NCBI GenBank assembly: GCA_022709525.1 | Contig: JAKLIQ010000001.1 | Coordinates: 3,797-67,796 of the forward strand | Direction of reading: 5' to 3' | Source of the DNA: Candidatus Omnitrophota bacterium | GTDB lineage: Bacteria; Omnitrophota; Omnitrophia; Omnitrophales; Aquincolibacteriaceae | DNA: 64,000 bases | Shown: positions 1-64,000 of the stretch, one piece after another | Layout of the letters: each line of letters begins with the position of its first letter | Position numbering within the stretch: position 1 is the first letter of the stretch | Program-made: the position numbers and the translations under genes | The notes under the pieces: generated by a model | What the model saw: only the letters and a program-made list of their open reading frames with translations | Database searches by the model: none | What the model was told of the DNA's origin: nothing

Positions 1-2
1 CC

Positions 3-167
3 GTTGCCAACGATCTGATCGTCAGCGACAATCTTCTATCGGCCGCCTTTGAAGGCGCTTATCACACGGCGCATATCAATGTTGTTTACATGAAAAAACA
101 GGAGCGGAAAGAACGCGCCGAGAAAGCGCTTGCCGAACTCCGCGGCCGCCTCACGAAGGGAAGTTAA
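3..167 (+). CDS. 3' end of an upstream CDS (partial, function unknown; possibly a folate-related cyclodeaminase or cyclohydrolase given the folD neighbour)
   Basis: Open frame from the window edge ends ...HINVVYMKKQERKERAEKALAELRGRLTKGS with stop TAA at 165-167, 1 nt before the folD ATG. Confidence 0.3.
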   Translation, partial: VANDLIVSDNLLSAAFEGAYHTAHINVVYMKKQERKERAEKALAELRGRLTKGS

Positions 168-168
168 A

Positions 169-1026
169 ATGGAAGCCAAAAGACTCGAAGGAAGAACCAT
201 TGCCGCGGATCTCCAAGGAAAGATCGTCGAAAAGATTGCGTCTTTTTCGGCCGCGGGCCTTCCGAGCCCGTCGCTTGTCGCGATCCAGACGAGCGCGGAC
301 CCTTCGGCGGCTTGGTATATCAACCAGCAGGAAAAGCTCGCCGCCAAACTCGGGGTCCATTTCAAGCGCATTTCGCCGGAACAAGTTAAGGACGAAAAGG
401 CCTTGATCCAGAAAGTTAAGGAGATCAGCGCCGATAAAGAAGTGCATGGCCTTTTTATTTCCATGCCGCTCCCGGCCGGGATCGACGCCGATAAGATTTT
501 ACTCGCTATGGACCCGCAAAAAGATGTCGAAGGTGTTCATCCGACAAGTTTGGGGCTCATCGTGCTCCGGCGCGGCAAACTTATTCCCCCAACGGCATTT
601 GCGGCTTACACGCTTATCAAGGCAAGCGGCATCATGTTGCGCGGCAAAAAGGCAGCGATCATCGGGCAAAGCGCGATCGTGGGCCGGCCGCTCCAACTTC
701 TTTTGGGCGAAGCGCGCGTGACGACTTTTGTTTGTAACACGGGCACCGCAACGGAAGACATCCGGAAGGTCGTGGGCGCAAGCGATATCGTTATCGCCTG
801 TTCCGGGAAACCGGGCCTGATCAAAGGGTCTTGGGTCAAACAAGGCGCGGTCGTGATCGATGTTGGGACCACCGAAGTCGACGGAAAGCTTCAAGGCGAT
901 GTCGAATTTGACGAAGCCATCAAAAAAGCGGCGTTCATCACTCCGGTCCCGGGCGGGGTCGGGCCGCTTACGGTGACCATGCTTATGGAAAATCTCATCA
1001 CCGCTTATGAGTGGCAGCAGAGATAA
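169..1026 (+). CDS. folD: bifunctional methylenetetrahydrofolate dehydrogenase / methenyl-THF cyclohydrolase
   Basis: ORF 130..1026; internal ATG at 169 preceded by GGGAAG. FolD-like sequence throughout (…AKRLEGRTIAADLQGKI… GLPSPSLVAIQ… GRPL… TVT). Length about 286 aa. Confidence 0.88.
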   Translation: MEAKRLEGRTIAADLQGKIVEKIASFSAAGLPSPSLVAIQTSADPSAAWYINQQEKLAAKLGVHFKRISPEQVKDEKALIQKVKEISADKEVHGLFISMPLPAGIDADKILLAMDPQKDVEGVHPTSLGLIVLRRGKLIPPTAFAAYTLIKASGIMLRGKKAAIIGQSAIVGRPLQLLLGEARVTTFVCNTGTATEDIRKVVGASDIVIACSGKPGLIKGSWVKQGAVVIDVGTTEVDGKLQGDVEFDEAIKKAAFITPVPGGVGPLTVTMLMENLITAYEWQQR

Positions 1027-1027
1027 C

Positions 1028-1099
1028 AGGGACTCGTTGCTCGCGACTCGCCCCTCGTTCTTTGAAAACGAGTCCCGAGGAGCAAGTCCCGAGTCCCGG
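1028..1099. repeat. REP-like composite inverted repeat, GGGACTCG…CGAGTCCC family, copy 1
   Basis: GGGACTCGTTGCTCGCGACTCGCCCCTCG…AAAACGAGTCCCGAGGAGCAAGTCCCGAGTCCC is an imperfect palindrome in the folD-panB spacer. The same motif architecture recurs at 29046, 46975 and 52480. Confidence 0.7.
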
Positions 1100-1108
1100 T
1101 TTTAAACT

Positions 1109-1900
1109 ATGAAACACACCCCCAAAACCATTTATTTAAAAAAACAGGCGGGCGAGAAGATCGTCTCCCTCAGTCTTTACGATTTTCCAACCGCCCGGAT
1201 CGCGGATCAAGCCGGCGTCGATCTCATCATGGTCGGCGATTCGGTCGGCATGGTCCTCTTAGGCCACCCAAGCACGCTTGCCATGACCGTCGAGCAGATG
1301 CTTTACCATACTGCCGCGGTTTCCAAGGCCGTCAAACGGGCCCTGGTCGTTGCCGATATGCCGGCTCATTCCTATGACGATCCCGCGACGGCGCTCCGTA
1401 ACGCGCGCCGTTTCTTAAAAGAATCTGGCGCGGACGCTGTCAAACTTGAGGGCGGCTCAAAGGTCCGCGATCAGATCAAGGAACTTGTCGCGGCGGGGAT
1501 CCCTGTGATGGGCCATGCCGGCATGCTTCCGCAGGGGATCGGCGACGGAAAATACCGCGTTTACGGCAAGGAATCCGCCGAAGCGAAAGAGATCTTCGAA
1601 GACGCAAAGTTGCTCGATCAACTGGGCGTTTTTTCGATCGTGCTGGAGTGCATACCGGCCAAACTAGCTGCCGAGATCACCCGCGCCGTTCGTTGTCCGA
1701 CGATCGGGATCGGAGCCGGGCCTTCTACGGACGGACAGGTGCTGGTGTTGCAGGATTTGCTCGGGATCCGTTCCGGGGTCAGCCCCCGTTTTGTGCGGCG
1801 TTATGCTAAACTAGAAGAAGCGATCCAAAAAGCGGTCGGCCGTTTTTGCCGGGATGTCCGGAAAAAGAAATTCCCTTCCAAAAAGGAGAGCTTTGCGTGA
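1109..1900 (+). CDS. panB: 3-methyl-2-oxobutanoate hydroxymethyltransferase (ketopantoate hydroxymethyltransferase)
   Basis: GVDLIMVGDSVGMV…TVEQMLYHTAAV…VADMP…SY… is typical PanB; 263 aa. Confidence 0.88.
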   Translation: MKHTPKTIYLKKQAGEKIVSLSLYDFPTARIADQAGVDLIMVGDSVGMVLLGHPSTLAMTVEQMLYHTAAVSKAVKRALVVADMPAHSYDDPATALRNARRFLKESGADAVKLEGGSKVRDQIKELVAAGIPVMGHAGMLPQGIGDGKYRVYGKESAEAKEIFEDAKLLDQLGVFSIVLECIPAKLAAEITRAVRCPTIGIGAGPSTDGQVLVLQDLLGIRSGVSPRFVRRYAKLEEAIQKAVGRFCRDVRKKKFPSKKESFA

Positions 1901-3360
1901 TCAAAGGCAAGAAGATCCTCGTTGCGGAAAAGGATGACGCGACGCGGGAACTTATTGTCATGCGGCTTCACTCCCGCCACCACAAAGTTTTCGAAGCTTC
2001 CAAGAGCAGCCAGGTTGTCCGATTCCTTGAACGCGAAGTCATCGATCTCATCCTTCTTTCAAGCGATATGGAGCCGGTGAACGGAAAAATGCTCATTCAG
2101 ATCATCCGTTCCCGTTCTCATCTGATGGCCGTTCCGGTCATTATGATCACCGAAGAGCATAAGTTGACGGAGCTGATGCTCGGGCATGAAAAGGGTTTTG
2201 ACGATTTTCTTGTTAAGCCGTTCAGTCCGCTCGTGCTGCAGCTGCGCGTGAATCTTAATATCGCGAAGACCATGGAGCGCGTGGAAGCCAACGCGCTCAC
2301 GCATCTCCCGGGCAATCACGCGATCGAAAAGATCGTGCTTAAAAAGATCCAGGCCAACGAAAAATTCTCGGTCCTCTATATCGATGTCAATAATTTCAAG
2401 GCCTTCAACGATCATTACAGCTTCCAAAAAGGCGACGACGTGATCTTACAAACCGCGCGGCTTCTGGTCTCGACCAGCCACGCTGTCGCGGGGGACGGGG
2501 AGTGTTTCATCGGGCACATCGGAGGCGACGATTTTATCGTGGTGCTTCCGGTCGAACTCGAAGAGGTCTTCGCGCGCCAATTCATCGATGATTTTGACCG
2601 GATCATTCCGACCTATTACACCCGCGCCGACCGGGACGCGGGATTTATCCGGGTGGAGAACCGCCGCAACAAAATGGAGAATTTTCCGCTCATGTCCTGC
2701 TCTGTGGCGGGATGCACAAATCTCTATCGCAACTATACGAGTCTTCGCGAGATCGCGCAGGACGCCGCTGAAGTGAAAAGTTTCCTTAAAACCCAGCCCG
2801 GCAGCCACTACTTGCAGGACCGGCGGTCGGCTCCGATCAAGAAACTAGACGATGCGGTGCACATTCTCGAGCCCGAGATCAAGCCGGCGAAACCTAAGAA
2901 ACGGGTGGATCCTCTGGGGCAGGTCCTTGTCAGCGCGGGGCTTCTTACGGAGGACGAGCTCGGCCAGGCGCTTAAAAAACATCTCGAAACGGGGCAACGC
3001 CTCGGCCAAACCCTGATCGCCATGGACCTTATCTCGAGCCAGGATATCGGGAAGATGCTTGAGAAGAAACTCAAAGTCCCTTATTTCAGTCTTAAAGAAT
3101 GGACACCGGACCCGGAAGCTTTCCATCTCTTCAACCGGGAGTTTATTTTTCATCATCGCGTGGTTCCGATCGGAGTTTCGGAGGGCTCCTTGCGTGTCGC
3201 GATGTGCGATCCGTTCAATTTAAAGACGTTAGACACTATTGAACGGATCACGGGCTTCCGCCCCGTACCTTATCTGGCCCTCGAAGATGAATTCGAGCAA
3301 TTTTTCGAAGCGCTTACTCCCGAACCCGAACCTGAAACTCGGGCTCAAAAAGTATTATAG
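1897..3360 (+). CDS. response-regulator receiver - degenerate GGDEF (GGDDF) - MshEN/T2SSE_N domain protein; putative c-di-GMP effector or atypical cyclase
   Basis: ORF 1846..3360. The likely start is GTG 1897 (RBS AAAAGGAGAG at 1881-1890), overlapping the panB stop (GTGA). The REC domain has its Asp in LILLSSDMEP. The GGDEF-like core reads IGGDDF and lacks the RYGGEEF Arg. The C-terminus (…LGQVLVSAGLLTEDELGQALKKH…LGQTLIAMDLISSQDIGKML…) resembles the GspE/MshE N-terminal domain. Confidence 0.75.
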   Translation: MIKGKKILVAEKDDATRELIVMRLHSRHHKVFEASKSSQVVRFLEREVIDLILLSSDMEPVNGKMLIQIIRSRSHLMAVPVIMITEEHKLTELMLGHEKGFDDFLVKPFSPLVLQLRVNLNIAKTMERVEANALTHLPGNHAIEKIVLKKIQANEKFSVLYIDVNNFKAFNDHYSFQKGDDVILQTARLLVSTSHAVAGDGECFIGHIGGDDFIVVLPVELEEVFARQFIDDFDRIIPTYYTRADRDAGFIRVENRRNKMENFPLMSCSVAGCTNLYRNYTSLREIAQDAAEVKSFLKTQPGSHYLQDRRSAPIKKLDDAVHILEPEIKPAKPKKRVDPLGQVLVSAGLLTEDELGQALKKHLETGQRLGQTLIAMDLISSQDIGKMLEKKLKVPYFSLKEWTPDPEAFHLFNREFIFHHRVVPIGVSEGSLRVAMCDPFNLKTLDTIERITGFRPVPYLALEDEFEQFFEALTPEPEPETRAQKVL

Positions 3361-3395
3361 AAATAACCTTCTTTAGCCGTCTTTATAATGAGGGC

Positions 3396-3761
3396 ATGAC
3401 GTATATCATGCCGCGGATAAAGGCCATGGGGATCGAATCCTTTCCTGAGATCGAGAATTTTCAAAAACTGCCGCGTGAAGTGATTATCAAAGGCGCCAGC
3501 ACTCACTTCAATGAGGCCGAAGGCGCGTCCCTTCAAGGCATCGTGATCAATAATATTGGCCATCCCATCAAGAATATCCGGGCCCATCTGGTGATCCTCA
3601 ATAAGGACAAAGTGCCCCTCTTGGGGACCAGCGTCCCGACGGATCCCGACCATTTACCCCAGGGCGGGATCGCCAATTTCCGTTTTCATCTCAAAGAACA
3701 TAAAAAAGAGATCAAGGAATACTTCCTGCACGCCAACTGGGGCTTTGACGAAAAGGTATAG
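3396..3761 (+). CDS. hypothetical protein
   Basis: 121-aa ORF co-directional with its neighbours, with GAGGG upstream of the ATG. No recognisable domain. A 102-aa antisense ORF overlaps it. Confidence 0.4.
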   Translation: MTYIMPRIKAMGIESFPEIENFQKLPREVIIKGASTHFNEAEGASLQGIVINNIGHPIKNIRAHLVILNKDKVPLLGTSVPTDPDHLPQGGIANFRFHLKEHKKEIKEYFLHANWGFDEKV

Positions 3762-3823
3762 TTCGTTTAAGCTATGTTCCAGGCACGGAAAGGATCAAAA
3801 AGGTCTTCCGGAAAAGGATCCCA

Positions 3824-4024
3824 GTGGAAAAATATAAATGCCCGGTTTGCGGGGAGGAAATGGAACATGATCTGATGGTCTTCTTGAAGCATACCGACCA
3901 TCACATCATCGACATTATCTTGAAAGAGCATCCCCAGTGGGTGCACGGGGACGGGATCTGCCGGGAATGTCTGGATTATTACAAGAAGAGCATGGGTCAT
4001 ACTTCCTACATGGACGAGCTCTGA
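3824..4024 (+). CDS. small zinc-ribbon protein (CxxC…CxxC)
   Basis: 66 aa: MEKYKCPVCGEEM…GICRECLDYY has two CxxC pairs. Confidence 0.45.
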   Translation: MEKYKCPVCGEEMEHDLMVFLKHTDHHIIDIILKEHPQWVHGDGICRECLDYYKKSMGHTSYMDEL

Positions 4025-4057
4025 AAAGAGCCGGTTAAAAAGTCAGGGATCATAAGG

Positions 4058-4510
4058 TTGATGAAGAAGTTCTGGGTCGGCGGTGTTTTGTTTTTTTCTT
4101 TCGTGCTTGCGGGAGGGCCGGTTCCGGCGGTTTTGGCCGCTGAGGATCTGCCGCCTCTTGAGACCTCCCAGGCCTATCAGGACTTCCTCAAAAAACCTTC
4201 AAGCGATCTTTCAAAGATGATCTGTGTCCTGAACTATTTCAGGACGACGCCGCTCATCGTCCAGTATGACGGGATCGATTATACGGTCCAGTTCGCGTAT
4301 CCCTATGGCCTTGTGTACCTGATGACAAATTATCGTAATGAGCGTCCGGAAGAATGGGCAAAGAAACATTGTTACCGTTCGCTTTTTGGAAATAACATCA
4401 TTTTTTTTAAATTCGAGGACGGCAGTTACCGTCCGGCTCGCGATGTGATCATCGAGAAATTCCATGAGCTTGAAGAAGCTCTGAAGAAACAAGCGTCCGG
4501 GACTTTTTGA
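4058..4510 (+). CDS. secreted hypothetical protein
   Basis: N-terminal signal-like segment MMKKFWVGGVLFFSFVLAGGPVPAVLAAED; 150 aa. Confidence 0.5.
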   Translation: MMKKFWVGGVLFFSFVLAGGPVPAVLAAEDLPPLETSQAYQDFLKKPSSDLSKMICVLNYFRTTPLIVQYDGIDYTVQFAYPYGLVYLMTNYRNERPEEWAKKHCYRSLFGNNIIFFKFEDGSYRPARDVIIEKFHELEEALKKQASGTF

Positions 4511-4535
4511 TCGGATCCAAAAGAAAGGCGTTTTT

Positions 4536-4760
4536 ATGGAAATCGATATGGATGTCAAACCCGTAAGGTCGCGCGATCTTGCGTTGATCGGTTACGATCA
4601 CGCCTCCTCGACCCTGGAGGTCGTTTTCCGCGCCGGCGGTGTTTACCGTTATCGCGAGGTGCCGGAAAGCGTCTATCACGGGCTGATGACCGCTCCGTCA
4701 CACGGCGCTTTTTTCCAGAAGCATATCAAGGCCCAGTACACCTTTACCAAGATCAGCTGA
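4536..4760 (+). CDS. KTSC domain protein
   Basis: LALIGYDHASSTLEVVFRAGGVYRYREVPESVYHGLMTAPSHGAFF matches the KTSC pattern (IGYD…L.V.F..GG.Y.Y..VP..VY..L). Confidence 0.55.
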   Translation: MEIDMDVKPVRSRDLALIGYDHASSTLEVVFRAGGVYRYREVPESVYHGLMTAPSHGAFFQKHIKAQYTFTKIS

Positions 4761-4768
4761 ACCGGCCC

Positions 4769-5596
4769 ATGAAAATGAAACGGTTTTTTGTTCTTATTCT
4801 GGTCTTTTTTCTTTTTTGCCCCGCCGCTTCCCGCGGCGAAGTTTCTCCGCTTGAGATCGAAGCATTTCCGGATCAAAGCACGGTCCAAGCCGGCACGATG
4901 TTCCTTGTCCATATGCGGGTCGTGAATCCGAGCCCGGATTCCTCCACGCAATTCTGGGCTTACAGTTGTTCCTATGAAAAACACTGGATCACGGATAACC
5001 CCGAAGTCCTGATCCAGCCGTGGACTTGCGATGAAAATTCCCTCGAGGAAGTTCCTCTTGGCCCCGGCGAGGCCTACGAAAAAGACATCATGCTCCATAT
5101 CCCCGGCAAGGATCAGACCGGGACGCTCACATTCCATCTCGGATTCAAGCGCATGAGCGAGAACGGCGATGTTGCCGAACCTCTCTGGAGCGACCCCGTG
5201 ACCATGAAAGTCATCGTTCCGGAAGAAATGAAAGAAGAGTCCTCCGGCGTTACAACGGTTCCTCCGGAAGGAACGCAACCTCGCGTTTTTGAGGACTCAA
5301 GCGTTTCCATTCAGGTGCGGGTCGGGGAGGAGTTTTCGATTTCGCTCACCAGCAATCCTTCGACGGGTTATTCCTGGCGGATGACCTTGCCGGAAAATGA
5401 CACAACGGTCAGATCGCTCGGCTCCGAATTTTCCTCGGCTCAAACCGACAGAGTGGGGGCGCCTGGGAAAGAGATCTTCAAGTTCAAGGCCTTGAACCCG
5501 GGCGAGACCAAAGCCGATTTTATTTACCGGCGGTCCTGGGAAGCCGAGACGGACCCGCCCCGGGAAACTTTTACCATCATTGTTTCCGACAATTAA
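4769..5596 (+). CDS. secreted protein with a C-terminal chagasin-like (I42) peptidase-inhibitor domain
   Basis: Signal peptide MKMKRFFVLILVFFLFCPAASRG. The C-terminal domain carries NPSTGYSWR, the hallmark NPTTGY(S/R)W motif of the chagasin family. Confidence 0.6.
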   Translation: MKMKRFFVLILVFFLFCPAASRGEVSPLEIEAFPDQSTVQAGTMFLVHMRVVNPSPDSSTQFWAYSCSYEKHWITDNPEVLIQPWTCDENSLEEVPLGPGEAYEKDIMLHIPGKDQTGTLTFHLGFKRMSENGDVAEPLWSDPVTMKVIVPEEMKEESSGVTTVPPEGTQPRVFEDSSVSIQVRVGEEFSISLTSNPSTGYSWRMTLPENDTTVRSLGSEFSSAQTDRVGAPGKEIFKFKALNPGETKADFIYRRSWEAETDPPRETFTIIVSDN

Positions 5597-5620
5597 TCCT
5601 CTCTCCCTTCGCGGGGCCCC

Positions 5621-7012
5621 ATGCATCACTCTCATGCTGTGATCGTCGGCGGCGGCATTTCCGGACTTACCGCCGCATATTTTCTCCGTCAGAAAGCCCT
5701 TCGCGAGAACTTTCCTGTTAAGATCACGCTGCTTGAATCCTCGGACCGTTTTGGGGGCGCGCTTCAAACGATCGCCTATGAAGATTTTTGGATGGAAACT
5801 GCCGCGGACGCTTTTGATGCGGGGCACAGGGACGTTCTTGATCTTTGCGGCGAGTTGGGGCTTGGATCCGAGCTCCTGGAGGCCTCTCCGGCCTTCCGCC
5901 GTTTTTCCATGTTCAAGGGGGAAAGGATCTTCTCCGCCCTTGATTTTCCCGATTCTTTTCATGAAGCCATTTCCTTTTTAAAAAACGCGCCTTTGAGCCT
6001 TCCGACTAAATGCCGGATGCTCCGAGAACCCTTTGTGTCACGGAAAAAAGAAGAAAAGGACGAAAGTTTCGCCGATCTTATCTGCCGCCGCCTCGGAGCT
6101 GGTTTTGTCCGCGAATTTGCGGGTCCTCTGGCCCGCGGCATTTATATGGCGGGCCCCCAACACCTGAGCGTGAAGGCCGTGTTCCCGCGTCTTGTCGAGG
6201 CGGAACGAAGTTACGGGTCTTTGACGGCATCCTGGCGGGGCCGCGGCGGCGAAAAAAAGGAAAAAAATCCCGGTTTTTTTGCTTTCCGGAACGGATTTGA
6301 AGTATGGGTTAAAAAACTCGCTCAAGAACTGAGGCCGTGCGAACTTCGGCTGTCGACGCCCGTTCGCTCATGTTTCTATGATGCAGGCTGGAAGATCTTG
6401 TTGCAAACAGGGGAGACGCTTCAAGCCGACCTGTTATGCCTCGCCGTCAAGGCATGGGAAAGCGCCCGGCTTCTCGAGGAAGCGTCGCCGGAACTTTCGC
6501 GGGAGCTTTCGGGTATTTTTTATGACTCGATCATCACGGTTCCTATGGTTTATCGGTCCGAAAATATTCCCGCTCAGTTGGCGGACCCTAAATTTTTGAT
6601 ACCCGCTCCGGGCGAAAAGAGTCCTTTTTGCAGTCTGAAATGCCTGGGCGGGAGCGCGGATGGAAAATACCGCCTTTTCCGGGTTTTTATTTCGAAAACC
6701 CTTTTACCGGAAGTGTTCGATTATGATGATGAAGTCATCCGGGAAAAGATCCTCTGTTTTTTTAAAAAGACCGGCCATGTCAGAACTCCTCCTGAATTTG
6801 TCCGCGTAGAACGTTATCCGCGTGCCTTGCCGCGCTATGAGCCCGGCCACCTTGAACGGGTGGCAAGGGTCGAGGAGAAAACCCGCCGGCACCGGGGGCT
6901 TTATCTCGCGGGGAACGGATTTTTTGGCTTTGGCATTACGGATTGTGTGCGCCGCGCGAAACATATTGCCCGCAACGCGGAACTCCCGGATTGGCAACCC
7001 TGCGGCGGATGA
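5621..7012 (+). CDS. protoporphyrinogen/coproporphyrinogen oxidase-like FAD amine oxidoreductase (HemY family)
   Basis: N-terminal Rossmann motif VIVGGGISGLTAAYFL…LLES..R.GG; 463 aa, the typical HemY/PPOX length. Confidence 0.6.
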   Translation: MHHSHAVIVGGGISGLTAAYFLRQKALRENFPVKITLLESSDRFGGALQTIAYEDFWMETAADAFDAGHRDVLDLCGELGLGSELLEASPAFRRFSMFKGERIFSALDFPDSFHEAISFLKNAPLSLPTKCRMLREPFVSRKKEEKDESFADLICRRLGAGFVREFAGPLARGIYMAGPQHLSVKAVFPRLVEAERSYGSLTASWRGRGGEKKEKNPGFFAFRNGFEVWVKKLAQELRPCELRLSTPVRSCFYDAGWKILLQTGETLQADLLCLAVKAWESARLLEEASPELSRELSGIFYDSIITVPMVYRSENIPAQLADPKFLIPAPGEKSPFCSLKCLGGSADGKYRLFRVFISKTLLPEVFDYDDEVIREKILCFFKKTGHVRTPPEFVRVERYPRALPRYEPGHLERVARVEEKTRRHRGLYLAGNGFFGFGITDCVRRAKHIARNAELPDWQPCGG

Positions 7013-7026
7013 GGTAGAATGTCCTC

Positions 7027-7860
7027 ATGGATCCGAAAACTCTTCACTTCAATACGCCGCCGCCGGCGTCCCTGACAAAGATCGAACAGGCGATCGCTTT
7101 AGAGCGCGAGGCGCATCGCCTTCGCGGTGAACGCAAGATCGATCAGGCCTTTCAAACCTTCGACCAGGCGGCGCGGCTTTTTCAGGAGGCGAACGAACCG
7201 CTCAAGGCGGCGGTCTGCTTTTCTTCCGCGGCCACCTGTTGGAACATTCATACCGGTTGGCAGCCGCTTCGCAACGCCGCGACCCGTAACGAATCGGCGG
7301 CGCTTCAGGCTGTTAAGGCCCAGGACTATGGCTATGCCGAAACCCTTTTCAGCGAAGCCGCCCTTCTTTATGAGAAAGAAGGGGATTTTACGAAATATTC
7401 TTACTGTTACCGCCGTTCCAAAGACGCCCGCCTTTTGCGTTTGTGGCGGACCTTCGTCCCCGGGCGGGCGCAAGGGCCTATGGCCGTCGGGATCCAGACC
7501 GTTGCTTGGAAAGACCGCTTTGCGAATTTTTTCAGCTGGATCTTCGGTTCCCTCAACCGTTTGATCTGGGGTTACGGGGAACTGCCGTTCCGCGTTTTCG
7601 GGATCGCCTGCATGATCATGATCGCAAGCGCTCTTTGTTATCATTTTTCAGAAAAAATATTGATCGGCGGATTTGTCCAGAAGATCGATCTTTTCGAATC
7701 TTTCTATTTCAGCATTATCGCTTACACAACGGTGGGTTACGGCGATTATCTTCCGATGGGCTGGACACGCGCTGTCGCCGCATTCGAAGCCCTTTCGGGC
7801 GTTTTGCTGATTCCGCTTTTTGTGATCGCTCTGACGCGCCGTTATTTAAGAACCAAATAA
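7027..7860 (+). CDS. two-TM potassium channel family protein (Ion_trans_2) with an N-terminal cytoplasmic domain
   Basis: K+ selectivity filter IIAYTTVGYGDYLP flanked by hydrophobic helices. Confidence 0.7.
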   Translation: MDPKTLHFNTPPPASLTKIEQAIALEREAHRLRGERKIDQAFQTFDQAARLFQEANEPLKAAVCFSSAATCWNIHTGWQPLRNAATRNESAALQAVKAQDYGYAETLFSEAALLYEKEGDFTKYSYCYRRSKDARLLRLWRTFVPGRAQGPMAVGIQTVAWKDRFANFFSWIFGSLNRLIWGYGELPFRVFGIACMIMIASALCYHFSEKILIGGFVQKIDLFESFYFSIIAYTTVGYGDYLPMGWTRAVAAFEALSGVLLIPLFVIALTRRYLRTK

Positions 7861-7888
7861 AATTCCGTCAACTTTAAGGAGGTATTTT

Positions 7889-8428
7889 ATGAGCCGCATT
7901 CAACCGTTAGATCCCGAAAAAACGCAAGGCAAGGTCAAAGAGCTTTTGGCTACGATCAAGGCGAAATCCGGCCGGGTTCCCAATATCTTCAAGACGATGG
8001 CCCATTCTTCAACGGCGCTCCAGGCCTATCTGGGCTTCAGCGGCGCTTTTGCCGACGCGAAGCTTTCAGCCAAAGTCCGGGAGCAGATCGCGCTTGCGGT
8101 CGGAGAAGACAATCAATGTCAATATTGTCTTTCAGCCCATTCGGCGATCGGGAAACTTGCCGGGCTGACGCCTGAGGAGATCGAATCAGGCCGGCGCGCA
8201 AAGTCCGCCGATCCCAAAACGAACGCGATCCTCAAATTGGCGAAAAAGCTTTCTTCAAACCGAGGTAATATCACGGATGCTGAACTTGCCGAAGCGCGCA
8301 AGGCGGGGTGTTCCGACGAAGAGGTCCTTGAGATCATTGCGGCCGTCGCGCTTAATATTTTTACGAATTACATCAATCACGTGGCCGATACGGCCGTCGA
8401 TTTTCCTCAAGCTCCGCCGCTTTCTTGA
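7889..8428 (+). CDS. carboxymuconolactone decarboxylase-family / AhpD-like peroxidase-related protein
   Basis: CQYCLSAH CxxC motif in a 179-aa all-alpha protein typical of the AhpD/CMD family. RBS AAGGAGG upstream. Confidence 0.7.
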   Translation: MSRIQPLDPEKTQGKVKELLATIKAKSGRVPNIFKTMAHSSTALQAYLGFSGAFADAKLSAKVREQIALAVGEDNQCQYCLSAHSAIGKLAGLTPEEIESGRRAKSADPKTNAILKLAKKLSSNRGNITDAELAEARKAGCSDEEVLEIIAAVALNIFTNYINHVADTAVDFPQAPPLS

Positions 8429-8468
8429 GTCGGAGGATTGAATTGCGGGGGCAGATCAAGGTTCGGGC

Positions 8469-9047
8469 ATGGAACAACTGAAGCATTTCGATTCTTTGAG
8501 TTTGCGCGAAAAAACGAAATACGAGGGCGTTCCCGAGACCTGGAAGTTAAAACCGGTTTGCTGCCTTTCGGATATTTCGGAAAAAGAAGTTTATTATGCG
8601 GTGCTGGAGGGCTGGGCGAGCGCCGGAATGGCGGCGCTCCGGAGCGCGCATGCCTTCACGCTGTTTTTGATCAACGCCCAGGGCGAAGAGATCCTTTATT
8701 TCAAAAAAAGCGCCGGTCTTTTTTCCAATAAAATGGAAGTTTTCAACGACTCCGAGGAGTTGCTCGGTTCGGCGCAAAAGCACGGCTCGGGGTCGGGGCA
8801 TTTCCGGGTCGCGGACGCTTCGAACCAGGTCCTTTATGAGGTCGCGGAGGCGTTCCCGGGTTCGACCGAGACTTTCCGTGTCCGTAAAAACGGCGTGACC
8901 CTGGGGAAGATCAGCCGGCGCCCGGGGCGGACCGTTGAAGGAGAAAAGAAGCGCGTCTCATTCGGGATCACTTTTCCGCTCGAGGCGGACACGGTCGAAA
9001 AAAGCGTTCTATTAGGCGCCCTTTTTTTGATCGATCTTTCGTTTTAA
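8469..9047 (+). CDS. hypothetical protein, possibly LURP-one-related / tubby C-terminal-like fold
   Basis: Pattern …FTLFLINAQGEEILYFKK…HFRVADASNQVLYEV…FRVRKNGVTLGKISR… resembles DUF567/LOR proteins. The true start is uncertain. Confidence 0.35.
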   Translation: MEQLKHFDSLSLREKTKYEGVPETWKLKPVCCLSDISEKEVYYAVLEGWASAGMAALRSAHAFTLFLINAQGEEILYFKKSAGLFSNKMEVFNDSEELLGSAQKHGSGSGHFRVADASNQVLYEVAEAFPGSTETFRVRKNGVTLGKISRRPGRTVEGEKKRVSFGITFPLEADTVEKSVLLGALFLIDLSF

Positions 9048-9085
9048 AGTGAACTTTATCATCTCAGTCATAGAACCGGAAAGGA

Positions 9086-10483
9086 ATGGAAGTGAAAAAC
9101 ATCAAGATCACGCTTAGCGAAAAAGACATGCCCAAACAGTGGTACAACCTTGCGGCCGACCTGCCGACGCCGATGCAGCCGCCGCTTGGGCCGGATGGGA
9201 ACCCGATCTCGCCGGATATGCTCGAAAAAGTTTTTCCTATGAATCTGATCGAACAGGAAATGAGCACGGAACGCTGGATCGATATTCCGGAGGGCGTGCT
9301 GGAAATGCTTTACCGCTGGCGTCCCGCGCCGCTGCGCCGCGCGGTCTTTCTCGAACAGCACCTCAAAACGCCGGCCAGGATCTATTACAAGGATGAGAGC
9401 GTGAGTCCCGCCGGGAGCCATAAGCCGAACACCGCCGTCGCGCAGGCCTGGTATAACAAACAATTCGGGATCAAGAAACTGACGACCGAGACGGGGGCCG
9501 GCCAGTGGGGGAGCGCGATCGCTTTCGCTTCCCAGCTCCTGGGCCTTGAATGCAAAGTCTTCATGGTCCGTATCAGTTTCGATCAGAAACCGTTCCGTAA
9601 AAGTCTGATGCGTGTCTGGGGCGCCCATTGCGTCGCGAGCCCGAGCCATGAAACCCATGCCGGCCGCGAGATCCTGAAAAAAGACCCCAAGACGCCCGGA
9701 AGTCTTGGGATCGCGATCAGCGAGGCGATCGAGGAAGCGGTCGGCGACCCGACCGGAAAAACGCGTTATTGCCTGGGGAGCGTTCTCAATCACGTCATGC
9801 TTCATCAGACCATCATCGGCCTTGAGGCGAAAAAGCAGCTCGCGCTCGCGGGCGAAAAACAGCCCGATATCGTGATCGGGTGTGCCGGCGGCGGAAGCAA
9901 TTTCGCGGGTATTTCCTCTCCTTTTGTTTGCGACAAGATCCACGGGGCGAAGATCAAGATCATTCCCGTCGAGCCCACCGCGTGCCCAACCCTGACGCGC
10001 GGGCCTTTCAGTTATGATCACGGCGATGTGGCGAAAATGACGCCGCTTCTTCCCATGCACACGCTCGGGCATAGTTTTATTCCCGCGCCGATCCACGCCG
10101 GCGGTCTTCGTTATCACGGCATGTCACCCCTCGTAAGCCAGGGCGTGGTCGAAGGGCTTCTGGAGCCGCGCGCCATCGATCAGGTCAAGTGTTATGAGGC
10201 CGCGATGCTTTGGGCCCGGACGGAAGGGGCTGTGTGCGCGCCGGAAACAAGCCACGCAATCGCTACCACGATCGAGGAAGCCGTCAAAGCGCGCGAAGAA
10301 GGAAAAGAAAAAACGATCCTTTTTTGTTACAGCGGCCACGGGCTTATGGACCTGGCGGGATACGACAAGTTCCTGAACGGAGAGCTTAAAGAATATTCAT
10401 TGCCCGATTCCTTGCTTCATGAGGCCGTCGCTTCGATCCAACATCACCCGAAACCCAAGATCGAGAAAACCGGAAAATGGTAA
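9086..10483 (+). CDS. TrpB-like PLP-dependent enzyme (tryptophan synthase beta chain type 2, TrpB2)
   Basis: …IYYKDESVSPAGSHKPNTAVAQA…TGAGQWGSA…GCAGGGSNFAG…; 465 aa. Confidence 0.8.
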   Translation: MEVKNIKITLSEKDMPKQWYNLAADLPTPMQPPLGPDGNPISPDMLEKVFPMNLIEQEMSTERWIDIPEGVLEMLYRWRPAPLRRAVFLEQHLKTPARIYYKDESVSPAGSHKPNTAVAQAWYNKQFGIKKLTTETGAGQWGSAIAFASQLLGLECKVFMVRISFDQKPFRKSLMRVWGAHCVASPSHETHAGREILKKDPKTPGSLGIAISEAIEEAVGDPTGKTRYCLGSVLNHVMLHQTIIGLEAKKQLALAGEKQPDIVIGCAGGGSNFAGISSPFVCDKIHGAKIKIIPVEPTACPTLTRGPFSYDHGDVAKMTPLLPMHTLGHSFIPAPIHAGGLRYHGMSPLVSQGVVEGLLEPRAIDQVKCYEAAMLWARTEGAVCAPETSHAIATTIEEAVKAREEGKEKTILFCYSGHGLMDLAGYDKFLNGELKEYSLPDSLLHEAVASIQHHPKPKIEKTGKW

Positions 10484-10836
10484 AGACCCTCAGAAGGCTC
10501 CTTTTGTTGACAATGCTCGCTGCCGGTTGTTCTGCGCCGCCGCCGGTAATCCCCGACATTCCCAAAGACCATCCGGCGCAGAAATTCTATCAATTCGTGA
10601 GCCAGAACATGGTTTCTGACCGCGTTTGCCGCGACGATCAGGGGGACCCCGGCATTCCGATGGGGGAGATCGTTAAAGGGGAGAAGTACGCGCGTTCGGC
10701 GGAGATCGTTCCCGGAGTTTTCCGTTTTGAAGAAAAAGCGACCGGCAAAAAATTCCTCGGAGTTTCTTTTCTGCAATACAGCGGTCTTCTTCAGATCCCC
10801 AAGGTCTGCGCGTGGGAGGACGACGCGAGGGATTAG
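10477..10836 (+). CDS. putative lipoprotein
   Basis: Lipobox LTMLAAGC after a basic N-terminus. Overlaps the trpB2 stop by 7 nt. Confidence 0.5.
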   Translation: MVKTLRRLLLLTMLAAGCSAPPPVIPDIPKDHPAQKFYQFVSQNMVSDRVCRDDQGDPGIPMGEIVKGEKYARSAEIVPGVFRFEEKATGKKFLGVSFLQYSGLLQIPKVCAWEDDARD

Positions 10837-12026
10837 GTTCCCCAGGTGAGGCTGTTCTGTTCCTGCCAGGCCGTTACGGCCAGCCGTCCGGAACCGCTCG
10901 TTCCCTGAACGTCTTTGAACGCTTCGTCAAAATGGACGGAGCCGTTGCCGGTCTGATCATAGTCCTGCGCGATCACGGCTCCGAAGATGGAGCCGTTACC
11001 GGTATTTTTAACGGGCGCGTTCGGCGCGTAAATGGCCCCGTAAAAATTCCCGTTCCCCGAGACCTTGACCGTGTCGCTTCCCGTGACCATAAGCATGAAA
11101 TTGGTGGGAACGTTGTTTTGGGTCGCGACGCCGTTGCCGGCAAGATTCACGTCGCCGTCCACATAGATCGTCACGGGGCCCGTTAAACTCAGCTTGCCGT
11201 TCCCGGTAATACTGATCGAAGAATAATGATAAGTTCCCGGCATAAGGTAGGTCGTGTTGTTCCCGCTGATATTCAAGGCGCCGGAGGACGGAAGCGTTGT
11301 GGTCGGCGCCGGATAAGAGCTGGCCTGCGCCGCCGCCGTACTGGTTCCCGTGATGGCGGCGTTCCCGTTCAGCCGGATGACGGAGCCCGGATTGCCGCTT
11401 GGGCCTACCACCGCGTCTCCCTTGATCAAAGCGTTCCCGCTCAGGGTCACGGACTGGCTGACGATGCTGTTGGTGCCGATGTCGCCGTTGTTCAGCCGGT
11501 TGCTGCCGCCGTAGGCTCCGTTCCTGGAATCATAACTGTCGACGACCGCATTACCCGTCAAGCTGATGGAATCCTGCGCGAAGACCCCGAAATTAAAAAG
11601 ACTGTTTGGTTGGATCCTGCCGTAAGTCGTGACCGCGGACGCTTGGTAAGCCCGTGAAGTGTTGACATTGGAAGGGGAAAAACCGGACGCCTGGATCATG
11701 CGGATATTGGGATTATTGGTCGGCGTCGTTACGGTGACCGTAAAGCCCCCCTGCGCGGACCCCGAACTCAACGGAACAAAGGTGGCGGTGCCGGTGTAAG
11801 CGGGATTTGCGGCGAGTTGCGCGAGCGCAAAATCCGCGGCCGATTCCGCCATATTGAACGCGATGATCTTGTTGCGGTTGCGTTCCGAAGCCTGGAGAAA
11901 GGCGTTCGCCCTTGCGAAATACGCGAAAGAGAACATCGAAACGAGCATCACGATCAGATAAGTCGCGATCAGAATAAACCCTTCCGTTCGTTTATTTTTT
12001 ACGGAACGAGGTTTATCCTTTTTCAT
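10833..12026 (-). CDS. PilX/GspK-like minor (pseudo)pilin with a Gly/Asn/Thr-rich beta-solenoid-like core, paralog 3 of 3
   Basis: N-terminal TM (GFILIATYLIVMLVSMF) without Glu+5, followed by the PilX_N-like FLQASERNRNKIIAFNMAE. Central repeats read …LMPGTYHYSSISITGNGKLSLTGPVTIYVDGDVNLAGNG…; conserved C-terminus AWQEQNSLTWGT. Confidence 0.65.
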   Translation of the reverse strand: MKKDKPRSVKNKRTEGFILIATYLIVMLVSMFSFAYFARANAFLQASERNRNKIIAFNMAESAADFALAQLAANPAYTGTATFVPLSSGSAQGGFTVTVTTPTNNPNIRMIQASGFSPSNVNTSRAYQASAVTTYGRIQPNSLFNFGVFAQDSISLTGNAVVDSYDSRNGAYGGSNRLNNGDIGTNSIVSQSVTLSGNALIKGDAVVGPSGNPGSVIRLNGNAAITGTSTAAAQASSYPAPTTTLPSSGALNISGNNTTYLMPGTYHYSSISITGNGKLSLTGPVTIYVDGDVNLAGNGVATQNNVPTNFMLMVTGSDTVKVSGNGNFYGAIYAPNAPVKNTGNGSIFGAVIAQDYDQTGNGSVHFDEAFKDVQGTSGSGRLAVTAWQEQNSLTWGT

Positions 12027-12027
12027 A

Positions 12028-13218
12028 TCATGTCCCCCAGGTCAGAGAATTTTGCTCCTGCCAGGCCCGGACACGCGGCGTTCCAAGACTTTGATCATTC
12101 GCTACTTCGGTAAGGGCCTGGTCGAAATGGATCGATGCGTTCCCCGTTTGCGTGTATTTTTTTGCGACCACCGCGCCGAACACAGCCGCATTCCCGGAAT
12201 TTTGAACCTCGGCATTAGGGGCGTAGATCGCTCCGTAAAGATCGGTTTGCCCCGCGAGCGTAACGGTTTGGGAGCCGATCACGTAAATAAGAAAATTTTT
12301 CGGCAAATTATTTTGAGATACCACACTTTGTCCGGTAAGTTCTACGGCTCCGTCCACATAGATCGTCACAGGGCCCGATGCCTGGAGGACTCCCTGTCCC
12401 GAAACTTTCAGGGAAGAATAATGATAGGTCCCTGGCATCAAAATGGTCGTTCCTCCGGTCAACTCCAGGGCTCCCGAGGAAGGAACGCTTGTAGAGGGCG
12501 TCGGGTGCGTGTAAGTGATCGCGGAGGTGCTCTGGGTTCCCGTGATCGTTGCGTTCGGCCCGACCGTAACAGCCGTGGAAGGATTGCCTCCGGGTCCGAT
12601 AAGCACGTCGCCTTTAACGATCGTCTGTCCGCCTAAGGTAATGGATCCCGCCGCGATGCTATTGACGCCGATATCGCCGTTACTGGTAGCGCTCCCGCTG
12701 GCGTATTGTCCGGTTCGGGAATCGTAGCTATCCACGCTCGCGAATCTTCCGCTCCCCGTCAAATTAACGGAATCGGCGGCAAAGATCGCAAAATTAAAAA
12801 GCGGATTGGAGCTGAACTCAAAATAAGTCGTGATGCTTGACGCCTGATAGGCGCGTGAAACCGTATTGTTATCCGGGGCAAATCCGTTGGCTTGAATGAT
12901 CCGCACCCTGGAATTATTAAGCGGCGTCGAGACAGTAACCGTGTAGCCCCCTTGCGCGGAACCGGAATTCAGAGGGGTAAAGGTCGCTGTGCCGGTGTAA
13001 TTAGGGTTGGAAACAAGCTGTCGGACGGCGAAGTCCACCGCGGCTTCAGCCATATTGAACGCCACGATCTTGTTCCGGTTGCGTTCGGACGCCTGCAGGA
13101 ACACATTGCCCCGCGTAAAATAAGCCAGCGAGAAAAGCGAGACTAGCGTTACAATCAGGTAGGTCGTAAGCAGAATGAACCCTTTGCGGTCTTTACGAAA
13201 ACGGCGTTTTGTGTCCAT
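12028..13218 (-). CDS. PilX/GspK-like minor (pseudo)pilin, paralog 2 of 3
   Basis: ORF 12028..13242. The internal ATG at 13218 (MDTKRRF…) is preceded by AGGGGGA just after the upstream stop. About 60-70% identity to its neighbours over the full length. Confidence 0.65.
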   Translation of the reverse strand: MDTKRRFRKDRKGFILLTTYLIVTLVSLFSLAYFTRGNVFLQASERNRNKIVAFNMAEAAVDFAVRQLVSNPNYTGTATFTPLNSGSAQGGYTVTVSTPLNNSRVRIIQANGFAPDNNTVSRAYQASSITTYFEFSSNPLFNFAIFAADSVNLTGSGRFASVDSYDSRTGQYASGSATSNGDIGVNSIAAGSITLGGQTIVKGDVLIGPGGNPSTAVTVGPNATITGTQSTSAITYTHPTPSTSVPSSGALELTGGTTILMPGTYHYSSLKVSGQGVLQASGPVTIYVDGAVELTGQSVVSQNNLPKNFLIYVIGSQTVTLAGQTDLYGAIYAPNAEVQNSGNAAVFGAVVAKKYTQTGNASIHFDQALTEVANDQSLGTPRVRAWQEQNSLTWGT

Positions 13219-13229
13219 TGTTTCCCCCT

Positions 13230-14408
13230 TTAAGTATTCCAAGTCAAACTGTTCTGTTCCTGCCAGGCCGTTACTTCAAAGACCAGCCGCTGGTCGCTTT
13301 CGACTTCCGTCATCGCGAGGTCGAAATGAATGGAGCTGTTGCCTGTCTGGACATAATCTTTGGACACGACGGCCCCGAAAATACCTCCATTCCCGTCATT
13401 TTTGACAAGGGAATTGGGAGCGTAGATACCGCCATAAAAAGAACCGTTGCCCGCCACTTTTACCGTATCGGAGGTTGTCACATAGATCAAAAGATTCGTC
13501 GGCAGATTATCCGCTGTGACGATCCCGTTGCCGGTAATATCCACCGGTCCGCTTACATAAATGATCACTTGCCCCGTAAGACTTAAGGTTCCATTTCCCG
13601 AGATCGAAAGAGAATCGTAGTGATACGTTCCCGGCATGAGCGTTTGAGTGCCGGTGGTGACGGCCAGATCGCCCGAAGAGGGAAGCGTTGTGGAAGGCGT
13701 CGGATAATCCTGAAGCTCCGTCAGCGTTCCGGTCGTTCCCGCGATCGTCGCGTTCGGCCCTATATCCACTCCATCATCCGGGTCTCCGCTGGGGCCGATC
13801 AAGGCGTCTCCCTGTACGATCGTTTTTCCATTGAGCGTAATCGCCCCGGCCGCGATGCTATTGGTTCCGATATCACCGTCGCTGCCGCCCGAAGTATAAG
13901 GGCCGAGGCGGGAATCGTAGCTGTCAACGCTGGCCATCTTATCCGTTCCGGTCAGCGTAAGGGTGTTTTCGGCGAACACCGCAAAGTCAAAAAGATTGCT
14001 TGGCCGGAACATTCCGTAGACCACGACCGGCACGGATTGGTAGGCGCGGGAAGCGCTGTTGTTGTCCGGCGCGAAGCCGGTAGCTTGGATGATGCGGACC
14101 ATGGGATTGGCAGCTTCTCGCGTGACGCTTACCGTAAAGCCCCCGCGTCCGGCGGTCCCGTTCATGGGTACATAGACCGGTGTTCCGCCGTAATTCAGGT
14201 CCGTGTTCAACTGGGTAATGGCAAAATCAACGCCGTTCTCCGCCATATTGAACGCCACGATCTTATTGCGGTTGCGTTCGGACGCTTGAAGGAACGTGTT
14301 ATGCCGGGAAAAGAATACCAGTGAAAAAATGGCCACCAGCAAGACCACCAGAAAAACCACCACGAGTATGAATCCTTTTTCTTTTTGGCGCGTCGCGTAA
14401 GCGTTCAT
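13230..14408 (-). CDS. PilX/GspK-like minor (pseudo)pilin, paralog 1 of 3
   Basis: Same architecture as paralogs 2 and 3: KGFILVVVFLVV…FLQASERNRNKIVAFNMAE…DSYDSR…GTYHYDSLSISGNGTLSLTG…AWQEQNSLTWNT. ATGA overlap with the upstream gene. Confidence 0.65.
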   Translation of the reverse strand: MNAYATRQKEKGFILVVVFLVVLLVAIFSLVFFSRHNTFLQASERNRNKIVAFNMAENGVDFAITQLNTDLNYGGTPVYVPMNGTAGRGGFTVSVTREAANPMVRIIQATGFAPDNNSASRAYQSVPVVVYGMFRPSNLFDFAVFAENTLTLTGTDKMASVDSYDSRLGPYTSGGSDGDIGTNSIAAGAITLNGKTIVQGDALIGPSGDPDDGVDIGPNATIAGTTGTLTELQDYPTPSTTLPSSGDLAVTTGTQTLMPGTYHYDSLSISGNGTLSLTGQVIIYVSGPVDITGNGIVTADNLPTNLLIYVTTSDTVKVAGNGSFYGGIYAPNSLVKNDGNGGIFGAVVSKDYVQTGNSSIHFDLAMTEVESDQRLVFEVTAWQEQNSLTWNT

Positions 14409-14971
14409 GGGTTCCGGACCTCCGCTTGTGCGGTTAATTGCAATGGGGCGGACGGTACGGGGCGTCCCGAAGTCAGGTTCCGCTGGGCGCTGATCGTGAT
14501 CGTCACGACATTCGGCTGAGCCGCGTCGCCCGTGAACTGGAGCGCTGTGACATCGTTAGCCAGCACCGAAGTTCTATTGGTCGCCAGGTCCGTTCGCAGG
14601 ATTTGACGGTTACCGGCGCCACCGAGCGCGTACTGGATCTGATGCGCTCCCGTCCAATTTACCGTATAGCTTGTGGTGCTTACCAGCGAAGCGGGGTCGG
14701 GGACCGCGAACTGGATCGAGGCGCTGTTTCCCGCGATCGTGATGCGGCTTGGCGCGGATTGCCGTATCTCCTGGACCATTTTATAAAGGGCCTCGCGCGC
14801 CGTATCCTGGAGGAGCATCTTGGTTTGGCTGAGCTGGGATTGTTCGGTGCCGACCCGCAGGATCGCAAGCACGCCCATAAACACAACGGAAGAAAGGCCC
14901 ACCACGATCATGAGTTCCGAGACCGTAAAACCTTTTGCGCCCTTCTTTCCCAATATTTTCATAAATGTCAC
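14405..14971 (-). CDS. prepilin-type N-terminal cleavage/methylation domain protein (GspJ/PilW-like pseudopilin)
   Basis: KGFTVSELMIVVGLSSVVF… class-III signal motif with Glu+5; 188 aa. 4-nt overlaps on both sides. Confidence 0.65.
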   Translation of the reverse strand: MTFMKILGKKGAKGFTVSELMIVVGLSSVVFMGVLAILRVGTEQSQLSQTKMLLQDTAREALYKMVQEIRQSAPSRITIAGNSASIQFAVPDPASLVSTTSYTVNWTGAHQIQYALGGAGNRQILRTDLATNRTSVLANDVTALQFTGDAAQPNVVTITISAQRNLTSGRPVPSAPLQLTAQAEVRNP

Positions 14972-15375
14972 CTTTGCGTGATCAAGGTTCTTAAAGCCAT
15001 CGTTGACGGTCTTCGCGTGTTCGAAGTCCAGGTCACCGTTACCGTCGCGTCCAAAGGATCGGTCGCTGTGTTCACATAACTGACCGTGACTTGTTCGCCG
15101 GTCAGATTGGCAAAGCCCGCCACGGCGCCGTTCTGCGGGAAGGCCGTGGTGACGTTGCCCGGGAAAATCCCGGTTTGCGCCGCGCTCCGCATCCTTTCAA
15201 TGACCCGGTGCGCGTCTTGCGTCGCCACCGTCCGCTCGAAGGCCTCCTCCGAGTTCCTCTGGATCACGACATTGGCGCCGATGTACCCCGCGATCGCAAG
15301 CGCCGTCACGAAAAGCGCTATCATCAACTCGATGATGGTAAACCCCCTCTGTCCTCTCAAAAACCCCTTCATCAT
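14968..15375 (-). CDS. prepilin-type pseudopilin (GspH/PilV-like)
   Basis: RGFTIIELMIALFVTALAI… is a canonical G|FTxxE prepilin leader. RBS AAAGGAGAA upstream. First gene of a 5-gene minus-strand operon. Confidence 0.7.
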   Translation of the reverse strand: MMKGFLRGQRGFTIIELMIALFVTALAIAGYIGANVVIQRNSEEAFERTVATQDAHRVIERMRSAAQTGIFPGNVTTAFPQNGAVAGFANLTGEQVTVSYVNTATDPLDATVTVTWTSNTRRPSTMALRTLITQR

Positions 15376-15790
15376 TTCTCCTTTTGGGACGCTTTATACC
15401 ATCCCTACCATTAAGTTTATAGTTTCGTCAGGTGCGGTGCAACTTTATTTAAATAGTAAAAAAAATCATTTTTATTTTAAAAAGTCTTATTTATATCAAT
15501 TTATAGCATTTTTATATCGAAAATCATAAGTCTAAAAAATTGAAATTCGAAGCGAAAATTTCGAAAATCCTTTCTCTATTTCAGTAACGGCCAAGAAAGA
15601 ATTTTTTCAACTCCAGAGATGCCCCCGATCTTTTAAATCGCGAAGATTGAAATTTTCACAACTTATTCATAACGCTGGATTAACGGCCTTGCGATTTTGT
15701 ATACTACGCTTTGTCATAAGTTCCGGTTTTCTTTCCCATTCAAAGGAGCGTCATGACGCCCAAATCTCTATTTTTCGATCAAGGAAGATC
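15376..15790. promoter_or_regulatory. AT-rich divergent intergenic region (promoters for the pseudopilin operon and the kefB-like gene)
   Basis: About 415 bp of roughly 30% GC (…taaatagtaaaaaaaatcatttttattttaaaaagtcttatttatatcaatttatagcattttta…) embedded in about 60% GC DNA, lying between divergently transcribed genes. Confidence 0.5.
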
Positions 15791-17545
15791 ATGGCAAATC
15801 CTTCATTTCTAAAAGAGATCCTTCTGGTTCTTTTGATGGCCACCGCCGTGGCCATGGTTTTTGAAAGGTTCCGCCTCCCCGCCATCCTTGGTTTCCTCTT
15901 AACGGGCGTTCTTATCGGGCCGCAAGGGTTGGGCATTCTTTCCAACAGTGAACATATCCGTATCCTTGCGGAGCTCGGCGTGGTGCTTCTGATGCTTACG
16001 ATCGGACTGGAATTCTCCGTCGAGCGTTTGCGTGGCATGCAGAATATCGCCGTGATCGGCGGGACGCTCCAGATCTTTATTTCGATCGCCGTCTCAGCCG
16101 TTTTCGGCTGGTGGCGCGGGTGGACCTTCTATGAGAGTTTTTTTCTCGGTTCGGTCATTGCGCTCAGTTCCACCGCGATCGTGCTCAAATACCTCATGGA
16201 CCGGGGCGAGATCGACGCGCCGCACGGCCGCATCGCGATCTCGATCCTTATTTTTCAGGACCTTGCGGTGGTGCCGCTTATGATCTTTCTCTCGGCTTTC
16301 GGCCAGCCGATGAGCTCGATCGGTCTTTCCCTTAGTTTGGCGCTTCTTAAGACCATTTTGCTTCTCGCCGGTGCGTTCATTTTTTCCAGATACCTTCTGC
16401 CGCAGCTTCTTTACCGCGTGGCGGTAGTCCGTAACCGGGAGGTCTTTTTCCTTTTCTCGGTTGTGGTCTGTCTCGGCATGGCCTGGGGAAGCGGGGCGCT
16501 CGGTCTTTCGATGGCTATCGGCGCCCTATTGGCGGGTTTTATGTTCGCCAATACGGGGTTTTCGCATCAGTTGATCGGTGACATCCTTCCGTTCCGGCAT
16601 CTTTTCGTAAGCATTTTCTTCGTTTCAATGGGGCTTCTTTTTGATATCCACTTCTTTCTGAACCATGTTGGCCTCGTTCTTCTGGTGGTGGGCCTGGTGC
16701 TTTTCGTGAATTTCGTCATTATGACGCTTCTCATCATGGCGTTCGGCTTTCCTCCGCGTGTTGCCGTGATCACCGGCATTATCCTTTCTCAGATCGGGGA
16801 ATTCTCGTTTCTCCTGATTGAAACGGCGCGGACCTCGGGGCATATTACGCCGGCGCTTTACCAGATATTGCTTTCCACGGCGTTCATCACGCTTTTGATG
16901 ACCCCGCTTTTTTTCGCCGCGATCCCGCTTGTTTTGAAGATCCTCAGCCGGTTTGTGATCTTTGGCGTTCCGCCGCGCAGCTGGACCCGGCCGGATCGGA
17001 CACTTGCCGCTTTGCACGGCCACGTGATCCTTTGCGGTTTTGGGCCGACGGGCCGCGACCTCGCCGCGGCTTTTCAAGAGGAGAATGTTCCCTTTGTGAT
17101 CATCGAAATGAATCCCGTCAAGATCCGCGACGCGAAAAGAATGCATATGAAAGCGATTTATGGCGACGCGTCAAACCGCGAGGTCCTAAAACGGGCGGGG
17201 ATCGGCCGCGCTCGTGCAGTGATCGTAAGCTTTCCAGACGCGCTTGGTATGGCGCAGATCATCCGGGTCGTGCAGGATCTGAACCCCGGAGTGACTTTGG
17301 CGGTCCGTACGCGCTACGAAGGGCAGATGCCGCGGCTTTATGAGCTCGGAGCGGATATTGTGGTGACCGAAGAATGGGAAGCCAGTTATGAGCTGAACCG
17401 GTTGATCCTGGGGCAACTGAATGTTCCGGGCGAGCGCATCGAACACCACCTGCACCGGATCCGCTCCCGCAAGGAAGTCGCCATCGAAGAAGCGATCTTC
17501 AAGCGCTCCGTTAAAAATCCGATTTTGTTCTCAAAAACAAAATAG
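15791..17545 (+). CDS. monovalent cation:proton antiporter-2 (KefB/KefC-like) with a C-terminal TrkA-N/RCK domain
   Basis: ORF 15647..17545. The start MANPSFLKEILLV at 15791 has RBS AAGGAAG. There are 12-13 TM helices, then HVILCGFGPTGRDLAAAFQEENVPFVIIE (Rossmann RCK). Confidence 0.8.
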   Translation: MANPSFLKEILLVLLMATAVAMVFERFRLPAILGFLLTGVLIGPQGLGILSNSEHIRILAELGVVLLMLTIGLEFSVERLRGMQNIAVIGGTLQIFISIAVSAVFGWWRGWTFYESFFLGSVIALSSTAIVLKYLMDRGEIDAPHGRIAISILIFQDLAVVPLMIFLSAFGQPMSSIGLSLSLALLKTILLLAGAFIFSRYLLPQLLYRVAVVRNREVFFLFSVVVCLGMAWGSGALGLSMAIGALLAGFMFANTGFSHQLIGDILPFRHLFVSIFFVSMGLLFDIHFFLNHVGLVLLVVGLVLFVNFVIMTLLIMAFGFPPRVAVITGIILSQIGEFSFLLIETARTSGHITPALYQILLSTAFITLLMTPLFFAAIPLVLKILSRFVIFGVPPRSWTRPDRTLAALHGHVILCGFGPTGRDLAAAFQEENVPFVIIEMNPVKIRDAKRMHMKAIYGDASNREVLKRAGIGRARAVIVSFPDALGMAQIIRVVQDLNPGVTLAVRTRYEGQMPRLYELGADIVVTEEWEASYELNRLILGQLNVPGERIEHHLHRIRSRKEVAIEEAIFKRSVKNPILFSKTK

Positions 17546-17561
17546 AAAAGGAATATCAAGA

Positions 17562-18233
17562 GTGAAACAAAACCGTGTTCATTGGGCCATATTGGCGGTC
17601 CTAACCATTTTTTTGATCCTGATCCTGACAGGGCGTATTTTTAACCCGCAAAACGAGCCGCTTGTTTTTGAACAGAGCCCTTCCAGCTTCGCTTCGAAGG
17701 ACTACGCGCCGCCCGAAACTTCCATAGTTGACGAACAGTTCAATTTTCATTTTGTAACCCCATTTCTTTGGCGGTCCGCTCAGCCAAGCGAAAAATCGCT
17801 TCAAAGGATGAGGGACCACGGCCTGAAGACCCTGATCAATTTGAAACGGGATGAGACGAATCATGCATGGGAAAGATCTGCGGCCGAAAGAATAGGCCTC
17901 CAATATTATTATTTTCCTATGGACGCCGAAGGAGACCATGATCTTGAGCAGATCGCTGAGATCCTTCGCGTGATCAAGGACCCCGCCAATCATCCCGTTT
18001 TGATCCATTGTCATGGCGGAAAGGACCGAACCGGTTTGATCTCGTCGATTTTTAAAATTGAATATACAGAGGAAGATTTTAATGATATCTATAAGGAGAT
18101 GCTGGTGTTTGGCTACCACCAAGAGAGATTTCCCTCTGTTCTGAAGACCATCAGGCGATGGTGCGAAATCCGTCATCGTTCGGAGATCGCCAATAAGATC
18201 GCTCCGGATGGACATGGACTGATAGAATCTTAA
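17562..18233 (+). CDS. membrane-anchored dual-specificity / tyrosine protein phosphatase
   Basis: GTG start at 17562 (RBS AAAAGGAA) in ORF 17421..18233. N-terminal TM, then the HCHGGKDRTG CX5R P-loop. Confidence 0.65.
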   Translation: MKQNRVHWAILAVLTIFLILILTGRIFNPQNEPLVFEQSPSSFASKDYAPPETSIVDEQFNFHFVTPFLWRSAQPSEKSLQRMRDHGLKTLINLKRDETNHAWERSAAERIGLQYYYFPMDAEGDHDLEQIAEILRVIKDPANHPVLIHCHGGKDRTGLISSIFKIEYTEEDFNDIYKEMLVFGYHQERFPSVLKTIRRWCEIRHRSEIANKIAPDGHGLIES

Positions 18234-18253
18234 ATTTCAAAAAGGAGGCGAAC

Positions 18254-19111
18254 ATGAAAACGATTTTAAAATTAGTCGTAGGGATCGTGGTGGTTCTAGT
18301 GGTGCTCGTGCTTGCGCGGAACATTGTGGTCAAAGCGGCGGTGGAAGGCGGCGTCAAGGCCGCGACCGGCATGCCGCTTAGCATTAAAAAACTGGATCTG
18401 GATTTCTCAAAAACCCTGGTGGATATCGAAGATCTTGTCGTGAAAAACCCGGCCGGGTTTCACGATACGTCCTTGGTGGACATCCCTAAGATCCTGGTGG
18501 ATTACCGCCTTTTCAGTTTCCTGAAAGGAAAAGCCCATCTTGAGAATCTCGAATTCGACATGAAGGAGTTTACCGTTGTTAAAAATGAAAAAGGCGAATT
18601 GAACCTGGATCGCTTAAAAGCTCTCCAGGGGACTCAAAAAGCCCCCGCCGAAGCTCCCAAGGAAGCCAAAGCTCCGGCCAAACCCATCCCGATCCAGATC
18701 GATGTGATGCGGCTTAAGATCGGGAAAGTCGTTTATGTGGATTATTCGGGAGGTGCGCCGTCCACCAAGGAATTCAACATCAATCTCGATCAGACGTTCC
18801 GGGACATTACGGATGTCAATAGCGTCGTACGGCTGATCGTTCTAAAAGCCATGATGAGTTCCGGGATCTCCAATCTTGTGAATTTTGACGTGCAGGGTCT
18901 CCAGGGCGCCATGAGCGGCGTTCTCGATCATTCCGCCCAGTTGGCTGCGCAAGCAGCGTCGAAAGGGTTGGATGCCTTTAAAACCGTCACGCAAGATCCT
19001 ACGGCGGCAGCCGGGCAGGCGGGAGAAACGCTTAAAAGCACGGCAGGAGCGATCACGAGCGCTGCGAGCAGTCTTAAAAAATTAAACCCGTTCGCAAAAA
19101 GCGAATCTTGA
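18254..19111 (+). CDS. hypothetical membrane-anchored protein
   Basis: N-terminal TM (LKLVVGIVVVLVVLVLA); RBS AAAGGAGG upstream; 285 aa with no clear domain. Confidence 0.5.
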   Translation: MKTILKLVVGIVVVLVVLVLARNIVVKAAVEGGVKAATGMPLSIKKLDLDFSKTLVDIEDLVVKNPAGFHDTSLVDIPKILVDYRLFSFLKGKAHLENLEFDMKEFTVVKNEKGELNLDRLKALQGTQKAPAEAPKEAKAPAKPIPIQIDVMRLKIGKVVYVDYSGGAPSTKEFNINLDQTFRDITDVNSVVRLIVLKAMMSSGISNLVNFDVQGLQGAMSGVLDHSAQLAAQAASKGLDAFKTVTQDPTAAAGQAGETLKSTAGAITSAASSLKKLNPFAKSES

Positions 19112-19304
19112 TATTTCGGCTTCTAGGAAAGGTTTTTGACGTGGCGCCCAAGTCTTCATCTTCTTTTTATGGACGGCGACTTGGACAGCCCTGGCTTTTA
19201 TTAAAGATTAAAGGTAGTCAGGACTGCACTGATTTCTGATTATTTTTTTAATAAAAATCAAGTGCTGTCATGATCCCAGATCTATTTTTTGATTAAGGAA
19301 AATC

Positions 19305-20531
19305 ATGGCGAACCGGGAAAAAGAGCTGAAGACGCTTCTTGAGATCACCGGGCAGATCAATGCCGGGAAAACGCTCGATGAAGTTCTTGATGACGCTTAC
19401 CACTCCTTGCGCGAGATCATTCCTTATCAAAGGATCGGCTTTTCGCTTTTGGAGGAGAACGACAGCGTCTTGAGGGCTTATTGGGTCCGCTCGGAAGCTT
19501 CCGTGATCAAGATCGGAAAAGGTTATTCCGCGGAAATGCGGGGAAGCAGTCTCGAGAAAGTCCTTCGGAGTGGCAGCCCACGCATCTTAAATGACCTTAA
19601 GGCCTACCTTAGGGACCACCCGCGGTCCAAATCCACGAAGGATATCGTTGAGGAAGGCATGCTTTCGAGTCTGACCTGCCCGCTCATCGCTTCCGGCAAG
19701 TCCGTCGGATTTCTCTTTTTTTCAAGTATGCGCATAAATGAATACAAAAATGCGCATGTCGAACTTTTCCAGGAGATCGCGGGCCAGCTTGCCCTGACCC
19801 TTGAAAAAAGCCGGCTTTATCAGGAGGCCATCCGGCTGAATGATCTTAAAAACAAATTCCTGGGGATCGCCGCGCATGATCTTCGCAGCCCGATCGCGGT
19901 CATCAAAGGCTACGTTGACCTTTTTAAGGACGGGATTTTAGGGGAGATGCCGGAAGCGCAAAAGGAGCCCACGCGGGCTATTTCGCAGCATTGCGATAAA
20001 ATGCTCGCTTTGATCGACGATCTTTTGGATGTCAGCGCGATCGAATCCGGCCGGCTCGATCTTCGGAAAAAGGAGATCGACCTTACGGCCTATCTTGAAG
20101 AAAGTTGTCGCAACAACGCTTTGGTGGCCAGGGCAAAGTCGATCGAACTTAACGCAGAGATCCCTTCGCATCTTCCTCGCGTCCTCATGGATCCCGACCG
20201 CATCGATCAGGTGATCAATAATCTGGTCGCGAACGCCGTCAAATTCTCAAACGCCGGAAGCCGTATCATTCTCCGGGCTGTTCCGCTTTCTCAGGCGGTT
20301 GCCATATCGGTTATCGATCAAGGACAGGGCATTCCTCAAAGCGAGATCCCGAAAATGTTCCAATATTTCGGAAAGACGGATGTCGCTCCAACTGCGGGGG
20401 AAAAGAGCACCGGACTGGGGCTCGCGATCGCGAAGAAGATCGTGGAAGCCCATGGCGGCAAGATCGGAGTGGAAAGTCAGGCCGGCAGAGGCTCCACATT
20501 TACTTTCACGCTTCCCCTGACACATTCCTGA
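19305..20531 (+). CDS. GAF-domain sensor histidine kinase
   Basis: H-box [18 protein letters not shown]. HATPase_c motifs …[10 protein letters not shown]… [20 protein letters not shown]…. Confidence 0.8.
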
Positions 20532-20532
20532 A

Positions 20533-21063
20533 ATGATCAGCATTGAGATCAAAGCGCGCTGTACGGACCTCCTTCGTATTCGCAAGATCCTCAAAGCCCG
20601 CCGCGCCCGCTTCAAGGGCCTTGACCGTCAGGTTGATACTTATTTCCGCGTTCCGTCGGGCCGCTTAAAGCTCCGCGAAGGGAATATAGAGAACGCGTTG
20701 ATCTATTATGAGCGCGCCGATCGAAAAAGCAGCAAGCTTTGCAAGGCCGTTCTTTTTAAATGTCCTGACCCGGCCTCCTTAAAGAGGATCCTTTCGGCCG
20801 CGGCGAGGGTTCTGGCGGTGGTCGATAAGAAGCGCGAGATCTATTTTATTAAAAACGCAAAGTTTCATATCGACCGGGTCAAAAAAATCGGAAATTTTGT
20901 CGAGATCGAAGTCTTCGGCCTTACACGAGACCTCGGGAAGCTAAAGGAGCAATGCGAATTTTACAGAAGATTATTCGGGATCAGATCACGAGACCTTGCG
21001 GCGGATTCCTACAGCGATCAACTCGTCAGACTACAGACAAGAGACCGCAGCCTAAAAAGATAA
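20533..21063 (+). CDS. CYTH-domain protein (class IV adenylyl cyclase / CyaB-like)
   Basis: EIKARC…QVDTYFRVPSGRLKLREG…LIYYERAD…H.DRV..IGNFVEIEV matches the CYTH pattern. Confidence 0.65.
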   Translation: MISIEIKARCTDLLRIRKILKARRARFKGLDRQVDTYFRVPSGRLKLREGNIENALIYYERADRKSSKLCKAVLFKCPDPASLKRILSAAARVLAVVDKKREIYFIKNAKFHIDRVKKIGNFVEIEVFGLTRDLGKLKEQCEFYRRLFGIRSRDLAADSYSDQLVRLQTRDRSLKR

Positions 21064-21104
21064 GGAGTTTTTGCTGTAGTCTGTCGTCTGTGGTCTGAAG
21101 TCTG
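21064..21104. repeat. CAGACNA heptamer-repeat element (reverse orientation) plus a hairpin; bidirectional terminator between convergent genes
   Basis: The reverse complement reads CAGACTTCAGACCACAGACGACAGACTACAGCAAAAACTCC, closely matching the element inside gatB at about 51300. Confidence 0.6.
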
Positions 21105-22184
21105 TCAGGCGAAGTCACTGAGCCTGACGGGCAGACGTTTCGAACCCCAGTTTCCCGGCTTGTCCTCAAAAACGCCGATACAAATAGCCCCGCAAAACTT
21201 GCAAACGATTTTTTCTTTTAGATTCCATTCCGCGATCTCAAACCCGTTCCGCGCGATCAGTTTTTTACCGCACGCATGGCAAAAAGTCGCTTCTCCCTCG
21301 GGGTTTTCTACGTTGCCGGTATAACAGTAAAGAATCCCGTTTTGAAGGGCGATCTCGCGAGCTTTCAGGAGCGTTGAGACCGGAGTCGGGGAAAGCTCCG
21401 TGAGTTTGTAAGCGGGATGAAATGCTGAGAAATGAAGCGGGACATCGGTTCCGAGGTTTTTCACGATCCAAGAAGTCAGGTCCCGCAATTCCTTTTCCGA
21501 GTCGTTAAGTCCCGGGATAAGGAGCGTCGTGATCTCAAGCCAGACAGGAGTCTCTTTTTTGATATAGATCAACGTTTCAAGGACCGGCCGAAGAGAGCTG
21601 TCCGTGTATTTTTTATAAAATTCCTCCGTAAAGCCTTTCAGGTCCACGTTGGCCGCATCTATTGTCTCATAAAATTCCTTGCGGGGTTCCGGGCAGACAT
21701 AGCCGGCCGTTACCGCCACGGTCTTGATCCCGAGCTTGTGACATGCTTTAGCCGTATCGACGGCGTATTCATGAAAGATCGCGGGCTCGTTATAGGTAAA
21801 AGCCACGCTGCGGCAACCGAGGGTTTTTGCGGTCTTGGCGATGAGTTCCGGGGAGGCGGCGTCGGCGAGCGTATCCATTTCACGGGAATGGCTGATGTCG
21901 GCGTTCTGGCAGAATTTACAGCCGAGATTACACCCGGCGGTCCCGAAAGAAAGGACCGGTGTGCCGGGAAGAAAATGAAAGAGAGGTTTTTTCTCGATCG
22001 GATCCACGCAAAAGCCGCTCGATCGGCCGTAGGTGGTGAGCACTATTTGGCCCTTTTCGCACGCCCGGACAAAACAATACCCGCGCTGTCCTTCCGCGAG
22101 TTTGCAATGCCGCGGACAAGCGTTGCACTGAACGCGGCCGTCCTTCAGTTTTTCCCAGTAGTTTGTCGGAACAACGGATCCCAT
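21105..22184 (-). CDS. amrS: AmmeMemoRadiSam system radical SAM enzyme
   Basis: …QCNACPRHC…GYCFVR…DPIEKKPLFHFLPGT…GTAGCNLGCKFCQNADIS… is the characteristic AmrS N-terminus with a CxxxCxxC cluster. Confidence 0.75.
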   Translation of the reverse strand: MGSVVPTNYWEKLKDGRVQCNACPRHCKLAEGQRGYCFVRACEKGQIVLTTYGRSSGFCVDPIEKKPLFHFLPGTPVLSFGTAGCNLGCKFCQNADISHSREMDTLADAASPELIAKTAKTLGCRSVAFTYNEPAIFHEYAVDTAKACHKLGIKTVAVTAGYVCPEPRKEFYETIDAANVDLKGFTEEFYKKYTDSSLRPVLETLIYIKKETPVWLEITTLLIPGLNDSEKELRDLTSWIVKNLGTDVPLHFSAFHPAYKLTELSPTPVSTLLKAREIALQNGILYCYTGNVENPEGEATFCHACGKKLIARNGFEIAEWNLKEKIVCKFCGAICIGVFEDKPGNWGSKRLPVRLSDFA

Positions 22185-22248
22185 AACGTTATTATAGTCT
22201 ACTCTTCAAATATCTCTGGGATAAAAAAGCGGGAACTGATACTGGCTT

Positions 22249-23544
22249 TTATAGCAAGAAATGCAGAAGCGAAAGGCCGGCAATGACCCACATCGCGGGT
22301 TGGATCTCCCGGAGCTTGAGCCGCACGACCTTGAAGACCACAAAACTTAAGAATCCGAACGCGAGTCCCGCGGCGATCGAATAACTTAATGCGATCATCA
22401 CAACGATCACGAACGCGGGGAATCCCTCCTCCATATTTGAGAAATTGATCTCTTTGACCTCCTTCATCATAAAAAATCCCACCAGAATAAGCGCCGGCGC
22501 TGTTGCATAGGCAGGAACGATCGCGATGACCGGAATGAAGAGCATCCCGAGGAGGAACAGGGTAGCGGTCACGATCGAGGTAAGGCCGGTCCGCCCACCC
22601 TCTCCGATGCCGGTCGCGGATTCAACGTAAGTCGTGGTCGTAGAGGTCCCGAAGATCGCACCGATCATGGTCGCGATCGCGTCCAACGAAAGCAATCGGT
22701 CTAGACCCCGGATATTCCCTTTTTCGTCCGTGAACTTCGCTTGATGGCAGCACGCCACGAGCGAGCCGATACTGTCAAAAAGGTCCATGAACATAAGAGC
22801 GAAAATAGAGCCCATGAAGCTCCATTTAAGAGCCCCCAGAATGTCGAGTTTGAACGCGATCGGGGAAAAGCTCATTTCAAAGGAAAGCCACGCTTCCGGC
22901 CAGGCGATCTTCCCCATGAGGAGCGCGATCAAAGTGGATGTCAGAATGCCGAGGATCATGGCCCCTTTTACTTTTTTCATCTCAAGCGTGATCATGACGA
23001 GGAAGCCCGCGAGCCCTATCAATGCGGTGGACGTAACGGGGGCCGCCGAGATCAGCGTCGCCTCGCTTCTTTGAATGATCCCGAGATTGACCAGGCCGAT
23101 GAAAGTAATAAAAAGGCCGATCCCCACGGACATGGCTGAAATAAGCGAACGCGGGATCGCCTGGACGAGTTTTCGCCGCATGCCGGCCAAGGTCAGGATG
23201 AAGAAGCAAAAGCCGGAGATAAAAACGATCCCGAGCGCCGTCTGCCAGCTGATTTTATCCGTCAGGACCAGCGAATAAGCGAAAAAGGCGTTCAATCCCA
23301 TGCCGGGCGCCATGGCGATCGGGGCGTTGGCGAAAAGTCCCGTCATCAAAGTCGTAAGCGCCGTGACAAGGCAGGTGACCGTGATCAGGGCGGTTTTATC
23401 CATACCGGTTGCGGACAGGATGTTGGGGTTCACGAAAATAATATAAGCCATGGCGAGGAACGTCGTGACGCCGGCGATGATCTCGGTATGGAGATTTGTT
23501 TTTCTTTCCGTGAATTTGAACCAGCGGTCAAGGAAGGCCAGCAT
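22249..23544 (-). CDS. NCS2-family purine permease (AzgA/PbuG-like)
   Basis: …TEIIAGVTTFLAMAYIIFVNPNIL… 431 aa, 12-14 TM. Confidence 0.8.
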   Translation of the reverse strand: MLAFLDRWFKFTERKTNLHTEIIAGVTTFLAMAYIIFVNPNILSATGMDKTALITVTCLVTALTTLMTGLFANAPIAMAPGMGLNAFFAYSLVLTDKISWQTALGIVFISGFCFFILTLAGMRRKLVQAIPRSLISAMSVGIGLFITFIGLVNLGIIQRSEATLISAAPVTSTALIGLAGFLVMITLEMKKVKGAMILGILTSTLIALLMGKIAWPEAWLSFEMSFSPIAFKLDILGALKWSFMGSIFALMFMDLFDSIGSLVACCHQAKFTDEKGNIRGLDRLLSLDAIATMIGAIFGTSTTTTYVESATGIGEGGRTGLTSIVTATLFLLGMLFIPVIAIVPAYATAPALILVGFFMMKEVKEINFSNMEEGFPAFVIVVMIALSYSIAAGLAFGFLSFVVFKVVRLKLREIQPAMWVIAGLSLLHFLL

Positions 23545-23548
23545 CGCT

Positions 23549-23902
23549 TTAATCGGCGGAGCGGATCATGATGAGGAGCATTTTAAAAGGCGTTACGGCC
23601 TTAAGCGAATGAGGAATGTTGGCCGGCATGATGATCATCTCGCCTTTTTTGACCGTATGGGATCTGCCACCGATCCGGATTTCCGCTTTCCCGTCAAGTA
23701 CCATGACCGATGCGTCGTAAGGCGCTGTGTGTTCGCTTAATCCTTCCCTCTTATCGAAGGCAAAAAGCGTGAGCGTGCCCGCTTTTTTATTCAGGATTTG
23801 CGTGCTGACCACGGAGTTTTTTTGGTAGGCCATCAAATCTTCGAGTTTCAGGGGCTTTGCCAGAAAATCCTGCGGTCTTGATTTTTTGTCTGGATGTGGC
23901 AT
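23549..23902 (-). CDS. cupin domain protein
   Basis: 117 aa with a …MVLDGKAEIRIGGRSHTVKKGEMIIMPANIPHSL… cupin barrel. Confidence 0.6.
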   Translation of the reverse strand: MPHPDKKSRPQDFLAKPLKLEDLMAYQKNSVVSTQILNKKAGTLTLFAFDKREGLSEHTAPYDASVMVLDGKAEIRIGGRSHTVKKGEMIIMPANIPHSLKAVTPFKMLLIMIRSAD

Positions 23903-23908
23903 GGATCG

Positions 23909-24973
23909 TTAAAAACACTTTCCTGTTTTGGGCCTTGGGCAGGGCGTGATGCTGCACTTGTAGCAAATTTCGTTAACAAGGGAGCCTTTTGAAAAATAGT
24001 CCCGGATATTTGTCAGGGTGGTTTCGGCGATATTATGGAGCGCTTCTTTGGTAAAAAACCCCTGATGGGAGGTGATCACCACATTATTAAACGAAAGGAG
24101 CCGGGCCAGGATGTCATCGGTAATGACCTTGTTCGAAAAATCTTCGAAGAAATAGTCGCTTTCTTCCTCGTAAACATCGAGTCCTGCGTAGCCGATCTTG
24201 CCGGTCTTGAGCCCCTCGATCAGCGCCTTGGAATCGATCAGCATGCCGCGGCCCGTGTTGATGATCATGACACCGGGTTTCATCTTGGCGATATTCGCTT
24301 CATTGATCAGGTGATACGTTTCTTTCGTGAGCGGGCAGTGGAGCGAAATAATGTCCGATTCCTTATAAAGCGTATCAAGGTCCACATAATCAAACCCCGT
24401 TTTTTTCCGGTAATCTTCGTCCGGAAAGGCGTCATAGGCCAGGATCTTCATGCCGAACCCTTTGAGGATCTCGACCGCGGCTCGGCCGATCTTGCCGGTA
24501 CCGATGATGCCCGCGGTTTTTCCGCGCATATCAAATCCCAACAGTCCGTTCAATGTAAAATTATTATCCCGGGTCCGGTAATAGGCCCGATGAACTTTTC
24601 GGTTGAGCGCCAGCATGAGCGCGACCGCGTGCTCGGCCACGGCGTGAGGGGAATAAGCGGGGACGCGGACCGCATGAATCTTTCCGAAAAGTGATTTTAG
24701 ATCGATATTATTATACCCTGCGGCCCGGATCGCAATAAGCCGGATCCCATGGCGGACAAGCGTGTCGATGACTTCTTTTTGGATGGTATCATTCACAAAA
24801 ACGCAGACGGCCTGGAACCCTTGGGTCAGGGAGGCCGTTTCTTTCGTCAGATGATTTTTAAAATAGCTGATATTGAGGCCGAAATCCCGGTTGGCGTTAT
24901 TGAAGGATTCAATGTCATAGGGCTTGGCGTCGAAGAACGCTATTTTAACCGCTTGAAGATCGTTTTTTGCCAT
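23909..24973 (-). CDS. D-lactate dehydrogenase / D-2-hydroxyacid dehydrogenase with a Cys-rich C-terminal tail
   Basis: ORF 23909..25060. Start MAKNDLQAVKIAFFD at 24973 (RBS GGGAGAG). NAD-binding GIIGTGKIGRA; catalytic …ISLHCPLT…INTGRG…; extra tail …EICYKCSITPCPRPKTGKCF. Confidence 0.8.
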   Translation of the reverse strand: MAKNDLQAVKIAFFDAKPYDIESFNNANRDFGLNISYFKNHLTKETASLTQGFQAVCVFVNDTIQKEVIDTLVRHGIRLIAIRAAGYNNIDLKSLFGKIHAVRVPAYSPHAVAEHAVALMLALNRKVHRAYYRTRDNNFTLNGLLGFDMRGKTAGIIGTGKIGRAAVEILKGFGMKILAYDAFPDEDYRKKTGFDYVDLDTLYKESDIISLHCPLTKETYHLINEANIAKMKPGVMIINTGRGMLIDSKALIEGLKTGKIGYAGLDVYEEESDYFFEDFSNKVITDDILARLLSFNNVVITSHQGFFTKEALHNIAETTLTNIRDYFSKGSLVNEICYKCSITPCPRPKTGKCF

Positions 24974-25100
24974 GGTCTTTCTCTCCCGGCCTTCATTATA
25001 GCCCCGCCGGGGGACAAATGCCAAGCGGTCTTGATGCTCCGGACCCCGCGAAATCTTCATGGGCAGAGGGTTTTTTTTGGAGTAGAATCAAATTTCAGCT

Positions 25101-26582
25101 ATGAGCGAAGCCAAAGCCGAAAAACGAAAACTTTTCAAGTACCAATCCGTCGAAGGCACCGATCTTCAGCGGAAGGTCGGCATCGCTTTCTTCCTCATGT
25201 CGCTTGTGCCTATCCTGCTCATGCTTTATATGATCCTGTTCCATTTTAAGCCGGATACGGATCAGGGTTATAAGATCGATCTCCAGCTGCTCGCTTTGCT
25301 CGCGCTTTGCTCCTCCATCATCGGTTATTGGATCATCCGCATGATCGCGTCTTCCATTTCGGCCATGGCGAAGAACGCCCAGGACCTCCTCGACGGAAAG
25401 ATCCTTACGGCCCAGATCGACGTCAAAGACCAGTCCCAGGAGATCCGCAACCTTGTGAAGGTTTTTAACGGAGTCAACCGGAACCTGGAAGACCAGGTCA
25501 AAAAGCTTGAGGAGTCGAGGGCTCTTATCCAAGACCTGCTCAAGAACATAGGGTCTGTCATTAATTCCGAAGAAAAGGTCGAAAGTTTTTTTGATCTCAT
25601 CATTGGCAGCATGATCAAAGCGCTTGAGGCCGAGAGCGGCGCGCTGATCCTTTTGGCGGAAGAGGATAAAGAAAAGTTCTTTTACCATGTTGCGGCCTGC
25701 GGCAAAGAGCGCGAAAAGATCCTTTCACTCGCTTCGCGGAGATCTCCCAGCATCATGTGGATGAGCCAGGAAAAAAGACCTCTTGTGATCAATCGCACCG
25801 CCGAGTCGGACGGCGCGGCGCCGGAACAAGACGAACTTACTTACCGATCCCTTATGTGCGTTCCCCTCCGTTTTCAAAATAAAAACCTCGGATGTATCCT
25901 CGTTCTGAACAAGCGCAATGAACAGCCATTTACTTCCGAAGACACACTGCTTCTGGAGCATGTCGCCAATCAGATCGCGATCGCGGCGGAAAATTCGCGT
26001 CTTATGGCCGATGCCGAACGGAGCTATGTGGAAACGATCGCCGCGCTGGCGGTGGCTGTCGAAGAAAGAGATCCCTACACCCGGGGCCACTTGGATCGCG
26101 TCGCGAACTACGCGGTCCGGGTCGGCCAAGCCATGCGTATGAGCGAAAAAGATGTTCAAACCCTCAAGGACGGCGCGTTCCTTCATGATGTCGGGAAGAT
26201 CGCGATCGAGGACCGCATCTTGCTTAAGCCCGATAAATTCACGCCGGAAGAACGCAAGATCATGGAAAGCCATCCGGAGAAAGGCGAAAAGATCATCGCG
26301 CCGCTTCACTCCTTCAAGGATCTCCGCGAGATCGTGCGTCATCATCAGGAATGGTATGACGGTTCCGGTTATCCGGACGGGGCCAAAGGCGATCAGATCT
26401 CTTTGGGCGCCAGGATCCTCACGGTGGTGGATGTTTATGACGCGCTCACGACCACGCGGCCTTACCGCCAGGCGCTTCCGCCGGAAGAAGCCCTGAAGAT
26501 CATGAACAAAGAATCCGGGACCCATTTCGACCCGGAGGTGTTGAAAGTTTTTTCCGGGATCATCCAGCAAGAACGGCCTTGA
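25101..26582 (+). CDS. membrane-anchored GAF - HD-GYP c-di-GMP phosphodiesterase
   Basis: TM/HAMP-like N-terminus; HD motif HDVGKIAI; HD-GYP signature HHQEWYDGSGYP. Confidence 0.8.
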   Translation: MSEAKAEKRKLFKYQSVEGTDLQRKVGIAFFLMSLVPILLMLYMILFHFKPDTDQGYKIDLQLLALLALCSSIIGYWIIRMIASSISAMAKNAQDLLDGKILTAQIDVKDQSQEIRNLVKVFNGVNRNLEDQVKKLEESRALIQDLLKNIGSVINSEEKVESFFDLIIGSMIKALEAESGALILLAEEDKEKFFYHVAACGKEREKILSLASRRSPSIMWMSQEKRPLVINRTAESDGAAPEQDELTYRSLMCVPLRFQNKNLGCILVLNKRNEQPFTSEDTLLLEHVANQIAIAAENSRLMADAERSYVETIAALAVAVEERDPYTRGHLDRVANYAVRVGQAMRMSEKDVQTLKDGAFLHDVGKIAIEDRILLKPDKFTPEERKIMESHPEKGEKIIAPLHSFKDLREIVRHHQEWYDGSGYPDGAKGDQISLGARILTVVDVYDALTTTRPYRQALPPEEALKIMNKESGTHFDPEVLKVFSGIIQQERP

Positions 26583-26596
26583 GGTTTTAAGCGACC

Positions 26597-28036
26597 TTGA
26601 TCCGAAAAGCGTCGGTTCTGATTTTGATCATTCTGTTCCTTGGGGGAGGGCCTGCCGTGGCTTACGCAAAAGAAAATACCCGCAAGGCTGCTGTCAGCGG
26701 CCAATTCTATCCTTCCGATCCCGTCGAGCTCAAAAAAGAGATCGGGCGGTTCCTTTCAAAAGCGAAAACAAAGCCGGATCCTTCGGTCAGATCCATCATT
26801 GTCCCGCACGCGGGTTATCCCTACTCCGGCCCCGTCGCGGCGCAGGCTTATAAACTGGTCGAGGGCCGGAAATTCGACAGCGTGATCATCGTGGCTTTTC
26901 TCCATCGCGTTTTCTTAAACGGCGTCCTGGTCGACCACGTCGATTTTTATGAAACACCGCTCGGAAAAGTTCCGGTCAACAAGGATCTTGTCAAAACACT
27001 CCGCGCCCAAGACTCTCTTCTTGACGAAGAAGCCCGCGGCGAACTCGAGGAGCATTCTCTGGAAGTTCAGATCCCGTTCCTTCAGGAAACAGTCCCGCAA
27101 CTTAAAATTGTCCCCATTTACATCGGGAAGCAGAATCTGGAGCACGCGAAGGTCCTGGCGAAAGCGATCGCGAAAGCGATCGAAGGAAAAAACGTCCTTG
27201 TCGTGGCGACGACCGATCTTTCGCATTTCTATCCTTATGATACGGCCGTTGGAAAAGACAAAACCGCGATCGACCTGATCGAAAAGGGCGACATCGAAAC
27301 TCTCTACGAGGCGTATCGTCAGGAAAAAGCGGAAGCGTGCGGCATGGGGCCGGTCCTTACGGCCATGCTCTTGGCCGAGCAGATGGGCTGGCGGAAACCG
27401 GCACTGGTCCAATACGCCAATTCGGGGGATGTCACAGGCGATCGAAGCTCTGTTGTCGGGTACGGCGCCTTCGCGATCCGCGGATCTTCGGGAACTTCAG
27501 GGGATATCGGAAAAACACTTCTGGAATATTCCCGCGCCGTTCTCAAGGCGCATTTTTCTTCAAAAACAAAAGAGCCCAAACCGCCCGAGGGCGGGGTGTT
27601 TGAGGAAAAACGGGGCGTTTTCGTGACCTTAAAAAAACACGGGCATTTACGCGGTTGTATCGGACAGATCATCAGCGACCGGCCCGTCAAAACAAATATC
27701 CGCGAAATGACGCTCGCGGCGGCGCTCGAGGACCCGCGTTTTCCTCCGGTGACGGCGAACGAATTGGATCAACTGGATATCCATATTTCGCTTCTTACGA
27801 AGCCGAAAAAGATAAGCTCCTATAAAGAGATCCGGCTCGGGACGGACGGCATCATCGTCTCGCACGGATGGAAAAAAGGCGTCTATCTCCCCGAAGTGGC
27901 GACTGAGACCGGCTGGGATCAGAAGGCCTTTTTTGAGAGTTGTGCGCTTGAAAAAGCGGGGATCTCTCCCGCCGAACTTGATTTAGCCGGGATCGAGGTG
28001 TTCCAGACAGAAGGTTTTGGCGAGAAAGAGGCCTGA
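26597..28036 (+). CDS. fused AmmeMemoRadiSam system protein B (Memo-like) and protein A (AMMECR1 domain)
   Basis: N-terminal half …AVSGQFYPSDP…IIVPHAGYPYSGPVAA… (Memo). C-terminal half …GVFVTLKKHGHLRGCIGQI… (AMMECR1). ORF-track start is TTG 26597 with a signal-peptide-like N-terminus. An alternative GTG at 26654 behind GGGGGAGGG would give a cytoplasmic protein. Confidence 0.75.
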   Translation: MIRKASVLILIILFLGGGPAVAYAKENTRKAAVSGQFYPSDPVELKKEIGRFLSKAKTKPDPSVRSIIVPHAGYPYSGPVAAQAYKLVEGRKFDSVIIVAFLHRVFLNGVLVDHVDFYETPLGKVPVNKDLVKTLRAQDSLLDEEARGELEEHSLEVQIPFLQETVPQLKIVPIYIGKQNLEHAKVLAKAIAKAIEGKNVLVVATTDLSHFYPYDTAVGKDKTAIDLIEKGDIETLYEAYRQEKAEACGMGPVLTAMLLAEQMGWRKPALVQYANSGDVTGDRSSVVGYGAFAIRGSSGTSGDIGKTLLEYSRAVLKAHFSSKTKEPKPPEGGVFEEKRGVFVTLKKHGHLRGCIGQIISDRPVKTNIREMTLAAALEDPRFPPVTANELDQLDIHISLLTKPKKISSYKEIRLGTDGIIVSHGWKKGVYLPEVATETGWDQKAFFESCALEKAGISPAELDLAGIEVFQTEGFGEKEA

Positions 28037-28129
28037 TCCGGCGTTGTAAAAAAAGTGAAAGAAAACGCCGGAACGCCGATACCTAGACAAAGCGGTTTTG
28101 TCTTGTTATCAGAAAAGGAGAATCGGACC

Positions 28130-28492
28130 ATGAGAAAGATCGCCCTATTCCTTGCTTTTATGCTGCTGGTCTCGAGTATTTATGCCAGCGCCTCGACGAT
28201 CGAGAAAATGAATTCCAATAAGGCCCTTACCAAATTTTCCCGCGGCGTCACGAATATCGTAAGCAGCCCGGGAGAATACGCGACCCAGACGCCTACCGCG
28301 ATGGAACAAAGCCCCGATTACCTTACCGGCTTTCTCATGACCATTGGCCGCGGGACGGGTTATATGCTTTTGCGCGCCACGTCAGGGATCTACGATGTCG
28401 TAACGGCTCCCTTTCCCGGTCCGACAAATTACGGCCCGATCATGAAACCCGAGACGATCTTCGACAAAGCCGCGGATTCGGTCACAAAGTAA
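28130..28492 (+). CDS. small secreted protein (possibly exosortase-associated TIGR04073-like)
   Basis: ATG 28130 behind AAAGGAGAA. Signal peptide MRKIALFLAFMLLVSSIYASAS; 120 aa. Confidence 0.5.
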   Translation: MRKIALFLAFMLLVSSIYASASTIEKMNSNKALTKFSRGVTNIVSSPGEYATQTPTAMEQSPDYLTGFLMTIGRGTGYMLLRATSGIYDVVTAPFPGPTNYGPIMKPETIFDKAADSVTK

Positions 28493-28517
28493 AAAAGCGA
28501 CACGGTTCACATCCTCC

Positions 28518-28550
28518 GACCTCCGCCCGAAAAGGCGGAGGTCTTTTTTT
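28518..28550 (+). terminator. rho-independent terminator
   Basis: GACCTCCGCC-cgaaaa-GGCGGAGGTC followed by TTTTTTT. Confidence 0.8.
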
Positions 28551-28609
28551 ATCCGCCTCCGGCGATTCGTGTTAAATTATCCCGTTCTTTTTGGGAAAGG
28601 AGCGGCGCC

Positions 28610-29026
28610 ATGAAGACCCATACGGAATACCTTTATTTTGAGACAAAAAAGAAACGCGATTACATGAATATCACGCCGCAAGTCGAGGCGGCCGTTCAAA
28701 AAAGCGGTGTCCGGGAAGGCCTTTGCCTCGTTAACCCCATGCACATCACGGCGAGCGTCTATATCAATGATGACGAAGACGGGCTCATCCAGGATTTCGA
28801 CGATTTCCTCGAAAAGATCGCGCCCTACGATCTCAAAGGTTACCGCCACCACCGGACCGGCGAGGATAACGGCGACGCGCACCTGAAGCGCCAGCTTTTC
28901 GGCCGCGAAGTTGTGGCCGCGATCACCAAAGGGCATTTGGATCTCGGAACCTGGGAGCGTATTTTTTACGCCGAATTCGACGGACGCCGCCGCAAACGCG
29001 TGATCGTCAAAATTATCGGTGAATGA
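28610..29026 (+). CDS. YjbQ-family (UPF0047) secondary thiamine-phosphate synthase-like protein
   Basis: …[19 protein letters not shown]…[13 protein letters not shown]…[13 protein letters not shown]…LGTWERIF…EFDG.R.R.V.VK… is the YjbQ pattern. Confidence 0.75.
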
Positions 29027-29045
29027 ACTATTAAAAAAAGGAATT

Positions 29046-29120
29046 CGGGACTCGTTTCTAGGGACTCGAAAAACAAGACATAAAGTGAGTCCCTAGTCCC
29101 GAGAGACAAGTCCCAATCTT
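29046..29120. repeat. REP-like GGGACTCG inverted-repeat element, copy 2
   Basis: CGGGACTCGTTTCTAGGGACTCG…GAGTCCCTAGTCCCGAGAGACAAGTCCC after the yjbQ stop. Confidence 0.7.
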
Positions 29121-29130
29121 TTAAGGTTTT

Positions 29131-31179
29131 ATGGCGCACACCTACCGTAACAGGCCCAAGAAATACCGTAAAAAAGTTCATACGCCTCTGCCTCCCAGGA
29201 TCGAGAAGAAAGAAGAGCGCCGGATCTGGGTCGGCGATGAAGCGGTCATCGAGAAGCATTTTTTGAATCTGACGCGCCTTTTGCGCGACGAAGAGCGGGA
29301 AGAGCAGAACCGTTTTAAAGAGGATTTCCTGGACCGGAAACCCGACGAACGGGAAAAAAAGGGAAAAGCGCTCTACCGCCTTGAACTTCAGGAGATCCAT
29401 TACAATCCTTCCGGGCAAAAACTTTTAACTTTCTCATTCCAAAACGGCAGGCCGCTGCCCCGCTATTCATTAATAGCCGGCGACGTTGTGTCGCTTTCGG
29501 GTTTCCAGACGCCGCCCGGGGAATGTCCCGTCGGCACTGTTTATGAGAAGGACCGTTTCCGCATCACGGTCGCTTTTGGCGGCAGGATCCCCGGATGGGT
29601 CGAACAGGAAAAAAGTTTTCAGCTGGGTATCGCCGAGAACCGCACGACTTACCAGCGTATGTACGAAGCGCTTCAGTTGACGCGCGCGGCGGACCATTCG
29701 CGTCTCGCGCTTCTCAGGGATATCAGCCTTGGCCTTAAAAAACCGCGCCTGGGCGATCCTGTCCCCGCCAAGGAACTCAGCGATCTTGATCCCGCGCTGA
29801 ACAGCGACCAGAAAAAAGCGGTCACGATGGCGCTTGAAATTCAAGATATCGTCCTCATCCACGGGCCTCCGGGAACGGGAAAAACGCGCGTTTTGACCGA
29901 GATCATCCGCCAGGCGGTCAAAAGAAATGAAACCGTCCTCGTCTCTGCTCCGAGCAATGCCGCGTGCGATCACATGGTGGAATGTCTCGCTGAAAAAAAG
30001 ATACCCGTCACGCGCCTGGGACATCCGGCGCGCGTCACCGAACGGATCCGCGAGCACACCTTAAGCTACAAACTTGCCGCGCACCCTTATGCCAAGATGA
30101 TCGATTCCCATGAAGCGCAGCTCGAGCAGTTTGCCCGGCAAAAGGAAAGAAGGCAGGAGCGCCGCGTCATGTCCTGGGAAGAGCGCAACGCCATGCGTGA
30201 AGAGGTCCACCGGTTGCGCGAAGATATCCGGGATCTCAAGGCTCAGATCTTCAAACAGGTTTGGAACGCCTCCGATGTGGTCGTTGCCACGCATACTGTT
30301 TGTGGCGATCCGCTGATCCAGGCCAAATCCTTCGATTGGGTGATCCTGGATGAGGCGACACAGGGGATCGAGCCGGCGACCTGGATCCCGATCCGTCATG
30401 GCGGTAAAGTTGTCTTGGCGGGAGACCACTGTCAGCTTCCGCCGACCGTATTACGTCCACGCCCCGGCGGGCATGACCTGAGTTTTACGCTTTTTGAGCG
30501 GCTGCATGAGATCCTGGGCCCGGAATTCAAGGTCCGGCTGGAGAAACAATATAGAATGCACGAGCATATTATGGATTTTTCATCGCGCGAGTTTTACGAA
30601 GGCGCGCTCGCGGCCGATCCCTCCGTTGCAGGGCACACGCTTCTGGATTTTAAGGCCGTCAAAAGAGAAGGGCTCGACGACGCGCCGGTGATCTTTCTTG
30701 ATACCGCCGGACTCGGCTATGAAGAAGAAGTCGAAGAAGGGACTGAAAGCCGCTATAATCCTCAGGAAGCAAAACTTGTGGTCGCCGAGCTTAACCGATT
30801 GGTCAAAGCGGGGATAACGCCCGAAGATATCGCGATCATCAGCCCCTACAGCGCCCAAGTGAAGCTTTTGACAAGCATGATCCTGGGGGACAAAGGGGAG
30901 CCGGCGGTTTTGGCCGCGCTTGAGATCGATAGCGTGGACGCATTTCAAGGCAGGGAAAAAGAGGCGGTGATCGTTTCGCTCGTGCGTTCTAACCGGGAAG
31001 GCCAGCTTGGTTTTTTGACCGATACGCGGCGCATGAATGTCGCGATGACACGGGCCAAACGTAAGCTCATCATGGTGGGCGACAGCGCGACACTTTCAAA
31101 CGACAAATTTTACGAAGATCTGCTGCGTTATATCGAATCAATAAACGGTTACCGCAGCGCGTGGGAAAATAAAAGCTAG
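29131..31179 (+). CDS. superfamily-1 Upf1/DNA2-like helicase (AAA_11/AAA_12)
   Basis: Walker A LIHGPPGTGKT; DEATQ box ILDEATQ; C-terminal motifs …VDAFQGREKEAVIVSLVRSN…. Confidence 0.75.
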   Translation: MAHTYRNRPKKYRKKVHTPLPPRIEKKEERRIWVGDEAVIEKHFLNLTRLLRDEEREEQNRFKEDFLDRKPDEREKKGKALYRLELQEIHYNPSGQKLLTFSFQNGRPLPRYSLIAGDVVSLSGFQTPPGECPVGTVYEKDRFRITVAFGGRIPGWVEQEKSFQLGIAENRTTYQRMYEALQLTRAADHSRLALLRDISLGLKKPRLGDPVPAKELSDLDPALNSDQKKAVTMALEIQDIVLIHGPPGTGKTRVLTEIIRQAVKRNETVLVSAPSNAACDHMVECLAEKKIPVTRLGHPARVTERIREHTLSYKLAAHPYAKMIDSHEAQLEQFARQKERRQERRVMSWEERNAMREEVHRLREDIRDLKAQIFKQVWNASDVVVATHTVCGDPLIQAKSFDWVILDEATQGIEPATWIPIRHGGKVVLAGDHCQLPPTVLRPRPGGHDLSFTLFERLHEILGPEFKVRLEKQYRMHEHIMDFSSREFYEGALAADPSVAGHTLLDFKAVKREGLDDAPVIFLDTAGLGYEEEVEEGTESRYNPQEAKLVVAELNRLVKAGITPEDIAIISPYSAQVKLLTSMILGDKGEPAVLAALEIDSVDAFQGREKEAVIVSLVRSNREGQLGFLTDTRRMNVAMTRAKRKLIMVGDSATLSNDKFYEDLLRYIESINGYRSAWENKS

Positions 31180-31180
31180 A

Positions 31181-31250
31181 AGTCAGAAGCCAGAGGACGG
31201 CAAACGAAGTTTTTATTCTGTTTTCTGATCTCTGTCCTCTGTTTTCTGTT
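31181..31250. terminator. hairpin / terminator-like element built from inverted CAGAnnA-type repeats
   Basis: GTCAGAAGCCAGAGGACGG…T-rich…CTGATCTCTGTCCTCTGTTTTCTG after the helicase stop. Confidence 0.5.
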
Positions 31251-31272
31251 TAAATCGCAAAGGAGGTTTCAG

Positions 31273-31542
31273 ATGCAATGTCCGCTTTCAGGGATTTCGG
31301 GGTGTCTTATGGCGCCGCAAACGCTTTTTTCGGTCATCGCGGCGATCGGTCTGGCGTTCGGGATTTTCTCAACTTTCTGGCCGGCCCGCTCGATCCGGCT
31401 TTACCAATGGATCATGGAACGTTTTAACTGGAAGGTCACGCCGATCGATGAGGCCCGGGAACTCCGGAATACCAAGATCCTCGGGATCGCGTTGATCCCA
31501 TTGAGCGTCGCGATCTTTGTGGCCGTATTTTTGCGCCGCTAA
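31273..31542 (+). CDS. small membrane protein
   Basis: ATG behind AAAGGAGG; two hydrophobic helices; 89 aa. Confidence 0.5.
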   Translation: MQCPLSGISGCLMAPQTLFSVIAAIGLAFGIFSTFWPARSIRLYQWIMERFNWKVTPIDEARELRNTKILGIALIPLSVAIFVAVFLRR

Positions 31543-31572
31543 GCTTCCGTTCGGTCAAACAAAGGGAAACTT

Positions 31573-32313
31573 GTGCTGAACATCCTGCTTTCTGTCTTTT
31601 TTTGGATCGCCTGCGTGACGCTCCTGGCGGTCCTTTATCTTGTTATGCTGGTTCTCCTTGTTTTCACTTTTCCTTTCGACAAACAAAGGAAGATCCTGCA
31701 TCGGCAATGTTTCTGGTGGTCGGACGCGATCATCGGCCTGAACCCGTATTGGAAGCTGCGGGTGAAGGGTCTCGAGAACACGGACCCGAAACGCACCTAT
31801 GTGATCGTCGCCAATCACCAAAGTCTGGCGGATATCGTGGTTCTTTATCAAACCCGGCTGCAATTTAAATGGGTGGCGAAGGAAAGTCTTTTCAGCATTC
31901 CTTTTTTGGGGTGGTGTTTGGGGCTTTGCCGGCATATCAGTCTCAAGCGCAAGGATCACGGAAGTATCCGCGGCGTTTACCGCGAGGCGATCGGCTATGT
32001 CCGCTCAGGGATGTCAGTTCTCTTTTTCCCCGAAGGGTCCCGCAGCGAAACAGGCGAAATGCATCCTTTCCAGAACGGCGCGTTTAAGCTCGCGATCTCC
32101 GAAAAAGTCCCGGTCCTGCCCATTGTGATCAACGGCACGCGCGACGCGATCCCTAAAAACGACTGGGTCATGCGCTCCAAGGTTTTTTGCGAGATGACCG
32201 TGCTCGAGCCCATCGAAACAAGCCAGCTGCGCGCGGACGATTTTGAAAAATTAAGCCAAACCGTCCGCTCGAGGATCGCCAAAACTCTTTCCCGCCCTCC
32301 CGCCATCTCGTAG
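31573..32313 (+). CDS. plsC: 1-acyl-sn-glycerol-3-phosphate acyltransferase
   Basis: HxxxxD motif VANHQSLADI and FPEGSRS acyltransferase motifs; N-terminal TM. Non-ATG start per the ORF track. Confidence 0.8.
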   Translation: MLNILLSVFFWIACVTLLAVLYLVMLVLLVFTFPFDKQRKILHRQCFWWSDAIIGLNPYWKLRVKGLENTDPKRTYVIVANHQSLADIVVLYQTRLQFKWVAKESLFSIPFLGWCLGLCRHISLKRKDHGSIRGVYREAIGYVRSGMSVLFFPEGSRSETGEMHPFQNGAFKLAISEKVPVLPIVINGTRDAIPKNDWVMRSKVFCEMTVLEPIETSQLRADDFEKLSQTVRSRIAKTLSRPPAIS

Positions 32314-32333
32314 CGATTTTCCTTTCAAAGGAG

Positions 32334-32362
32334 TTGACATTCCCGGGGGTATCCGTTACACT
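32334..32362 (+). promoter_or_regulatory. sigma-70-like promoter for fur-feoAB (TTGACA-17-TACACT); possible Fur box just downstream
   Basis: TTGACAttcccgggggtatccgtTACACT, followed by the AT-rich ttcttattcagacttaatcttaataagg before the fur ATG. Confidence 0.5.
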
Positions 32363-32405
32363 TCTTTCTTATTCAGACTTAATCTTAATAAGGAATTTCT
32401 CGTTT

Positions 32406-32834
32406 ATGGTCAAAAATAAAAAAGAATTCGAGGGTTTTATCCGGAATAAAGGATGCCGTCTGACCGGCGAGCGCATGAAACTGATCGAAGGGATCAAGCG
32501 CCAGCGCGGTCATTTTAACGTGGATATTCTCGTCTCTTGCCTAAAAAAACAGGGCCTGAAGGTCTCGCGCGACACGGTTTACCGGAATCTGCCGATCCTG
32601 CTTGAATCCGGCGTGATCGCCCAAAGTTTTCGCACAAGCCGGGACACCTATTATGAGTGCGCCTATACAAAAACCCACCACGATCATTTGATTTGCCGTG
32701 ATTGCGGGCGGGTCGTGGAGTTCAAGGATCCCGGGATCGAAAGGTCGCAGCAGCGCGTTTCCCGGAAGAACGGTTTTAAACTCGAATATCATTGTCATCA
32801 ACTCGTGGGGCTTTGTAAAAAATGCCAACATTAA
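32406..32834 (+). CDS. fur: Fur-family transcriptional regulator (ferric uptake regulator)
   Basis: Start MVKNKKEF at 32406 within ORF 32334..32834. …HHDHLICRDCGRVVEF… and C-terminal CxxC. Confidence 0.8.
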   Translation: MVKNKKEFEGFIRNKGCRLTGERMKLIEGIKRQRGHFNVDILVSCLKKQGLKVSRDTVYRNLPILLESGVIAQSFRTSRDTYYECAYTKTHHDHLICRDCGRVVEFKDPGIERSQQRVSRKNGFKLEYHCHQLVGLCKKCQH

Positions 32835-33115
32835 CGCCTGTAACTTTGGACCAATTGCTTCCTGGCGAAAGCGGCGTGATCTTAGGATACGCCAAAGCGC
32901 AAGCCCTGCATCACCGGCTCAAAGAGCTCGGTCTTGTGGAAGGAACGAGGATCAAAGTAAAACGTTGCGCGCCGCTTGGCGATCCGATGGAGTTTGTGAT
33001 CCGCGGCTATCATCTGTCGATCCGGAAGGAAGACGCCCGTTGTGTTCTCATTCAAAAAGACGAAGATGCAGATTACAGCTGCGGCCGAAGGCACCGGCAT
33101 AGGAGTGGTTCATGA
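32822..33115 (+). CDS. feoA: ferrous iron transport protein A
   Basis: …GESGVILGY…HRLKELGLVEGTRIKVKRCAPLGDPMEF… is an SH3-like FeoA. Confidence 0.7.
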   Translation: MPTLTPVTLDQLLPGESGVILGYAKAQALHHRLKELGLVEGTRIKVKRCAPLGDPMEFVIRGYHLSIRKEDARCVLIQKDEDADYSCGRRHRHRSGS

Positions 33116-35094
33116 CCGCTTCAGGCATGAAGGAAATCGTGCTGGCGGGCAATCCCAACACCGGGAAGACCACGGTTTTTAATGCGCTCACGGGTTTGCG
33201 GCATACGACCGCCAATTATCCCGGTGTGACGGTCGAAAAACGCGCCGGTATGATGAAATTAAAGAACGGTGAAACCGTTTCCGTGATCGACCTTCCCGGC
33301 GCTTACAGCCTTTTGCCGCGTTCTCCCGACGAGAAAGTGGTGCATAACGTTCTTCTTGGCGCGCAGAAGGGAACGCCGCCTCCCGACCTCGTGGTGGTCG
33401 TCCTCGCGGCGAACAACCTTGAACGTAATCTTTATTTCGGGACGCAGGTCGCAAGCCTCGGCTTGAGGACCGTTTTTGCGGTCAATATGTGGGATGCGGC
33501 GCAGGAGCAGGGGCTTGGGATCGATCTCAACCGTCTTCAAAACATGACGGGCGTTCCATGTGTCCCGACCGTTGGGACGGATCCGAAAGGGATCGAAAAA
33601 CTTCAAGCCGCGATCGAAGAAGAGCTTGCGAAGCCCTCGGTCCGGGAAAACACCTTTGATCCTAAGATCTCGCCGGAAGTCCGTTACAAAACCATTGAAA
33701 ATATTGTTACTGCCATAGTCAAGCATCCCGGCGAAAAAAAGATCACCCTCTCAGAGAGGATCGACCGCGTCCTGACGCATCGCGTCTGGGGGCTCCTCGC
33801 ATTCCTGGGCGTCATGACGTTTGTTTTTCAATCGATCTTCAGCTGGGCCCAGGTCCCGATGGACTGGGTTTCACGGGGGATAGAATATCTTGCGTCATGG
33901 ACCCGGGCCATTCTGCCTGACGGAGCTCTTGAAAGCCTCGTGGTGGACGGCGTGATCGCGGGCGTGGGCAATGTGGTGGTGTTCCTGCCGCAGATCATGC
34001 TGCTTTTCTTTTTTATCGCTTTTTTTGAGGATACCGGTTATATGGCCCGCGCGGTTTTTGTGCTCGATAGGATCATGAAAATGGTAGGGCTGAACGGCAA
34101 GGCATTTTTACCGCTTCTCAGTTCTTTCGCATGCACCGTTCCGGGTGTTCTGGCGACGCGGACGATCGAGGATCGCAATGACCGGCTCGCGACCATCCTG
34201 GTTGCGCCGCTTATGAGTTGCAGCGCACGGCTTCCGATCTATACGTTGCTTGCGGCGGCGTTCGTACCCGCCAAGACTTTTTTCCATGTTTTTTCACTGC
34301 AGGGAGCGACGCTTCTTGCGATGTATCTTTTAAGCATCGGGACCGGCCTGGGGATGGCCGCGATTTTTCGCAAAACATTTTTAAAGGGAAACCAGGTCCC
34401 GTTCGTTTTTGAACTGCCGCCCTACCGGATGCCGCATTTCGGGACCATTCTTGCGGCGATGTGGGATCGCTCCAAAGAATTTATCGTAAGGGCCGGGAGC
34501 ATCATCTTTCTTCTTTCGATCGTGCTTTGGTTTTGCGTGAGTTATCCCAAAAATCCCGCCGCCGAAACCAGCTTTTCTTTACTAAAAAAACAAGCGGAGA
34601 CCTCTCTCGCGGGAGACGCATTAAAATCGCGCCTTTCGGAGATCGATCAAACGCAAAAAGATTTCCAGATCCGGACAAGTTTTGCCGGCTCCTTTGGCAG
34701 GGCGATCGAGCCCGCGATCCGTCCCTTGGGTTTCAACTGGGAGATCGGGATCGGGATCGTCGCTTCATTCGCCGCGCGCGAACTTTTGATCAGCACGCTC
34801 GCGATCGTCCATCACGCACAAAGCGAAGGGGAGGGCATGACGGCAAGTCTGATCGAAGCCCTGCAATCCGCCAAATCCCCGGAAACAGGCAAGCCGCTTT
34901 ATACGCCGCTCGTCGCGATCGCGCTTATGGTGTTTTATGTTTTTGCCTGCCAGTGTTTTTCGACCTATGCTGTCCTCAAGCGGGAAACCGGTTCCTGGGG
35001 CTGGACCTTTTTCACGGTCGCCTACATGACAGGCCTCGCCTGGGGCAGCGCTTTTATCGTTTATCAGGGCGGACAACTATTGGGTTTCAAGTAA
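33112..35094 (+). CDS. feoB: ferrous iron transport protein B
   Basis: G-domain IVLAGNPNTGKTTVFNALTG followed by a large polytopic permease; 660 aa. Confidence 0.9.
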   Translation: MTASGMKEIVLAGNPNTGKTTVFNALTGLRHTTANYPGVTVEKRAGMMKLKNGETVSVIDLPGAYSLLPRSPDEKVVHNVLLGAQKGTPPPDLVVVVLAANNLERNLYFGTQVASLGLRTVFAVNMWDAAQEQGLGIDLNRLQNMTGVPCVPTVGTDPKGIEKLQAAIEEELAKPSVRENTFDPKISPEVRYKTIENIVTAIVKHPGEKKITLSERIDRVLTHRVWGLLAFLGVMTFVFQSIFSWAQVPMDWVSRGIEYLASWTRAILPDGALESLVVDGVIAGVGNVVVFLPQIMLLFFFIAFFEDTGYMARAVFVLDRIMKMVGLNGKAFLPLLSSFACTVPGVLATRTIEDRNDRLATILVAPLMSCSARLPIYTLLAAAFVPAKTFFHVFSLQGATLLAMYLLSIGTGLGMAAIFRKTFLKGNQVPFVFELPPYRMPHFGTILAAMWDRSKEFIVRAGSIIFLLSIVLWFCVSYPKNPAAETSFSLLKKQAETSLAGDALKSRLSEIDQTQKDFQIRTSFAGSFGRAIEPAIRPLGFNWEIGIGIVASFAARELLISTLAIVHHAQSEGEGMTASLIEALQSAKSPETGKPLYTPLVAIALMVFYVFACQCFSTYAVLKRETGSWGWTFFTVAYMTGLAWGSAFIVYQGGQLLGFK

Positions 35095-35138
35095 AGGGGC
35101 GAAGCGTTTTAGCCGTCTTATAAGAAGCGGAGATATTT

Positions 35139-35315
35139 ATGGATCAGAATGAGATCATCGCTTTAAGCATCGTCGCCCTCGCCGCGCTTCTGGCGCTCCG
35201 GCATTTCATCTCCACAAAGGGCGGGGGAGGGTGCTGCGGCTCGGATTGCCTGCCGGGAAGCAAGCTGAAATCCGAAAAAAAAGATCAGAAAGAAACGAAA
35301 GAAATTAAAAAATGA
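35139..35315 (+). CDS. FeoB-associated Cys-rich small membrane protein (58 aa; not in the supplied ORF track)
   Basis: MDQNEIIALSIVALAALLALRHFISTKGGGGCCGSDCLPGSKLKSEKKDQKETKEIKK: one TM plus a CCGxxC motif. The stop overlaps the next gene's ATG (ATGA). Confidence 0.6.
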   Translation: MDQNEIIALSIVALAALLALRHFISTKGGGGCCGSDCLPGSKLKSEKKDQKETKEIKK

Positions 35316-36247
35316 CATTTTCTTATCAAAACTTTAAGGCGGCGGTTTTTCTGATCACCCTGCTGTATTTTTGGCCGGTCTTACTTTACGCCACCCACGC
35401 CGACGAAAATATCGTGATGGAAGAACATTCCAAAGTAATGACCACCGACGCGACTCCCAATGATCCTGGCCAAGTGGAGGTTTGGACCTCCTATGCGGTT
35501 CAAGGCGGCAAATTCGATTGGTTATCGGACGGCGAAAGAAAGAACCGGGGAACTTATTTGGCTCAGAGCTGGGAGACGCAGATCACCTTGGGAGTTTATA
35601 ACGGCATCGATATCGGGATCATCGGGTGGTTCCAGCACACCTTGGACAAATCAAACAACTACAATGAGTTTCGAGACATGATGGACCCGGATACCGGCGG
35701 AGTCATGGAGGACACGACGGAAGGGCCGACGCATGGGTTCGGGTGGGGAGATCTCGGCGTTACGGGTCATTGGCGGTTCTATGATTCCGCGGAAAAAAAG
35801 CTCGAGATCTCTTATATCCCTTTGCTTTTTGTCCCGACCGGCCGGCGGAGCAATCTCGATCATATCGGCGCAAGCCAAGGTTATACCAGCCTGGACAACT
35901 CACTCGCCTTCACCAAGGATGTCGGGCGTTGGAACGGGACCCTGAATCTTGGCTACAATTCACCGCTCGCGCACTGGGAGCGCACGGGTCATTATTACGG
36001 GACAGGCCACGTCAATTTTGCGGTTGGGTGTCAGGTGTTGAGCTGGCTTCAGCCGGAAGCCGAGCTTATCTATCAGCATGATTTCGGCGGACACGGTATG
36101 ACCGCGAATCTGTTCAGTGTTGTCGTTGGCCTTATCATGCCTTTCGGGGACCATGTGCGCGCCGAGATGGGCGTTCAACAGGATGTTCTCGGAAGCAATA
36201 AGATCCAGACCACCTCCGGCATCTTCAGCCTCGCGTTTTTGACCTGA
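35312..36247 (+). CDS. outer-membrane beta-barrel protein (transporter / MetA-pathway-like)
   Basis: Signal peptide, then an alternating amphipathic beta-strand pattern ending in a C-terminal aromatic (…SLAFLT). Confidence 0.5.
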   Translation: MTFSYQNFKAAVFLITLLYFWPVLLYATHADENIVMEEHSKVMTTDATPNDPGQVEVWTSYAVQGGKFDWLSDGERKNRGTYLAQSWETQITLGVYNGIDIGIIGWFQHTLDKSNNYNEFRDMMDPDTGGVMEDTTEGPTHGFGWGDLGVTGHWRFYDSAEKKLEISYIPLLFVPTGRRSNLDHIGASQGYTSLDNSLAFTKDVGRWNGTLNLGYNSPLAHWERTGHYYGTGHVNFAVGCQVLSWLQPEAELIYQHDFGGHGMTANLFSVVVGLIMPFGDHVRAEMGVQQDVLGSNKIQTTSGIFSLAFLT

Positions 36248-36955
36248 TCAAAGGGTAAGCGTTCCGCCTTCGCGCAACACCGCGCAATTTTGGGGGTAGA
36301 TTTTTTTGAATAGGCTAGCCGCGACTGCGCCGGTGCAGTGGAGGGGGAGGACCTTTCGGACGCCGAGGGTTTGAAGTTCCGTGATGATCTTTTTGTTTTC
36401 TTCGTGCGTATTATCCTTCATGTGGAATCCGCCGCAAACTGCGTAGATCTTCTTTCCGAATATCTTGACGGCCCGCCTGACAATACGAACGATCCCCGGA
36501 TGGGCGCAGCCCGTGATCACTGAAAAGCCATTCCTTGATTTCACGACCAATGCTTGCTCATAAAGGATACCGCGTCCCGTGCCCGCCCGCATTTGGCCAA
36601 GAGAATAAATGTTGGGAGCGATCCGCCGGGTTTTACGGACTTCAACGGGGATACCACCATTCGCGCGAATCAAGCGCTTAAGTTCTTTTCCGGTCTTTGC
36701 GCAGATATAAACCTTTGTTCCCAGTTGCGTCCGGAGGAATCCTTCGAGCCCCGCGGTGTGGTCCCAATCCTCATGCGAGATCGCCACATGCTTGACACGC
36801 GAAAGGTCGATCTTGAAACGGCGGATATTTTTCCAGAAGATGTCCGAGCGGCCGAAGGTATCGAATAAAACATTGCCGACTAGAAAAGAAACGCCCCACC
36901 GGAGCGCTTTCCGCTCCCGCTTAGTCGATCCTTCCGCGATGAGCCGCAGTTTCAT
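36248..36955 (-). CDS. MBL-fold metallo-hydrolase
   Basis: HxHxDH motif ISHEDWDHTAG; 235 aa. Confidence 0.7.
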   Translation of the reverse strand: MKLRLIAEGSTKRERKALRWGVSFLVGNVLFDTFGRSDIFWKNIRRFKIDLSRVKHVAISHEDWDHTAGLEGFLRTQLGTKVYICAKTGKELKRLIRANGGIPVEVRKTRRIAPNIYSLGQMRAGTGRGILYEQALVVKSRNGFSVITGCAHPGIVRIVRRAVKIFGKKIYAVCGGFHMKDNTHEENKKIITELQTLGVRKVLPLHCTGAVAASLFKKIYPQNCAVLREGGTLTL

Positions 36956-37311
36956 TTTCCTTCTATCGCTTCGGCGGCTTTTTCAACGCAGCCAACGCAT
37001 GGCAGCTTTTTCAGAGCTTTGATCTCCCGGCATTTCAGGGATCCCGCCGCGGAGCGCAGGTATTCCATGCTTTCCGGAGCCTGCCGGGGGAGGTGGTGTT
37101 CCAAAATACATTTGGCCGCGTAGAATGCGCCGCAGTATCCCCCGGGCGCCATGCCGCCGCCGCAGGCAGAAAGAATAGCGGCCCTTTTTTCATCCAAAGG
37201 GAACCGCTCCCGGAATGTCTCGGCGACGGATCGGGCGCAATTGAGCCGGGGCCGCCCGTTTTTCCCAAGAAAATAATCCTTGGCTTTCTCTTTCATAAAA
37301 ATCAGTGGCAA
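36952..37311 (-). CDS. C_GCAxxG_C_C family protein
   Basis: …LNCARSVAETF…ACGGGMAPGGYCGAF… is the characteristic Cys pattern. ATGA overlap downstream. Confidence 0.6.
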   Translation of the reverse strand: MPLIFMKEKAKDYFLGKNGRPRLNCARSVAETFRERFPLDEKRAAILSACGGGMAPGGYCGAFYAAKCILEHHLPRQAPESMEYLRSAAGSLKCREIKALKKLPCVGCVEKAAEAIEGK

Positions 37312-37667
37312 CCGTGCTCGGCGCAGGCGTTCGCGGCGGTCAATTCCGGCAGCCCGCCTTTCAGGAATTGCGCGATCAAGTGCTCAACGGTTCCCGGGAC
37401 GGCGCGATAAACCTTAATTCCGCCCTCGTTCAGCTTTTGAACGGCCCGCCCGCCCATTCCGCCGGTCACGACCACATCGATCTTTTTCCCGGCAAGAGCG
37501 CTCATGGGGTGGCACATGCCGTGAGAATGATGCTGGTTCGCATTATCGATGATCTCGGCCGTATTTTTGTCCGTGTCATAAACAGTAAAATAGGGTGCGC
37601 TTCCGAAATGTTCATAAACCTGCGCGGATTTTCCTTCTTTGGTTTGGGTGGGAATACAGATCCTCAT
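37302..37667 (-). CDS. NifB/NifX-family FeMo-cofactor-binding domain protein (Nitro_FeMo-Co)
   Basis: MRICIPT…VYEHFGSAPYFTVYD… …VVVTGGMGGRAVQKLNEGGIKVY…; 121 aa. Confidence 0.65.
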   Translation of the reverse strand: MRICIPTQTKEGKSAQVYEHFGSAPYFTVYDTDKNTAEIIDNANQHHSHGMCHPMSALAGKKIDVVVTGGMGGRAVQKLNEGGIKVYRAVPGTVEHLIAQFLKGGLPELTAANACAEHGCH

Positions 37668-38263
37668 AAGCTCCTCCTTTGGGCTATAAAAATTTGGTGA
37701 CAGGTATGACGGTAACTTTTTACGATGAAACCGTTTTTCAAAAGGTATTTTCTTAATGTTGAAAGCGGTATGGCGGGTGTTGCATGTTTTTTGCCCTCGC
37801 TTCGATGGACAAGATCCATGATCTTCATGCCTTTTCTATTAAGGTCTGCGAGCGTCAGGATTTTCCGCGCTACTCGCATCATTTCCCGGAGGCAGCGAAG
37901 AGGATTTTTGGCGTGATGAAAAAAATCCACCGAGATCACATGATCGAAGCTCCGGGTCCGGAAGGGGAGTTTTTCGGCGTTCATTTTGCGTAGCAATATG
38001 CGGCGGCCCGCTTTTGCTGTTGAAAGATGGATCTTCGCGGTAGCGAGCGCTTCCGGATCAAGATCAATGGAAATCGCACGGAGGTTCTTTTTCGCGAGGA
38101 GTTTGGTTAAATGTCCCTTACCGGTCCCGATCTCAAGGACCGTTCCATTCCGAATGCCGGATTTTTCCAAGATGTATTTTCGCGAAGCGGGGAGATCATA
38201 GCCATACCGTTTGAATTGGCCGATGCGCGTTGCCAGTTTTGACAGCACCGCTTTTTTCGTCAT
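37664..38263 (-). CDS. class I SAM-dependent methyltransferase
   Basis: Start MTKKAVL at 38263 overlaps the upstream stop (ATGA). Motif I VLEIGTGKGHLT. Confidence 0.7.
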   Translation of the reverse strand: MTKKAVLSKLATRIGQFKRYGYDLPASRKYILEKSGIRNGTVLEIGTGKGHLTKLLAKKNLRAISIDLDPEALATAKIHLSTAKAGRRILLRKMNAEKLPFRTRSFDHVISVDFFHHAKNPLRCLREMMRVARKILTLADLNRKGMKIMDLVHRSEGKKHATPAIPLSTLRKYLLKNGFIVKSYRHTCHQIFIAQRRSL

Positions 38264-38598
38264 GGTCTCCCTCTTTGTCTTTCGCGGCTTTGCCCCCGCG
38301 CCATGCCGGCCATGCGGACCGTTCCGCCATCGATCTTGAGCGCTTTTGCGTTCACGAGACAATCCGAGATTTTTTTGCGGGCTGATTCAATAATATTCCC
38401 AAAAGTTTGACGTGAAATGTTCATCTTTTTAGCAGCATCTTCTTGGTAAAGTCCTTCGAGGTCGGCAAGCCGGACAGCTTCAAATTCATCCACCGTAAGC
38501 AAGACCTCCTCAAGGGCGTCAACGGGAAGTCCTCTTGGTTTGAAATAATTCGTATCGGGTTTGCATCGCACGCGGCGGCACTTAAATGGCCTGGGCAT
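38260..38598 (-). CDS. DUF134 (UPF0251) HTH DNA-binding protein, paralog 1
   Basis: MPRPFKCRRVRCKPDTNYFKPRGLP…LTVDEFEAVRLADLEGLYQEDAAKKMNISRQTFGNIIESARKKISDCLVNAKALKIDGG is the canonical DUF134 pattern. Confidence 0.65.
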   Translation of the reverse strand: MPRPFKCRRVRCKPDTNYFKPRGLPVDALEEVLLTVDEFEAVRLADLEGLYQEDAAKKMNISRQTFGNIIESARKKISDCLVNAKALKIDGGTVRMAGMARGQSRERQRGRP

Positions 38599-38613
38599 AA
38601 AGTCCTTCTGGAG

Positions 38614-38633
38614 TTATTAGCATATGCCAATAA
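38614..38633. promoter_or_regulatory. candidate operator: 20-bp near-perfect palindrome TTATTAGCATATGCCAATAA immediately upstream of DUF134 paralog 1
   Basis: 7-6-7 palindrome centred on CATATG, 16 nt upstream of the DUF134 start codon. Closely related to the palindrome at 40923. Confidence 0.55.
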
Positions 38634-38863
38634 TATCGGCAAGAAATCCTTTTGTCAAGACATGGAGGCATTGGAAAAGCAGCGCGGAGCGGACATTTGG
38701 TTTGCGGACGCCGAAGGGAAACAGCGTTTCCTCGACAACCTGCTTCTTGAGGCGGGCCAGGCGCGCCGGGTCTGACCCCGGTCAAAGCATGACCCGGCTT
38801 GCTTCATGGAGAGGCGAATTTGAAACCATTGACAAATAGGAATGATTACTATATAGTAACTCC

Positions 38864-39301
38864 ATGAAAATCGAGCATGAAGCACTAAAAAGAATGTTTT
38901 ACGATAAATGCGCCGAGAATGGACTTAAGATCACTCCGCAGCGCTCGCTTATTTTCGATGAACTCTCCAAAGCAACGGATCACCCAACAGCTGACGCCAT
39001 CTACCAGCGTGTCCGCAAAAGATTATCGAATATTTCATTTGATACCGTTTACCGGACCCTCTTGTCATTTACCGAAATAGGTATCATTAGCCTCGTGGAA
39101 GGAACGGGCGAGCAGAAGCGTTTTGAGCCTAACCTGCATCGGCATCATCATTTTAGATGCATCAAATGCTACACCATTTTTGATTTCGAACACGATGCCT
39201 ATGACAATATTGCCGTTCCTGACGCGGTGCAGAAGCAGGGGGTCGTTATTAATAAGAGGGTCGTGCTGGAAGGCATTTGTTCAAAATGTAAGGGCAAATA
39301 A
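38864..39301 (+). CDS. Fur-family regulator, probably Zur (zinc uptake regulator)
   Basis: …HRHHHFRCIKCYTIFDFEH… and C-terminal CSKC. Low-GC gene. Perfect palindrome TTACTATATAGTAA 5 bp upstream of the ATG. Neighbours are zinc-related. Confidence 0.65.
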   Translation: MKIEHEALKRMFYDKCAENGLKITPQRSLIFDELSKATDHPTADAIYQRVRKRLSNISFDTVYRTLLSFTEIGIISLVEGTGEQKRFEPNLHRHHHFRCIKCYTIFDFEHDAYDNIAVPDAVQKQGVVINKRVVLEGICSKCKGK

Positions 39302-39321
39302 TATTTTTTTTGTCTATCGAG

Positions 39322-39336
39322 TCGTAATGATTACGA
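39322..39336. promoter_or_regulatory. Zur box (Firmicutes-type) TCGTAATGATTACGA
   Basis: Perfect 7-1-7 palindrome within gagTCGTAATGATTACGAttt, about 115 bp upstream of the PTPS-like gene. Matches the AAATCGTAATNATTACGATTT consensus. Confidence 0.6.
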
Positions 39337-39450
39337 TTTAGTATCGTAGCGCAAATTAAAGGAGGTGTTTGGCCGAGAAAATAAAGCGTGATCAGCCGCA
39401 GCAGTCAATAATATAAAAATAGAAATATCAACCCAAAGGAGATAACGATC

Positions 39451-39945
39451 ATGTCAAACGACAAGTACAGATCCATCGTAAAACTTGACTTCCAGTACGC
39501 GCACAGATTTATGAATTATCCCGGAGAGGCAAGCTATCTTCATGGACATTCGGGATATCTAACGATTGAAATTGAAGGGGAGTTAAATAAACATAATTAT
39601 GCCCACCCTGTAAAAGAGGCGCAAAAATTAGCATGGGCAGTAGCCGATAACTTCCACCATGGAACGATTTTTCAAGAAGGGGATCCCTTACTTGATTTAG
39701 TTCTGAAGGGATATGAGCAAACAGGAATGAAGGGCACAACAAATAGATTTGGGACACCTGCGAAAGCTCTCAACCACGAGCTGGTGAAATCGTTTCCTGA
39801 AAGCAGAGTCGCTGTCAGCAAAGGCCCATCTACCTGCGAATGGTTTTGTACGGTATTCTATGAACTATTGAAAGACAAGTTGAATATCAAGAAAGTAGAA
39901 TTCCGTTCTTCTTCGCTGAACTGCGCATCAAGAGAGTTTAATTAA
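39451..39945 (+). CDS. 6-pyruvoyl-tetrahydropterin synthase (PTPS/QueD) family protein, atypical (no Cys before HGH)
   Basis: …DFQYAHRFMNYPGEASYLHGHSGYLTIEIEGE… aligns with the QueD FEAAHRL…CGRLHGHSF… block, but has Ser/Glu where the catalytic Cys would be. Low GC; RBS AAAGGAG. Confidence 0.55.
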   Translation: MSNDKYRSIVKLDFQYAHRFMNYPGEASYLHGHSGYLTIEIEGELNKHNYAHPVKEAQKLAWAVADNFHHGTIFQEGDPLLDLVLKGYEQTGMKGTTNRFGTPAKALNHELVKSFPESRVAVSKGPSTCEWFCTVFYELLKDKLNIKKVEFRSSSLNCASREFN

Positions 39946-40027
39946 AAAAAGATTATTGGTCTGGCAACCTAAAAGAAAAGCCGGGGACAGGCATCCCGCC
40001 TTTGTGGCGGTGGGATGTCTGTCCCTG

Positions 40028-40843
40028 TTACTTTCCGAACGCGACGTCGAGGAGCATCATGAGGGCGAAGCCGAGGATGGTCCCTGTGGTTGCGAGGTCG
40101 CCGTTCCCGTTCTGCTGGGATTCGGGGATCACTTCCTCGACTACAACGAAGATCATGGCCCCGGCGGCGAACGCGAGCGCGTAAGGGAGGAGCGGTTGGA
40201 CGATCATCACGACCGCGGCGCCGGTCACGGCTGCAACCGGCTCTACGACTCCTGAAAGCCAGCCGTACCAAAAACTTTTTCCCTTAGAAAACCCGTCCCG
40301 GTGGAGCGGAAAAGAGACCGCAAGCCCTTCCGGAAAGTTCTGGATCCCGATGCCGACCGCGAGAGCCAAGGCGGCCATCATGGATATGGAATGCGATGCC
40401 GCTCCTGTGGACCCAAAGGCGACCCCGACCGCGAGCCCTTCCGGGATATTGTGGATCGTCAGCGCCAGGACTAACAGCGTGCATTTCGGCCAGCCGGTTT
40501 TGATGCCCTCGATCTTTTCATCCGGCATCAGGGGGTGGAGATGGGGGAGGATCTTGTCGATCAAACGGAAAAAAGCGGCGCCGAGAAGAAAACCGATCAG
40601 AGCCGGAAGCCACGGGATCATACCTTGTTCTTCGGCCATTTCGATCGAAGGCGCCAGAAGCGACCAGAAGCTCGCCGCGATCATGATGCCGGCGGCGAAG
40701 CCAAGCATCACATCGAGGATCTTCTGGTTGATCCGCCTAAAAATAAAGATCGTGGCCGCGCCGAGCCCGGTCATGGCCCAGGTGAAAAGACCGGCCAGTA
40801 GCGCAGCGGTTACAGGATGAAGTCCCTTCAAGAGAGCTTCCAT
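40028..40843 (-). CDS. zupT: ZIP-family zinc transporter
   Basis: …HNIPEGLAVGVAF… and …IQNFPEGLAVS… ZIP signatures. Start MEALLKGL at 40843 within ORF 40028..40861. Confidence 0.8.
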   Translation of the reverse strand: MEALLKGLHPVTAALLAGLFTWAMTGLGAATIFIFRRINQKILDVMLGFAAGIMIAASFWSLLAPSIEMAEEQGMIPWLPALIGFLLGAAFFRLIDKILPHLHPLMPDEKIEGIKTGWPKCTLLVLALTIHNIPEGLAVGVAFGSTGAASHSISMMAALALAVGIGIQNFPEGLAVSFPLHRDGFSKGKSFWYGWLSGVVEPVAAVTGAAVVMIVQPLLPYALAFAAGAMIFVVVEEVIPESQQNGNGDLATTGTILGFALMMLLDVAFGK

Positions 40844-40922
40844 GCGGCCATTACATCGCAATCAACCCTGTTTGTCAACCTGGCCCCAGACAAAAACTTG
40901 ACAGAAAGAAACCAGGCTATTA

Positions 40923-40942
40923 TTATGCACATATGTGCATAA
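40923..40942. promoter_or_regulatory. candidate operator: perfect 20-bp palindrome TTATGCACATATGTGCATAA upstream of DUF134 paralog 2 / acr3
   Basis: 7-6-7 palindrome centred on CATATG, flanked by TATTAT, 13 bp before the RBS AAGGAG of the DUF134 gene. Sits between divergent zupT and DUF134-acr3. Confidence 0.6.
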
Positions 40943-40955
40943 TTAAGGAGCGGCC

Positions 40956-41258
40956 ATGAGGCCCAAGAAAATAAGGCAGATCGGCTGTAAGCCCGGGGAT
41001 CGGTGTTTTCGCCCCGTTCATGTCCCCCGTAAAGATGTCGTTGTGACCAGGATCACGCTTGATGAGCTTGAGGCGCTCCGCCTCTGCGATGGAATGCGTC
41101 TTGAACAGAATGCCGCTGCCAGGAAGATGAAGGTTCACCGTTCCACCGTCTCGCGCATCCTCACTGCCGCCCGCAAAAAAGTCGCGAATGCACTTGTCCA
41201 CCACCACGGCATCAAGATTGAAGGTGGGCGCTGTAAGATGAAAGGAGAACGATCCTAA
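40956..41258 (+). CDS. DUF134 (UPF0251) HTH DNA-binding protein, paralog 2
   Basis: [91 protein letters not shown]. Stop/start overlap with acr3 (TAATG). Confidence 0.65.
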
Positions 41259-42307
41259 TGAAATGCTGTGATTCGCCTAAGCAACTCTCGTTCCTTGACC
41301 GGTTTCTGACGCTTTGGATCTTTCTCGGCATGGGCATCGGCGTTGCGGCGGGGTATTTCTATCCTCCGGTCGTTGGTTTTTGGAACAAGTTCCAAGTCGG
41401 GACGACCAATATCCCGATCGCGATCGGCCTTATCCTCATGATGTATCCGCCGCTCGCCAAAGTAAAATACGAAGAGCTCGGTGATGTGTTCAAGAACACC
41501 AAAGTCCTGCTTCTATCCCTCGTTCAGAATTGGGTGATCGGTCCCATCCTGATGTTCTTGTTGGCGATCACGTTCCTGCGCGGCTATCCGGAATATATGG
41601 TCGGGCTTATTCTGATCGGGCTTGCCCGGTGTATCGCCATGGTCATCGTCTGGAACGACCTCGCGGAAGGGGACACGGAATATTGCGCGGGGCTTGTGGC
41701 GTTCAATTCGATCTTCCAGGTGCTTTTCTTCTCCCTTTACGCTTGGATTTTCATTACGGTCCTGCCGCGCTGGTTCGGCCTGCAGGGCGCGGTGGTGGAC
41801 ATTACGATCAGCCAGATCGCAAAAAGCGTTTTCATTTATCTCGGGATCCCGTTTATTGCGGGGATGCTTACGCGGTTCGCTTTGCTTAAGATCAAAGATA
41901 AAAATTGGTACGAGACCCGGTTCATTCCGGCGATCAGCCCTATCACGCTCATCGCTTTACTCTTTACAATCGTCGTCATGTTCTCCCTGAAGGGAGACGC
42001 CATCGTCAAGATTCCGATGGACGTCATGCGGATTGCGGTTCCGCTTCTGATCTATTTTGTCGTGATGTTCCTCATCTCCTTTTTTATGAGCAAAAAGATC
42101 GGTGCTCCTTACGGTCAATCTGCCACGCTGTCCTTTACCGCCGCAAGCAACAATTTTGAGCTCGCTATTGCGGTGGCCGTGGCCGTCTTCGGCATCCATT
42201 CCGGCGTCGCCTTCGCGGCCGTGATCGGCCCGCTTGTCGAAGTCCCGGTCCTGATCGGGCTCGTTCACGTGGCCTTCTTCTTTAAAAAGAAATATTTCGC
42301 AAAATAA
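41258..42307 (+). CDS. acr3: ACR3-family arsenite efflux transporter
   Basis: …[21 protein letters not shown]…[22 protein letters not shown]… is typical of the ACR3/ArsB(ACR3) family; 10 TM. Confidence 0.8.
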
Positions 42308-42309
42308 AA

Positions 42310-43740
42310 ATGCTTTCTCCGAGGAGGAAAAGGGTTAGACTGATGACCATGATGATAAAGAAGATGGCAGCTCTTTTTTTAGTTTTTTGCCTCTTGCCGG
42401 GGCCGGCGGCTTTCGCGGAAGGACCTTCCGTGAAAGCCGGCGTTCCGGTGATGACTTTCCTTGATTGTTACAGGAAAGTGCTCGCGCATTATCCCGGGCT
42501 CCGGAAGCGCTATGAGCAGTTGGAGCAGGCCAAAGCCCAGCGCAATCTTGCGATCGCAGACCTTTTCCCCAAAGTCCGCGGCGTTTTCGGGATGGAAACT
42601 TCCGATGATCCCGTTTTTGTTTTCGGAAGCCTCCTCCGGCAAAAGTCCTTCACGGAACAGAATTTCGAGCTCAATTCGCTCAACACCCCTCGCCACCGGA
42701 CAAATTATCATTTCGGGATCGAAGGCGATATGCTGCTTTTTGATTCGTTCAATACGATCTCGAAGATCCGTTCCGCGCGCCGGCTTGTGAAGTCCGCGGA
42801 CCTTCAGGCGGATTTCACGGAAATGGAAGCCGGGATCCTGACGCTTGAAAGCTATCTCGGCATCCTGCTCGCGAGGGAGCTTTACAACATCGCGGTCGAG
42901 GTGAAGAACGCCTCCGATAAGGACCTCCAGCAAGCCAAGGACCTGAATGAAAAGGGTATGATCTTGGGCGCCGATTATTACGCCGCCAAGGTGACCGCGG
43001 CGGGCATTGAACGGGAAGTGAACCGCCTCCAGGGCCTTCTTAAAAGTTCCCGGATGCTCATGAATATCCTGATGGGGGAGGATCCGGAACTTGTTTGGGA
43101 TGCCGTCGGAAGTTTTCCGGACACGGTTCAGGAAAAGGGAGCGCTTCAAGAGTGGCTCGCGCAGGCCTATCAAAAACGATCGGACCTCGCCGCTATCGGC
43201 CAAATGCTCGACGCGCAGCGCATCGAATCGCTCCGCCAGAAGACTTCTTTCCTTCCAAAATTCTACGGCTTCGGCAGTTTGGACGAGAACAGCCACGACT
43301 GGCATACCGGCGGGCAGAGCTTTTCGCTCGGCGTCAAAGGGACCATGGATTTTTTTGACCCCAGTTATCCCGGCCGCGTCAAAGGGGCTAACGCGCAATA
43401 TAGGGAACTCAAGGCCGAACGCGACGCCCTGCGCGACGAGATCGTGAAGGGGCTCATTCAGGAGATGACCCGCTATGAGACCGTGGCCGCCGATACGCCT
43501 GTGATGAAGTCGGCTTACGCGGACGCGAAACAGGCCTCGGAACTGACGGCCAAACTATATCAGGAAGGGCGGAAATCGATCGCCGATCTTCTGGAGATGC
43601 GTCGCGGTTATTTTGAAACGGCAGCGGGGTTTCAAAGCCTTCTCCTGGCGCTTGAACTCGAGTACGCGAAACTTCTTTTCCTTTCCGGCCAGTTGAACGA
43701 AGACGGCCTTCATCAGGTTAACCAAAGGCTTCAAGCATAA
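42310..43740 (+). CDS. TolC-like outer-membrane efflux protein (OEP family)
   Basis: Signal peptide, then two repeats of coiled-coil/beta-barrel OEP architecture; 476 aa. Confidence 0.7.
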   Translation: MLSPRRKRVRLMTMMIKKMAALFLVFCLLPGPAAFAEGPSVKAGVPVMTFLDCYRKVLAHYPGLRKRYEQLEQAKAQRNLAIADLFPKVRGVFGMETSDDPVFVFGSLLRQKSFTEQNFELNSLNTPRHRTNYHFGIEGDMLLFDSFNTISKIRSARRLVKSADLQADFTEMEAGILTLESYLGILLARELYNIAVEVKNASDKDLQQAKDLNEKGMILGADYYAAKVTAAGIEREVNRLQGLLKSSRMLMNILMGEDPELVWDAVGSFPDTVQEKGALQEWLAQAYQKRSDLAAIGQMLDAQRIESLRQKTSFLPKFYGFGSLDENSHDWHTGGQSFSLGVKGTMDFFDPSYPGRVKGANAQYRELKAERDALRDEIVKGLIQEMTRYETVAADTPVMKSAYADAKQASELTAKLYQEGRKSIADLLEMRRGYFETAAGFQSLLLALELEYAKLLFLSGQLNEDGLHQVNQRLQA

Positions 43741-43755
43741 AAAGGCGGGCTTTCG

Positions 43756-46700
43756 ATGACTTCGCATCACTCCGATATCATTAGCGGGATCGTCAGTTAT
43801 TTCGCGAAATCGAAGATCACGCCGCTCGTCATCGCCGTCTCGCTCATTATCGGCGTTTTCGCGGTCATCAATCTGCCGCGCGAAGAAGAACCGCAGATCT
43901 CGGTGCCGATGTTCGATATTTTTGTCTCCTACCCGGGCGCCGATTCCAAGGAGGTCGAACAGCGGATCGTAACTTTGGGCGAGCGTAAACTTTGGGAGAT
44001 CCCCGGCGTCGAATATATTTATTCGACGATCGAACCCGAAGGCGCGCTGATCATTGTCCGTTTCAAGGTCGGGGAAGACGTCGAAAAAAGCCTGATCAAG
44101 CTTTACACGAAGGTCTATTCCAATCTCGATTTTCTTCCCAAAGACGCGAGCCAGCCGCTGATCAAGATCCGTTCGATCGACGATGTTCCGATCCTCACGC
44201 TGACCTTTTATGGTAAGGATAAGAACGCCGTCGCATTGCGCAAAACGGTGGCCAACATCCAGAATATCGTGAACGCCATTCCCGATGTCTCGGATACAAG
44301 CATTACGGGAGGCCGCAAACGCCAGTTCCAGGTCTTTTTTGACGAGGAAAAACTCAAGGCCCGGCTCCTCAACCCGCTTGAAGTCGCCGAAATTATCCGT
44401 TCGGCCAATATCAAGCAGAACGCCGGCCATCTTGAAAGCGCGCCGGAGCTCGAATCGGTCGAGGCGAATTCCTTTTTTAAGACCAAGACCGATCTTGAAA
44501 ATCTTGTGGTGGGCGTGAGCGCGGGTTCGGTCGTCACGCTCAAAGACATCGCTAAAGTGATCGACGGGCCGGATGAGGAAGAGCGGATGACCGAGATCTT
44601 TTTCGGGCCGGCCTCCAAGACAAAAGACAAGGGCCCGTTCGAAGCCGTGACGCTTTCGATCTCAAAACGCAAAGGCGCGAACGCGGCGCATCTTTCGGAA
44701 GTGATCCTGCACACCATCCGGGAACTTCCCGAAGCGACCCTGCCGAAACATATCGAAATGACCGTGACGCGCGATTACGGCGAAACGGCGAAAGAGAAAT
44801 CCGACGAACTTCTTTTTCACATGGCGATCGCCGTATTCGGCGTAAGCGTCCTGATCGCGTGGGCCCTCGGGCTTCGTGAGTCCGGCGTTGTGGGGATCGC
44901 GATCCCGATGACCCTGGCGCTGACCCTCGCGACCTTTTATTTTTTAGGGTTCACGCTCAACCGCATCACGCTTTTCGCGCTGATCTTTTCGATCGGGATC
45001 CTGGTCGACGACCCGATCGTGGATGTAGAGAACATTGTTCGCCACCTGCGGCTCCCCGGCAACAAAGGAAAATCCATCCTTGATATCACGATCGAGGCCG
45101 TGAACGAGGTCCGCAGCCCCCTGATCCTCGCCACGCTGACCGTGATCGCGGCGATCCTGCCGATGGCTTTTGTGCGCGGGCTTATGGGCCCTTACATGCG
45201 GCCCATCCCGATCGGCGCGAGCGCGGCCATGATGTTCTCGATGTTCGTGGCGTTCGTCGCGACCCCGTGGGCGGCCTATCAGATCCTGGGACGGGCGTTC
45301 GCCCAGGGGAAACTCAAGGCGCATCATGAAGGCGAGAAGGAAGATTTTCTGACGCGTCTTTACCGTTCCTACATGAATCCGCTGATCTACAATAAAAAGG
45401 TCCGCAAAGCGTTCCTGATCGGCCTGGGGGCCCTGCTCGGGCTTTCGGTCCTGCTCGTGCCGTTGAAACTCGTGCGCGTCAAAATGCTTCCTTTCGATAA
45501 TAAAAATGAATTCCAGGTCATTTTGAACATGCCCGACGGCACGCCGGTCGAAAAAACCAAAAAAGCGATCACCGAGATCGCCGGTTACCTCGCCACGGTA
45601 CCTGAAGTCAAAGATATCGAACTCTATGCCGGTTCACCCGCGCCGTATAACTTCAACGGCCTTGTTCGCCATTATTTTCTTCGCACCAAGCCCTACCAGG
45701 CGGACCTTCAGGTGAATTTGACAGGAAAACATCACCGTAAACGCCAAAGTCACGATATCGCCAAAGCCGTGCGCCCGAAGATCCATGAGATCGTCAAAAA
45801 ATACGGCGGCCATGTCCAGGTCGCGGAAGTGCCGCCCGGGCCGCCGGTGCTTTCCACGCTCGTGCTTGAAATTTACGGCCCTTCGCGCGACGGGCAGGCG
45901 GAGCTTAATAAAGCCATTGAAGGGCTTCTTGCTTCAAGCGAAGGCGTCACTGATATCGACACCTACCTGCAGGCGCCGGAAAAACTCGCGCGGCTTCACA
46001 TCAATACCGAAAAGGCGTCTTTGAACGGTATTCCGGCTTCGCAGATCTCGGCCGCGATCACGGCCGCTTTGGATGGAAAAGTCGTGGACCTCGCGCACTT
46101 ATCGGAAGAATACGAACCGGTCGAGATCCTTTTAAGGCTTCCTAAAGAAAAACGCGCCGCACTTGATAATGTGCTTAATATGACGCTTTTATCGCGCTAC
46201 GGGAACCCGATCCCCGTCAGGGAGCTCGTCAATGTTGAAAAGGACACGAAGGACCCGGCGATCTATCACAAAAACCTGATGCGGGTTTCCTACGTGATCG
46301 CGGATGTGGCGGGACGCTATGAAAGCCCCGTTTACGCGATCCTGAAACTTAAAAAAGAGATCGCGAAGATGCCGGCGCCCCCCAACCATGAAGGGCAGAA
46401 AACGCTCGATCAGATCTTCACGCGCCAGCCGGCCACCACAGACCGCTGGACCGTCAAATGGGACGGGGAGTGGCAGATCACGTATGAAGTGTTCCGCGAC
46501 CTCGGGATCGCGTTCGCGTTCGTCCTGCTTCTTATTTATGCGCTCGTGGTCGGATGGTTCCAGTCGTTCAAAACGCCCTGGATCATCATGCTCCCGATCC
46601 CGCTTACCTTGATCGGCATCCTGCCGGCGCATTGGCTCGGCGGCGTGTTCTTCACGGCGACTTCCATGATCGGCATGATCGCGGGCGCGGGGATCGTCGT

Positions 46701-46974
46701 GCGGAATTCCATTATCCTTGTGGATTTTATCAAGCTCCGGCGCGCGGAAGGAATGCCGCTTGAAGAGGCCGTCGTCGACGCGGGCGCGAAGCGTTTCCGG
46801 CCGATGCTTTTGACAGCCGCCGCGGTAGTGGTCGGCGCTTCGGTGATCCTCTTTGACCCGATCTTTCAGGGCCTTGCCGTGGCGCTCATGGCGGGAGAGA
46901 TCGCTTCGACCATTCTTTCGCGAACGGCCGTTCCGGTGTTCTATTATATGATGGCTAAAAAAACGAGGGACTAG
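43756..46974 (+). CDS. RND-family efflux transporter permease (AcrB/CzcA-like)
   Basis: 1072 aa, 12 TM, with two large periplasmic loops. Conserved …FSIGILVDDPIV… and …GIVVRNSIILVDF…. Confidence 0.85.
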   Translation: MTSHHSDIISGIVSYFAKSKITPLVIAVSLIIGVFAVINLPREEEPQISVPMFDIFVSYPGADSKEVEQRIVTLGERKLWEIPGVEYIYSTIEPEGALIIVRFKVGEDVEKSLIKLYTKVYSNLDFLPKDASQPLIKIRSIDDVPILTLTFYGKDKNAVALRKTVANIQNIVNAIPDVSDTSITGGRKRQFQVFFDEEKLKARLLNPLEVAEIIRSANIKQNAGHLESAPELESVEANSFFKTKTDLENLVVGVSAGSVVTLKDIAKVIDGPDEEERMTEIFFGPASKTKDKGPFEAVTLSISKRKGANAAHLSEVILHTIRELPEATLPKHIEMTVTRDYGETAKEKSDELLFHMAIAVFGVSVLIAWALGLRESGVVGIAIPMTLALTLATFYFLGFTLNRITLFALIFSIGILVDDPIVDVENIVRHLRLPGNKGKSILDITIEAVNEVRSPLILATLTVIAAILPMAFVRGLMGPYMRPIPIGASAAMMFSMFVAFVATPWAAYQILGRAFAQGKLKAHHEGEKEDFLTRLYRSYMNPLIYNKKVRKAFLIGLGALLGLSVLLVPLKLVRVKMLPFDNKNEFQVILNMPDGTPVEKTKKAITEIAGYLATVPEVKDIELYAGSPAPYNFNGLVRHYFLRTKPYQADLQVNLTGKHHRKRQSHDIAKAVRPKIHEIVKKYGGHVQVAEVPPGPPVLSTLVLEIYGPSRDGQAELNKAIEGLLASSEGVTDIDTYLQAPEKLARLHINTEKASLNGIPASQISAAITAALDGKVVDLAHLSEEYEPVEILLRLPKEKRAALDNVLNMTLLSRYGNPIPVRELVNVEKDTKDPAIYHKNLMRVSYVIADVAGRYESPVYAILKLKKEIAKMPAPPNHEGQKTLDQIFTRQPATTDRWTVKWDGEWQITYEVFRDLGIAFAFVLLLIYALVVGWFQSFKTPWIIMLPIPLTLIGILPAHWLGGVFFTATSMIGMIAGAGIVVRNSIILVDFIKLRRAEGMPLEEAVVDAGAKRFRPMLLTAAAVVVGASVILFDPIFQGLAVALMAGEIASTILSRTAVPVFYYMMAKKTRD

Positions 46975-47033
46975 GGACTCGCTCCTCGTCAAGGGCTTTT
47001 ACGAGTCCCGAGGGACAAGTCCCGAGTCCCGCT
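46975..47033. repeat. REP-like GGGACTCG inverted-repeat element, copy 3
   Basis: GGGACTAGGGACTCGCTCCTCG…ACGAGTCCCGAGGGACAAGTCCCGAGTCCC immediately after the RND gene stop. Confidence 0.7.
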
Positions 47034-47051
47034 TTATCAAGGAGGCAAATC

Positions 47052-47255
47052 ATGACTATCGAAAAATATATCCGCGTCATCGCCGGCAGTTTTATTTTGA
47101 TCAGCCTCGCGCTAGCGATCTGGGTCAGCCCCTGGTGGCTCATCTGGACCGCGCTCGTCGGCGTCAATCTGATCCAATCTGCATTTACGAACTGGTGTCT
47201 TGCCGAGACTATCCTGAAAAAATTCGGCATGAAATCCTGCTGCGAACCAAAATAA
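47052..47255 (+). CDS. DUF2892 (YgaP-like) small membrane protein
   Basis: …RVIAGSFILISLALAIWVSPWWLIWTALVGVNLIQSAFTNWC… is the typical DUF2892 pattern. Confidence 0.6.
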   Translation: MTIEKYIRVIAGSFILISLALAIWVSPWWLIWTALVGVNLIQSAFTNWCLAETILKKFGMKSCCEPK

Positions 47256-47353
47256 TTCGCTGATTCAAGAGGCGGCTCCGCGCAGTGGCTCGCCCCTTTG
47301 ATTGACACTCCCTCCGCCTTCGGGCAGAATGTCTCTTCAACTAGAGGAATCCT

Positions 47354-47638
47354 ATGGAATTTGATATCAAGAAAGTCGCGGAACTCGCCCGCCTGAACCT
47401 GAAGCCCGAAGAGCAGGCCAAACTTGAAAAAGACCTCAGCGCGATCCTCGATTATGTGAAAAAACTCGAGAAACTCGACACCTCCAAGGTCGAGCCCACA
47501 AGCCATGTCCTCGATATGGAGAATGTCTTCCGCGCGGACGAGGTAAAGCCTTCGGACGCCGCCGATAAAGCCCTCAAGCACGCCCCGCAGGCGGACGGCC
47601 GTTTCTTCAAAGTTCCAAAAATTGTGCAGCGAGACTGA
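47354..47638 (+). CDS. gatC: Asp/Glu-tRNA amidotransferase subunit C
   Basis: …[12 protein letters not shown]…L..IL.YV..L…DTS.VEPT. Confidence 0.85.
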
Positions 47639-47639
47639 T

Positions 47640-49061
47640 ATGGCAGACCTCTGCTCTCTTACTTTAAAGGAAGCCATCGAAGCCGCGAAAAAAGACGGCC
47701 CGGGTCCCCTGATCGACGCGTTCGCCAAAAGGGCGCAGGCCGTTAATCCCAAACTGAACGCGTTCCTGCGTTTTGATCCCTCAAAAATTGAAAATGGAAA
47801 AGGCGCGCCGCTTTATGGCGTCCCCATTTCCATCAAGGACAATATCTGTATCGACGGCAGGGAAGTGACCTGCGCCTCAAAGATCCTTGAAAAGCACGTG
47901 CCGCCCTATAACGCGACCGTGATCGAGAAATTAAAAACGGCCGGCGCCACGCTTTTCAGCCAGTGCAATATGGACGAGTTCGCGTTCGGCTCCTCCTGCG
48001 AAACGTCCGCGTTCGGGCCGTGTAAAAATCCGTGGGACCTGATGCGCGTGCCGGGTGGCTCAAGCGGCGGCTCCGCGGCCTCGGTCGCGGCAGACATGAC
48101 GGTCGCGGCGCTCGGGTCCGACACCGGAGGTTCGATCCGCCAGCCCGCGGCGCTTTGCGGCGTGGTCGGCGTCAAACCCACTTACGGCCGCGTGTCGCGT
48201 TACGGCCTCATCGCGTTCGGCTCCAGTTTTGATCAGATCGGACCGTTCGCCAAGACCGTGGAAGACGCGGCGATCCTGATGAATATCATCTCGGGCCATG
48301 ATCCCAAGGATTCCACCTCATCGCCCGAAAAGATGCCGGACCTGACGCAGGCGCTCAAGCGCGACGTAAAGGGTCTCAAGATCGGCCTCCCGAAGGAATA
48401 TTTCATCGAGGGGATCGACCCGGAAGTCGAAAAAAGCGTGCGCGCCGCAGCGGAGATCTATAAAAAGCTCGGCGCTGAGATCAAACAGGTCTCATTGCCG
48501 CATACCGAGCACTCGGTCGCGGTCTACTATATAGTAGCCGTCGCGGAGGCGAGCTCGAACCTCGGCCGCTTTGACGGCGTCGAATACGGACTTCGCGTGC
48601 CCACTAAAGACCTGCGGGAAATGTATTTTGAGACGCGCGACCGGGGATTCGGCCGGGAAGCCAAGCGCCGCATCCTGCTCGGCACGTTCGTCCTCTCGGC
48701 CGGATATTATGAGGCTTACTATTTAAAAGGACAGAAAGTCCGCACGCTCATCCGCCAGGATTTTGAAAAGGCGTTCAAGGAAGTCGATGTGATCCTTTCG
48801 CCCACATCACCCACGCCGGCCTTTAAGATCGGTGAAAAAGCCGCGGATCCGATCGCCATGTACTTGTCCGATATTTTCACGATCCCCGCCAATTTGGCGG
48901 GCATCCCCGCGATGTCCGTTCCGTGCGGATTCACAAGCGGCGGACTTCCGATCGGCCTCCAGCTCATGGCGCGCCCCTTTGATGAAGCCACCATGCTTCG
49001 CGCGGCCTATAGTTTTGAGCAGGAAACCGGCATCTACAAAAAGAAACCGAAGTTAGACTAG
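47640..49061 (+). CDS. gatA: Asp/Glu-tRNA amidotransferase subunit A
   Basis: Amidase signature …[13 protein letters not shown]…[13 protein letters not shown]…. The start at 47640 overlaps the gatC stop. Confidence 0.9.
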
Positions 49062-49086
49062 AGACAAGAGACCTGAGACTGAAGCC

Positions 49087-49302
49087 ATGACGAATAACTT
49101 GCATCACGCCGCCAAAAAATATGTGGAAGTGATCGAGAAGATCGAAAAAACAACCGATCCTAAGGCATTGCAGGCGCTAGAAGAAAAACGGATCGATCTT
49201 CACTGGAAATTCATCGACCTGCTCAAGAAGCAGGGGATCAAGTATAAAGACAGGGACCACGCGACCCGGATCGCCATACGGATCGCACACGGTGAATTAT
49301 GA
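49087..49302 (+). CDS. hypothetical small protein (inside the gatCA|gatB insertion)
   Basis: 71 aa, helical, charged. ATGA coupling to the next ORF. Confidence 0.4.
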   Translation: MTNNLHHAAKKYVEVIEKIEKTTDPKALQALEEKRIDLHWKFIDLLKKQGIKYKDRDHATRIAIRIAHGEL

Positions 49303-49532
49303 CAGTTCTTGAGATCGCGAAGATTTATACGGACTTGGTCAAGGCGGAGCGGGAAATTCCCGAGGAGGAACATCAGGCCAAAGAAAAGATCAATGCCCTC
49401 CGGACCAAATATCACGAGATGCTGATGGCGAAAATGCGCGAAGAAAAAGTCGATTTTTCAGACCGTTTTGATGCCGCCGCCAAGGCTTTTGATCTTGTTC
49501 GCGAAGAAGAAGCAAAATATGGCGAGAAATAA
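49299..49532 (+). CDS. hypothetical small protein (inside the gatCA|gatB insertion)
   Basis: 77 aa, coiled-coil-like; translationally coupled to the upstream ORF. Confidence 0.4.
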   Translation: MTVLEIAKIYTDLVKAEREIPEEEHQAKEKINALRTKYHEMLMAKMREEKVDFSDRFDAAAKAFDLVREEEAKYGEK

Positions 49533-49594
49533 GCAAACCATTTCAACTAGCGCAGTTGAAATCGGTTGCGTTTTTAAAATGGGAAATAGAGGTT

Positions 49595-50008
49595 ATGGCC
49601 GAACGTAAAAATTTTCATCTGCTTTTTTGGGTCCTGCTGCCGGTCCTTATTCTGATCGCGGGGGTCCCGTTCTACACGGCGCATGCGTGGGATCTTAAGA
49701 ATATCGCGGCGGCTACGGGCCTCAGCGCGTTCTGCGCTTTGCTGGCACTTACGGTCTATGACGCTAAAAAATTCTCGTGGGCCGCGCGCGGCATGGCTTT
49801 TTTGGTGTTTCTACTCTTCGCGTTTTATCTGGGCAGCCAGGTCCTCCGGGGGATCGGGGCCCACACATGGTATCCGGAAGGGACAAGATCAACAGTCTCC
49901 GTTCCGAACGCCATCAAAGGATTCCTCGTTTTTGGTTTGCCATGTTTGATATACACCATTTTTGGAAACACTCTATTCAGCAAATGGGGTCATAAAAATA
50001 AAGTTTGA
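49595..50008 (+). CDS. hypothetical membrane protein (inside the insertion)
   Basis: Start MAERKNF behind GAGG; four predicted TM helices. Confidence 0.45.
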   Translation: MAERKNFHLLFWVLLPVLILIAGVPFYTAHAWDLKNIAAATGLSAFCALLALTVYDAKKFSWAARGMAFLVFLLFAFYLGSQVLRGIGAHTWYPEGTRSTVSVPNAIKGFLVFGLPCLIYTIFGNTLFSKWGHKNKV

Positions 50009-50080
50009 AAGAAACCGGCATCTACAAAAAGAAACCGAAATTATAAAAACAAACATAGTTTTTTAAAGTAATGTAAAAAT

Positions 50081-50929
50081 ATGATTGTATATAAATATGT
50101 TACTTCAGCTGGCGATGACATAATCAGAAATTTGAGAATTATGGTAAATAGCTCTCGAAGTTTTAATGATCCGTTCGAATTAATACCTGCCATAGAAAAT
50201 ATAACATCTGAACAGGTAAACCAGGCCGTGTTAAAAAACGATCATTATCTTCGGCATATTTATAAAATTGGGATAGCAAGTGGCAGAATTGAAAAATCTT
50301 ACGATCAGTTTAAACAAGAAAATCAAAATCCCGAAAGAAGCAAAATAGTTTCAAAAAATATGGCTCAAAATACCACTAAAAACATGCGAGCGACTGCTAA
50401 AAAAAGCCGAGAAGACGTCGACAGAGTTGCTTTGATGGCGTGTTTTTGCGGAGAAACCATTGATAATCATCATGAAATATTAATGTGGGCACATTACGCT
50501 GAAGGTTATAAGGGATTACGTATTGCCTTTGATTCAAATATGCTTAATAGTCCTTCCACGCCTTTAATAGAAATGAAATATAGCAAAGATAGATTGCGTC
50601 TCAATCCAATAGATTATTGGAAGAATGGCATCCAATCACTCAACAAATTTTACGGGGAAATGCTGACTGCTAAAAGCAGCGCATGGGCCTATGAGAATGA
50701 ATATAGATGGCTTGTGCCTGTCTCTTTGTGTAAAAAAGATGGTCGGTATTACTATGTTCCAATTGATTCGAAAGCGATTATTGGTATCGATTGTGGCGTT
50801 CAATGTTCAGAAGAACGTATTTCTTATATCAAAAAATTAGTTCAGTCCAATCTTGGGGAATCGACTTTTATTAGAAAAACTGTTATTGATGATTATGAAT
50901 ACAAACTTAAATACATCGATAGCATCTAA
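50081..50929 (+). CDS. DUF2971 family protein (low-GC, likely horizontally acquired)
   Basis: MIVYKYVTSAGDDIIRNLRI..NSSRSFNDPFE… and …MWAHYAEGYKGLRIAF…YENEYRW match the DUF2971 pattern. About 35% GC, against about 60% in the flanks. Confidence 0.6.
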   Translation: MIVYKYVTSAGDDIIRNLRIMVNSSRSFNDPFELIPAIENITSEQVNQAVLKNDHYLRHIYKIGIASGRIEKSYDQFKQENQNPERSKIVSKNMAQNTTKNMRATAKKSREDVDRVALMACFCGETIDNHHEILMWAHYAEGYKGLRIAFDSNMLNSPSTPLIEMKYSKDRLRLNPIDYWKNGIQSLNKFYGEMLTAKSSAWAYENEYRWLVPVSLCKKDGRYYYVPIDSKAIIGIDCGVQCSEERISYIKKLVQSNLGESTFIRKTVIDDYEYKLKYIDSI

Positions 50930-50972
50930 AATCTGCATTGAATAAACAGTAAAAGGAATAACAGGAAGAAAA

Positions 50973-52493
50973 ATGAACTACGAACCAGTCATTGGACTAG
51001 AAGTCCACGTACAGCTGAAGACGAAGAGCAAGATGTTCTGCGCTTGTTCCACGGAATTCGGTGTGGAAGGCAATAAGAACACATGTCCGGTGTGTCTCGG
51101 CTGGCCGGGATCGCTGCCGGTGGTGAATGAAACAGCGCTCAAGCTCGCGATCCGCGCGGGGCTAGCTCTCAATTGCAAAGTCGCAGAGCGGCTCAAGTTC
51201 GACCGGAAAAATTATTTCTATCCTGATCTTCCGAAAGCGTATCAGATCTCGCAATACGATATGCCGGTAAATGGGAAGGGGTTTGTGGATGTGGAAACCC
51301 AGACTACAGACCACAGACTACAGACCACAGCAAAAAACGAAAAAGAGCAAAGCGAAAAACAAAACTCCGAACTCCTTGCTCCTCGCTCTACGCTAAAAAG
51401 AATCGGGATCACGCGTGCGCACCTGGAAGAAGACGCCGGAAAACTTCTGCACGAGGGCATCGCGGACGGAAGCCTTGTCGATTACAACCGCGGCGGCATC
51501 CCGCTTCTTGAGATCGTCTCCGAGCCGGACCTCCGCAGCCCGCAGGAAGCGTACGATTACCTCACGGCGCTCAAGGCCATCCTTCAATATATAGAAGTGA
51601 GCGACTGCGATATGGAAAAGGGGAGTTTGCGCTGCGACGCGAACGTGTCCGTCCGGCCCGTAAGCCAGGAGAAATTCGGGACCAAGGTCGAGATCAAGAA
51701 CCTGAACTCCTTCAAGATGGTGCAGAAAGCGATCCAGTACGAGATCGAGCGGCAGACGGGGATCCTTGAAGATAAAGAAGCCGTTATCCAGGAAACGCGG
51801 CTTTGGGAGGACAAAAAAGGCGTGACGGTCTCGATGCGTTCCAAGGAAGAGGCGCACGACTACCGCTATTTTCCGGAGCCGGACCTTGTGCCGTTCACGT
51901 TGTCGCGCAAGACCGTGGAGGAGATCAAAAAGACACTGCCGGAGCTGCCCCTTGAGAGGGCGAAACGGTTCGTGAAAACCTTCGGCATTTCCGAATATGA
52001 CGCACAGGTCCTTTGTCAGGAGAAAAAACTCGCCGAATATTTTGAGGCATGCGTCAAAGAGGGCGCCGCCGCGAAATCCGCAAGCAACTGGATCCAGTCC
52101 GAGATCTTGGCCATTCTTAATGAAAAAAATTTATCCGTCGAAAATTTTCCGATCACAGCGGCAAGCACCGCAGGAACGATCCGCCTTATTGAAAAGGGAG
52201 CCATCAGCGGCAAGATCGCCAAAGAAGTTTACCGTGAAATGTTTGAGACCGGCAAAGACGCCGAAACGATCGTCAAAGAAAAAGGCCTGACGCAGGTCTC
52301 CGACACCGGTTTAATTGAAAAAGCCGTGGAAAAAGCCATCGCCGCGAACCCCGCCGCCGCCCAGGAATTCAAGGCCGGAAAACAAAAGGCCCTCGGCGCC
52401 CTGGTCGGTTTTGTGATGAAAGAGACCGCCGGCAAAGCCAATCCGAAGCTTGTTAATGAAATTCTCATTAACAAGCTCGGGACTCGTAGCTAG
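50973..52493 (+). CDS. gatB: Asp/Glu-tRNA amidotransferase subunit B (with an in-frame repeat-derived insertion)
   Basis: MNYEPVIGLEVHVQLKT.SKMFC…ISQYD…KRIGITRAHLEEDAGKL…. About 28 extra residues (TQTTDHRLQTTAKNEKEQSEKQNSELLAPRSTL) lie where B. subtilis GatB has VGGKT. Confidence 0.9.
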   Translation: MNYEPVIGLEVHVQLKTKSKMFCACSTEFGVEGNKNTCPVCLGWPGSLPVVNETALKLAIRAGLALNCKVAERLKFDRKNYFYPDLPKAYQISQYDMPVNGKGFVDVETQTTDHRLQTTAKNEKEQSEKQNSELLAPRSTLKRIGITRAHLEEDAGKLLHEGIADGSLVDYNRGGIPLLEIVSEPDLRSPQEAYDYLTALKAILQYIEVSDCDMEKGSLRCDANVSVRPVSQEKFGTKVEIKNLNSFKMVQKAIQYEIERQTGILEDKEAVIQETRLWEDKKGVTVSMRSKEEAHDYRYFPEPDLVPFTLSRKTVEEIKKTLPELPLERAKRFVKTFGISEYDAQVLCQEKKLAEYFEACVKEGAAAKSASNWIQSEILAILNEKNLSVENFPITAASTAGTIRLIEKGAISGKIAKEVYREMFETGKDAETIVKEKGLTQVSDTGLIEKAVEKAIAANPAAAQEFKAGKQKALGALVGFVMKETAGKANPKLVNEILINKLGTRS

Positions 52494-52600
52494 GGACTCG
52501 CCCCTCGTGAAGCAGATCAAGAAACATCGCTCGGACCTCGGGACTCGGGACTTACTTTTTAAAAAACGAGGAACTAGTCCCGAACAACGAGTCCCGCGAG
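52480..52600. repeat. REP-like GGGACTCG elements, tandem copy 4 (two units) overlapping the gatB stop codon
   Basis: CTCGGGACTCGTAGCTAGGGACTCGCCCCTCG…CTCGGGACTCGGGACTTAC…ACTAGTCCCGAACAACGAGTCCCGCGAGG. The gatB TAG lies inside the first unit. Confidence 0.7.
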
Positions 52601-52608
52601 GATCAGCT

Positions 52609-53673
52609 ATGCTGACCCTCGGTATCGAAACCTCCTGCGACGAGACTTCGTGCGCTGTTTTAAAAGGCAAGGACACGATCCTCTCGAACATTGTTTCCTC
52701 CAGTCTCTTCCGGCATAAAAAATTCGGCGGCGTCGTGCCCGAGATCGCGTCGCGGCACTGCATGGAGCAAATCGAATGCGTTTTTCATGAAGCGGTTCGA
52801 CAAGCTCACTGCAAGCCCTCCGATTTGGATTTGATCGCTGTGACGCAGGGGCCGGGGCTTATCGGCTCGCTCCTTGTCGGCGTCGCGTTCGCCAAATCGC
52901 TCGCCTACCAGCTCGGGATCCCGCTTGTGGGCGTCAATCACATGGAAGCTCATCTTGTCGCGAATTTTTTTGGAACCCCCGAGCCCAAACGCTTTATCGG
53001 GCTTCTTGTTTCGGGCGGGCACACGATGCTCACATTTTCCGAAAAAGGGAAGATCCATATCCTTGGCGAGACGATCGATGACGCGGTGGGCGAAGCGTAT
53101 GACAAGGTCGCGAAGATTATGGGGCTAAGCTACCCCGGCGGGCCCATCATTGATAAACTTGCGAGAGAAGGAAACCCGCGCGCTGTTCATTTCACGCGGC
53201 CCAAGCAGGAAGCGCGTTTCGGATTCAGCTTCAGCGGCGTGAAGACGGCCGTCCTTTATCTTGTTCAGGGTTTTAAAAAAACCCCCTCACCTTTATCCTC
53301 TCCCCCTTGCAAAAGGGGGAGAGGGGAGGGTGAGGGGGCGATAAAGAAGAGGTTGGGTGTTTCAACCATCAAAGATCTCGCGGCGAGTTTCCAACACGCG
53401 GTGATCGGATGGCTCGTGGAAAAGGCCATCGACGCGGCGGAATTTAAAAAAGTCAAAGATATCGTCGTAGGCGGCGGCGTGAGTGCCAATTCTTATTTGC
53501 GCGAGAAACTTACGCGGGATGCGGCGGCCAAGGGAATCAAGGTCTGGTTCCCGCCGTTCGAATTTTCGACGGATAACGCAGCCATGATCGCGCGCCGGGG
53601 GTTTGAGCTTTACCAACGGGGAAAACGGTCGAAACTTAATATGACCGGTGATCCGGGATTGACGATTTCATAA
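52609..53673 (+). CDS. tsaD: tRNA N6-adenosine threonylcarbamoyltransferase (with an in-frame palindromic insertion)
   Basis: MLTLGIETSCDETS.AV…VTQGPGLIGSLLVG…GGV.AN..LR. The extra loop TPSPLSSPPCKRGRGEGEGAIKKRLGVS is encoded by a GC-rich palindrome at about 53281-53340. Confidence 0.9.
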   Translation: MLTLGIETSCDETSCAVLKGKDTILSNIVSSSLFRHKKFGGVVPEIASRHCMEQIECVFHEAVRQAHCKPSDLDLIAVTQGPGLIGSLLVGVAFAKSLAYQLGIPLVGVNHMEAHLVANFFGTPEPKRFIGLLVSGGHTMLTFSEKGKIHILGETIDDAVGEAYDKVAKIMGLSYPGGPIIDKLAREGNPRAVHFTRPKQEARFGFSFSGVKTAVLYLVQGFKKTPSPLSSPPCKRGRGEGEGAIKKRLGVSTIKDLAASFQHAVIGWLVEKAIDAAEFKKVKDIVVGGGVSANSYLREKLTRDAAAKGIKVWFPPFEFSTDNAAMIARRGFELYQRGKRSKLNMTGDPGLTIS

Positions 53674-53753
53674 CCCCTTACCACACCCGGTGTGTACACG
53701 AGCGTACACACCGGGTGTGAACAGGGTGTACGGATGCTAAAAGGGAGGTTTTT

Positions 53754-54218
53754 ATGGGCTCTTGGGTGACACCGCAGGATATCGATATCGCGATCCGTCT
53801 GACCGTGGCAACCTTTTTAGGGGCCATCATCGGCCTGGAGCGGGAATCTCACGGGAAAGAGGCGGGCTTTAAGACTTATTCGTTGGTCTGTCTGGGTTCG
53901 GCGCTCATGATGATCGTCTCGATCGATGTTTTTAATATTTTTAGCGGCGTCGCTCAGGTGGATCCGGGACGTATCGCGGCACAGGCGGTGACCGGCATCG
54001 GTTTCATCGGCGCCGGCGCGATCATCCGGTCGCAGCAGGGGAGCATCAAAGGCCTTACCACCGCGGCGGGGATCTGGTCGGCGTGCGCCATCGGGCTGGC
54101 TTGCGGCCTGAAGCTTTATAAACAGGCGATCATCACGACCATTCTTGTCCTGATCATTTTGGTGCTTTTCTCCAAGGTCCAGCGCAAGATCATCAAGAAA
54201 AATCCCCAAGAAGTCTAG
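53754..54218 (+). CDS. MgtC/SapB-family membrane protein
   Basis: …TVATFLGAIIGLERE.HGK.AG..TY.LV…G.GF.GAG.I.R… is typical of MgtC. Confidence 0.75.
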   Translation: MGSWVTPQDIDIAIRLTVATFLGAIIGLERESHGKEAGFKTYSLVCLGSALMMIVSIDVFNIFSGVAQVDPGRIAAQAVTGIGFIGAGAIIRSQQGSIKGLTTAAGIWSACAIGLACGLKLYKQAIITTILVLIILVLFSKVQRKIIKKNPQEV

Positions 54219-54644
54219 TCCATTTGGGCGCATATCACTTGATACGGTTGTCCAAAAGGCTCCGGGCTTGAGCCCTCGGCAACACTTCGAGAATCCCCGG
54301 CGTGGATTCCCTCGTTCGGTCTCACTCCTCGCTCCCTGCTGACGCAGATCCATGCCCGCTCGTCGTTCGAACGCGCCTCGTGCTCAACCCTTTGCCTTTT
54401 TCTTCCAAGTGAAGACGGAAAGTGTGTTGAAGCGACGTAAGGAGGCCCGAGCGCCACGGTTTTATAAAGCGAAGGCCGACGCTTCGAGTGCCGCCATGCC
54501 ACGGTGGGGCATGGCAAACGTTCGCGAAACACACTTTTCGACGAAACGATAGATTGCTCAAAATTAAGCGTACGAAGTCGGATGCGCCCAGGCCTCTTTC
54601 CAGCATTGACACTCCGAGGGCAAAAAGCTAGAATTCGCCCTCTT

Positions 54645-55517
54645 ATGAAAACACTCAAAATCGCATTACCCAAGGGAAGTCTCGAAGAGGCGACCTGTAA
54701 TCTTTTCAAACGCGCCGGATTTATCATCAGCGTCAATCCACGCTCTTATATCCCGTCCGTCAATGACCCCGAGATCGAAGTGATCCTTTTCCGCCCGCAG
54801 GAAATGTCCCGCTATGTCGAAGACGGCATCGTGGATTGCGGCCTGACGGGACATGACTGGATCGTCGAAAACGATTCCAAGGTCGTCGAACTCTGCGAGC
54901 TTCAATATTCCAAACGGACCTCGAATCCGGTCCGCTGGGTCCTGGCCGTGCATGAATCCTCTCCGTTCAAGACCGTCAAGGACCTGAAAGGGAAAAAGAT
55001 CGTGACGGAGCTTGTCGGCGTGACGAAACGCTATCTTAAGAAAAACAAAGTGGACGCCGAGGTGGAATTCTCCTGGGGCGCCACGGAAGCCAAGCCGCCG
55101 CGCCTTGCCGACGCGATCGTCGAGGCGACCGAGACGGGTTCAAGCCTTCGCGCGAACAAACTTAAGATCATCGATACGGTGATCGTTTCGATCCCGAAAT
55201 TCATCGCCAATAAAAAAAGCGTCCAGGATCCCTGGAAAAAACACAAGATGGACAGCCTTGTCATGCTCCTCGAAGGCGCTATACGCGCCCAGGAAAAAGT
55301 CGGGCTTAAGATGAACGTCGAGAAAAAGAATCTCCAAAAAGTTCTCGGCCTTCTTCCGGCCATGAAAAAACCCACGATCGCGAATCTGACGGACAAGAAC
55401 TGGCTCGATGTGGAGACCATTATCGACGAATCGGTCGTGCGTGAACTGATCCCGCAGCTGAAGAAAGCCGGCGCGTCGGGCATTATCGAATACCCGCTCA
55501 ATAAAGTTATTCCTTAA
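54645..55517 (+). CDS. hisG: ATP phosphoribosyltransferase (long form)
   Basis: Start [15 protein letters not shown] at 54645 within ORF 54504..55517. …DCGLTGHDW… plus a C-terminal regulatory domain. Confidence 0.85.
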
Positions 55518-55545
55518 CGCAGCATCACTTAAAGGAGTTCCGTGC

Positions 55546-55644
55546 ATGCCTTGGGCTCGTAAACAGCGCAAGAAGAAGATGAACAAGCACAAGCGGAAGA
55601 AGAAGCTCCGCAAGCATCGTCACAAGAAAAAAGACTGGTCCTAG
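55546..55644 (+). CDS. bS22-like small basic ribosomal protein (32 aa; not in the ORF track)
   Basis: MPWARKQRKKKMNKHKRKKKLRKHRHKKKDWS behind AAAGGAG. Resembles mycobacterial bS22 (…KKRRKRMSKKKHRKLLRKTR…). Confidence 0.45.
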   Translation: MPWARKQRKKKMNKHKRKKKLRKHRHKKKDWS

Positions 55645-55649
55645 TTTAG

Positions 55650-55740
55650 TTCGTCATCTGGTAAACTGAAGACCGGAAACTGAGTCCACGGGCCCGAAAA
55701 GCTTTTGGTTTCAGTTTTCGGTCTTTTGTCTTTAGCCGGG
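55650..55740 (+). terminator. hairpin terminator after the small basic ORF
   Basis: AAACTGAAGACCGGAAACTGAG…CAGTTTTCGGTCTTTTGTC inverted repeat. Confidence 0.5.
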
Positions 55741-55752
55741 GTGAAAAAATCC

Positions 55753-56628
55753 ATGAACCACATCACGATCCAAAGTCCGGCCAAATTAAATCTCCACCTC
55801 CGGATCCTCGGCAAGCGGCCGGACGGCTATCACGAACTTTTGACGCTTTTTCACCGCATTTCGCTCGCCGACACGATCCGGATCCGAAAATCCCAGAAAG
55901 GTTTTAAACTCACCACGAATATCCGCTCGCTTGAGACCGGGGAGGGGAATCTCATCACGAAGGCCTATCGGCTGCTTCAAAAAAAATTCCCCAAACTCGG
56001 GGGAGTTTCCGTTCAACTCGCCAAGCGTATTCCCTTGGGCGGGGGGCTCGGCGGCGGTTCCAGCAACGCGGCATTTTTCCTTTTAGGGATGAAAAAGCTT
56101 TTCAACCTCAAGATCCCGCGCGCCGAACTTATAACCATGGGAAAGAAACTTGGCGCCGATGTGCCGTTTTTTCTCTCTCAATCGGCGCAGGCCGAAGCCT
56201 GGGGGATCGGCGAAAAGATGAGGAGAGTTCCTTCTGGCCGCCGGCTTTGGTTTCTCTTACTCGTTTCAGACCAAGGACTTAACACCAAAAAAGTGTATCA
56301 AAACCTTGCTTGGGCCGGCCGGCCCCTTTCCTTGACAAAGGAGAGGGGTATTGTTAGAATCCTTCGCTCTTTTCTCGAAAAAAATAAGATACGGGAAGCT
56401 TCAGAATTTGCGCGAAATGATCTGGGATCTCCGGCGTTTCGCTTGATGCCGTCCATCCCCAAAGCCATTGCGGTCCTTAAAGATCTAGGTGTTCCTTGGG
56501 TTCTTATGAGCGGGAGCGGACCGACCGTTTTTGCGGTTTTTTCGAGCCGGAAAGAGGCCGTAAGAGCGGCAAAAAAGTTGGCGACGGTGCCCGTCCCCTA
56601 CCGGAAAGTGATCTGTCATTCTTTTTAA
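55753..56628 (+). CDS. ispE: 4-diphosphocytidyl-2-C-methyl-D-erythritol kinase
   Basis: …PAKLNLHLRILGKRPDGYHEL…; GHMP kinase motif PLGGGLGGGSSNAA. Confidence 0.85.
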   Translation: MNHITIQSPAKLNLHLRILGKRPDGYHELLTLFHRISLADTIRIRKSQKGFKLTTNIRSLETGEGNLITKAYRLLQKKFPKLGGVSVQLAKRIPLGGGLGGGSSNAAFFLLGMKKLFNLKIPRAELITMGKKLGADVPFFLSQSAQAEAWGIGEKMRRVPSGRRLWFLLLVSDQGLNTKKVYQNLAWAGRPLSLTKERGIVRILRSFLEKNKIREASEFARNDLGSPAFRLMPSIPKAIAVLKDLGVPWVLMSGSGPTVFAVFSSRKEAVRAAKKLATVPVPYRKVICHSF

Positions 56629-56662
56629 GTTTCAGGATCCGGACGCGTTCTGAGAAGTTTAT

Positions 56663-56735
56663 TGCCCCGTGGTGAAATTGGATATCACACTGCCCTTTGG
56701 AGGCAAGGTTTCTGGTTCAAGTCCAGACGGGGCAG
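56663..56735 (+). tRNA. tRNA-Gln (anticodon UUG), no encoded CCA
   Basis: Hand-folded cloverleaf. Acceptor TGCCCCG/CGGGGCA (U1:A72, G73, as in tRNA-Gln). D-arm GTGA-AATTGGATA-TCAC. Anticodon stem CTGCC/GGCAA with one C.A mismatch. Loop CTTTGGA. T-arm TCTGG-TTCAAGT-CCAGA. Confidence 0.65.
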
Positions 56736-56824
56736 TTGCACCATTGTGCAACTACGGTGCCGTGACGGTTCAAGGATAACCGTCTACGACACTGCAGTTC
56801 AATCGCAATGTTAGAGGAAATAAG

Positions 56825-57736
56825 ATGCTCGACAAGATGAGGGATAAAACAAAGGAAGTGATCGCGGCGTATGTGTTCCTGGCGCCGAACCTGCTTGGAT
56901 TCCTTCTTTTTACCTCGATCCCGGTCTTGGCCTCTCTTGGCCTTAGTTTCGTGAAATGGGATCTTTTGTCGGATGGCCCGCAATTCACAGGGCTTAAGAA
57001 TTTCATCGATCTGGTGCGCGACCCCTTTTTCCTGAAATATTGCTGGAACACGCTTTACCTGATGCTTTCGATCCCGATCAGCATGGCGGGATCGCTTTTG
57101 CTGGCGATCGCGCTCAATCAGAAGCTCAAGGGCACGGTCATTTTCCGGACCGTTTATTTTCTGCCGACGATCTGTTCCGGCGTCGCGATCTTCATGCTCT
57201 GGCGGTTGATCTATAATCCGAATTTTGGCCTTCTAAACACCATGATCGCCGAGTTCGGCGACGCGCTCCGCCTGAAGCTTGCCGGGCCCAACTGGCTGAC
57301 GGATGAGGCGTGGGCGAAGCCGGCTTTTATCATCATGAGCGTCTGGCAATCGATCGGCGGCTATAACATGATCCTTTATCTCGCGGCGCTGCAGGGCGTG
57401 CCGCGCGACCTTTACGACGCGGCGGAAGTGGACGGCGCCAACAGCTGGCAGAAATTCTGGGCCGTGACGTGGCCGCAGATCTCGCCGACAACTTTTTTTA
57501 TCGCGACCATGAGCTTGATCGGCGGGTTCCAGGCGGGGTTTGACCAGGCCTACATCATGACGGGCGGCGGACCGAACGGGTCCACGACGACGATCATTTA
57601 CTATATTTTCAATAACGCCTTCGAATGGTACCGCATGGGTTACGCTGCGGCCATTTCGTGGGTCTTGTTCCTCATCATTTTTATCGTGACGGTCGTGAAG
57701 TGGAAATTTTTCGGTAAGAACGTTCATTACGCCTAG
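56825..57736 (+). CDS. carbohydrate ABC transporter permease (MalF/UgpA-like)
   Basis: EAA-like loop …DAAEVDGANSWQKFWAVTWPQISP…; 6 TM. Confidence 0.8.
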   Translation: MLDKMRDKTKEVIAAYVFLAPNLLGFLLFTSIPVLASLGLSFVKWDLLSDGPQFTGLKNFIDLVRDPFFLKYCWNTLYLMLSIPISMAGSLLLAIALNQKLKGTVIFRTVYFLPTICSGVAIFMLWRLIYNPNFGLLNTMIAEFGDALRLKLAGPNWLTDEAWAKPAFIIMSVWQSIGGYNMILYLAALQGVPRDLYDAAEVDGANSWQKFWAVTWPQISPTTFFIATMSLIGGFQAGFDQAYIMTGGGPNGSTTTIIYYIFNNAFEWYRMGYAAAISWVLFLIIFIVTVVKWKFFGKNVHYA

Positions 57737-57743
57737 GATCCTT

Positions 57744-58700
57744 ATGGGACATCACATTGATTCGCTGATCCAACAGGAAATGAAGCAGGAGATGGCCGCT
57801 TCTCCGTCTTTTTTCAGGAAAAAGAAAAAGGCCGCGGCCGTCATCGAACTTAAGGAAAGATCGCCCTTAAAACGCGCTTCTCAGCGCGCGGTGCTTTTTT
57901 TCGGGTTGCTTTTAGGCGCTATCAGCATGGCGGCCCCGTTCCTCTGGATGGTTTCAACATCGCTTTCCGAGCCGGCCCAGATCTTCGCCGAGAACCGTCC
58001 CTGGTGGCGGGAATGGCTCCCGACGACTTTTGTTTGGCAGAACTATGTCAAGGTGTGGGATGTCGTGCCGTTCGCGCGGTTTTACCTGAACTCGATCTTT
58101 GTGAGCCTTTGCATCACGTTCGGGCAGGTGGCCACAAGCGCCATGGCGGCCTACGCGTTCGCGCGCTTGAGATTCCCGGGCCGCGACAAGCTTTTTTTCG
58201 GTTATCTCGCGACGATGATGATTCCGGGCGCCGTCACGATGATCCCGGTTTTCATCCTGCTGCGGCATTTCGGCTGGATCGACACCTACAAAGCACTGAT
58301 CCTGCCGGGTATCTTCACCGCCTACGGGACTTTTATGCTGCGGCAATTCTTTTTGACATTACCCAAGGACCTTGAAGACGCGGCGAAGATCGACGGCTGC
58401 TCGTACCGCCGGATCTTCTGGCATATCATCCTGCCGCTTTCAAAGCCGGCCTTGGCGACACTGACGACTTTTACTTTCATGGGTTCCTGGATGAACCTGA
58501 TGTGGCCCCTGATCGTGGTCAATACGCACACAAAATACACGCTGCCTGTGGGTTTGGCTTATTTCCAAGGCGTGCACGGCACGGATTGGACGCTTCTTAT
58601 GGCCGCGTCCATGATGATGATCCTGCCGATCCTGATCGTCTTTTTATTCAATCAACGGTTCTTCGTCGAAGGTATCAAGCTGACGGGGATCAAGGGCTAA
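57744..58700 (+). CDS. carbohydrate ABC transporter permease (MalG/UgpE-like)
   Basis: …EDAAKIDGCSYRRIFWHIILPLSKPAL…; 6 TM. Confidence 0.8.
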   Translation: MGHHIDSLIQQEMKQEMAASPSFFRKKKKAAAVIELKERSPLKRASQRAVLFFGLLLGAISMAAPFLWMVSTSLSEPAQIFAENRPWWREWLPTTFVWQNYVKVWDVVPFARFYLNSIFVSLCITFGQVATSAMAAYAFARLRFPGRDKLFFGYLATMMIPGAVTMIPVFILLRHFGWIDTYKALILPGIFTAYGTFMLRQFFLTLPKDLEDAAKIDGCSYRRIFWHIILPLSKPALATLTTFTFMGSWMNLMWPLIVVNTHTKYTLPVGLAYFQGVHGTDWTLLMAASMMMILPILIVFLFNQRFFVEGIKLTGIKG

Positions 58701-58703
58701 GCC

Positions 58704-59954
58704 ATGGAAGCGATCGTCCTCGCGGCCGGAAAAGGGACGCGGATGTGTTCCGAGCTTCCGAAAGTCCTGCATCCGGTGTTCGGGAAACCCGTACTGGGGC
58801 TTGTCCTTGAGACGCTCGCCGCGGCCGGGATCAAGAGCCCGCATGCGGTAATCGGTTATAAAGCCGAAGAAGTCCGTTCTTTCTTAAAGCCTTACGGCGC
58901 GGTCGCGGTGCTTCAGCGCGAGCAGAAGGGAACGGGCCACGCGGTCCTGATGGCCAAGGCCGCTTTAAAAACCGCGCAGGGGCCGGTCTTGATCTGTCCG
59001 GGGGATATGCCGCTCGTGAAGGCGGAGACGCTTAAGGAATTTTTCGCGGCGCATCAAAAGTCAAAGGCGCATGTGAGCGTTCTCTCCTGCGAAAGCGAGG
59101 ACCCTCGCGGCTACGGAAGGATCGTGCGCGAAGACGGCCGTTTTGCTTCGATCCGGGAAGAGCTGGACGCGACGCCCGAAGAGCGCGCGATCACGGAAAT
59201 CAATACCGGTGTTTATCTTTTTGATAAAAAAGTTTTGTTCGAGGGACTTGAGAAGATCGGAAAAGATAATCAGAAAGGCGAATATTACCTGACCGATACC
59301 ATCGAGATCCTCCGCCGCGAGGGCTATTGCGTGGAAGCGTTCCCGCTGGCCGGCGCGGAAGAAGGGCAGGGGATCAATTCCCAGAAAGATCTGGCGACCG
59401 TGACGAAAAAGATCAACGAACGGGAGATCGCGAAACATCAGGTCAAAGGCGTGACCTTCATGGCGCCGGACCAGACTTTTGTGGCGCCCGGCGTGAAGAT
59501 CGGTCAAGGCACGACGGTTTATCCGTGGTGTTATATCGAGTCCGGCGTGGAGATCGGCGCGCGGTGCGAGATCGGGCCGTTCGCGAAATTGCGGAAAGGA
59601 TCCGTCGTCGGCGACGGGTCGGTGGTCGGGAGTTTTGTCGAAGTGAACCGCACACAGATCGGCAAAAAGGTTCTGGCGAAACATCTGGCTTATTTAGGGG
59701 ACGCGGTGATCGGCGACGGTTCGAATATCGGGGCCGGAACGGTCACGGCAAATTTTGACGGGAAAAAGAAGCATCAGACCGCGATCGGAAAGAACGTCAA
59801 AGTTGGTTCGAATACGGTTTTCGTGGCGCCTGTCCGGGTTCCGGACGGAGTGACGACCGGCGCGGGATCCGTGGTGCTCCCGTCAACCAAGATCAAAAAA
59901 GGCGATGTGGTGGTCGGCGTTCCGGCCCGGCCCACGTCCAAGAAAAAAAGGTAA
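58704..59954 (+). CDS. glmU: bifunctional UDP-GlcNAc pyrophosphorylase / GlcN-1-P N-acetyltransferase-like
   Basis: MEAIVLAAGKGTRMCSELPKVLHPV… NTP-transferase domain plus C-terminal hexapeptide repeats. Confidence 0.8.
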   Translation: MEAIVLAAGKGTRMCSELPKVLHPVFGKPVLGLVLETLAAAGIKSPHAVIGYKAEEVRSFLKPYGAVAVLQREQKGTGHAVLMAKAALKTAQGPVLICPGDMPLVKAETLKEFFAAHQKSKAHVSVLSCESEDPRGYGRIVREDGRFASIREELDATPEERAITEINTGVYLFDKKVLFEGLEKIGKDNQKGEYYLTDTIEILRREGYCVEAFPLAGAEEGQGINSQKDLATVTKKINEREIAKHQVKGVTFMAPDQTFVAPGVKIGQGTTVYPWCYIESGVEIGARCEIGPFAKLRKGSVVGDGSVVGSFVEVNRTQIGKKVLAKHLAYLGDAVIGDGSNIGAGTVTANFDGKKKHQTAIGKNVKVGSNTVFVAPVRVPDGVTTGAGSVVLPSTKIKKGDVVVGVPARPTSKKKR

Positions 59955-59963
59955 GGTGTCCTT

Positions 59964-60950
59964 ATGGTGAAATTGACGAAGTCTCAGAAAAAACAGAACG
60001 GCGATATGGTTCTTTTGACGGGCAGCGCGCATCCGGAGCTCGCCCGCGAGATCGCCAAAAAACTCGGGATCCCCGTCGGCGATGTCCTGCTTGGGCGTTT
60101 CCCGGAAGGGGAGATCCAGCTTCAGATCCGCGATAATATCCGCGGCAAGGATGTTTTTATCGTCCAGCCGACCTGCACGCCGCCGAACGAGAGTCTGATG
60201 GAACTGTTGATCCTGATCGACGCCGCGCGCCGCGCTTCGGCGAAGCGGATCACCGCGGTACTTCCTTTCTTCGGCTATGCCCGTCAGGACCGCAAGGACC
60301 GCCCGCGCGTTCCGATCACGGCAAAACTTGTCGCGAACCTGATCGTAAGCGCCGGCGCCAACCGCGTTCTTACCATGGACCTTCATGCCGGACAGATCCA
60401 GGGATTTTTTGATATCCCGGTGGATCATCTTTATTCGATCAACGTTCTGGGCGGCTATTTCAAAAAGAAAAAACTCAAAGACCTCGTGGTTGTTTCCCCC
60501 GATGTGGGCGGCATCAAAATGGCGCGGGGCTATGCCAAACTTTTTGATTGCGACCTTGCGATCGTCGACAAACGCCGCGAAAGCGCGTCCCAGACGCATG
60601 TCATGCACATCATCGGTTCCGTAGCGGGAAAAAATGTCGTGATCGTCGACGACATGATCTCGACCGGCGGGTCGCTTGTGGAGGCGGCCAAAGCATTGAG
60701 GGAGGCCGGGGCAAAAGATATTTTCGCCACGATCGTGCACCCGGTCCTGGCCGGGAAGGCCGTGGAGAAGATCCGTAATTCCGTCATCAAAGAACTCATT
60801 GTGACGAACAGCATCCCGCTCGGCAAAGAGAAGCGGATCAAGAAGATCACGCAGCTTTCGATCGCCACGCTTTTAGCGGACGCGATCTGCCGGATCCACT
60901 ATAACGTTTCGATCAGCACGCTTTTTTCAGGCACAGGTGTTGAAGCATAG
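59964..60950 (+). CDS. prs: ribose-phosphate pyrophosphokinase
   Basis: …LLTGSAHPELAREIAKKLG…FPEGEI…; PRPP-binding motif …VVIVDDMISTGGS…. Confidence 0.9.
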   Translation: MVKLTKSQKKQNGDMVLLTGSAHPELAREIAKKLGIPVGDVLLGRFPEGEIQLQIRDNIRGKDVFIVQPTCTPPNESLMELLILIDAARRASAKRITAVLPFFGYARQDRKDRPRVPITAKLVANLIVSAGANRVLTMDLHAGQIQGFFDIPVDHLYSINVLGGYFKKKKLKDLVVVSPDVGGIKMARGYAKLFDCDLAIVDKRRESASQTHVMHIIGSVAGKNVVIVDDMISTGGSLVEAAKALREAGAKDIFATIVHPVLAGKAVEKIRNSVIKELIVTNSIPLGKEKRIKKITQLSIATLLADAICRIHYNVSISTLFSGTGVEA

Positions 60951-61072
60951 ATCGACCCCGTTAGAAGCTTTGCCAGCTCTTTGGGGGTCGTGTCGGTATT
61001 TAAAAGTGAATAAAAATCAACAAGCCTTAATAAGGCATTTAAGCCTCTAACGGGGCAGGAGAGGAATTTTCG

Positions 61073-61810
61073 ATGCAGACTTTTGAATTGCAAGCCAAAT
61101 CCAGAACCCCGGATGGGACCCGCAAGGCGCGCGCCGTCCGCCGCAATGAGATGCTCCCGGCCGTTGTGTACGGCCACGGTATGAAACCTCTTGCGATCGA
61201 AGTGCCGGAACGAGCGTTCCTCAAGGCCATCCACACCAAGGCCGGCGAAAACGTGTTGATCACGCTCCAGGTCGAAGGTGTTAAATTGAAAGAGTCGACC
61301 TGCCGTATCAAGGATATTCAACAGAACCCGGTCACCGACAAGATCGATCACATCGATTTCATGGTCATTTCGCTTACCGAAAAGATCACGGTCAAAGTGC
61401 CCGTAGTCCTTCTGCATGTCGAAGACGCTCCGGGCGTCAAAGAAGGCGGATCGATCGACCTGGTGCACCGTGAGATCGATGTCGAATGTCTTCCGACGCA
61501 GATCCCGGAAAAAGTTGAGATCGACGTAAAGCCGATGAAGATCAATGACGCCGTTCACGCGAAGGAATTGTCCCTTCCCGAGGGGGTCAAATGCCTCCTT
61601 CCGCTGGACGAGGTGGTTTTTGCGATCCACCCGCCGCGCGAAGAAGAGGTGAAGCCCGCCGAAGAAGGGGCGGCCGCCGAACCGGAAGTCATCGAAAAAG
61701 GAAAGAAGGAAAAAGAAGGCGAAGAGGGCGCTCCTGCCGCCGCGAAACCCGCCTCAGCTCCGGCCGCGGGAAAACCCGCCGCTCCCGCCGCAGGCAAAGA
61801 AGGAAAGTAG
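61073..61810 (+). CDS. rplY: 50S ribosomal protein L25 / general stress protein Ctc, with an Ala/Pro/Lys-rich C-terminal tail
   Basis: …RKARAVRRNEMLPAVVYGHG… is the L25 N-terminal domain plus a Ctc-type extension. Confidence 0.8.
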   Translation: MQTFELQAKSRTPDGTRKARAVRRNEMLPAVVYGHGMKPLAIEVPERAFLKAIHTKAGENVLITLQVEGVKLKESTCRIKDIQQNPVTDKIDHIDFMVISLTEKITVKVPVVLLHVEDAPGVKEGGSIDLVHREIDVECLPTQIPEKVEIDVKPMKINDAVHAKELSLPEGVKCLLPLDEVVFAIHPPREEEVKPAEEGAAAEPEVIEKGKKEKEGEEGAPAAAKPASAPAAGKPAAPAAGKEGK

Positions 61811-61866
61811 TTTCCGATCTCCCGGCCGGCCTCCTAAAGCCTGCCGGGAAGATCTTCGCGATTCTT

Positions 61867-62469
61867 ATGAAGCTTATCGTCGGACTTGGAAATCCCGGGG
61901 ACGAATACGCGAGAACGCGGCACAATATTGGCCGGCGTCTCATGGAATTCATTGCGGCGCGGGAAAAGGTCAAATTCGCTTCCAAGCGCGCGCAAAGATC
62001 TGCCGTCGCATCCTGTTCCTGGAACGGCGAAACCGTTCATCTGGCCTATCCGGCAACCTACATGAATCTTTCCGGCGAACCGGTTTCTTTGCTTGCGAAA
62101 TATTTCAAAATCGAGATCGCACGAGACCTTTTGATCGTGGTGGACGATGCCGCGCTCCCTTTCGGAAAGCTGCGGCTCCGGGGAGACGGAAGCGCGGGCG
62201 GGCACAACGGTCTTGCTTCGATCGAGGAGCGGTTGCATACGCGCGCATACCCGAGACTTCGCTTAGGGATCGGCATTTTGGACGGCGGAAAGAACGCCCA
62301 TAATGCGGACACGGGCGAGCCCCTTCGGGATTATGTTCTTTCCGGATTTGAATCGTCGGAAGAGAAGGCTATGGAAGCTTTTCTTGGGTCTGGGATGGAA
62401 GCGTGCCGTCTCTGGGCTTTGGGATCCATCACCCAGGCCATGAATGAGGTCAACGCGGCCCGCAGCTAG
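61867..62469 (+). CDS. pth: peptidyl-tRNA hydrolase
   Basis: MKLIVGLGNPGDEYARTRHNIG… at 61867 within ORF 61591..62469. Conserved …HNG…. Confidence 0.9.
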   Translation: MKLIVGLGNPGDEYARTRHNIGRRLMEFIAAREKVKFASKRAQRSAVASCSWNGETVHLAYPATYMNLSGEPVSLLAKYFKIEIARDLLIVVDDAALPFGKLRLRGDGSAGGHNGLASIEERLHTRAYPRLRLGIGILDGGKNAHNADTGEPLRDYVLSGFESSEEKAMEAFLGSGMEACRLWALGSITQAMNEVNAARS

Positions 62470-62733
62470 CCGTTTTTTTTGGTTTTTTATCAAACAAGAA
62501 TCAAGGCCTGTTATGCCCTTACTTCTAAAGCGGAAGATTGGCAGAGCAGGTCTTGATAACCTTGGGCCTTTTTATCAAACAAGAATCAAGGTTGCTCACG
62601 CGCGACATTTATGTTACATTGTCTCCTCTTTCAGCCGCTTTGAAGGGCTGAAAACTTCATAACTTCTTCTGTAGCTTCTGCTTACGAGACTTACGGGAAA
62701 GGTTATCGTTTAAATCCAGTATTAAGGGAGTGT

Positions 62734-63075
62734 GTGATGAAAAAATACGAAGGCCTATTTATTTTTCCGCCGGAAACTTCCGGCGAAGGACATAAAGACC
62801 CCGCTTCAGAAGTCGCGAAATGGATCGAGAAGTTCCAGGGGAAAGTGGTCCAGAAGACCGATCTCGGCAAAAAACAGCTCGGCCATATGATCCGGAAATA
62901 CAAAGAGGGAAGAACGCTCGTGGTTGAATTTGAGATGGACCCTTCCCGCACACAGGATTTCCGCAAGGAGCTCGAGCTTCAGGAAAATCTTTTAAAATAC
63001 ATGGTGAGCGTCGCCGTAAAAAAACCGTCGCTGCCGCCGGTGACAGCCGCCTCTTCCGTGCCGCCCAAAGCATAA
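62734..63075 (+). CDS. rpsF: 30S ribosomal protein S6
   Basis: MKKYEGLFIF.P…. Confidence 0.85.
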   Translation: MMKKYEGLFIFPPETSGEGHKDPASEVAKWIEKFQGKVVQKTDLGKKQLGHMIRKYKEGRTLVVEFEMDPSRTQDFRKELELQENLLKYMVSVAVKKPSLPPVTAASSVPPKA

Positions 63076-63105
63076 CCCGTTTAACGCAAAAACATCAGGT
63101 GACCT

Positions 63106-63591
63106 ATGGCCGTCAGTTTAAATAAAGTCATGTTGATCGGAAATCTCACCCGGGACCCGGAGCTTCGTTACATCCCTTCGGGCCAGGCCGTGACGACTTT
63201 TACGATCGCCGTCAACCGCACCTTCAACTCGAAAGCCGGGGAGAAGAAAGAAGAAGTTTGTTTTATCCGGATCGTGGTCTGGGCGCGCCTTGCGGAGATC
63301 TGCAATGAATATCTTAAAAAAGGCCGCTCCGTGTTCGTGGAAGGAAGGATCCAGACCCGCAGCTGGGACGGCCCCGACGGCACGAAACGCTATTCCACCG
63401 AAGTGGTCGCCGAGAACGTCCAGTTCCTCGGTTCCAAACCCGGCGCCGGCAAGACTGAAGACGCCGATGTGCCCGTCATGGACGTCGACGACAGCATTTT
63501 TGAAGCGCCGGAAGGCAACGCGCCTTCCAAAAAGGGTTCCGTCTCCCTTTCAAAGGACGAACTTAAACCGGACGAAGAAATTCCCTTTTAA
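63106..63591 (+). CDS. ssb: single-stranded DNA-binding protein
   Basis: …LNKVMLIGNLTRDPELRY…; OB fold; acidic C-terminal tail …DEEIPF. Confidence 0.85.
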   Translation: MAVSLNKVMLIGNLTRDPELRYIPSGQAVTTFTIAVNRTFNSKAGEKKEEVCFIRIVVWARLAEICNEYLKKGRSVFVEGRIQTRSWDGPDGTKRYSTEVVAENVQFLGSKPGAGKTEDADVPVMDVDDSIFEAPEGNAPSKKGSVSLSKDELKPDEEIPF

Positions 63592-63612
63592 AATCAACCA
63601 GGTATAGGAACT

Positions 63613-63933
63613 ATGGAACCCAGATCTTTTTCATCAAGATTCTCAAAAGACGACAAGAAAAAACCTTTCGACAAGAACGCCCGCGGTGCCAAAAAAGGTG
63701 ACAAGAAATACGGCGCCTCCGACCGCGGTTCGCGCGCGCCGCGCAAACGCATGCGCCGCGTCCTGCCGCCGATGGACTACAAAGATACCGAAGCGCTCGG
63801 CAAATACATTACCGAAAAAGGCAAGATCCTTCCGCGCCGCATCACGCGATTAAGCTCGAAGGATCAGCGGACACTCACGCGTCTCATCAAAAGGGCGCGT
63901 CACTCGGGACTTTTGGCGTTCCAGGCCAACTAA
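63613..63933 (+). CDS. rpsR: 30S ribosomal protein S18
   Basis: …[32 protein letters not shown]…AIKRAR…. Confidence 0.85.
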
Positions 63934-63979
63934 CGGCCGGTTTCGGTTTATCGATCAAAAGAAAAAGGGGAATGGATCC

Positions 63980-64000
63980 ATGGAATTATTGCTCTTGAAA
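63980..64000 (+). CDS. rplI: probable start of 50S ribosomal protein L9 (partial, runs off the window)
   Basis: ATG behind AAAAGGGGA. MELLLLK… in the usual rpsF-ssb-rpsR-rplI order. Confidence 0.35.

What the first reader, a model, noticed from the sequence alone, without database searches (positions are those of the whole stretch)
10833..14408. Tandem triplication of large PilX/GspK-like beta-solenoid pseudopilins
Three consecutive co-linear paralogs (392-404 aa, about 60-70% identical) share a TM segment lacking Glu+5 (GspK-like) and the PilX_N-like motif FLQASERNRNKI(V/I)AFNMAE. They also share a conserved DSYDSR block, Gly/Asn/Thr-rich repeats (…MPGTYHY(S/D)SLSISGNGTLSLTGPVTIYVDG…AGNG…) suggestive of a parallel beta-helix, and an invariant C-terminus AWQEQNSLTWGT. 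Their differences are concentrated in the central solenoid. Three tip-located GspK/PilX-type subunits in one operon is unusual. It could provide alternative pilus-tip adhesins or binding specificities.
Basis: partly seen in the sequence, partly recalled or inferred. Interest (0 to 1): 0.68.

Follow-up and report, generated by a model that had tools for sequence, protein, structure and literature searches.

The report
Three tandem pilus-tip cap pilins
An uncultured Omnitrophota bacterium carries one small operon with two ordinary pilin-like genes followed by three diverged copies of a pilus "cap" protein that has a beta-helix adhesin-like domain built into it; the protein type is already known (Thermus ComZ, cyanobacterial PilX), so only the three-fold copy number is unusual.

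Summary
Three co-linear minus-strand genes (13230-14408, 12028-13218, 10833-12026; 392, 396 and 397 aa) are paralogs. They are 54-59% identical, not 60-70%. The same triplet is assembled independently in at least four other datasets, so it is not an artefact.

An AlphaFold2 model (pLDDT 91) shows a 60-residue N-terminal helix, a three-stranded pilin sheet, a ~220-residue beta-helix and a final strand. The best PDB match is the Thermus tip pilin ComZ, followed by ice-binding proteins. Pfam calls the domain DUF7305/pAdhesive_15. The N-terminus has a prepilin-type Gly|Phe site and never has Glu at +5.

Two Glu5-bearing prepilins precede the triplet. This prepilin-prepilin-cap cassette recurs across Omnitrophota with one, two or three cap genes, and doublets are about as common as singles.

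Synonymous sites between the paralogs are saturated, and all three copies are under purifying selection, so the duplication is old and all copies are kept.

The most likely reading is three alternative K-type (PilX/GspK-class) caps that share one pair of partner pilins. This would give type IV filaments with different tips. It is a new member of a known kind and of modest interest.

The parts
15376..15646 (.). AT-rich intergenic region between the divergent Na+/H+ exchanger gene and the pilin operon. It is the presumed promoter region of the five-gene operon.
   Evidence: Sequence read. The promoter scan finds no site above chance, so the promoter role is inferred from position only.
14968..15375 (-). 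Gene 1: small prepilin-type protein (135 aa). The N-terminus is RG|FTIIELM, with Glu at +5. It is I-like (PilV/GspI class) by size, order and weak profile hits.
   Evidence: Pfam N_methyl E 1.8e-7. NCBIfam gives PilV at E 2.5e-6 and a full-length XpsI match at E 4.6e-5; both are below the curated cutoffs. A GFTxxE prepilin of 127-150 aa sits in this position in most cassettes checked; L042 has no prepilins upstream.
14405..14962 (-). Gene 2: second prepilin-type protein (185 aa from ATG 14962). The N-terminus is KG|FTVSELM, with Glu at +5. It is J-like (PilW/GspJ class) by size and order only.
   Evidence: N_methyl E 7e-4. The AlphaFold2 model (pLDDT 91) has a helix at 14-67 plus eight strands. 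Foldseek finds no significant PDB match. Homologs at ~65% identity are labelled PulJ or PilW by JGI. Its stop overlaps the start of gene 3 (ATGA).
13230..14408 (-). Cap paralog A (392 aa). The N-terminus is KG|FILVV, with no Glu5. Its solenoid is acidic (D+E 22, pI 4.05). It is the closest of the three to the single-copy gene at the syntenic locus L003 (60%).
12028..13218 (-). Cap paralog B (396 aa from ATG 13218, preceded by the ribosome-binding site AAGGGGGA). The N-terminus is KG|FILLT.
10833..12026 (-). Cap paralog C (397 aa). The N-terminus is EG|FILIA. Its start lies 1 nt after the stop of B.
11808..12026 (-). Paralog C residues 1-73: basic leader (1-16), the G16|F17 prepilin-type site and the long alpha1 helix. 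This includes the invariant block FLQASERNRNKIxAFNMAE.
   Evidence: AlphaFold2 helix 14-73. Block 41-60 has pN 0.05 and pS 0.57.
11607..11807 (-). Paralog C residues 74-140: three-stranded pilin sheet.
   Evidence: Strands 94-100, 108-117 and 128-138 in the model.
10917..11606 (-). Paralog C residues 141-370: ice-binding-like beta-solenoid (DUF7305/pAdhesive_15). It holds the family-wide DSYDS block near its start and the HFD block near its end.
10836..10883 (-). Paralog C residues 382-397: conserved C-terminal strand (VTAWQEQNSLTWGT). It is inferred to return to the pilin sheet and complete it in cis.
   Evidence: Strand 382-390 in the model. W387 is invariant and E389 nearly invariant in 63 family members. 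The role is inferred from PMC12918778.

Best explanation
The five minus-strand genes at 15375-10833 form one operon. It encodes the tip (priming) module of a type IV filament.

Components. Two conventional Glu5-bearing prepilins come first; they are I-like and J-like. Three paralogous K-class cap pilins follow. Each cap has a prepilin-type leader without Glu5 and a long alpha1 helix. A small pilin sheet follows, then an ice-binding-like beta-solenoid inserted just before the last strand. This is the architecture solved for Thermus ComZ and predicted for cyanobacterial PilX.

Proposed mechanism (inferred):
- Each cap docks through its helix and pilin sheet onto the same I-J pair.
- Its own conserved C-terminal strand completes the pilin sheet in cis, so no PilY1/PilC-type partner is needed.
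- The complex primes filament assembly and ends up at the tip, with the solenoid exposed.

Because the three caps are co-transcribed and have diverged on their solenoids, the cell would make filaments with three different tips. Paralog A, for example, is strongly acidic. The tips could serve adhesion, or possibly DNA or another ligand.

Shown here: paralogy, fold class, leader features, operon layout, recurrence and variable copy number in relatives, old duplication, and purifying selection on all copies.

Inferred: tip location, sharing of the I-J pair, cis strand complementation, and different ligands.
For: - **Gene layout and leaders.**
- **Pfam.** DUF7305 and pAdhesive_15 score above their gathering cutoffs.
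- **AlphaFold2 model.** pLDDT 91.3, with a helix at 14-73, three strands, a solenoid at 148-367 and a final strand at 382-390.
- **Foldseek.** ComZ 6QVI is the top match at E 1.5e-6, followed by ice-binding proteins at E 1e-4 to 1e-3.
- **ComZ paper.** It describes a GspK-like pilin domain with the solenoid inserted between the penultimate and last strands, a tip location, and binding to the neighbouring minor pilin (PMC6561018).
- **Cyanobacterial PilX.** It has the same architecture and is proposed as a tip plug that replaces PilY1 (bioRxiv 10.64898/2026.02.12.705559).
- **K-family terminal strand.** K-family pilins need a terminal strand. It is supplied in cis in GspK, ComGG and CpaL (PMC12918778).
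- **Cassette in relatives.** The prepilin-prepilin-cap cassette is found with 1-3 caps in about 20 distinct loci.
- **Selection between paralogs.** pS is 0.69-0.73 throughout, and dN/dS is at most 0.15-0.19.
- **Selection between strains.** pN/pS is 0.05-0.15 for all five genes.
- **Shared-partner signal.** Caps that share one I-J pair keep 53-73% identity in the pilin module. Caps with their own I-J pair keep 38-60%. The pilin module and C-terminal strand are relatively better kept among the three paralogs than across the family.
- **Phylum context.** Type IVa pili are reported as near-universal in Omnitrophota (PMC10066038).
Against: - No pilus or secretion machinery genes (PilB/C/D/M-Q, secretin, major pilin) occur in the 64-kb window.
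- The three proteins do not reach the curated GspK model (17 bits against 130). They do not match Pfam PilX_N at E<=1.
- There is no sequence-level link to ComZ (E 3.9).
- The I-like and J-like assignments rest on order, size and sub-threshold hits. The J-like model finds no GspJ or PilW structure.
- No H/FimU-type adaptor pilin is in the cassette.
- Nothing shows that the three solenoids bind different things. dS is saturated, so no test for diversifying selection was possible.
Confidence: 0.7

Rival explanations
1. Same structural class, but the function is DNA capture for natural transformation, as for ComZ and the cyanobacterial Com-type PilX. On this reading the three copies are DNA receptors or competence-pilus caps rather than adhesins.
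For: ComZ, the best structural match, binds DNA and is essential for transformation. Cyanobacterial PilX_Com sets are needed for competence.
Against: The solenoids are acidic, with pI 4.05-5.06 and K+R 6-7 against D+E 11-22. There is no detectable sequence relationship to ComZ. The DNA-binding lysines of ComZ could not be mapped. Pfam groups the domain with putative adhesive domains.
Confidence: 0.12
2. The cassette is the GspI-GspJ-GspK tip of a type II secretion pseudopilus, not of an extended pilus. The solenoid would contact secreted cargo or the secretin.
For: Weak NCBIfam hits to XpsI (full length, E 4.6e-5), GspH and GspK. Some relatives are labelled PulJ or PulG by JGI.
Against: All of these hits are far below the curated cutoffs. 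GspK carries an alpha-helical insert at a different position. No gsp genes are nearby. The solved or characterised proteins with this solenoid architecture belong to type IV pili.
Confidence: 0.08
3. The three copies are functionally redundant and give dosage or robustness. They do not have different tip specificities.
For: All three are co-transcribed by layout. No positive selection could be shown. The conserved DSYDS and HFD blocks are shared by all three.
Against: At 54-59% identity with saturated synonymous sites, all three remain intact and under purifying selection. Paralog A has a very different charge. In copies A and C, all 13 recent amino-acid changes between strains fall in the solenoid.
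Confidence: 0.08
4. The proteins are not filament subunits. They are single-pass membrane-anchored surface proteins, either adhesins or beta-helix enzymes, whose N-terminal helix is only an anchor.
For: No machinery genes are in the window. The curated pilin models are not met for the caps. The family member at locus L042 stands alone, without upstream prepilins.
Against: The family-wide basic leader, Gly-1 and Phe+1. The constant pairing with two Glu5 prepilins. The pilin sheet plus returning C-terminal strand. ComZ as the top structural match.
Confidence: 0.04

Closest known systems
ComZ of Thermus thermophilus HB27 (PDB 6QVI; PMC6561018)
   Same: Both have a pilin-like N-terminal helix and sheet, with a triangular ice-binding-like beta-solenoid inserted before the last strand. 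Both are encoded next to other minor pilins. ComZ is the best Foldseek match (E 1.5e-6).
   Different: ComZ is larger, with a solenoid of about 380 residues against about 220 here. It has long loops, is a single copy, is a DNA receptor, and is not predicted to be a PilD substrate. There is no detectable sequence similarity (E 3.9). The global TM-score is low (0.31).
Cyanobacterial PilX family (Synechocystis slr0226, slr0442, sll1268, slr2018; bioRxiv 10.64898/2026.02.12.705559)
   Same: [quoted passage not shown] No Glu5. Proposed tip plug in organisms without PilY1. Several paralogs per genome.
   Different: The cyanobacterial paralogs carry locus tags from different parts of the genome, and each type pairs with its own PilV subfamily. 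Their sets also include a FimT adaptor. Here three caps sit in tandem behind a single pair of prepilins. Direct sequence or structure comparison was not possible with these tools.
GspK / PilX / PilK class of cap minor pilins (T2SS GspI-J-K trimer; T4aP PilV-W-X)
   Same: No Glu5, last position in the minor-pilin gene order, and a cis C-terminal strand as in GspK.
   Different: GspK carries an alpha-helical insert at another position. Proteobacterial PilX is small and relies on PilY1 in trans. The curated GspK and PilX_N models are not met.
CpaL/TadG of Tad pili (PMC12918778)
   Same: A minor-pilin-like N-terminal domain, a large middle insert and an extreme C-terminal strand that returns to the pilin sheet.
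   Different: A different filament class and a different, larger insert of about 470 residues. No homology was tested here.
Multiple minor-pilin/PilY1 sets of Myxococcus xanthus (PMC8833165, PMC9109919)
   Same: The idea that one machine can be primed by alternative tip complexes (abstracts).
   Different: Myxococcus duplicates whole sets (four minor pilins plus PilY1). Here only the cap gene is multiplied. Whole-cassette duplications do exist in other Omnitrophota (L025, L019/L022, L007+L009).
DUF3494 ice-binding proteins (e.g. FfIBP 4NU2)
   Same: The fold of the solenoid (E 2e-4, TM 0.53 on the target).
   Different: Those proteins have no pilin module. No Pfam DUF3494 match was found here. 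The organism comes from digester and sludge-type metagenomes, so ice binding is not expected.

Membership tests
K-class cap minor pilin of type IV filaments (PilX/GspK/PilK) | Prepilin-type leader: a short basic leader, Gly at -1 and a hydrophobic residue at +1 | tested here: met
   The three N-termini read EG|FILIA, KG|FILLT and KG|FILVV. A Gly-hydrophobic site of this kind was found in 55 of 63 family members, with Phe at +1 in 39 of them.
K-class cap minor pilin of type IV filaments (PilX/GspK/PilK) | No Glu at position +5 | tested here: met
   Position +5 is A, T or V in the three paralogs. It is never Glu in the 55 family members with a recognisable site. Both upstream prepilins do have Glu5.
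K-class cap minor pilin of type IV filaments (PilX/GspK/PilK) | Long N-terminal alpha1 helix packed on an antiparallel sheet (pilin fold) | tested here: met
   The AlphaFold2 model has pLDDT 91.3, a helix at 14-73 and strands at 94-100, 108-117 and 128-138. This is a prediction, not a solved structure.
K-class cap minor pilin of type IV filaments (PilX/GspK/PilK) | A terminal beta-strand completes the pilin sheet, in cis or in trans | tested here: inconclusive
   A confident C-terminal strand at 382-390 exists and is the best-conserved segment among the paralogs. Its pairing with the pilin sheet could not be verified without model coordinates.
K-class cap minor pilin of type IV filaments (PilX/GspK/PilK) | Encoded after I-type and J-type minor pilins | tested here: inconclusive
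   Two Glu5 prepilins of I-like and J-like size precede the caps in most loci checked, though not in L042. Their globular folds match no GspI/J or PilV/W model or structure at significance.
K-class cap minor pilin of type IV filaments (PilX/GspK/PilK) | Match to curated sequence models (NCBIfam T2SS_GspK NF037980; Pfam PilX_N PF14341) | tested here: not met
   GspK scores 17 bits against a cutoff of 130, on the N-terminus only. PilX_N gives no hit at E<=1 for the three proteins and matches 4 of 63 family members, best E 7e-6.
K-class cap minor pilin of type IV filaments (PilX/GspK/PilK) | Cleaved by prepilin peptidase and located at the filament tip | not testable with these tools
   This needs proteomics or imaging.
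ComZ / cyanobacterial-PilX type solenoid pilins | Ice-binding-like beta-solenoid inserted between the penultimate and last strands of the pilin fold | tested here: met
   The order of elements in the model is three sheet strands, the solenoid at 148-367, then the last strand. ComZ is the top Foldseek hit, followed by ice-binding proteins. The architecture is described.
ComZ / cyanobacterial-PilX type solenoid pilins | Detectable sequence homology to ComZ | tested here: not met
   A profile of 63 family members against PDB sequences gives ComZ E 3.9, on the N-terminal helix only.
ComZ / cyanobacterial-PilX type solenoid pilins | DNA binding (ComZ), or a role in competence or motility (PilX) | not testable with these tools
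   The acidic solenoids are only a weak hint against non-specific DNA binding.
Pfam DUF7305 (PF23981) / pAdhesive_15 (PF20597) | Score above the Pfam gathering cutoff | tested here: met
   DUF7305 scores 70.2, 70.4 and 66.7 bits against a cutoff of 27. pAdhesive_15 scores 38.5 and 31.2 bits against 23.8 in paralogs C and B, with no hit in A. DUF7305 matches 63 of 63 family members.
Ice-binding proteins (DUF3494 fold) | Fold similarity and ice-binding function | tested here: inconclusive
   Fold similarity is present (E 2e-4 to 4e-3, TM 0.44-0.58 on the target). No DUF3494 family match was found. Function was not tested and is not expected.

The most novel reading that the evidence does not exclude
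Omnitrophota would use a modular "one primer pair, several caps" design. A single I-J pair is combined with one to three tandem, self-complementing solenoid caps. One operon would then yield a mixed population of type IV filaments with different tip specificities and no PilY1-type adhesin. In these ultra-small, possibly host-dependent bacteria, the copy number of the cap (1, 2 or 3 at the same syntenic locus in related genomes) would set the range of surfaces, hosts or prey that can be grasped.
Probability: 0.3. Interest if true: 0.5.

Novelty: new member of a known kind. Interest (0 to 1): 0.3.

Why it matters
The finding gives a structural and genomic identity to a very large protein family that has not been studied experimentally. 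That family (DUF7305) has 2,469 clusters at E<=1e-30 among 50%-identity representatives.

It also shows a simple evolutionary route to diversifying filament tips: multiply only the cap gene while keeping the partner pilins single. For Omnitrophota, attachment to other cells is thought to be central and nothing is cultured, so these caps are concrete candidates for the contact molecules.

It does not change the current picture of type IV filament tips. It extends the ComZ and cyanobacterial PilX architecture to another phylum.

Tried and rejected
- **Assembly duplicate.** Rejected. The paralogs are only 54-59% identical, and the triplet is reassembled in four other datasets.
- **Recent gene conversion as the cause of the invariant blocks.** Rejected. 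Synonymous differences are near saturation inside those blocks (pS 0.57 at residues 41-60; 0.77 at the C-terminus).
- **Phase-variable or invertible expression.** No long inverted repeats were found. Promoter-like and terminator-like sites inside the operon are not above chance.
- **Positive selection on the solenoid.** Not testable between paralogs because dS is saturated. Between strains, all 13 changes in copies A and C lie in the solenoid. The total is 13 of 16 across the three copies (binomial p 0.047), and pN/pS stays at 0.08-0.15.
- **Fold confirmation of the J-like protein.** The model is confident, but Foldseek against PDB gave nothing significant.
- **Sequence profiles of the I-like and J-like families.** Against PDB and Pfam they matched only the N-terminal methylation helix.
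- **Genome scan.** The first scan with the 63-sequence alignment failed for lack of a conserved stretch. A 17-sequence alignment worked but returned only 6 loci.
- **Literature.** A search for DUF7305 found no paper.
- **RNA genes.** tRNA and Rfam scans of the window found only one tRNA-Gln, unrelated to the operon.

Full report
**What is there.** Five tightly packed genes lie on the minus strand behind an AT-rich intergenic region (15376-15646).
- 15375-14968: a 135-aa protein starting MMKGFLRGQRG|FTIIELM.
- 14962-14405: a 185-aa protein starting MKILGKKGAKG|FTVSELM.
- 14408-13230: cap paralog A, 392 aa.
- 13218-12028: cap paralog B, 396 aa.
- 12026-10833: cap paralog C, 397 aa.

The junctions are an ATGA overlap, an 11-nt spacer holding AAGGGGGA, and a 1-nt spacer. 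No internal promoter-like or terminator-like sites exceed chance, and there are no long inverted repeats. By layout this is one operon.

**Check of the observation.** The three large genes align over their full length at 54-59% identity, which is lower than the 60-70% stated.
- The middle gene is better started at ATG 13218, as called in related contigs, so it is 396 aa rather than 404.
The exception is the C-terminus, which reads TWNT in copy A.
- The identical triplet (100% aa identity) occurs in a 550-kb JGI contig and in an ENA contig.
- A strain that is about 98% identical has it in two Logan assemblies.
- An assembly artefact is therefore excluded.

**What the proteins are.**
- *Domain families.* Pfam places the C-terminal two-thirds in DUF7305 (66-70 bits, cutoff 27). 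For two copies it also finds pAdhesive_15, a "putative ice-binding-like adhesive domain".
- *Structure prediction.* An AlphaFold2 model of copy C, built on a 63-sequence alignment, is confident (pLDDT 91.3, pTM 0.74). It has a helix at 14-73, three strands at 94-138, a beta-helix at about 148-367 and a last strand at 382-390.
- *Structural matches.* Foldseek against the PDB gives the Thermus competence pilin ComZ as top hit (E 1.5e-6). A series of DUF3494 ice-binding proteins follows (E 1e-4 to 1e-3), with weak hits of the pilin part to EpsI.
- *Published architecture.* The ComZ paper describes a GspK-like pilin domain with an ice-binding-like solenoid inserted between the penultimate and last strands. 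It argues that such a bulky subunit can only sit at the tip. A 2026 preprint reports the same architecture for all cyanobacterial PilX homologs and proposes that the solenoid replaces PilY1 as a tip plug.
- *N-terminus.* Across the family, the N-terminus is a basic leader followed by Gly and then mostly Phe. Position +5 is never Glu. This is the hallmark of the K class (PilX/GspK).
- *Curated models.* These are not met. GspK scores 17 bits against 130, and PilX_N gives no hit for the three proteins and matches only 4 of 63 family members.
- *Sequence link to ComZ.* None is detectable.

I therefore file the proteins as working like, and structurally belonging to, the solenoid-bearing K-type cap pilins. 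Membership in the curated GspK and PilX_N sequence families is not shown.

**The conserved C-terminus.** Recent work shows that K-family pilins need one more strand to complete their sheet. PilC/PilY1 supplies it in trans. GspK, ComGG and CpaL supply it in cis; in CpaL a large insert separates the pilin domain from the terminal strand. The strand at 382-390 (AWQEQNSLTW) fits this role.
- It is the best-conserved segment among the paralogs (79%).
- It contains the family-invariant W387.

**The partners.** Both upstream proteins are prepilin-type with Glu5. Nearly every cassette I examined in relatives has the same two genes in the same order; L042 is a lone cap gene with no upstream prepilins.
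- The first gives sub-threshold PilV hits and a full-length XpsI (GspI) hit.
- Relatives of the second are labelled PulJ or PilW by JGI.
- Profiles of both families match only the N-terminal helix in PDB and Pfam.
- A confident model of the second protein finds no significant structural neighbour.
- The I and J labels are therefore analogies by size and order, not demonstrated.
- No H/FimU-type adaptor is in the cassette.

**Context and distribution.**
- The window has no filament machinery. The neighbours are housekeeping genes.
- Named homologs are almost all from Candidatus Omnitrophota MAGs. Type IVa pili are reported as near-universal in that phylum.
- A family HMM run over about 40 fetched loci, together with gene tables, gives roughly nine loci with one cap and eleven with two. 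Only this organism has three caps behind one pair of prepilins.
- At the same syntenic locus, related genomes have one cap (L003), two (L040) or three (window).
- Whole-cassette duplications also occur: L025, L019+L022, and two separate cassettes in MAG UR.bin134.
- In a neighbour-joining tree, several doublets are each other's sisters (bootstrap 91-100), which suggests repeated independent duplication. Copy A groups with another genome's gene (bootstrap 85) and is closest to the single-copy syntenic gene. The B+C grouping is weak.
- The family is very large, with 2,469 representative clusters at E<=1e-30. Almost all of the top 150 hits are full length at 350-450 aa.

**Evolutionary signals.**
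- Between paralogs, synonymous differences are near saturation everywhere (pS 0.69-0.73), including inside the invariant blocks. Those blocks are therefore held by selection, not by recent gene conversion.
- Nominal dN/dS between paralogs is 0.15-0.19.
- Between the two strains, all five genes show pN/pS of 0.05-0.15.
- The 13 amino-acid changes in copies A and C all lie in the solenoid, while the three changes in B lie in the N-terminal part. That is 13 of 16 overall (p 0.047).
- In absolute terms the solenoid is no more diverged than the pilin sheet. Relative to the family baseline, the paralogs keep helix alpha1C, the sheet and the C-terminal strand better than the solenoid (ratios 1.75, 1.62, 2.22 against 1.28).
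- Caps that share one pair of prepilins keep 53-73% identity in the pilin module. Caps with their own pair keep 38-60%. The sample is small.
- Copy A has a markedly acidic solenoid (D+E 22, pI 4.05) compared with B and C (D+E 11-12).
- Together these signals fit caps that must all fit the same partners while their exposed domains drift or specialise.

**Mechanism proposed.** Each cap binds the shared I-like/J-like pair and completes its own sheet in cis. The complex primes a type IV filament and ends up at its tip with the solenoid exposed. Three co-expressed caps would give three tip types. The steps from "binds the pair" onward are inferred.

**Rivals.** The alternatives are a ComZ-like DNA receptor role, a T2SS pseudopilus tip, simple redundancy, and a non-filament surface protein. 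None is excluded outright. The reasons for ranking them lower are given in the rivals section.

**Verdict.** The architecture is already known from Thermus and cyanobacteria, and Pfam already recognises the domain. This is a new member of a known kind. Its one distinctive trait is cap-only tandem multiplication, here threefold.

Noticed in passing
window 10477-10836 (+): A 119-aa ORF with a lipoprotein-like start (MVKTLRRLLLLTMLAAGC) converges on cap paralog C and overlaps its stop by 4 nt. A 107-126-aa gene without any Pfam match sits at the same place in the syntenic loci L001-L003 and L038-L040.
   Followed up: partly
window 1846-3360 (+): A response regulator-GGDEF-MshEN protein, that is, a c-di-GMP-binding domain of the kind found on pilus ATPases. 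It lies about 8 kb from the cassette and is kept in the same neighbourhood in L001-L003. A regulatory link to the filament is possible.
   Followed up: no
L041 1-11158 (JGI Ga0209515_10000063): The prepilin-prepilin-cap cassette starts about 200 nt downstream of a giant ORF (at least 7,375 aa, same strand). Giant ORFs are a noted feature of Omnitrophota.
   Followed up: no
L025 3183-6907; L019 230-3818 with L022 342-3866: Whole-cassette tandem duplications. L025 has (I-J-K)(I'-J'-K'). The overlapping contigs L019 and L022 give K0-I-J-K1-K2. This lineage therefore multiplies both the cap alone and the entire set.
   Followed up: partly
L011 8001-10508 and L016 5721-8227: In these two-cap loci the pilin modules of the two copies are 70-73% identical, but the solenoids only 43-46%. 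The copies also fall in different deep clades of the tree. This mosaic pattern suggests either homogenised pilin modules or exchanged solenoids.
   Followed up: partly
L007 and L009 (MAG UR.bin134, GCA_022705945.1): One genome carries two separate complete cassettes on different contigs, each with a single cap.
   Followed up: partly
paralog C residues 163-172 and 365-367 (window about 11511-11540 and 10926-10934): The polar blocks DSYDS..G..Y and HFD are nearly invariant across 63 family members. They look like a conserved functional or metal-binding site rather than beta-helix packing. They could not be examined in 3D.
   Followed up: no
L005 1850-3277: In one relative, a PilB-type ATPase (MshEN + T2SSE) lies 4.6 kb upstream of the cassette (6.6 kb upstream of its second cap gene), after three unannotated genes. 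This is the only filament-machinery gene seen near any cassette.
   Followed up: no
window 38001-40000 and 50001-52000: Two 2-kb bins have lower G+C (0.46 and 0.44 against about 0.53). The second includes a DUF2971 protein gene at 50081-50929, which lies between gatA-like and gatB genes.
   Followed up: no
L008 about 9520: The apparent frameshift in the second cap gene of this locus coincides with an NN gap in the assembly. It is not evidence of a pseudogene.
   Followed up: yes

Follow-up and report, generated by a model that had tools for sequence, protein, structure and literature searches.

The Fur-family repressors PerR of Bacillus subtilis (BsPerR) and PerR2 and PerR3 of Bacillus licheniformis share their fold and their Cys4 structural site with the regulator described here, and they are autoregulated through AT-rich 7-1-7 operators that lie over promoters. 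Residue 104, which is Glu in Fur, is reported to decide peroxide reactivity, and PerR3 keeps H2O2 sensing with Glu at position 85 (PMC4866751). In Zur proteins, the sensing site includes a sulfur-donor Cys (Cys84 in BsZur, Cys76 in MtZur) where PerR has an oxygen donor, and the nitrogen donor equivalent to His37 is missing (PMC4866751). PerR boxes have also been predicted in Desulfovibrio, with rubrerythrin, AhpC, and a hypothetical gene as targets (Rodionov et al. 2004, PMC545781).

On the enzyme side, QueD2 of the A. baumannii type is a PTPS-superfamily paralog placed under a Fur-family repressor. Zur-regulated QueD2 paralogs exist, and QueD2 is defined by the motif Cx4HGH, an extra Cys18/His, a chain length of 190–200 or 275–300 aa, and a genomic context of Zur/COG0523 or folE/queE, with the catalytic Cys required for turnover (PMC9894224). 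PTPS-III, found in Plasmodium and in bacteria, replaces FolB and carries Glu in place of the Cys near HGH. PTPS-I enzymes reportedly show promiscuity, and PTPS-V is described as still lacking a clear function (PMC5041015). In the literature searched, we found no PerR regulon containing a PTPS-fold enzyme and no PerR link to a PTPS- or QueD-like gene.

The locus described here joins the two. Within a stretch of 64,000 nucleotides from a Candidatus Omnitrophota bacterium (hereafter, the window), positions 38829 to 39983 hold a 1.15-kb two-gene cassette, which consists of a gene for a PerR-type Fur-family repressor (38864 to 39301, + strand, 145 aa; Pfam FUR, E = 4e-28) and a gene for a QueD/PTPS-fold (T-fold) metalloenzyme (39451 to 39945, + strand, 164 aa; PF01242, E = 7e-14). 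We consider it fairly probable that this is a mobile, horizontally acquired stress cassette, in which the PerR-type repressor and the PTPS-fold metalloenzyme are derepressed by peroxide. In contrast to BsPerR, the cassette moves as a two-gene unit among phyla and domains.

Extent, spread, and conservation of the cassette

The DNA that cassettes have in common runs from the −35 element of the regulator promoter to about 40 nt past the enzyme stop codon. Its GC content in the window is 41.5%, compared to 53.3% across the remaining window, and only 1.5% of same-sized segments have a GC content this low. The low-GC, horizontally acquired island of the original prediction (38864 to 39945, 42.1% GC) is therefore real, but its surroundings are at 53% GC and not at roughly 60%, a value approached only by zupT alone (59%). 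On the 3′ side, a tail at 39946 to 39983 (+ strand; aaaaagattattggtctggcaacctaaaag...) is common with the cassettes of three other loci (L037, L004, and L013), and homology stops near 39983. A hairpin with a GC-rich 19-bp stem follows at 39982 to 40027, between the convergent PTPS-like gene and zupT; it is likely a bidirectional terminator on the host side of the junction. The ZupT/ZIP transporter gene itself (40028 to 40861, − strand, 59% GC) lies outside the cassette and provides context only. It had been placed divergently to the enzyme gene, but the two are convergent, tail to tail.

On the 5′ side, the sequence upstream of the −35 element is unrelated in about 15 other genomes, and the junction comparison shows unrelated cassette flanks between genomes in general. 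Three close regulator homologs, on contigs of 0.3–4.3 Mb, each belong to a regulator–enzyme pair in unrelated surroundings. Furthermore, the closest relative of the window (ZupT 89% and DUF134 75–79% identical) has the same flanking genes without the cassette, in whose place we found an ArsR regulator, a CoA-disulfide-reductase-like fusion, and a peroxiredoxin. Neither the junction comparison nor the neighbor Pfam counts revealed an integrase, a transposase, or end repeats. As for possible vehicles, a phage was rejected because relatives are absent from IMG/VR, and a plasmid because plasmid records (C. perfringens, Subdoligranulum, and Parabacteroides) yielded only Zn-ribbon variants that are 43–46% identical, in uninformative contexts.

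At 88–97% identity, the enzyme occurs in metagenome-assembled genomes (MAGs) of Omnitrophota, Planctomycetota, Spirochaetota, Bacteroidota, Endomicrobia, Fibrobacterota, Patescibacteria, and others, a host range that MAG binning errors may inflate, a concern that long contigs and archaeal markers limit and do not remove. Specifically, the Endomicrobia copy lies on a 1.8-Mb chromosome (OY762939.1), other copies lie on contigs carrying archaeal-type AlaRS and aEF-2, and CPR and DPANN genomes also carry the cassette. Within this identity group, the median dS is 1.06 and the median dN 0.046 (omega 0.04), and dS between the window copy and copies from other phyla ranges from 0.4 to 1.1. Since synonymous sites are thus near saturation, very recent transfer was rejected as the source of the high identity, and purifying selection explains the conservation of the enzyme. 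Judged from these sequence comparisons, the cassette is mobile, horizontally acquired, and common to anaerobic bacteria and archaea of many phyla. A Firmicute donor, as was originally suggested, is plausible given the low GC content, the strong Shine-Dalgarno sequence, and the more divergent family members in Clostridia.

The regulator and its operators

The original prediction placed a Fur-family gene at this position, which the Pfam match bears out, and called its product Zur-like. On the ligand patterns, the regulator is most likely PerR-like and not Zur-like. In the alignment, the PerR residues H37/D85/H91/H93/D104 correspond to H40/E88/H94/H96/D107, so that the five-ligand sensing site of PerR is present with a D85E change, and two CxxC motifs (C99, C102, C139, and C142) form the Cys4 structural Zn site of PerR. 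Among the 33 cassette regulators, the residue that separates PerR from Fur (D107, the equivalent of Asp104) is invariant in 33/33, as is His40 of the DHP motif. The best match in the PDB is BsPerR (1.5e-17, compared to 1.3e-11 for M. tuberculosis Zur), the best NCBIfam models are PerR models (87 and 85 bits, compared to 30 bits for the Zur model), and the JGI annotation names close homologs peroxide stress regulators. In common with PerR3, the regulator has Glu at position 85 and Asp at position 104. Its identity to BsPerR is only about 30%, and in the recognition helix Arg64 replaces Asn61; Arg at this position is a Fur-like state.

These residues bear on two other readings of the locus. In the first, which was the original one and which we regard as highly improbable, Zur, a zinc-sparing paralog (QueD2- or FolE2-type), and zupT form a zinc-starvation island, in which low zinc would release Zur and turn on an enzyme able to function with little zinc or with a different metal. 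The scarcity of zinc in sulfidic anoxic habitats counts for it. In the regulator, however, Pro89 stands where Zur has its sensing-site Cys, the RFEPNLH segment is free of Cys in all 33 cassette regulators, and the His missing from Zur proteins is retained. In the second, which we judge unlikely, the regulator is an Fe- or Mn-sensing Fur/Mur-like repressor that does not sense peroxide directly, and the cassette answers iron limitation, with the enzyme replacing an Fe(II)-dependent counterpart or serving metal economy. A Fur-like role of this kind comes into consideration because Fur likewise has Glu where BsPerR has Asp85 (Glu88 in the cassette regulator), and Arg64 points the same way. Against it stand the invariant Asp104 equivalent, where Fur has Glu (PMC4866751), and a distant clade (enzyme 50%, regulator 29% identical) that retains the gene pairing and in which the regulator carries the canonical PerR ligand set, H/D/H/H/D.

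Fur-family operators had been predicted in front of both genes, and both are found. The regulator promoter P1 (38829 to 38857, + strand) consists of a −35 element TTGACA at 38829 to 38834, a 17-nt spacer, and a −10 element TATAGT at 38852 to 38857, and scores 11/12 in the promoter scan. Since the ATG of the regulator lies 7 nt past the −10 element, the mRNA is probably leaderless. The spacer of P1 contains operator O1 (38837 to 38851), a 7-1-7 inverted repeat, TAGGAATGATTACTA, that departs from the cassette consensus TAGTAATnATTACTA at one position; what sister cassettes conserve at O1 is TTGACAAATAGTAATGATTACTATATAGTAAT. The perfect palindrome TTACTATATAGTAA that had been noted before the Fur gene is indeed present at 38846 to 38859, but it is not itself the operator: it is composed of the right half-site of O1 and the −10 element, which also serves as a third half-site. 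Operator O2 (39322 to 39336) is a perfect 7-1-7 palindrome, TCGTAATGATTACGA, with two mismatches to TAGTAATnATTACTA, and its position is kept 102–115 nt before the enzyme ATG in about 17 cassettes.

O2 also matches TCGTAATnATTACGA, the Gram-positive/B. subtilis Zur consensus, with 0 mismatches, which counts for a zinc-controlled locus and which had led to its designation as a Firmicutes-type Zur box. This sequence is nevertheless a local variant. In about 17 cassettes, the consensus operator at both promoters is TAGTAATnATTACTA, and the CG dinucleotides of the O2 box vary in sister cassettes, which read TAGTAATnATTACTA at this place. Matches to the Zur box with three or fewer mismatches number 7 in the window, compared to 1.9 expected from shuffles. 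Operators of the TAGTAATnATTACTA type are confined to O1 and O2 within the 64 kb. A candidate third operator, CTACTATATAGTAG at 48524, was rejected as a chance match, since it lies inside the gatA coding region.

The consensus is as similar to the PerR boxes predicted in Desulfovibrio as it is to the Zur box of Bacillus. The Desulfovibrio boxes AATAGGAATGGTTATTATT and ATCAGTAATTGTTACTGGT have the core AG(G/T)AATnnTTACT in common with O1 (aATAGGAATGATTACTAta), although they are predictions for other regulators and, unlike the cassette, no PTPS-like target has been reported for the Desulfovibrio PerR regulon (PMC545781). The BsPerR operator, for comparison, is TTATAATnATTATAA, against TAGTAATnATTACTA in the cassette. 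As with BsPerR, PerR2, and PerR3, the cassette regulator is predicted to be an autoregulated repressor that acts through AT-rich 7-1-7 operators over promoters.

The enzyme gene may have a weak promoter of its own, P2 (39310 to 39337, + strand; TTGTCT, 16 nt, TACGAT), whose −10 element would be the right half of O2. P2 was read by eye from the sequence and, because it scores below the promoter-scan threshold, is proposed as a candidate only; alternatively, transcripts that start at P1 read through into the enzyme gene. The 5′ leader contains an invariant, Shine-Dalgarno-like AAGGAGGTG (39358 to 39366, + strand) some 85 nt before the real start, which, speculatively, may act as a 5′ stabilizer or a ribosome standby site. 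A leader peptide following it was rejected, given the missing conserved start and the in-frame stops in two loci (L077 and L034). The Shine-Dalgarno sequence of the PTPS-like gene, AAAGGAG (39435 to 39441, + strand), is conserved in all cassettes. Rfam searches of the 150-nt leader at permissive E-values returned only noise and no known RNA or riboswitch, RNAalifold on 16 leaders yielded no conserved pairs, and the leader in the window folds no better than shuffles (z = 0.11).

The PTPS-fold enzyme

The second gene encodes a clear member of the PTPS superfamily, with a score of 52 bits for PF01242 against a cutoff of 22. Its AF2 model (pLDDT 93.9) is a T-fold whose top Foldseek matches are PTPS/QueD structures, the nearest being WS1659 (3jyg), QueD, and QueD2. 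The alignment shows H18, E26-A27-x-x-L30-H31-G32-H33, H70, and E130 to be invariant in the family, so that the three His ligands (H18, H31, and H33) and the pterin-anchoring Glu (E130) of the superfamily are present, together with the D/H-His dyad. The family is small, with 51 representatives at or below 1e-30 among 1.8 billion, mostly fragments.

The active site nevertheless departs from that of the described subfamilies. The profile alignment places the catalytic Cys of QueD at Ala27, which is invariant in the family, and the likewise invariant Glu26 one residue earlier (E-A-S-Y-L-H-G-H in the enzyme, EAxxLHGH as the invariant family form). The original prediction of a PTPS-fold gene with HGH thus holds in that the metal ligands are kept and the canonical catalytic Cys is missing, but the term "Cys-less" does not apply: the enzyme has three Cys residues, including the semi-conserved Cys129 beside the pterin-anchoring E130, which, by its position, could be a relocated catalytic thiol.

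One could argue that the enzyme is an ordinary QueD for queuosine or archaeosine with a divergent active-site loop, next to a Fur gene by coincidence. Both PGAP and JGI label it 6-carboxytetrahydropterin synthase, it retains the metal ligands and the Glu that anchors the pterin, and promiscuity is reported for PTPS-I (PMC5041015). We consider this improbable, since it reaches 38 of the 89 bits that the curated QueD model TIGR03367 requires, the Cx3HGH motif of QueD/PTPS-I is not found, and a Cys that QueD2 needs for turnover (PMC9894224) is replaced by an invariant Ala. Moreover, queC, queE, queF, and folE are not among the Pfam families listed for about 280 neighbors at 80 loci, and by this listing the enzyme does not group with the ordinary QueD beside queC/queE, an outcome that would have told against the original proposal. 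The Fur pairing, by contrast, persists as enzyme identity falls from 97% to 50%.

Nor is the enzyme a zinc-sparing paralog of the QueD2 type, as originally proposed. It shares HGH and a third His with QueD2, but it has Glu at the spacing at which QueD2 has its Cys four residues before HGH (Ex4HGH), no Cys or His between H18 and E26 that would correspond to the Cys18/His second-site residue, and a length of only 164 aa. The COG0523/folE/queE context and the Zur control of QueD2 are also absent. As such, the existence of Zur-regulated QueD2 paralogs (PMC9894224), which speaks for a zinc-starvation island, is offset by an enzyme that retains all three zinc ligands and departs from QueD2 in every defining feature.

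PTPS-III resembles the enzyme in its PTPS fold and in having Glu for Cys near HGH. However, the Glu of PTPS-III is at +1 of the Cys site (ExxHGH, two residues before HGH), while E26 is at −1 and four residues before HGH, and the cassette enzyme differs further in its lack of fol clustering, its insertion of about 40 residues relative to QueD (roughly residues 76–118 in the model), and its PerR-type control. The PTPS-IV signature FGPAQ is absent from the enzyme sequence and from the family alignment. Phillips et al. reportedly defined signature motifs for PTPS-V and PTPS-VI in 2012, and the family could be PTPS-V or unclassified. The best structural match, WS1659 of Wolinella succinogenes (PDB 3jyg; Foldseek E = 9.6e-10, TMq 0.73), has an alignment that spans the inserted region, but it is only 16% identical and is a structural-genomics protein of unknown function. 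Altogether, the enzyme is, by its motifs, a distinct PTPS subfamily that is not QueD, QueD2, PTPS-III, or PTPS-IV, with PTPS-V possible. The enzyme is the main cargo of the cassette and has no known role in peroxide defense.

Gene neighborhoods and proposed role

The only recurrent neighbor of the enzyme gene is the PerR-type Fur gene, although for about half of the enzyme genes no Fur gene is found alongside. Zinc genes are scarce around it: ZIP accounts for only 2/134 second-nearest flanking genes, ZIP and ZnuA are seldom found among about 280 neighbors, and COG0523 is not among the listed families of any neighbor set. The proposed link to zupT rests on adjacency in the window, where zupT is convergent, has a host-like GC content, and carries no operator in a scan of the 64 kb; the closest relative keeps zupT without the cassette. 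Elsewhere, two observations fit zinc control, namely a homolog near two ZnuA genes, where ZnuA pairs with DUF4198 (L096), and a downstream neighbor set that includes ZnuA and ABC-3.

Iron and peroxide genes recur sporadically. FeoAB lies directly upstream in one locus (L004), FeoB lies about 4 kb from the cassette in the window, and ferritin genes are among the neighbors, all of which would suit an iron-sensing Fur/Mur-like repressor; in another locus (L010), an ECF/CbiQ transporter is nearby. However, the scan of the 64-kb window found no operator at feoB, and the neighbors also include peroxiredoxin, rubrerythrin, desulfoferrodoxin, and AhpC. In one sister cassette (L103), where the regulator is 50% identical, a promoter and operators of the same design drive a ferritin/Dps-like gene, and in another (L070) the gene order is PTPS-like, Fur, and 1-Cys peroxiredoxin. 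For an iron-loaded Fur to repress a ferritin/Dps-like cargo would be a paradox, while for PerR such repression is the classical arrangement, and the presence of Dps/ferritin-like and peroxiredoxin genes as cargo or neighbors of sister cassettes would be a likeness to BsPerR, PerR2, and PerR3.

As for the signal sensed, the mechanism of repression, and the reaction catalyzed, we infer the following. The Fe(II)- or Mn(II)-loaded repressor would bind the 7-1-7 operators, at O1 over its own promoter and at O2 over the promoter or leader of the second gene, and both genes would be off. Either of two events would free the repressor from the DNA and turn both genes on: metal-catalyzed His-ligand oxidation by peroxide, or metal loss. 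The substrate of the enzyme may be pterin- or guanine-like, for example, 7,8-dihydroneopterin triphosphate (H2NTP), with the Glu as a putative base. A Glu base that works independently of a thiol would make the enzyme insensitive to oxidants, which would suit oxidative stress in anaerobes. CPR and DPANN genomes usually lack pterin pathways, and the presence of the cassette in these pterin-poor hosts would, should whole genomes bear it out, count against H2NTP being the substrate. More tentatively, and with doubts that outweigh our confidence, we propose that the enzyme may be a stand-alone oxidative-stress defense or repair enzyme of anaerobes, carried with a portable PerR switch and acting on a ubiquitous guanine- or pterin-type target and not in queuosine or folate synthesis, and that the pair may be among the most exchanged and conserved accessory cassettes of anaerobic bacteria, CPR bacteria, and archaea.

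Annotation pipelines attach the QueD label to a gene that departs from QueD in its catalytic motif, model score, and gene context, and the label will carry a probably wrong function into hundreds of genomes. The PTPS superfamily already includes several subfamilies with unknown function, and the extreme conservation of the enzyme, together with its genome-reduced CPR and DPANN hosts, makes its substrate a well-defined, testable question. If the cassette is peroxide-responsive, it would add a new enzyme class to the limited oxygen-defense toolkit of strict anaerobes, and a complete sensor-plus-effector unit, made up of a leaderless regulator mRNA, two operators, a strong Shine-Dalgarno sequence, and a terminator, would work across bacterial phyla and in archaea. 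If the enzyme is a stand-alone stress enzyme, its exchange and conservation would be comparable to those of rubrerythrin or superoxide reductase.

Spread and age of the cassette

The two plus-strand genes expected from the original prediction are present, a Fur-family regulator of 145 aa (38864-39301; Pfam FUR, E 4e-28) and a PTPS-like enzyme of 164 aa (39451-39945; PF01242, E 7e-14), whereas zupT, on the minus strand (40028-40861), and the enzyme gene converge rather than diverge. The predicted low-GC island also stands, since 38864-39945 has 42% GC, a value that no more than 1.5% of stretches of this size reach or undercut, but the rest of the window averages 53% rather than about 60%. A second, stronger low-GC island at about 49900-51050 (34.6% GC, GC3 30%) encodes a 282-aa DUF2971 protein (50081-50929) between gatA (47622-49061) and gatB (50973-52493), and appears to be a further gene gained by horizontal transfer, which splits gatA/gatB.

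Searching a set with a single genome for each species yielded 261 relatives of the PTPS-like protein. Among the best 80, enzyme copies 88-97% identical occur in MAGs of many lineages, with carriers in Omnitrophota, Planctomycetota, Spirochaetota, Bacteroidota, Endomicrobia (a complete 1.8-Mb chromosome), Fibrobacterota, Cloacimonadota, Myxococcota, Izemoplasmatales, several Patescibacteria lineages and archaea. On two of the archaeal contigs, archaeal marker genes lie close to the enzyme gene, namely an archaeal-type AlaRS (enzyme copy 92.6% identical) and aEF-2 (59% identical). The enzyme gene has 36-42% GC in most hosts.

Nucleotide similarity between the window and other genomes is limited to the cassette. 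Where the regulator gene is shared too, the similarity starts at 38828/38829, exactly at the -35 TTGACA of the regulator promoter, and it ends between 39950 and 39983; the DNA beyond these limits is unrelated between genomes. The locus most closely related to that of the host, L099 (identity 89% for ZupT and 75-79% for both DUF134 proteins), shares its flanking genes and lacks the cassette. In its place, between zupT and a DUF134 gene (L099 4847-8441), are an ArsR-family regulator, an 819-aa CoA-disulfide-reductase (pyridine-nucleotide disulfide oxidoreductase)/rhodanese/TusA/DsrE fusion and a 1-Cys peroxiredoxin, a different redox module, which suggests a slot occupied by varying stress genes. 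Each of three close homologues of the regulator (contigs of 0.3-4.3 Mb) is likewise paired with the enzyme gene, and the genes around these pairs are unrelated, being a type I restriction enzyme, NADH-oxidoreductase subunits and a DUF134/NifX-like cluster. Neighbour families and junction comparison revealed no integrase, transposase or terminal repeat with the cassette, and no phage copy was found. These comparisons show the cassette to be a mobile unit, in agreement with the horizontal acquisition originally proposed.

Across 52 full-length enzyme copies, the median dS is 1.06 (saturated in a quarter of pairs), the median dN 0.046 and dN/dS 0.04, values that indicate very strong purifying selection on the protein. 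The median dS rules out very recent spread as the source of the high identity. For the window copy against copies in other phyla or Methanosarcinales, dS is only 0.4-1.1, which indicates that transfer of the cassette was far younger than the lineages carrying it.

A PerR-like regulator and its operators

The regulator resembles PerR, not Zur, in its predicted properties. Its closest solved structure is B. subtilis PerR (E 1.5e-17), with M. tuberculosis Zur behind (1.3e-11), and its top NCBIfam models are two PerR equivalogs (87 and 85 bits) vs 30 bits for Zur, all under the curated cutoffs. JGI labels it a "peroxide stress response" Fur-family protein and NCBI a "transcriptional repressor". 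In a gap-free alignment, PerR His37/Asp85/His91/His93/Asp104 correspond to His40/Glu88/His94/His96/Asp107. According to Kim et al. 2016 (PMC4866751), residue 104 is a Glu in Fur proteins, and B. licheniformis PerR3 also has Glu at 85 and nevertheless keeps H2O2-dependent His oxidation. All 33 cassette-linked regulators that were aligned carry the Asp equivalent to Asp104, although they share only 32-89% identity. In a distant clade with the same pairing (enzyme 50%, regulator 29% identical, genes overlapping by 4 nt), the regulator has the canonical H/D/H/H/D set. With Glu88 on one side and the Asp104 equivalent on the other, we regard an Fe/Mn-sensing, Fur-like version of the regulator as unlikely.

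A 7-1-7 inverted repeat, consensus TAGTAATnATTACTA, occurs at both promoters in about 17 cassettes, and its core resembles predicted Desulfovibrio PerR boxes such as AATAGGAATGGTTATTATT (PMC545781). In the cassettes compared, the regulator promoter reads TTGACAAATAGTAATGATTACTATATAGTAAT, with the operator occupying the spacer, the -10 TATAGT doubling as a third half-site and the ATG 6-10 nt further on; the regulator mRNA is probably leaderless. Both palindromes first noted are real, but TTACTATATAGTAA (38846-38859) joins a half-site to the -10 element, and the true operator 1 is TAGGAATGATTACTA (38837-38851). Operator 2 lies 102-115 nt upstream of the enzyme ATG across the roughly 17 cassettes. 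In the window it reads TCGTAATGATTACGA (39322-39336), identical to the Bacillus Zur consensus, hence the proposed Firmicutes-type Zur box; sister cassettes read TAGTAAT..ATTACTA, TGGTAAT.. or TAATAAT.., and the CG is therefore not a conserved feature. In Zur proteins, moreover, a Cys (BsZur Cys84) replaces the O-donor and there is no counterpart of His37 (Kim et al. 2016, PMC4866751); the regulator has Pro89 at the Cys position and retains His40. The Zur model is the least probable reading we considered. At up to 3 mismatches, the consensus matches only these two sites in the 64-kb window, with none at zupT or feoB.

The enzyme gene has a leader of about 110 nt, conserved in sequence among cassettes, with an invariant AAGGAGGTG (39358-39366, with its counterpart at some 17 loci such as L052, L037 and L004) about 20 nt past operator 2 and about 85 nt ahead of the true start codon. 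The leader showed no Rfam match, conserved secondary structure or conserved peptide/ORF; as speculation, it might act as a 5' "STAB-SD"-type ribosome-binding stabiliser or a ribosome standby site.

The flanking DUF134 genes (38260-38598, minus strand; 40956-41258, plus strand) each have a strong TTGACA-17-TATTAT promoter (38610-38640 and 40915-40945), overlapped by the AT-rich palindromes TTATTAGCATATGCCAATAA and ATTATGCACATATGTGCATAAT, which may be autoregulatory operators for DUF134 proteins. The second promoter heads an ACR3-type (SBF family) transporter operon. The cluster adjoining the cassette (36248-38598) encodes DUF134, NifX-like Nitro_FeMo-Co, metallo-beta-lactamase-fold, SAM methyltransferase and C_GCAxxG_C_C proteins; a similar cluster adjoins the cassette in another genome (L181, 1066-3443), with DsrE replacing C_GCAxxG_C_C and a different orientation.

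A probable thiol-independent PTPS-fold enzyme

The enzyme family has the invariants Q15-Y-A-H18-R-F, E26-A27-x-x-L30-H31-G-H33, H70 (preceded by D or H), D78-P79 and E130. In a profile alignment with E. coli QueD, Ala27 falls on the catalytic Cys27, confirming the predicted absence, and Glu26 on Lys26, which gives the motif Ex4HGH. Other motifs mark QueD (Cx3HGH), PTPS-II (Cx5HGH), PTPS-III (ExxHGH) and PTPS-IV (FGPAQ), and also QueD2 (Cx4HGH, extra Cys/His, longer chain), so that the proposed QueD2-type paralogue does not hold. An ordinary QueD would match the NCBI label (6-carboxytetrahydropterin synthase), but the enzyme scores 38 bits against the QueD equivalog cutoff of 89, and que, fol and COG0523 genes are all missing from the families listed for about 280 flanking genes, que linkage being a check set at the outset; we consider this reading very unlikely. 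Database naming of the family is inconsistent: MBM3244932.1, in the 90% identity cluster of the window protein, is labelled "rubredoxin" at NCBI, and all other named members are labelled 6-carboxytetrahydropterin synthase.

AlphaFold models the enzyme with confidence (pLDDT 93.9) as a T-fold that contains an insertion, best matched by the uncharacterised WS1659 (3jyg), then by QueD, PTPS and QueD2 structures. Retention of the metal ligands and of the pterin-anchoring Glu suggests that the substrate is of guanine or pterin type and that the chemistry is metal-assisted, a carboxylate and not a thiol serving as base. The family is compact, with only 51 cluster representatives at ≤1e-30, mostly fragments, in 1.8 billion proteins. 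A distant branch in Clostridium perfringens (including a plasmid record) and other gut Firmicutes is about 45% identical, lacks Cys129 and has a C-terminal CPxCG...CPKCG zinc ribbon (rows P0109-P0120 of A3, the enzyme-family alignment; loci L092, L097 and L098).

Possible exchange of cargo and a probable stress role

Fur-family genes are the only recurrent upstream neighbours of the enzyme gene (32/76), and four more lie downstream. Sporadic neighbours include ferritin, rubrerythrin, AhpC/peroxiredoxin, desulfoferrodoxin with rubredoxin, and nitroreductase; metal transporters (ZIP, ZnuA, Feo, ECF) are rarer than redox genes. One locus (L070) has the order PTPS-like, Fur, 1-Cys peroxiredoxin. 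In another (L103, 1430-2556), a regulator 50% identical, with the same type of -35/operator/-10 architecture, precedes a ferritin/Dps-like gene that replaces the PTPS-like gene, with a ZIP transporter directly downstream. Ferritin/Dps-like genes are a classical type of PerR target. Because the same design drives this gene, the comparison suggests that PerR-type cassettes form a family whose cargo can be exchanged.

Altogether, the original observation was largely correct, as was horizontal acquisition; the zinc/Zur/QueD2 reading fails on the features that define it. We favor, with some reserve, a portable, autoregulated switch in which a PerR-type regulator would control its own gene and the enzyme gene, and through which anaerobes would use a thiol-independent PTPS-fold enzyme under oxidative, or possibly metal, stress.

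Follow-up and report, generated by a model that had tools for sequence, protein, structure and literature searches.

DUF134 proteins as likely autoregulators at a cognate palindromic operator, and a candidate arsenic-responsive member heading an acr3 operon in Omnitrophota

A 64-kb stretch of DNA from an Omnitrophota bacterium (hereafter the window) carries two genes encoding DUF134 proteins, DUF134-A and DUF134-B, and their comparison with related loci gives strong evidence for a cognate operator of these proteins, for its position over their own promoters and for the linkage of one subfamily to ars genes. We infer that DUF134 proteins are small one-domain HTH transcription factors that would bind as dimers to a 20–22-bp palindrome, TTATGnnCATATGnnCATAA, over their own -10 box and transcription start, and that they would autoregulate, most likely repress, the operons that they head. 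DUF134-B would thus control its own gene and a translationally coupled acr3 gene in the manner of ArsR, and binding of trivalent arsenic would release it from DNA and derepress the operon. DUF134-A, with another recognition helix and another half-site (T[AG]GC), would separately control a methyltransferase/NifX-like operon in response to some signal. We put the probability of this explanation as a whole at about 0.7. The analysis supports, overall, the interpretation reached in an earlier note made from the letters of the window.

DUF134-B (40956–41258, plus strand) is a protein of 100 amino acids with a single HTH domain (PF02001, 74 bits) and the predicted repressor of the ars operon. Its TAA stop codon (41256–41258) overlaps the ATG (41258–41260) of the following gene in the sequence TAATG, and that gene (41258–42307, plus strand) encodes an ACR3 arsenite efflux permease, matching PF01758 and, over positions 1–327 of 327, the ACR3 equivalog TIGR00832 (462.6 bits against a cut-off of 282.8). 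The coupling of a 100-amino-acid DUF134 gene to acr3, proposed before, was thus borne out by the reading frames and by both families. A Shine-Dalgarno sequence, AAGGAG (40945–40950, plus strand), could be read 5 nt 5' of the ATG of DUF134-B. Further upstream, the promoter scan identified the -35 hexamer TTGACA (40898–40903) and the -10 hexamer TATTAT (40921–40926), both on the plus strand, the latter overlapping the left arm of the predicted operator. The perfect 20-bp palindrome described earlier at this place, TTATGCACATATGTGCATAA (40923–40942), was confirmed and extends to a perfect palindrome of 22 bp, ATTATGCACATATGTGCATAAT (40922–40943), which belongs to the GCAC class and scored 38.2 bits with a position weight matrix (PWM). 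No ArsP, ArsM, ArsE, ArsF, ArsG or ArsC was found in the 64-kb window by tblastn. TolC/RND genes come after acr3 in the window and may belong to the unit controlled by DUF134-B.

DUF134-A (38260–38598, minus strand; 112 amino acids; PF02001, 79.2 bits) has a promoter of the same layout, with TTGACA at 38653–38658 and TATTAT at 38630–38635, both on the minus strand, the -10 hexamer again overlapping an operator arm. The predicted operator, found with the PWM, is TTATTGGCATATGCTAATAA (minus strand, 38613–38634), of the T[AG]GC class. The earlier note had placed a related palindrome at an equal distance from this gene. A related site in the same arrangement is present, but the 20-bp site, TTATTAGCATATGCCAATAA (38614–38633), is imperfect, being symmetric at 18 of 20 positions, and it lies 15 nt from the start codon, compared with 13 nt for DUF134-B. 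Perfect versions occur at orthologous loci of DUF134-A, TTATTAGCATATGCTAATAA in L081 and TTATTGGCATATGCCAATAA in L083 and L085. The flank TATTATT, noted as common to both window sites, corresponds to the -10 hexamer TATTAT of both promoters. The stop codon of DUF134-A overlaps the start of a methyltransferase gene (ATGA), the first of an operon (36248–38263, minus strand) in which Pfam matches identified the methyltransferase (37664–38263), a NifX-like protein (37302–37667), a C_GCAxxG_C_C protein (36952–37311) and an MBL-fold protein (36248–36955). The gene order DUF134-A/methyltransferase/NifX-like was also found in L081 and L083.

Both window promoters, at 40898–40926 (plus strand) and 38658–38630 (minus strand), are sigma-70-like, TTGACA and TATTAT being separated by a 17-nt spacer; they score 11/12 against a sigma-70 consensus that may not be that of Omnitrophota. 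The predicted transcription starts fall within the palindrome, and about 50 of 70 loci have a TTGACA-like hexamer at set distances from the palindrome. Lying across the -10 box and the transcription start of the gene's own promoter, the palindrome would make DUF134 autoregulatory, most likely as a repressor of the operon that it heads. That DUF134 binds the palindrome and yet activates transcription, or has both effects, appears very unlikely. The sign of regulation is deduced from operator position, and sigma-r4-like HTHs occur in activators too, such as those of the LuxR/NarL family, among the fold neighbours listed; against this, an operator covering the -10 box and transcription start of a promoter with a normal 17-nt spacer occupies the classical position for steric repression, the layout is neither of the MerR type nor of the upstream-activator type, and promoters so close to consensus have no need of activation. 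The same geometry bears on the idea that the palindrome acts as RNA, in the form of a 5'-UTR hairpin affecting mRNA stability, translation or attenuation, which we consider hardly credible. The DUF134-B site would fold at -14.7 kcal/mol (z = -2.9) if fully transcribed. However, transcription is predicted to start inside the palindrome, the DUF134-A site yields an RNA whose lowest-energy fold lacks the palindrome hairpin, and the sequences of arms and centre are themselves conserved, beyond mere pairing. An Rfam scan of the whole window at gathering thresholds returned a tRNA (56663–56735) and no other match, and in one locus (L001) the palindrome stays with the promoter although it is 89 nt from the start codon. 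The hairpin was rejected on the grounds of promoter position, the fold of the DUF134-A site, the fixed offsets from the -35 hexamer and locus L001.

The window was compared with about 150 related DNA stretches, and conservation of the palindrome was counted in 79 species-level loci. The sequence TTATG[A/C]ACATATGT[T/G]CATAA, scored as present when at least 16 of 20 positions matched the consensus, was found just 5' of the DUF134 start in 70 of the 79 loci, mostly 10–20 bp from the start codon, and thus proved conserved where its loss had been named in advance as a reason to abandon the proposal. Each of the 22 positions carries 1–2 bits of information, whereas the flanks stay below 0.5 bits; the DUF134 proteins of these loci are only 43–83% identical, and conservation was confined to the 22 bp. 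The pattern TTATN3CATATGN3ATAA matched twice in the 64 kb, against 0.07 matches expected from shuffled sequences, none of which reached two. A PWM scan for further sites returned the two DUF134 promoters as the only sites in the window, that of DUF134-B being the best, and in 540 kb of loci it gave two sites beyond DUF134 promoters. When metagenomes were scanned starting from the motif, 60 of 81 exact sites lay about 5–120 bp 5' of a DUF134 start, and about 14 of the 81 had no DUF134 nearby. Six exact 20-mers of the latter kind formed part of a longer, 34-bp palindromic repeat; some others were located 5' of genes for NifX-like proteins or Mrp-type ATPases.

The half-sites of these operators fall into the classes GAAC, GCAC, GCAT, GAGC, GGGC and T[AG]GC, and their bases co-vary almost perfectly with residues in the recognition helix of the adjoining DUF134 protein (VHRSTVSRI in DUF134-B, ISRQTFGNI in DUF134-A). 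In counts that are not phylogenetically independent, half-site position 8 was C in 156/156 cases with Arg62 and T in 8/8 with Gln62; Ser66 went with A at position 7 (133/136) and Gly66 with G (20/20); and Arg67 went with G at position 5 (154/156) and Asn67 with T (8/8). Position 6 was C with His61/Ser63 and A with Ser61/Pro63. The helix class changed at least 12 times on a tree from which the helix columns had been left out, poorly resolved as such a tree is for proteins of 95 amino acids. In L081, two paralogs share one intergenic region, each beside its own operator variant. The DUF134 family would thus possess a readable code, in which four helix positions are matched to four half-site bases. 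Combined with the 70 of 79 loci and the unconserved flanks, this covariation makes it a well-supported reading of the comparison that the palindrome's cognate protein is DUF134 itself, binding at its own promoter and autoregulating, as had been suggested. DUF134/UPF0251, which is among the oldest domains of unknown function, would thereby gain a function, an operator and a residue-to-base code, and a paralog pair with insulated operator specificities would be usable in synthetic circuits.

It seems highly improbable, by comparison, that the palindrome is the site of another regulator, such as a LexA-type SOS repressor or a SorC/DeoR protein, with the DUF134 gene merely adjoining it. Operators of the GAAC class contain GAACATATGTTC, resembling the Gram-positive LexA box (Cheo box, GAAC-N4-GTTC), the operator of DeoR contains ACATATGTTCAA, and a few exact sites have no DUF134 nearby. 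However, the window sites are of the GCAC and T[AG]GC classes, not GAAC. The flanks, at the window sites as well as where GAACATATGTTC is shared, are TTATG instead of the CGAAC of the Cheo box, and the operators outside the GAAC class are GCAC, GCAT, GAGC, GGGC or T[AG]GC. Which half-site variant is present follows the helix of the adjoining DUF134 nearly one-to-one, even where two variants stand beside two paralogs in the same intergenic region, and the motif is all but confined to DUF134 promoters. The LexA Cheo box (CGAACN4GTTCG, at SOS genes) was accordingly discarded by its core, flanks, location and lack of such covariation.

Both window proteins exceed the PF02001 (DUF134/UPF0251) gathering threshold of 27 bits by far, with 74.0 bits for DUF134-B and 79.2 for DUF134-A over profile positions 6–96 of 98. 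With the PRK04217 equivalog model NF003257 they scored 60.6 and 60.5 bits, below the curated cut-off of 115 bits, and they are therefore related to that equivalog and lie outside it. The AF2 model of DUF134-B shows a sigma-r4/DeoR-like HTH with pLDDT above 80 in the core. No DUF134 structure was found in the PDB, where the closest homolog is the DeoR DNA-binding domain from Bacillus subtilis (7bhy_A; profile search E 1.7e-5), which Foldseek superposed with an rmsd of 0.7 Å over 40 residues at 35% identity. DeoR (SorC family; PDB 7BHY, 8R7Y) carries the helix ISRPTVSR, almost identical to that of the SRPT class of DUF134 proteins, and its dimer makes base-specific contacts in TTGAACA on a palindrome (PMC11229326). 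The two systems also have in common TGAAC half-sites with centres 9 bp apart. By contrast, DeoR is a tetramer of 313-residue subunits, each bearing a sugar-phosphate effector domain at the C-terminus, and its operator is in two halves, whereas DUF134 adds to the HTH no more than a short tail and, at the N-terminus, a basic arm, and its operators are single 20–22-bp palindromes with conserved TTAT/ATAA ends. No Pfam match to such an effector domain, of about 250 amino acids, was obtained in the 100 residues of DUF134-B.

The three-helix HTH fold is likewise shared with sigma-70 region 4 and ECF -35-binding domains. Foldseek TM-scores to sigma region 4 domains, normalised to the target, were about 0.6–0.75, and matches to Sigma70_r4 Pfam models stayed below threshold (19.3 against 24.1 bits, and 24.8 against 25.7), as did those to TIGR02937 (21.6 and 25.4 bits against a cut-off of 42.9). 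ECF -35 elements also contain GAAC. Unlike the sites of sigma factors, the DUF134 site is dyad-symmetric and spans the -10 box and the transcription start rather than a -35 element; and the protein cannot be a sigma factor because it lacks region 2 and has only about 100 amino acids. HTH_5 (PF01022) and NF033788 matched neither DUF134-A nor DUF134-B, and no ArsR structure appeared among the 50 closest fold matches listed, which were DeoR and sigma region 4 domains.

DUF134-B has four cysteines, C11, C17, C44 and C93. Alignment with relatives upheld the earlier emphasis on paired cysteines for C11, C17 and C93, which are conserved, but not for C44; DUF134-A lacks C17 and the C-terminal cysteine. 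DUF134 proteins with the Cys11/Cys17/Cys92-93 signature head an ars operon in 64/64 informative loci: there were 67 proteins with C11 and C93, and the three that were not placed before ars genes lie on truncated contigs. By contrast, none of the 11 proteins in which both C-terminal cysteines are missing heads ars genes. Conservation of C11, C17 and C92/C93 is limited to the ars-linked members. Co-occurrence with acr3 thus extends, in relatives, to complete ars operons, the genes 3' of Cys-bearing DUF134 encoding ArsP, ArsM, ArsE, ArsF, ArsG, ACR3 and ArsC. Variants without one of four cysteines (the window protein, L002, L007 and L055) keep the other three, and L055, with Tyr at position 11, is also located 5' of ArsP. 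Such single losses would suit coordination of As(III) by three cysteines, as in the ArsR types (PMC11868830). As(III), or possibly methylarsenite, would be bound by three of the subfamily-specific cysteines, the candidate ligands being Cys11 and Cys17, both on the basic N-terminal arm, together with Cys92/Cys93 of the C-terminal tail.

An alternative, which we find doubtful, keeps autoregulation of the ars operon through the palindrome and assigns the cysteines to a thiol redox switch or to structural zinc, as Zn(Cys)4; arsenic would then not induce the operon, or would do so by another route. In its favour, the conserved cysteines are four, not three, some non-ars DUF134 proteins bear C-terminal zinc ribbons (PF27353), and the Cys-bearing residues 8–13 and 93–100 of DUF134-B were modelled with pLDDT below 50. 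However, the signature and ars operons go together without exception (64/64, compared with 0/11 for proteins lacking both C-terminal cysteines). Loss of one cysteine always leaves the other three in place, which should suit a Zn(Cys)4 site less, and As(III)-sensing ArsR types as a rule have their three-Cys sites in flexible termini (PMC11868830, PMC11212059). We therefore retain As(III) sensing through the cysteines of DUF134-B as the more plausible reading of these sequence patterns, and regard the protein as probably an arsenic-responsive switch of a new kind.

According to a paper of January 2025, repressors of the ArsR family commonly regulate ars operons, and every As(III)-responsive regulator that it lists is a member of that family (PMC11868830). 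With two tblastn queries of low sensitivity, E. coli R773 ArsR and an Omnitrophota ArsR-like protein, no ArsR-family gene was detected in the 64-kb window or inside the 64 ars operons headed by Cys-bearing DUF134, in keeping with the ArsR-replacing position previously proposed. A bona fide arsR in control of acr3, the other reason given in advance for abandoning the proposal, did not turn up within that scope. Since the regulator would control complete ars operons in relatives, DUF134-B appears to fill the role that is normally that of ArsR. Like the ArsR/SmtB repressors R773 ArsR, AfArsR, CgArsR and ArArsR, it is encoded by the first gene of an ars operon, has about 100 amino acids and has a palindromic operator in its own promoter, implying autoregulation; and its three or four conserved cysteines lie in flexible termini, as do those of the type 2 and type 3 S3 sites of ArsR (PMC11868830). 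It differs from ArsR in belonging to an unrelated family, with a sigma-70-region-4/DeoR-like HTH (PF02001) instead of a winged helix (PF01022), and in the sequence of its operator.

In the literature on DUF134/UPF0251/PF02001/COG1342 we found incidental mentions only, and no link to arsenic or to an operator. We lean, if by a little, towards the broader view that DUF134/UPF0251 proteins are widespread minimal autoregulated HTH repressors with a readable code and that their Cys clade comprises non-ArsR sensors of As(III)/organoarsenicals, controlling ars operons in at least dozens of uncultivated species, mostly Omnitrophota. If true, a second, unrelated scaffold for arsenic sensing would represent a new case of convergent evolution in metalloid sensing, ars operons of Omnitrophota and related MAGs that seemingly have no regulator could be annotated, and arsenic biosensors could be built on a new chassis, a sensor of about 100 amino acids whose 22-bp operator is defined. 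Among the loci, the ArsR queries also matched a divergent gene beside a CoA-disulfide-reductase/rhodanese gene (L002, L003 and L045), whose best matches are BigR/TsoR-like, and gave one further match in a non-ars locus (L073).

The 100-aa protein DUF134-B (40956–41258, + strand; PF02001, 74 bits against a cut-off of 27) is followed by a 349-aa ORF encoding the ACR3 arsenite pump (41258–42307, + strand; TIGR00832, 462.6 bits against a cut-off of 282.8), and the claimed overlap of the two genes was borne out, the TAA stop of the first sharing bases with the ATG of the second. Its paralog DUF134-A (38260–38598, − strand) heads a row of genes encoding methyltransferase, NifX-like, C_GCAxxG_C_C and MBL proteins, and its stop overlaps the methyltransferase start in an ATGA (38260–38263); therefore, both paralogs are translationally coupled to their own first target gene. 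Upstream of DUF134-B, the palindrome TTATGCACATATGTGCATAA (40923–40942) is perfect, as reported in the earlier note, with symmetry reaching 22 bp (40922–40943). The palindrome described upstream of DUF134-A, TTATTAGCATATGCCAATAA, is present at 38614–38633, but its symmetry is imperfect (18/20). A degenerate palindrome pattern matched twice in the 64 kb, against 0.07 matches expected. The flank shared by both sites was confirmed, TATTAT being the −10 hexamer of two sigma-70-like promoters (TTGACA, 17-nt spacer, TATTAT; each 11/12) at 40898–40926 (+ strand) and 38658–38630 (− strand). Each palindrome thus lies across its −10 box and the point where transcription would be expected to begin.

When GTDB was scanned with one genome per species, 80 loci turned up that encode related proteins (43–83% identical), labelled in the majority Omnitrophota and for the rest with other MAG labels that are possibly unreliable; proteins identical to the window's are annotated as belonging to a Candidatus Omnitrophota MAG. 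The palindrome proved to be conserved upstream of DUF134 in 70 of 79 loci, with at least 16/20 matches to TTATG[A/C]ACATATGT[T/G]CATAA. Column information stood at 1–2 bits over a stretch of exactly 22 bp and fell below 0.5 bits in the flanks on either side, the mark of a footprint rather than of residual similarity. In the window, a PWM constructed from the relatives' sites picked out the two DUF134 promoters (38.2 and 10.5 bits) and nothing else; in 540 kb of loci it added just two further sites. Reciprocally, an exact 20-mer scan of metagenome contigs returned 81 sites, of which 60 lay ~5–120 bp (mostly 9–20 bp) ahead of a DUF134 start and four more at contig ends. On these sequence grounds, DUF134 promoters share a cis element, the palindrome, that is both conserved and specific to them.

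Among the leftover 20-mer sites, six were part of a longer, 34-bp palindromic repeat, GGTCAGTTTATGAACATATGTTCATAAACTGACC, a different repeated element that includes the operator 20-mer and has no DUF134 gene nearby (contigs L090:1285, L091:1956, L100:7216, L157:3903 and, twice, L151:1218 and 10929). Several others precede NifX-like or Mrp-type ATPase genes, which are classical DUF134 neighbours. These sites, 6–31 bp upstream of NifX-like genes (L103:1287, L137:6797, L144:4083) or of an Mrp/MinD-type ATPase gene (L104:2533), have no adjacent DUF134 and may be bound in trans by a DUF134 whose gene lies elsewhere.

When every protein was aligned with its own site, residues of the recognition helix and bases of the half-site paired in a nearly deterministic manner. 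Arg62 went with C at half-site position 8 (G on the other strand) in 156/156 cases, and Gln62 with T (A on the other strand) in 8/8. Position 7 was A with Ser66 (133/136) and G with Gly66 (20/20); position 5 was G with Arg67 (154/156) and T with Asn67 (8/8); and position 6 was C with His61, usually accompanied by Ser63 (57/58), and A with Pro63 and Ser61 (76/80). Proteins with an intermediate helix, SRS, had mixed GAAC/GCAC sites, and the SRPT helix was associated with GAAC within the Cys-bearing clade as well as among NifX-linked proteins (loci L068, L080, L074). Orthologs of DUF134-A, with helix SRQTFGN, had perfect palindromes TTATT[A/G]GCATATGC[T/C]AATAA. Helix class switched at least 12 times on an NJ tree made without the helix columns, this short-protein tree being weakly resolved. 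Judged from this covariation, DUF134 itself is the cognate protein of the palindrome, and operator binding with autoregulation, as proposed earlier, is assigned a probability of about 0.9.

DUF134 proteins have no solved structure, and the closest sequence in the PDB belongs to the DNA-binding domain of B. subtilis DeoR (E 1.7e-5; helix ISRPTVSR). An AF2 model (mean pLDDT 78) showed a confident strand-helix-helix-helix-strand core at residues 30–90, with pLDDT below 50 at residues 8–13 and 93–100, and superposed on DeoR DNA-binding domains (0.7 Å) and on sigma-70 region 4 domains; the 50 fold matches listed included no ArsR structure. The DeoR dimer makes base-specific contacts in TTGAACA of its operator ATTGAACAAAATTTCAAT...ACATATGTTCAA (PMC11229326), and the TGAAC half-site and 9-bp centre-to-centre spacing are the same as in the DUF134 SRPT class. 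That LexA, DeoR or some other factor occupies the palindrome is unlikely, given the residue-base pairing with DUF134.

Across loci, a −35 hexamer (at least 5/6 of TTGACA) occurred at two well-defined distances from the palindrome, −30/−31 in 27/70 and −25/−24 in 23/70, which put the −10 box immediately ahead of, or within, its left arm. The palindrome lies mainly 10–20 bp ahead of the DUF134 start codon in the 70 matching loci; at the related locus L001 it is 89 nt away, yet fused to TTGACA-17-TATTAT. Because L001 keeps palindrome and promoter together so far upstream, the palindrome is a promoter element and not one of the ribosome-binding region, and action as an RNA hairpin is unlikely. Placement of an operator over the promoter is typical for steric repressors; repression by DUF134 is accordingly graded as likely, and activation as unlikely.

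Clustering and annotation of downstream genes revealed that DUF134 co-occurs with acr3 in other genomes, in a conserved operon of DUF134, ArsP (PF03773), ArsM (NF008823), ArsE (TIGR00412), ArsF (NF040494), ArsG (NF040495), ACR3 and ArsC, now and then interrupted by CDF, DGC or USP genes. The window's operon is a reduced form, in which DUF134-ACR3 is followed, without a predicted terminator between, by a TolC-like gene (42310–43740, after a gap of a few bases) and a 1072-aa RND pump (43756–46974), as in L001. With the ACR3...TolC order common to both and no terminator-like site predicted after ACR3 in the window, the ars unit may be co-transcribed with the RND efflux system.

Ars genes lay directly downstream for 64/67 proteins with Cys11 and Cys93, the remaining three contigs stopping too early; the L055 protein, devoid of Cys11 but retaining the other three cysteines, is also encoded upstream of ArsP. 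Among proteins lacking both C-terminal cysteines, 0/11 were ars-linked and 5/11 precede NifX-like genes. In a crude pattern search of database homologs, both Cys motifs occurred in 91/108 full-length B-type proteins and neither in 116/119 A-type proteins. Of Cys11, Cys17, Cys92 and Cys93, one is missing and three are kept in each of the window, L002, L007 and L055 proteins. As(III) sensing through these cysteines is thus the favoured reading, held with some reserve, and a structural-zinc or redox role is rather improbable. Some non-ars DUF134 proteins (L067, L073, L077; homologs P0127, P0133 and others) carry a C-terminal CxxC...CxxC zinc-ribbon extension (PF27353), an indication that this HTH may be combined with different sensor modules.

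In keeping with the suggested replacement of ArsR, tblastn with two ArsR queries, a search of low sensitivity, found no ArsR-family gene inside the ars operons or the window. The only ArsR-like genes beside ars loci were divergent ones (L002:3579–3896 and L003:2158–2475, on the opposite strand, and L045:55–354), with best matches BigR/TsoR-like, below cut-offs. Each adjoins a large CoA-disulfide-reductase/rhodanese fusion gene and probably encodes a sulfur or persulfide sensor, not an ars regulator.

In the proposed mechanism, a DUF134-B dimer would bind the palindrome, which spans the −10 box and transcription start, and keep both acr3 and the DUF134-B gene repressed. Three of the four cysteines would then bind trivalent arsenic, which would restrain the basic N-terminal arm and C-terminal tail and lower DNA affinity. 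Three-Cys sites that evolved independently in R773, Af-, Cg- and Ar-ArsR, whose flexible termini undergo disorder-to-order transitions, offer a parallel to the proposed site (PMC11868830, PMC11212059). Full-text literature searches turned up neither a functional study of DUF134/UPF0251 nor a tie of the family to arsenic. According to a 2025 paper (PMC11868830), ars operons are commonly under ArsR-family repressors, and all the As(III)-responsive regulators listed there are ArsR; DUF134-B would accordingly be a metalloid-responsive operon repressor on an unrelated scaffold. An old DUF would thereby gain a family-wide operator and recognition code.

At locus L081 (3437–4339), a single 260-bp region separates the DUF134-B ars operon from the divergently transcribed DUF134-A methyltransferase/NifX-like operon, and each operon adjoins its own palindrome variant, an arrangement that hints at a functional tie of the A operon to metalloid handling. 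Elsewhere in the window, a perfect 15-bp palindrome, TCGTAATGATTACGA (39322–39336), lies upstream of a PTPS-like gene (39451–39945), with a copy bearing three mismatches (38837–38851) within the promoter of a neighbouring Fur-family gene (38864–39301); a ZIP transporter gene (40028–40861, − strand) adjoins these genes. We take TCGTAATGATTACGA to be Zur-box-like by the Bacillus Zur consensus, and the ensemble looks like a Zur-type zinc regulon island. Immediately after FeoB (33112–35094), a small ORF of 58 aa (35139–35315) with a GGGGCCGSDC motif may encode a FeoB-associated Cys-rich peptide.
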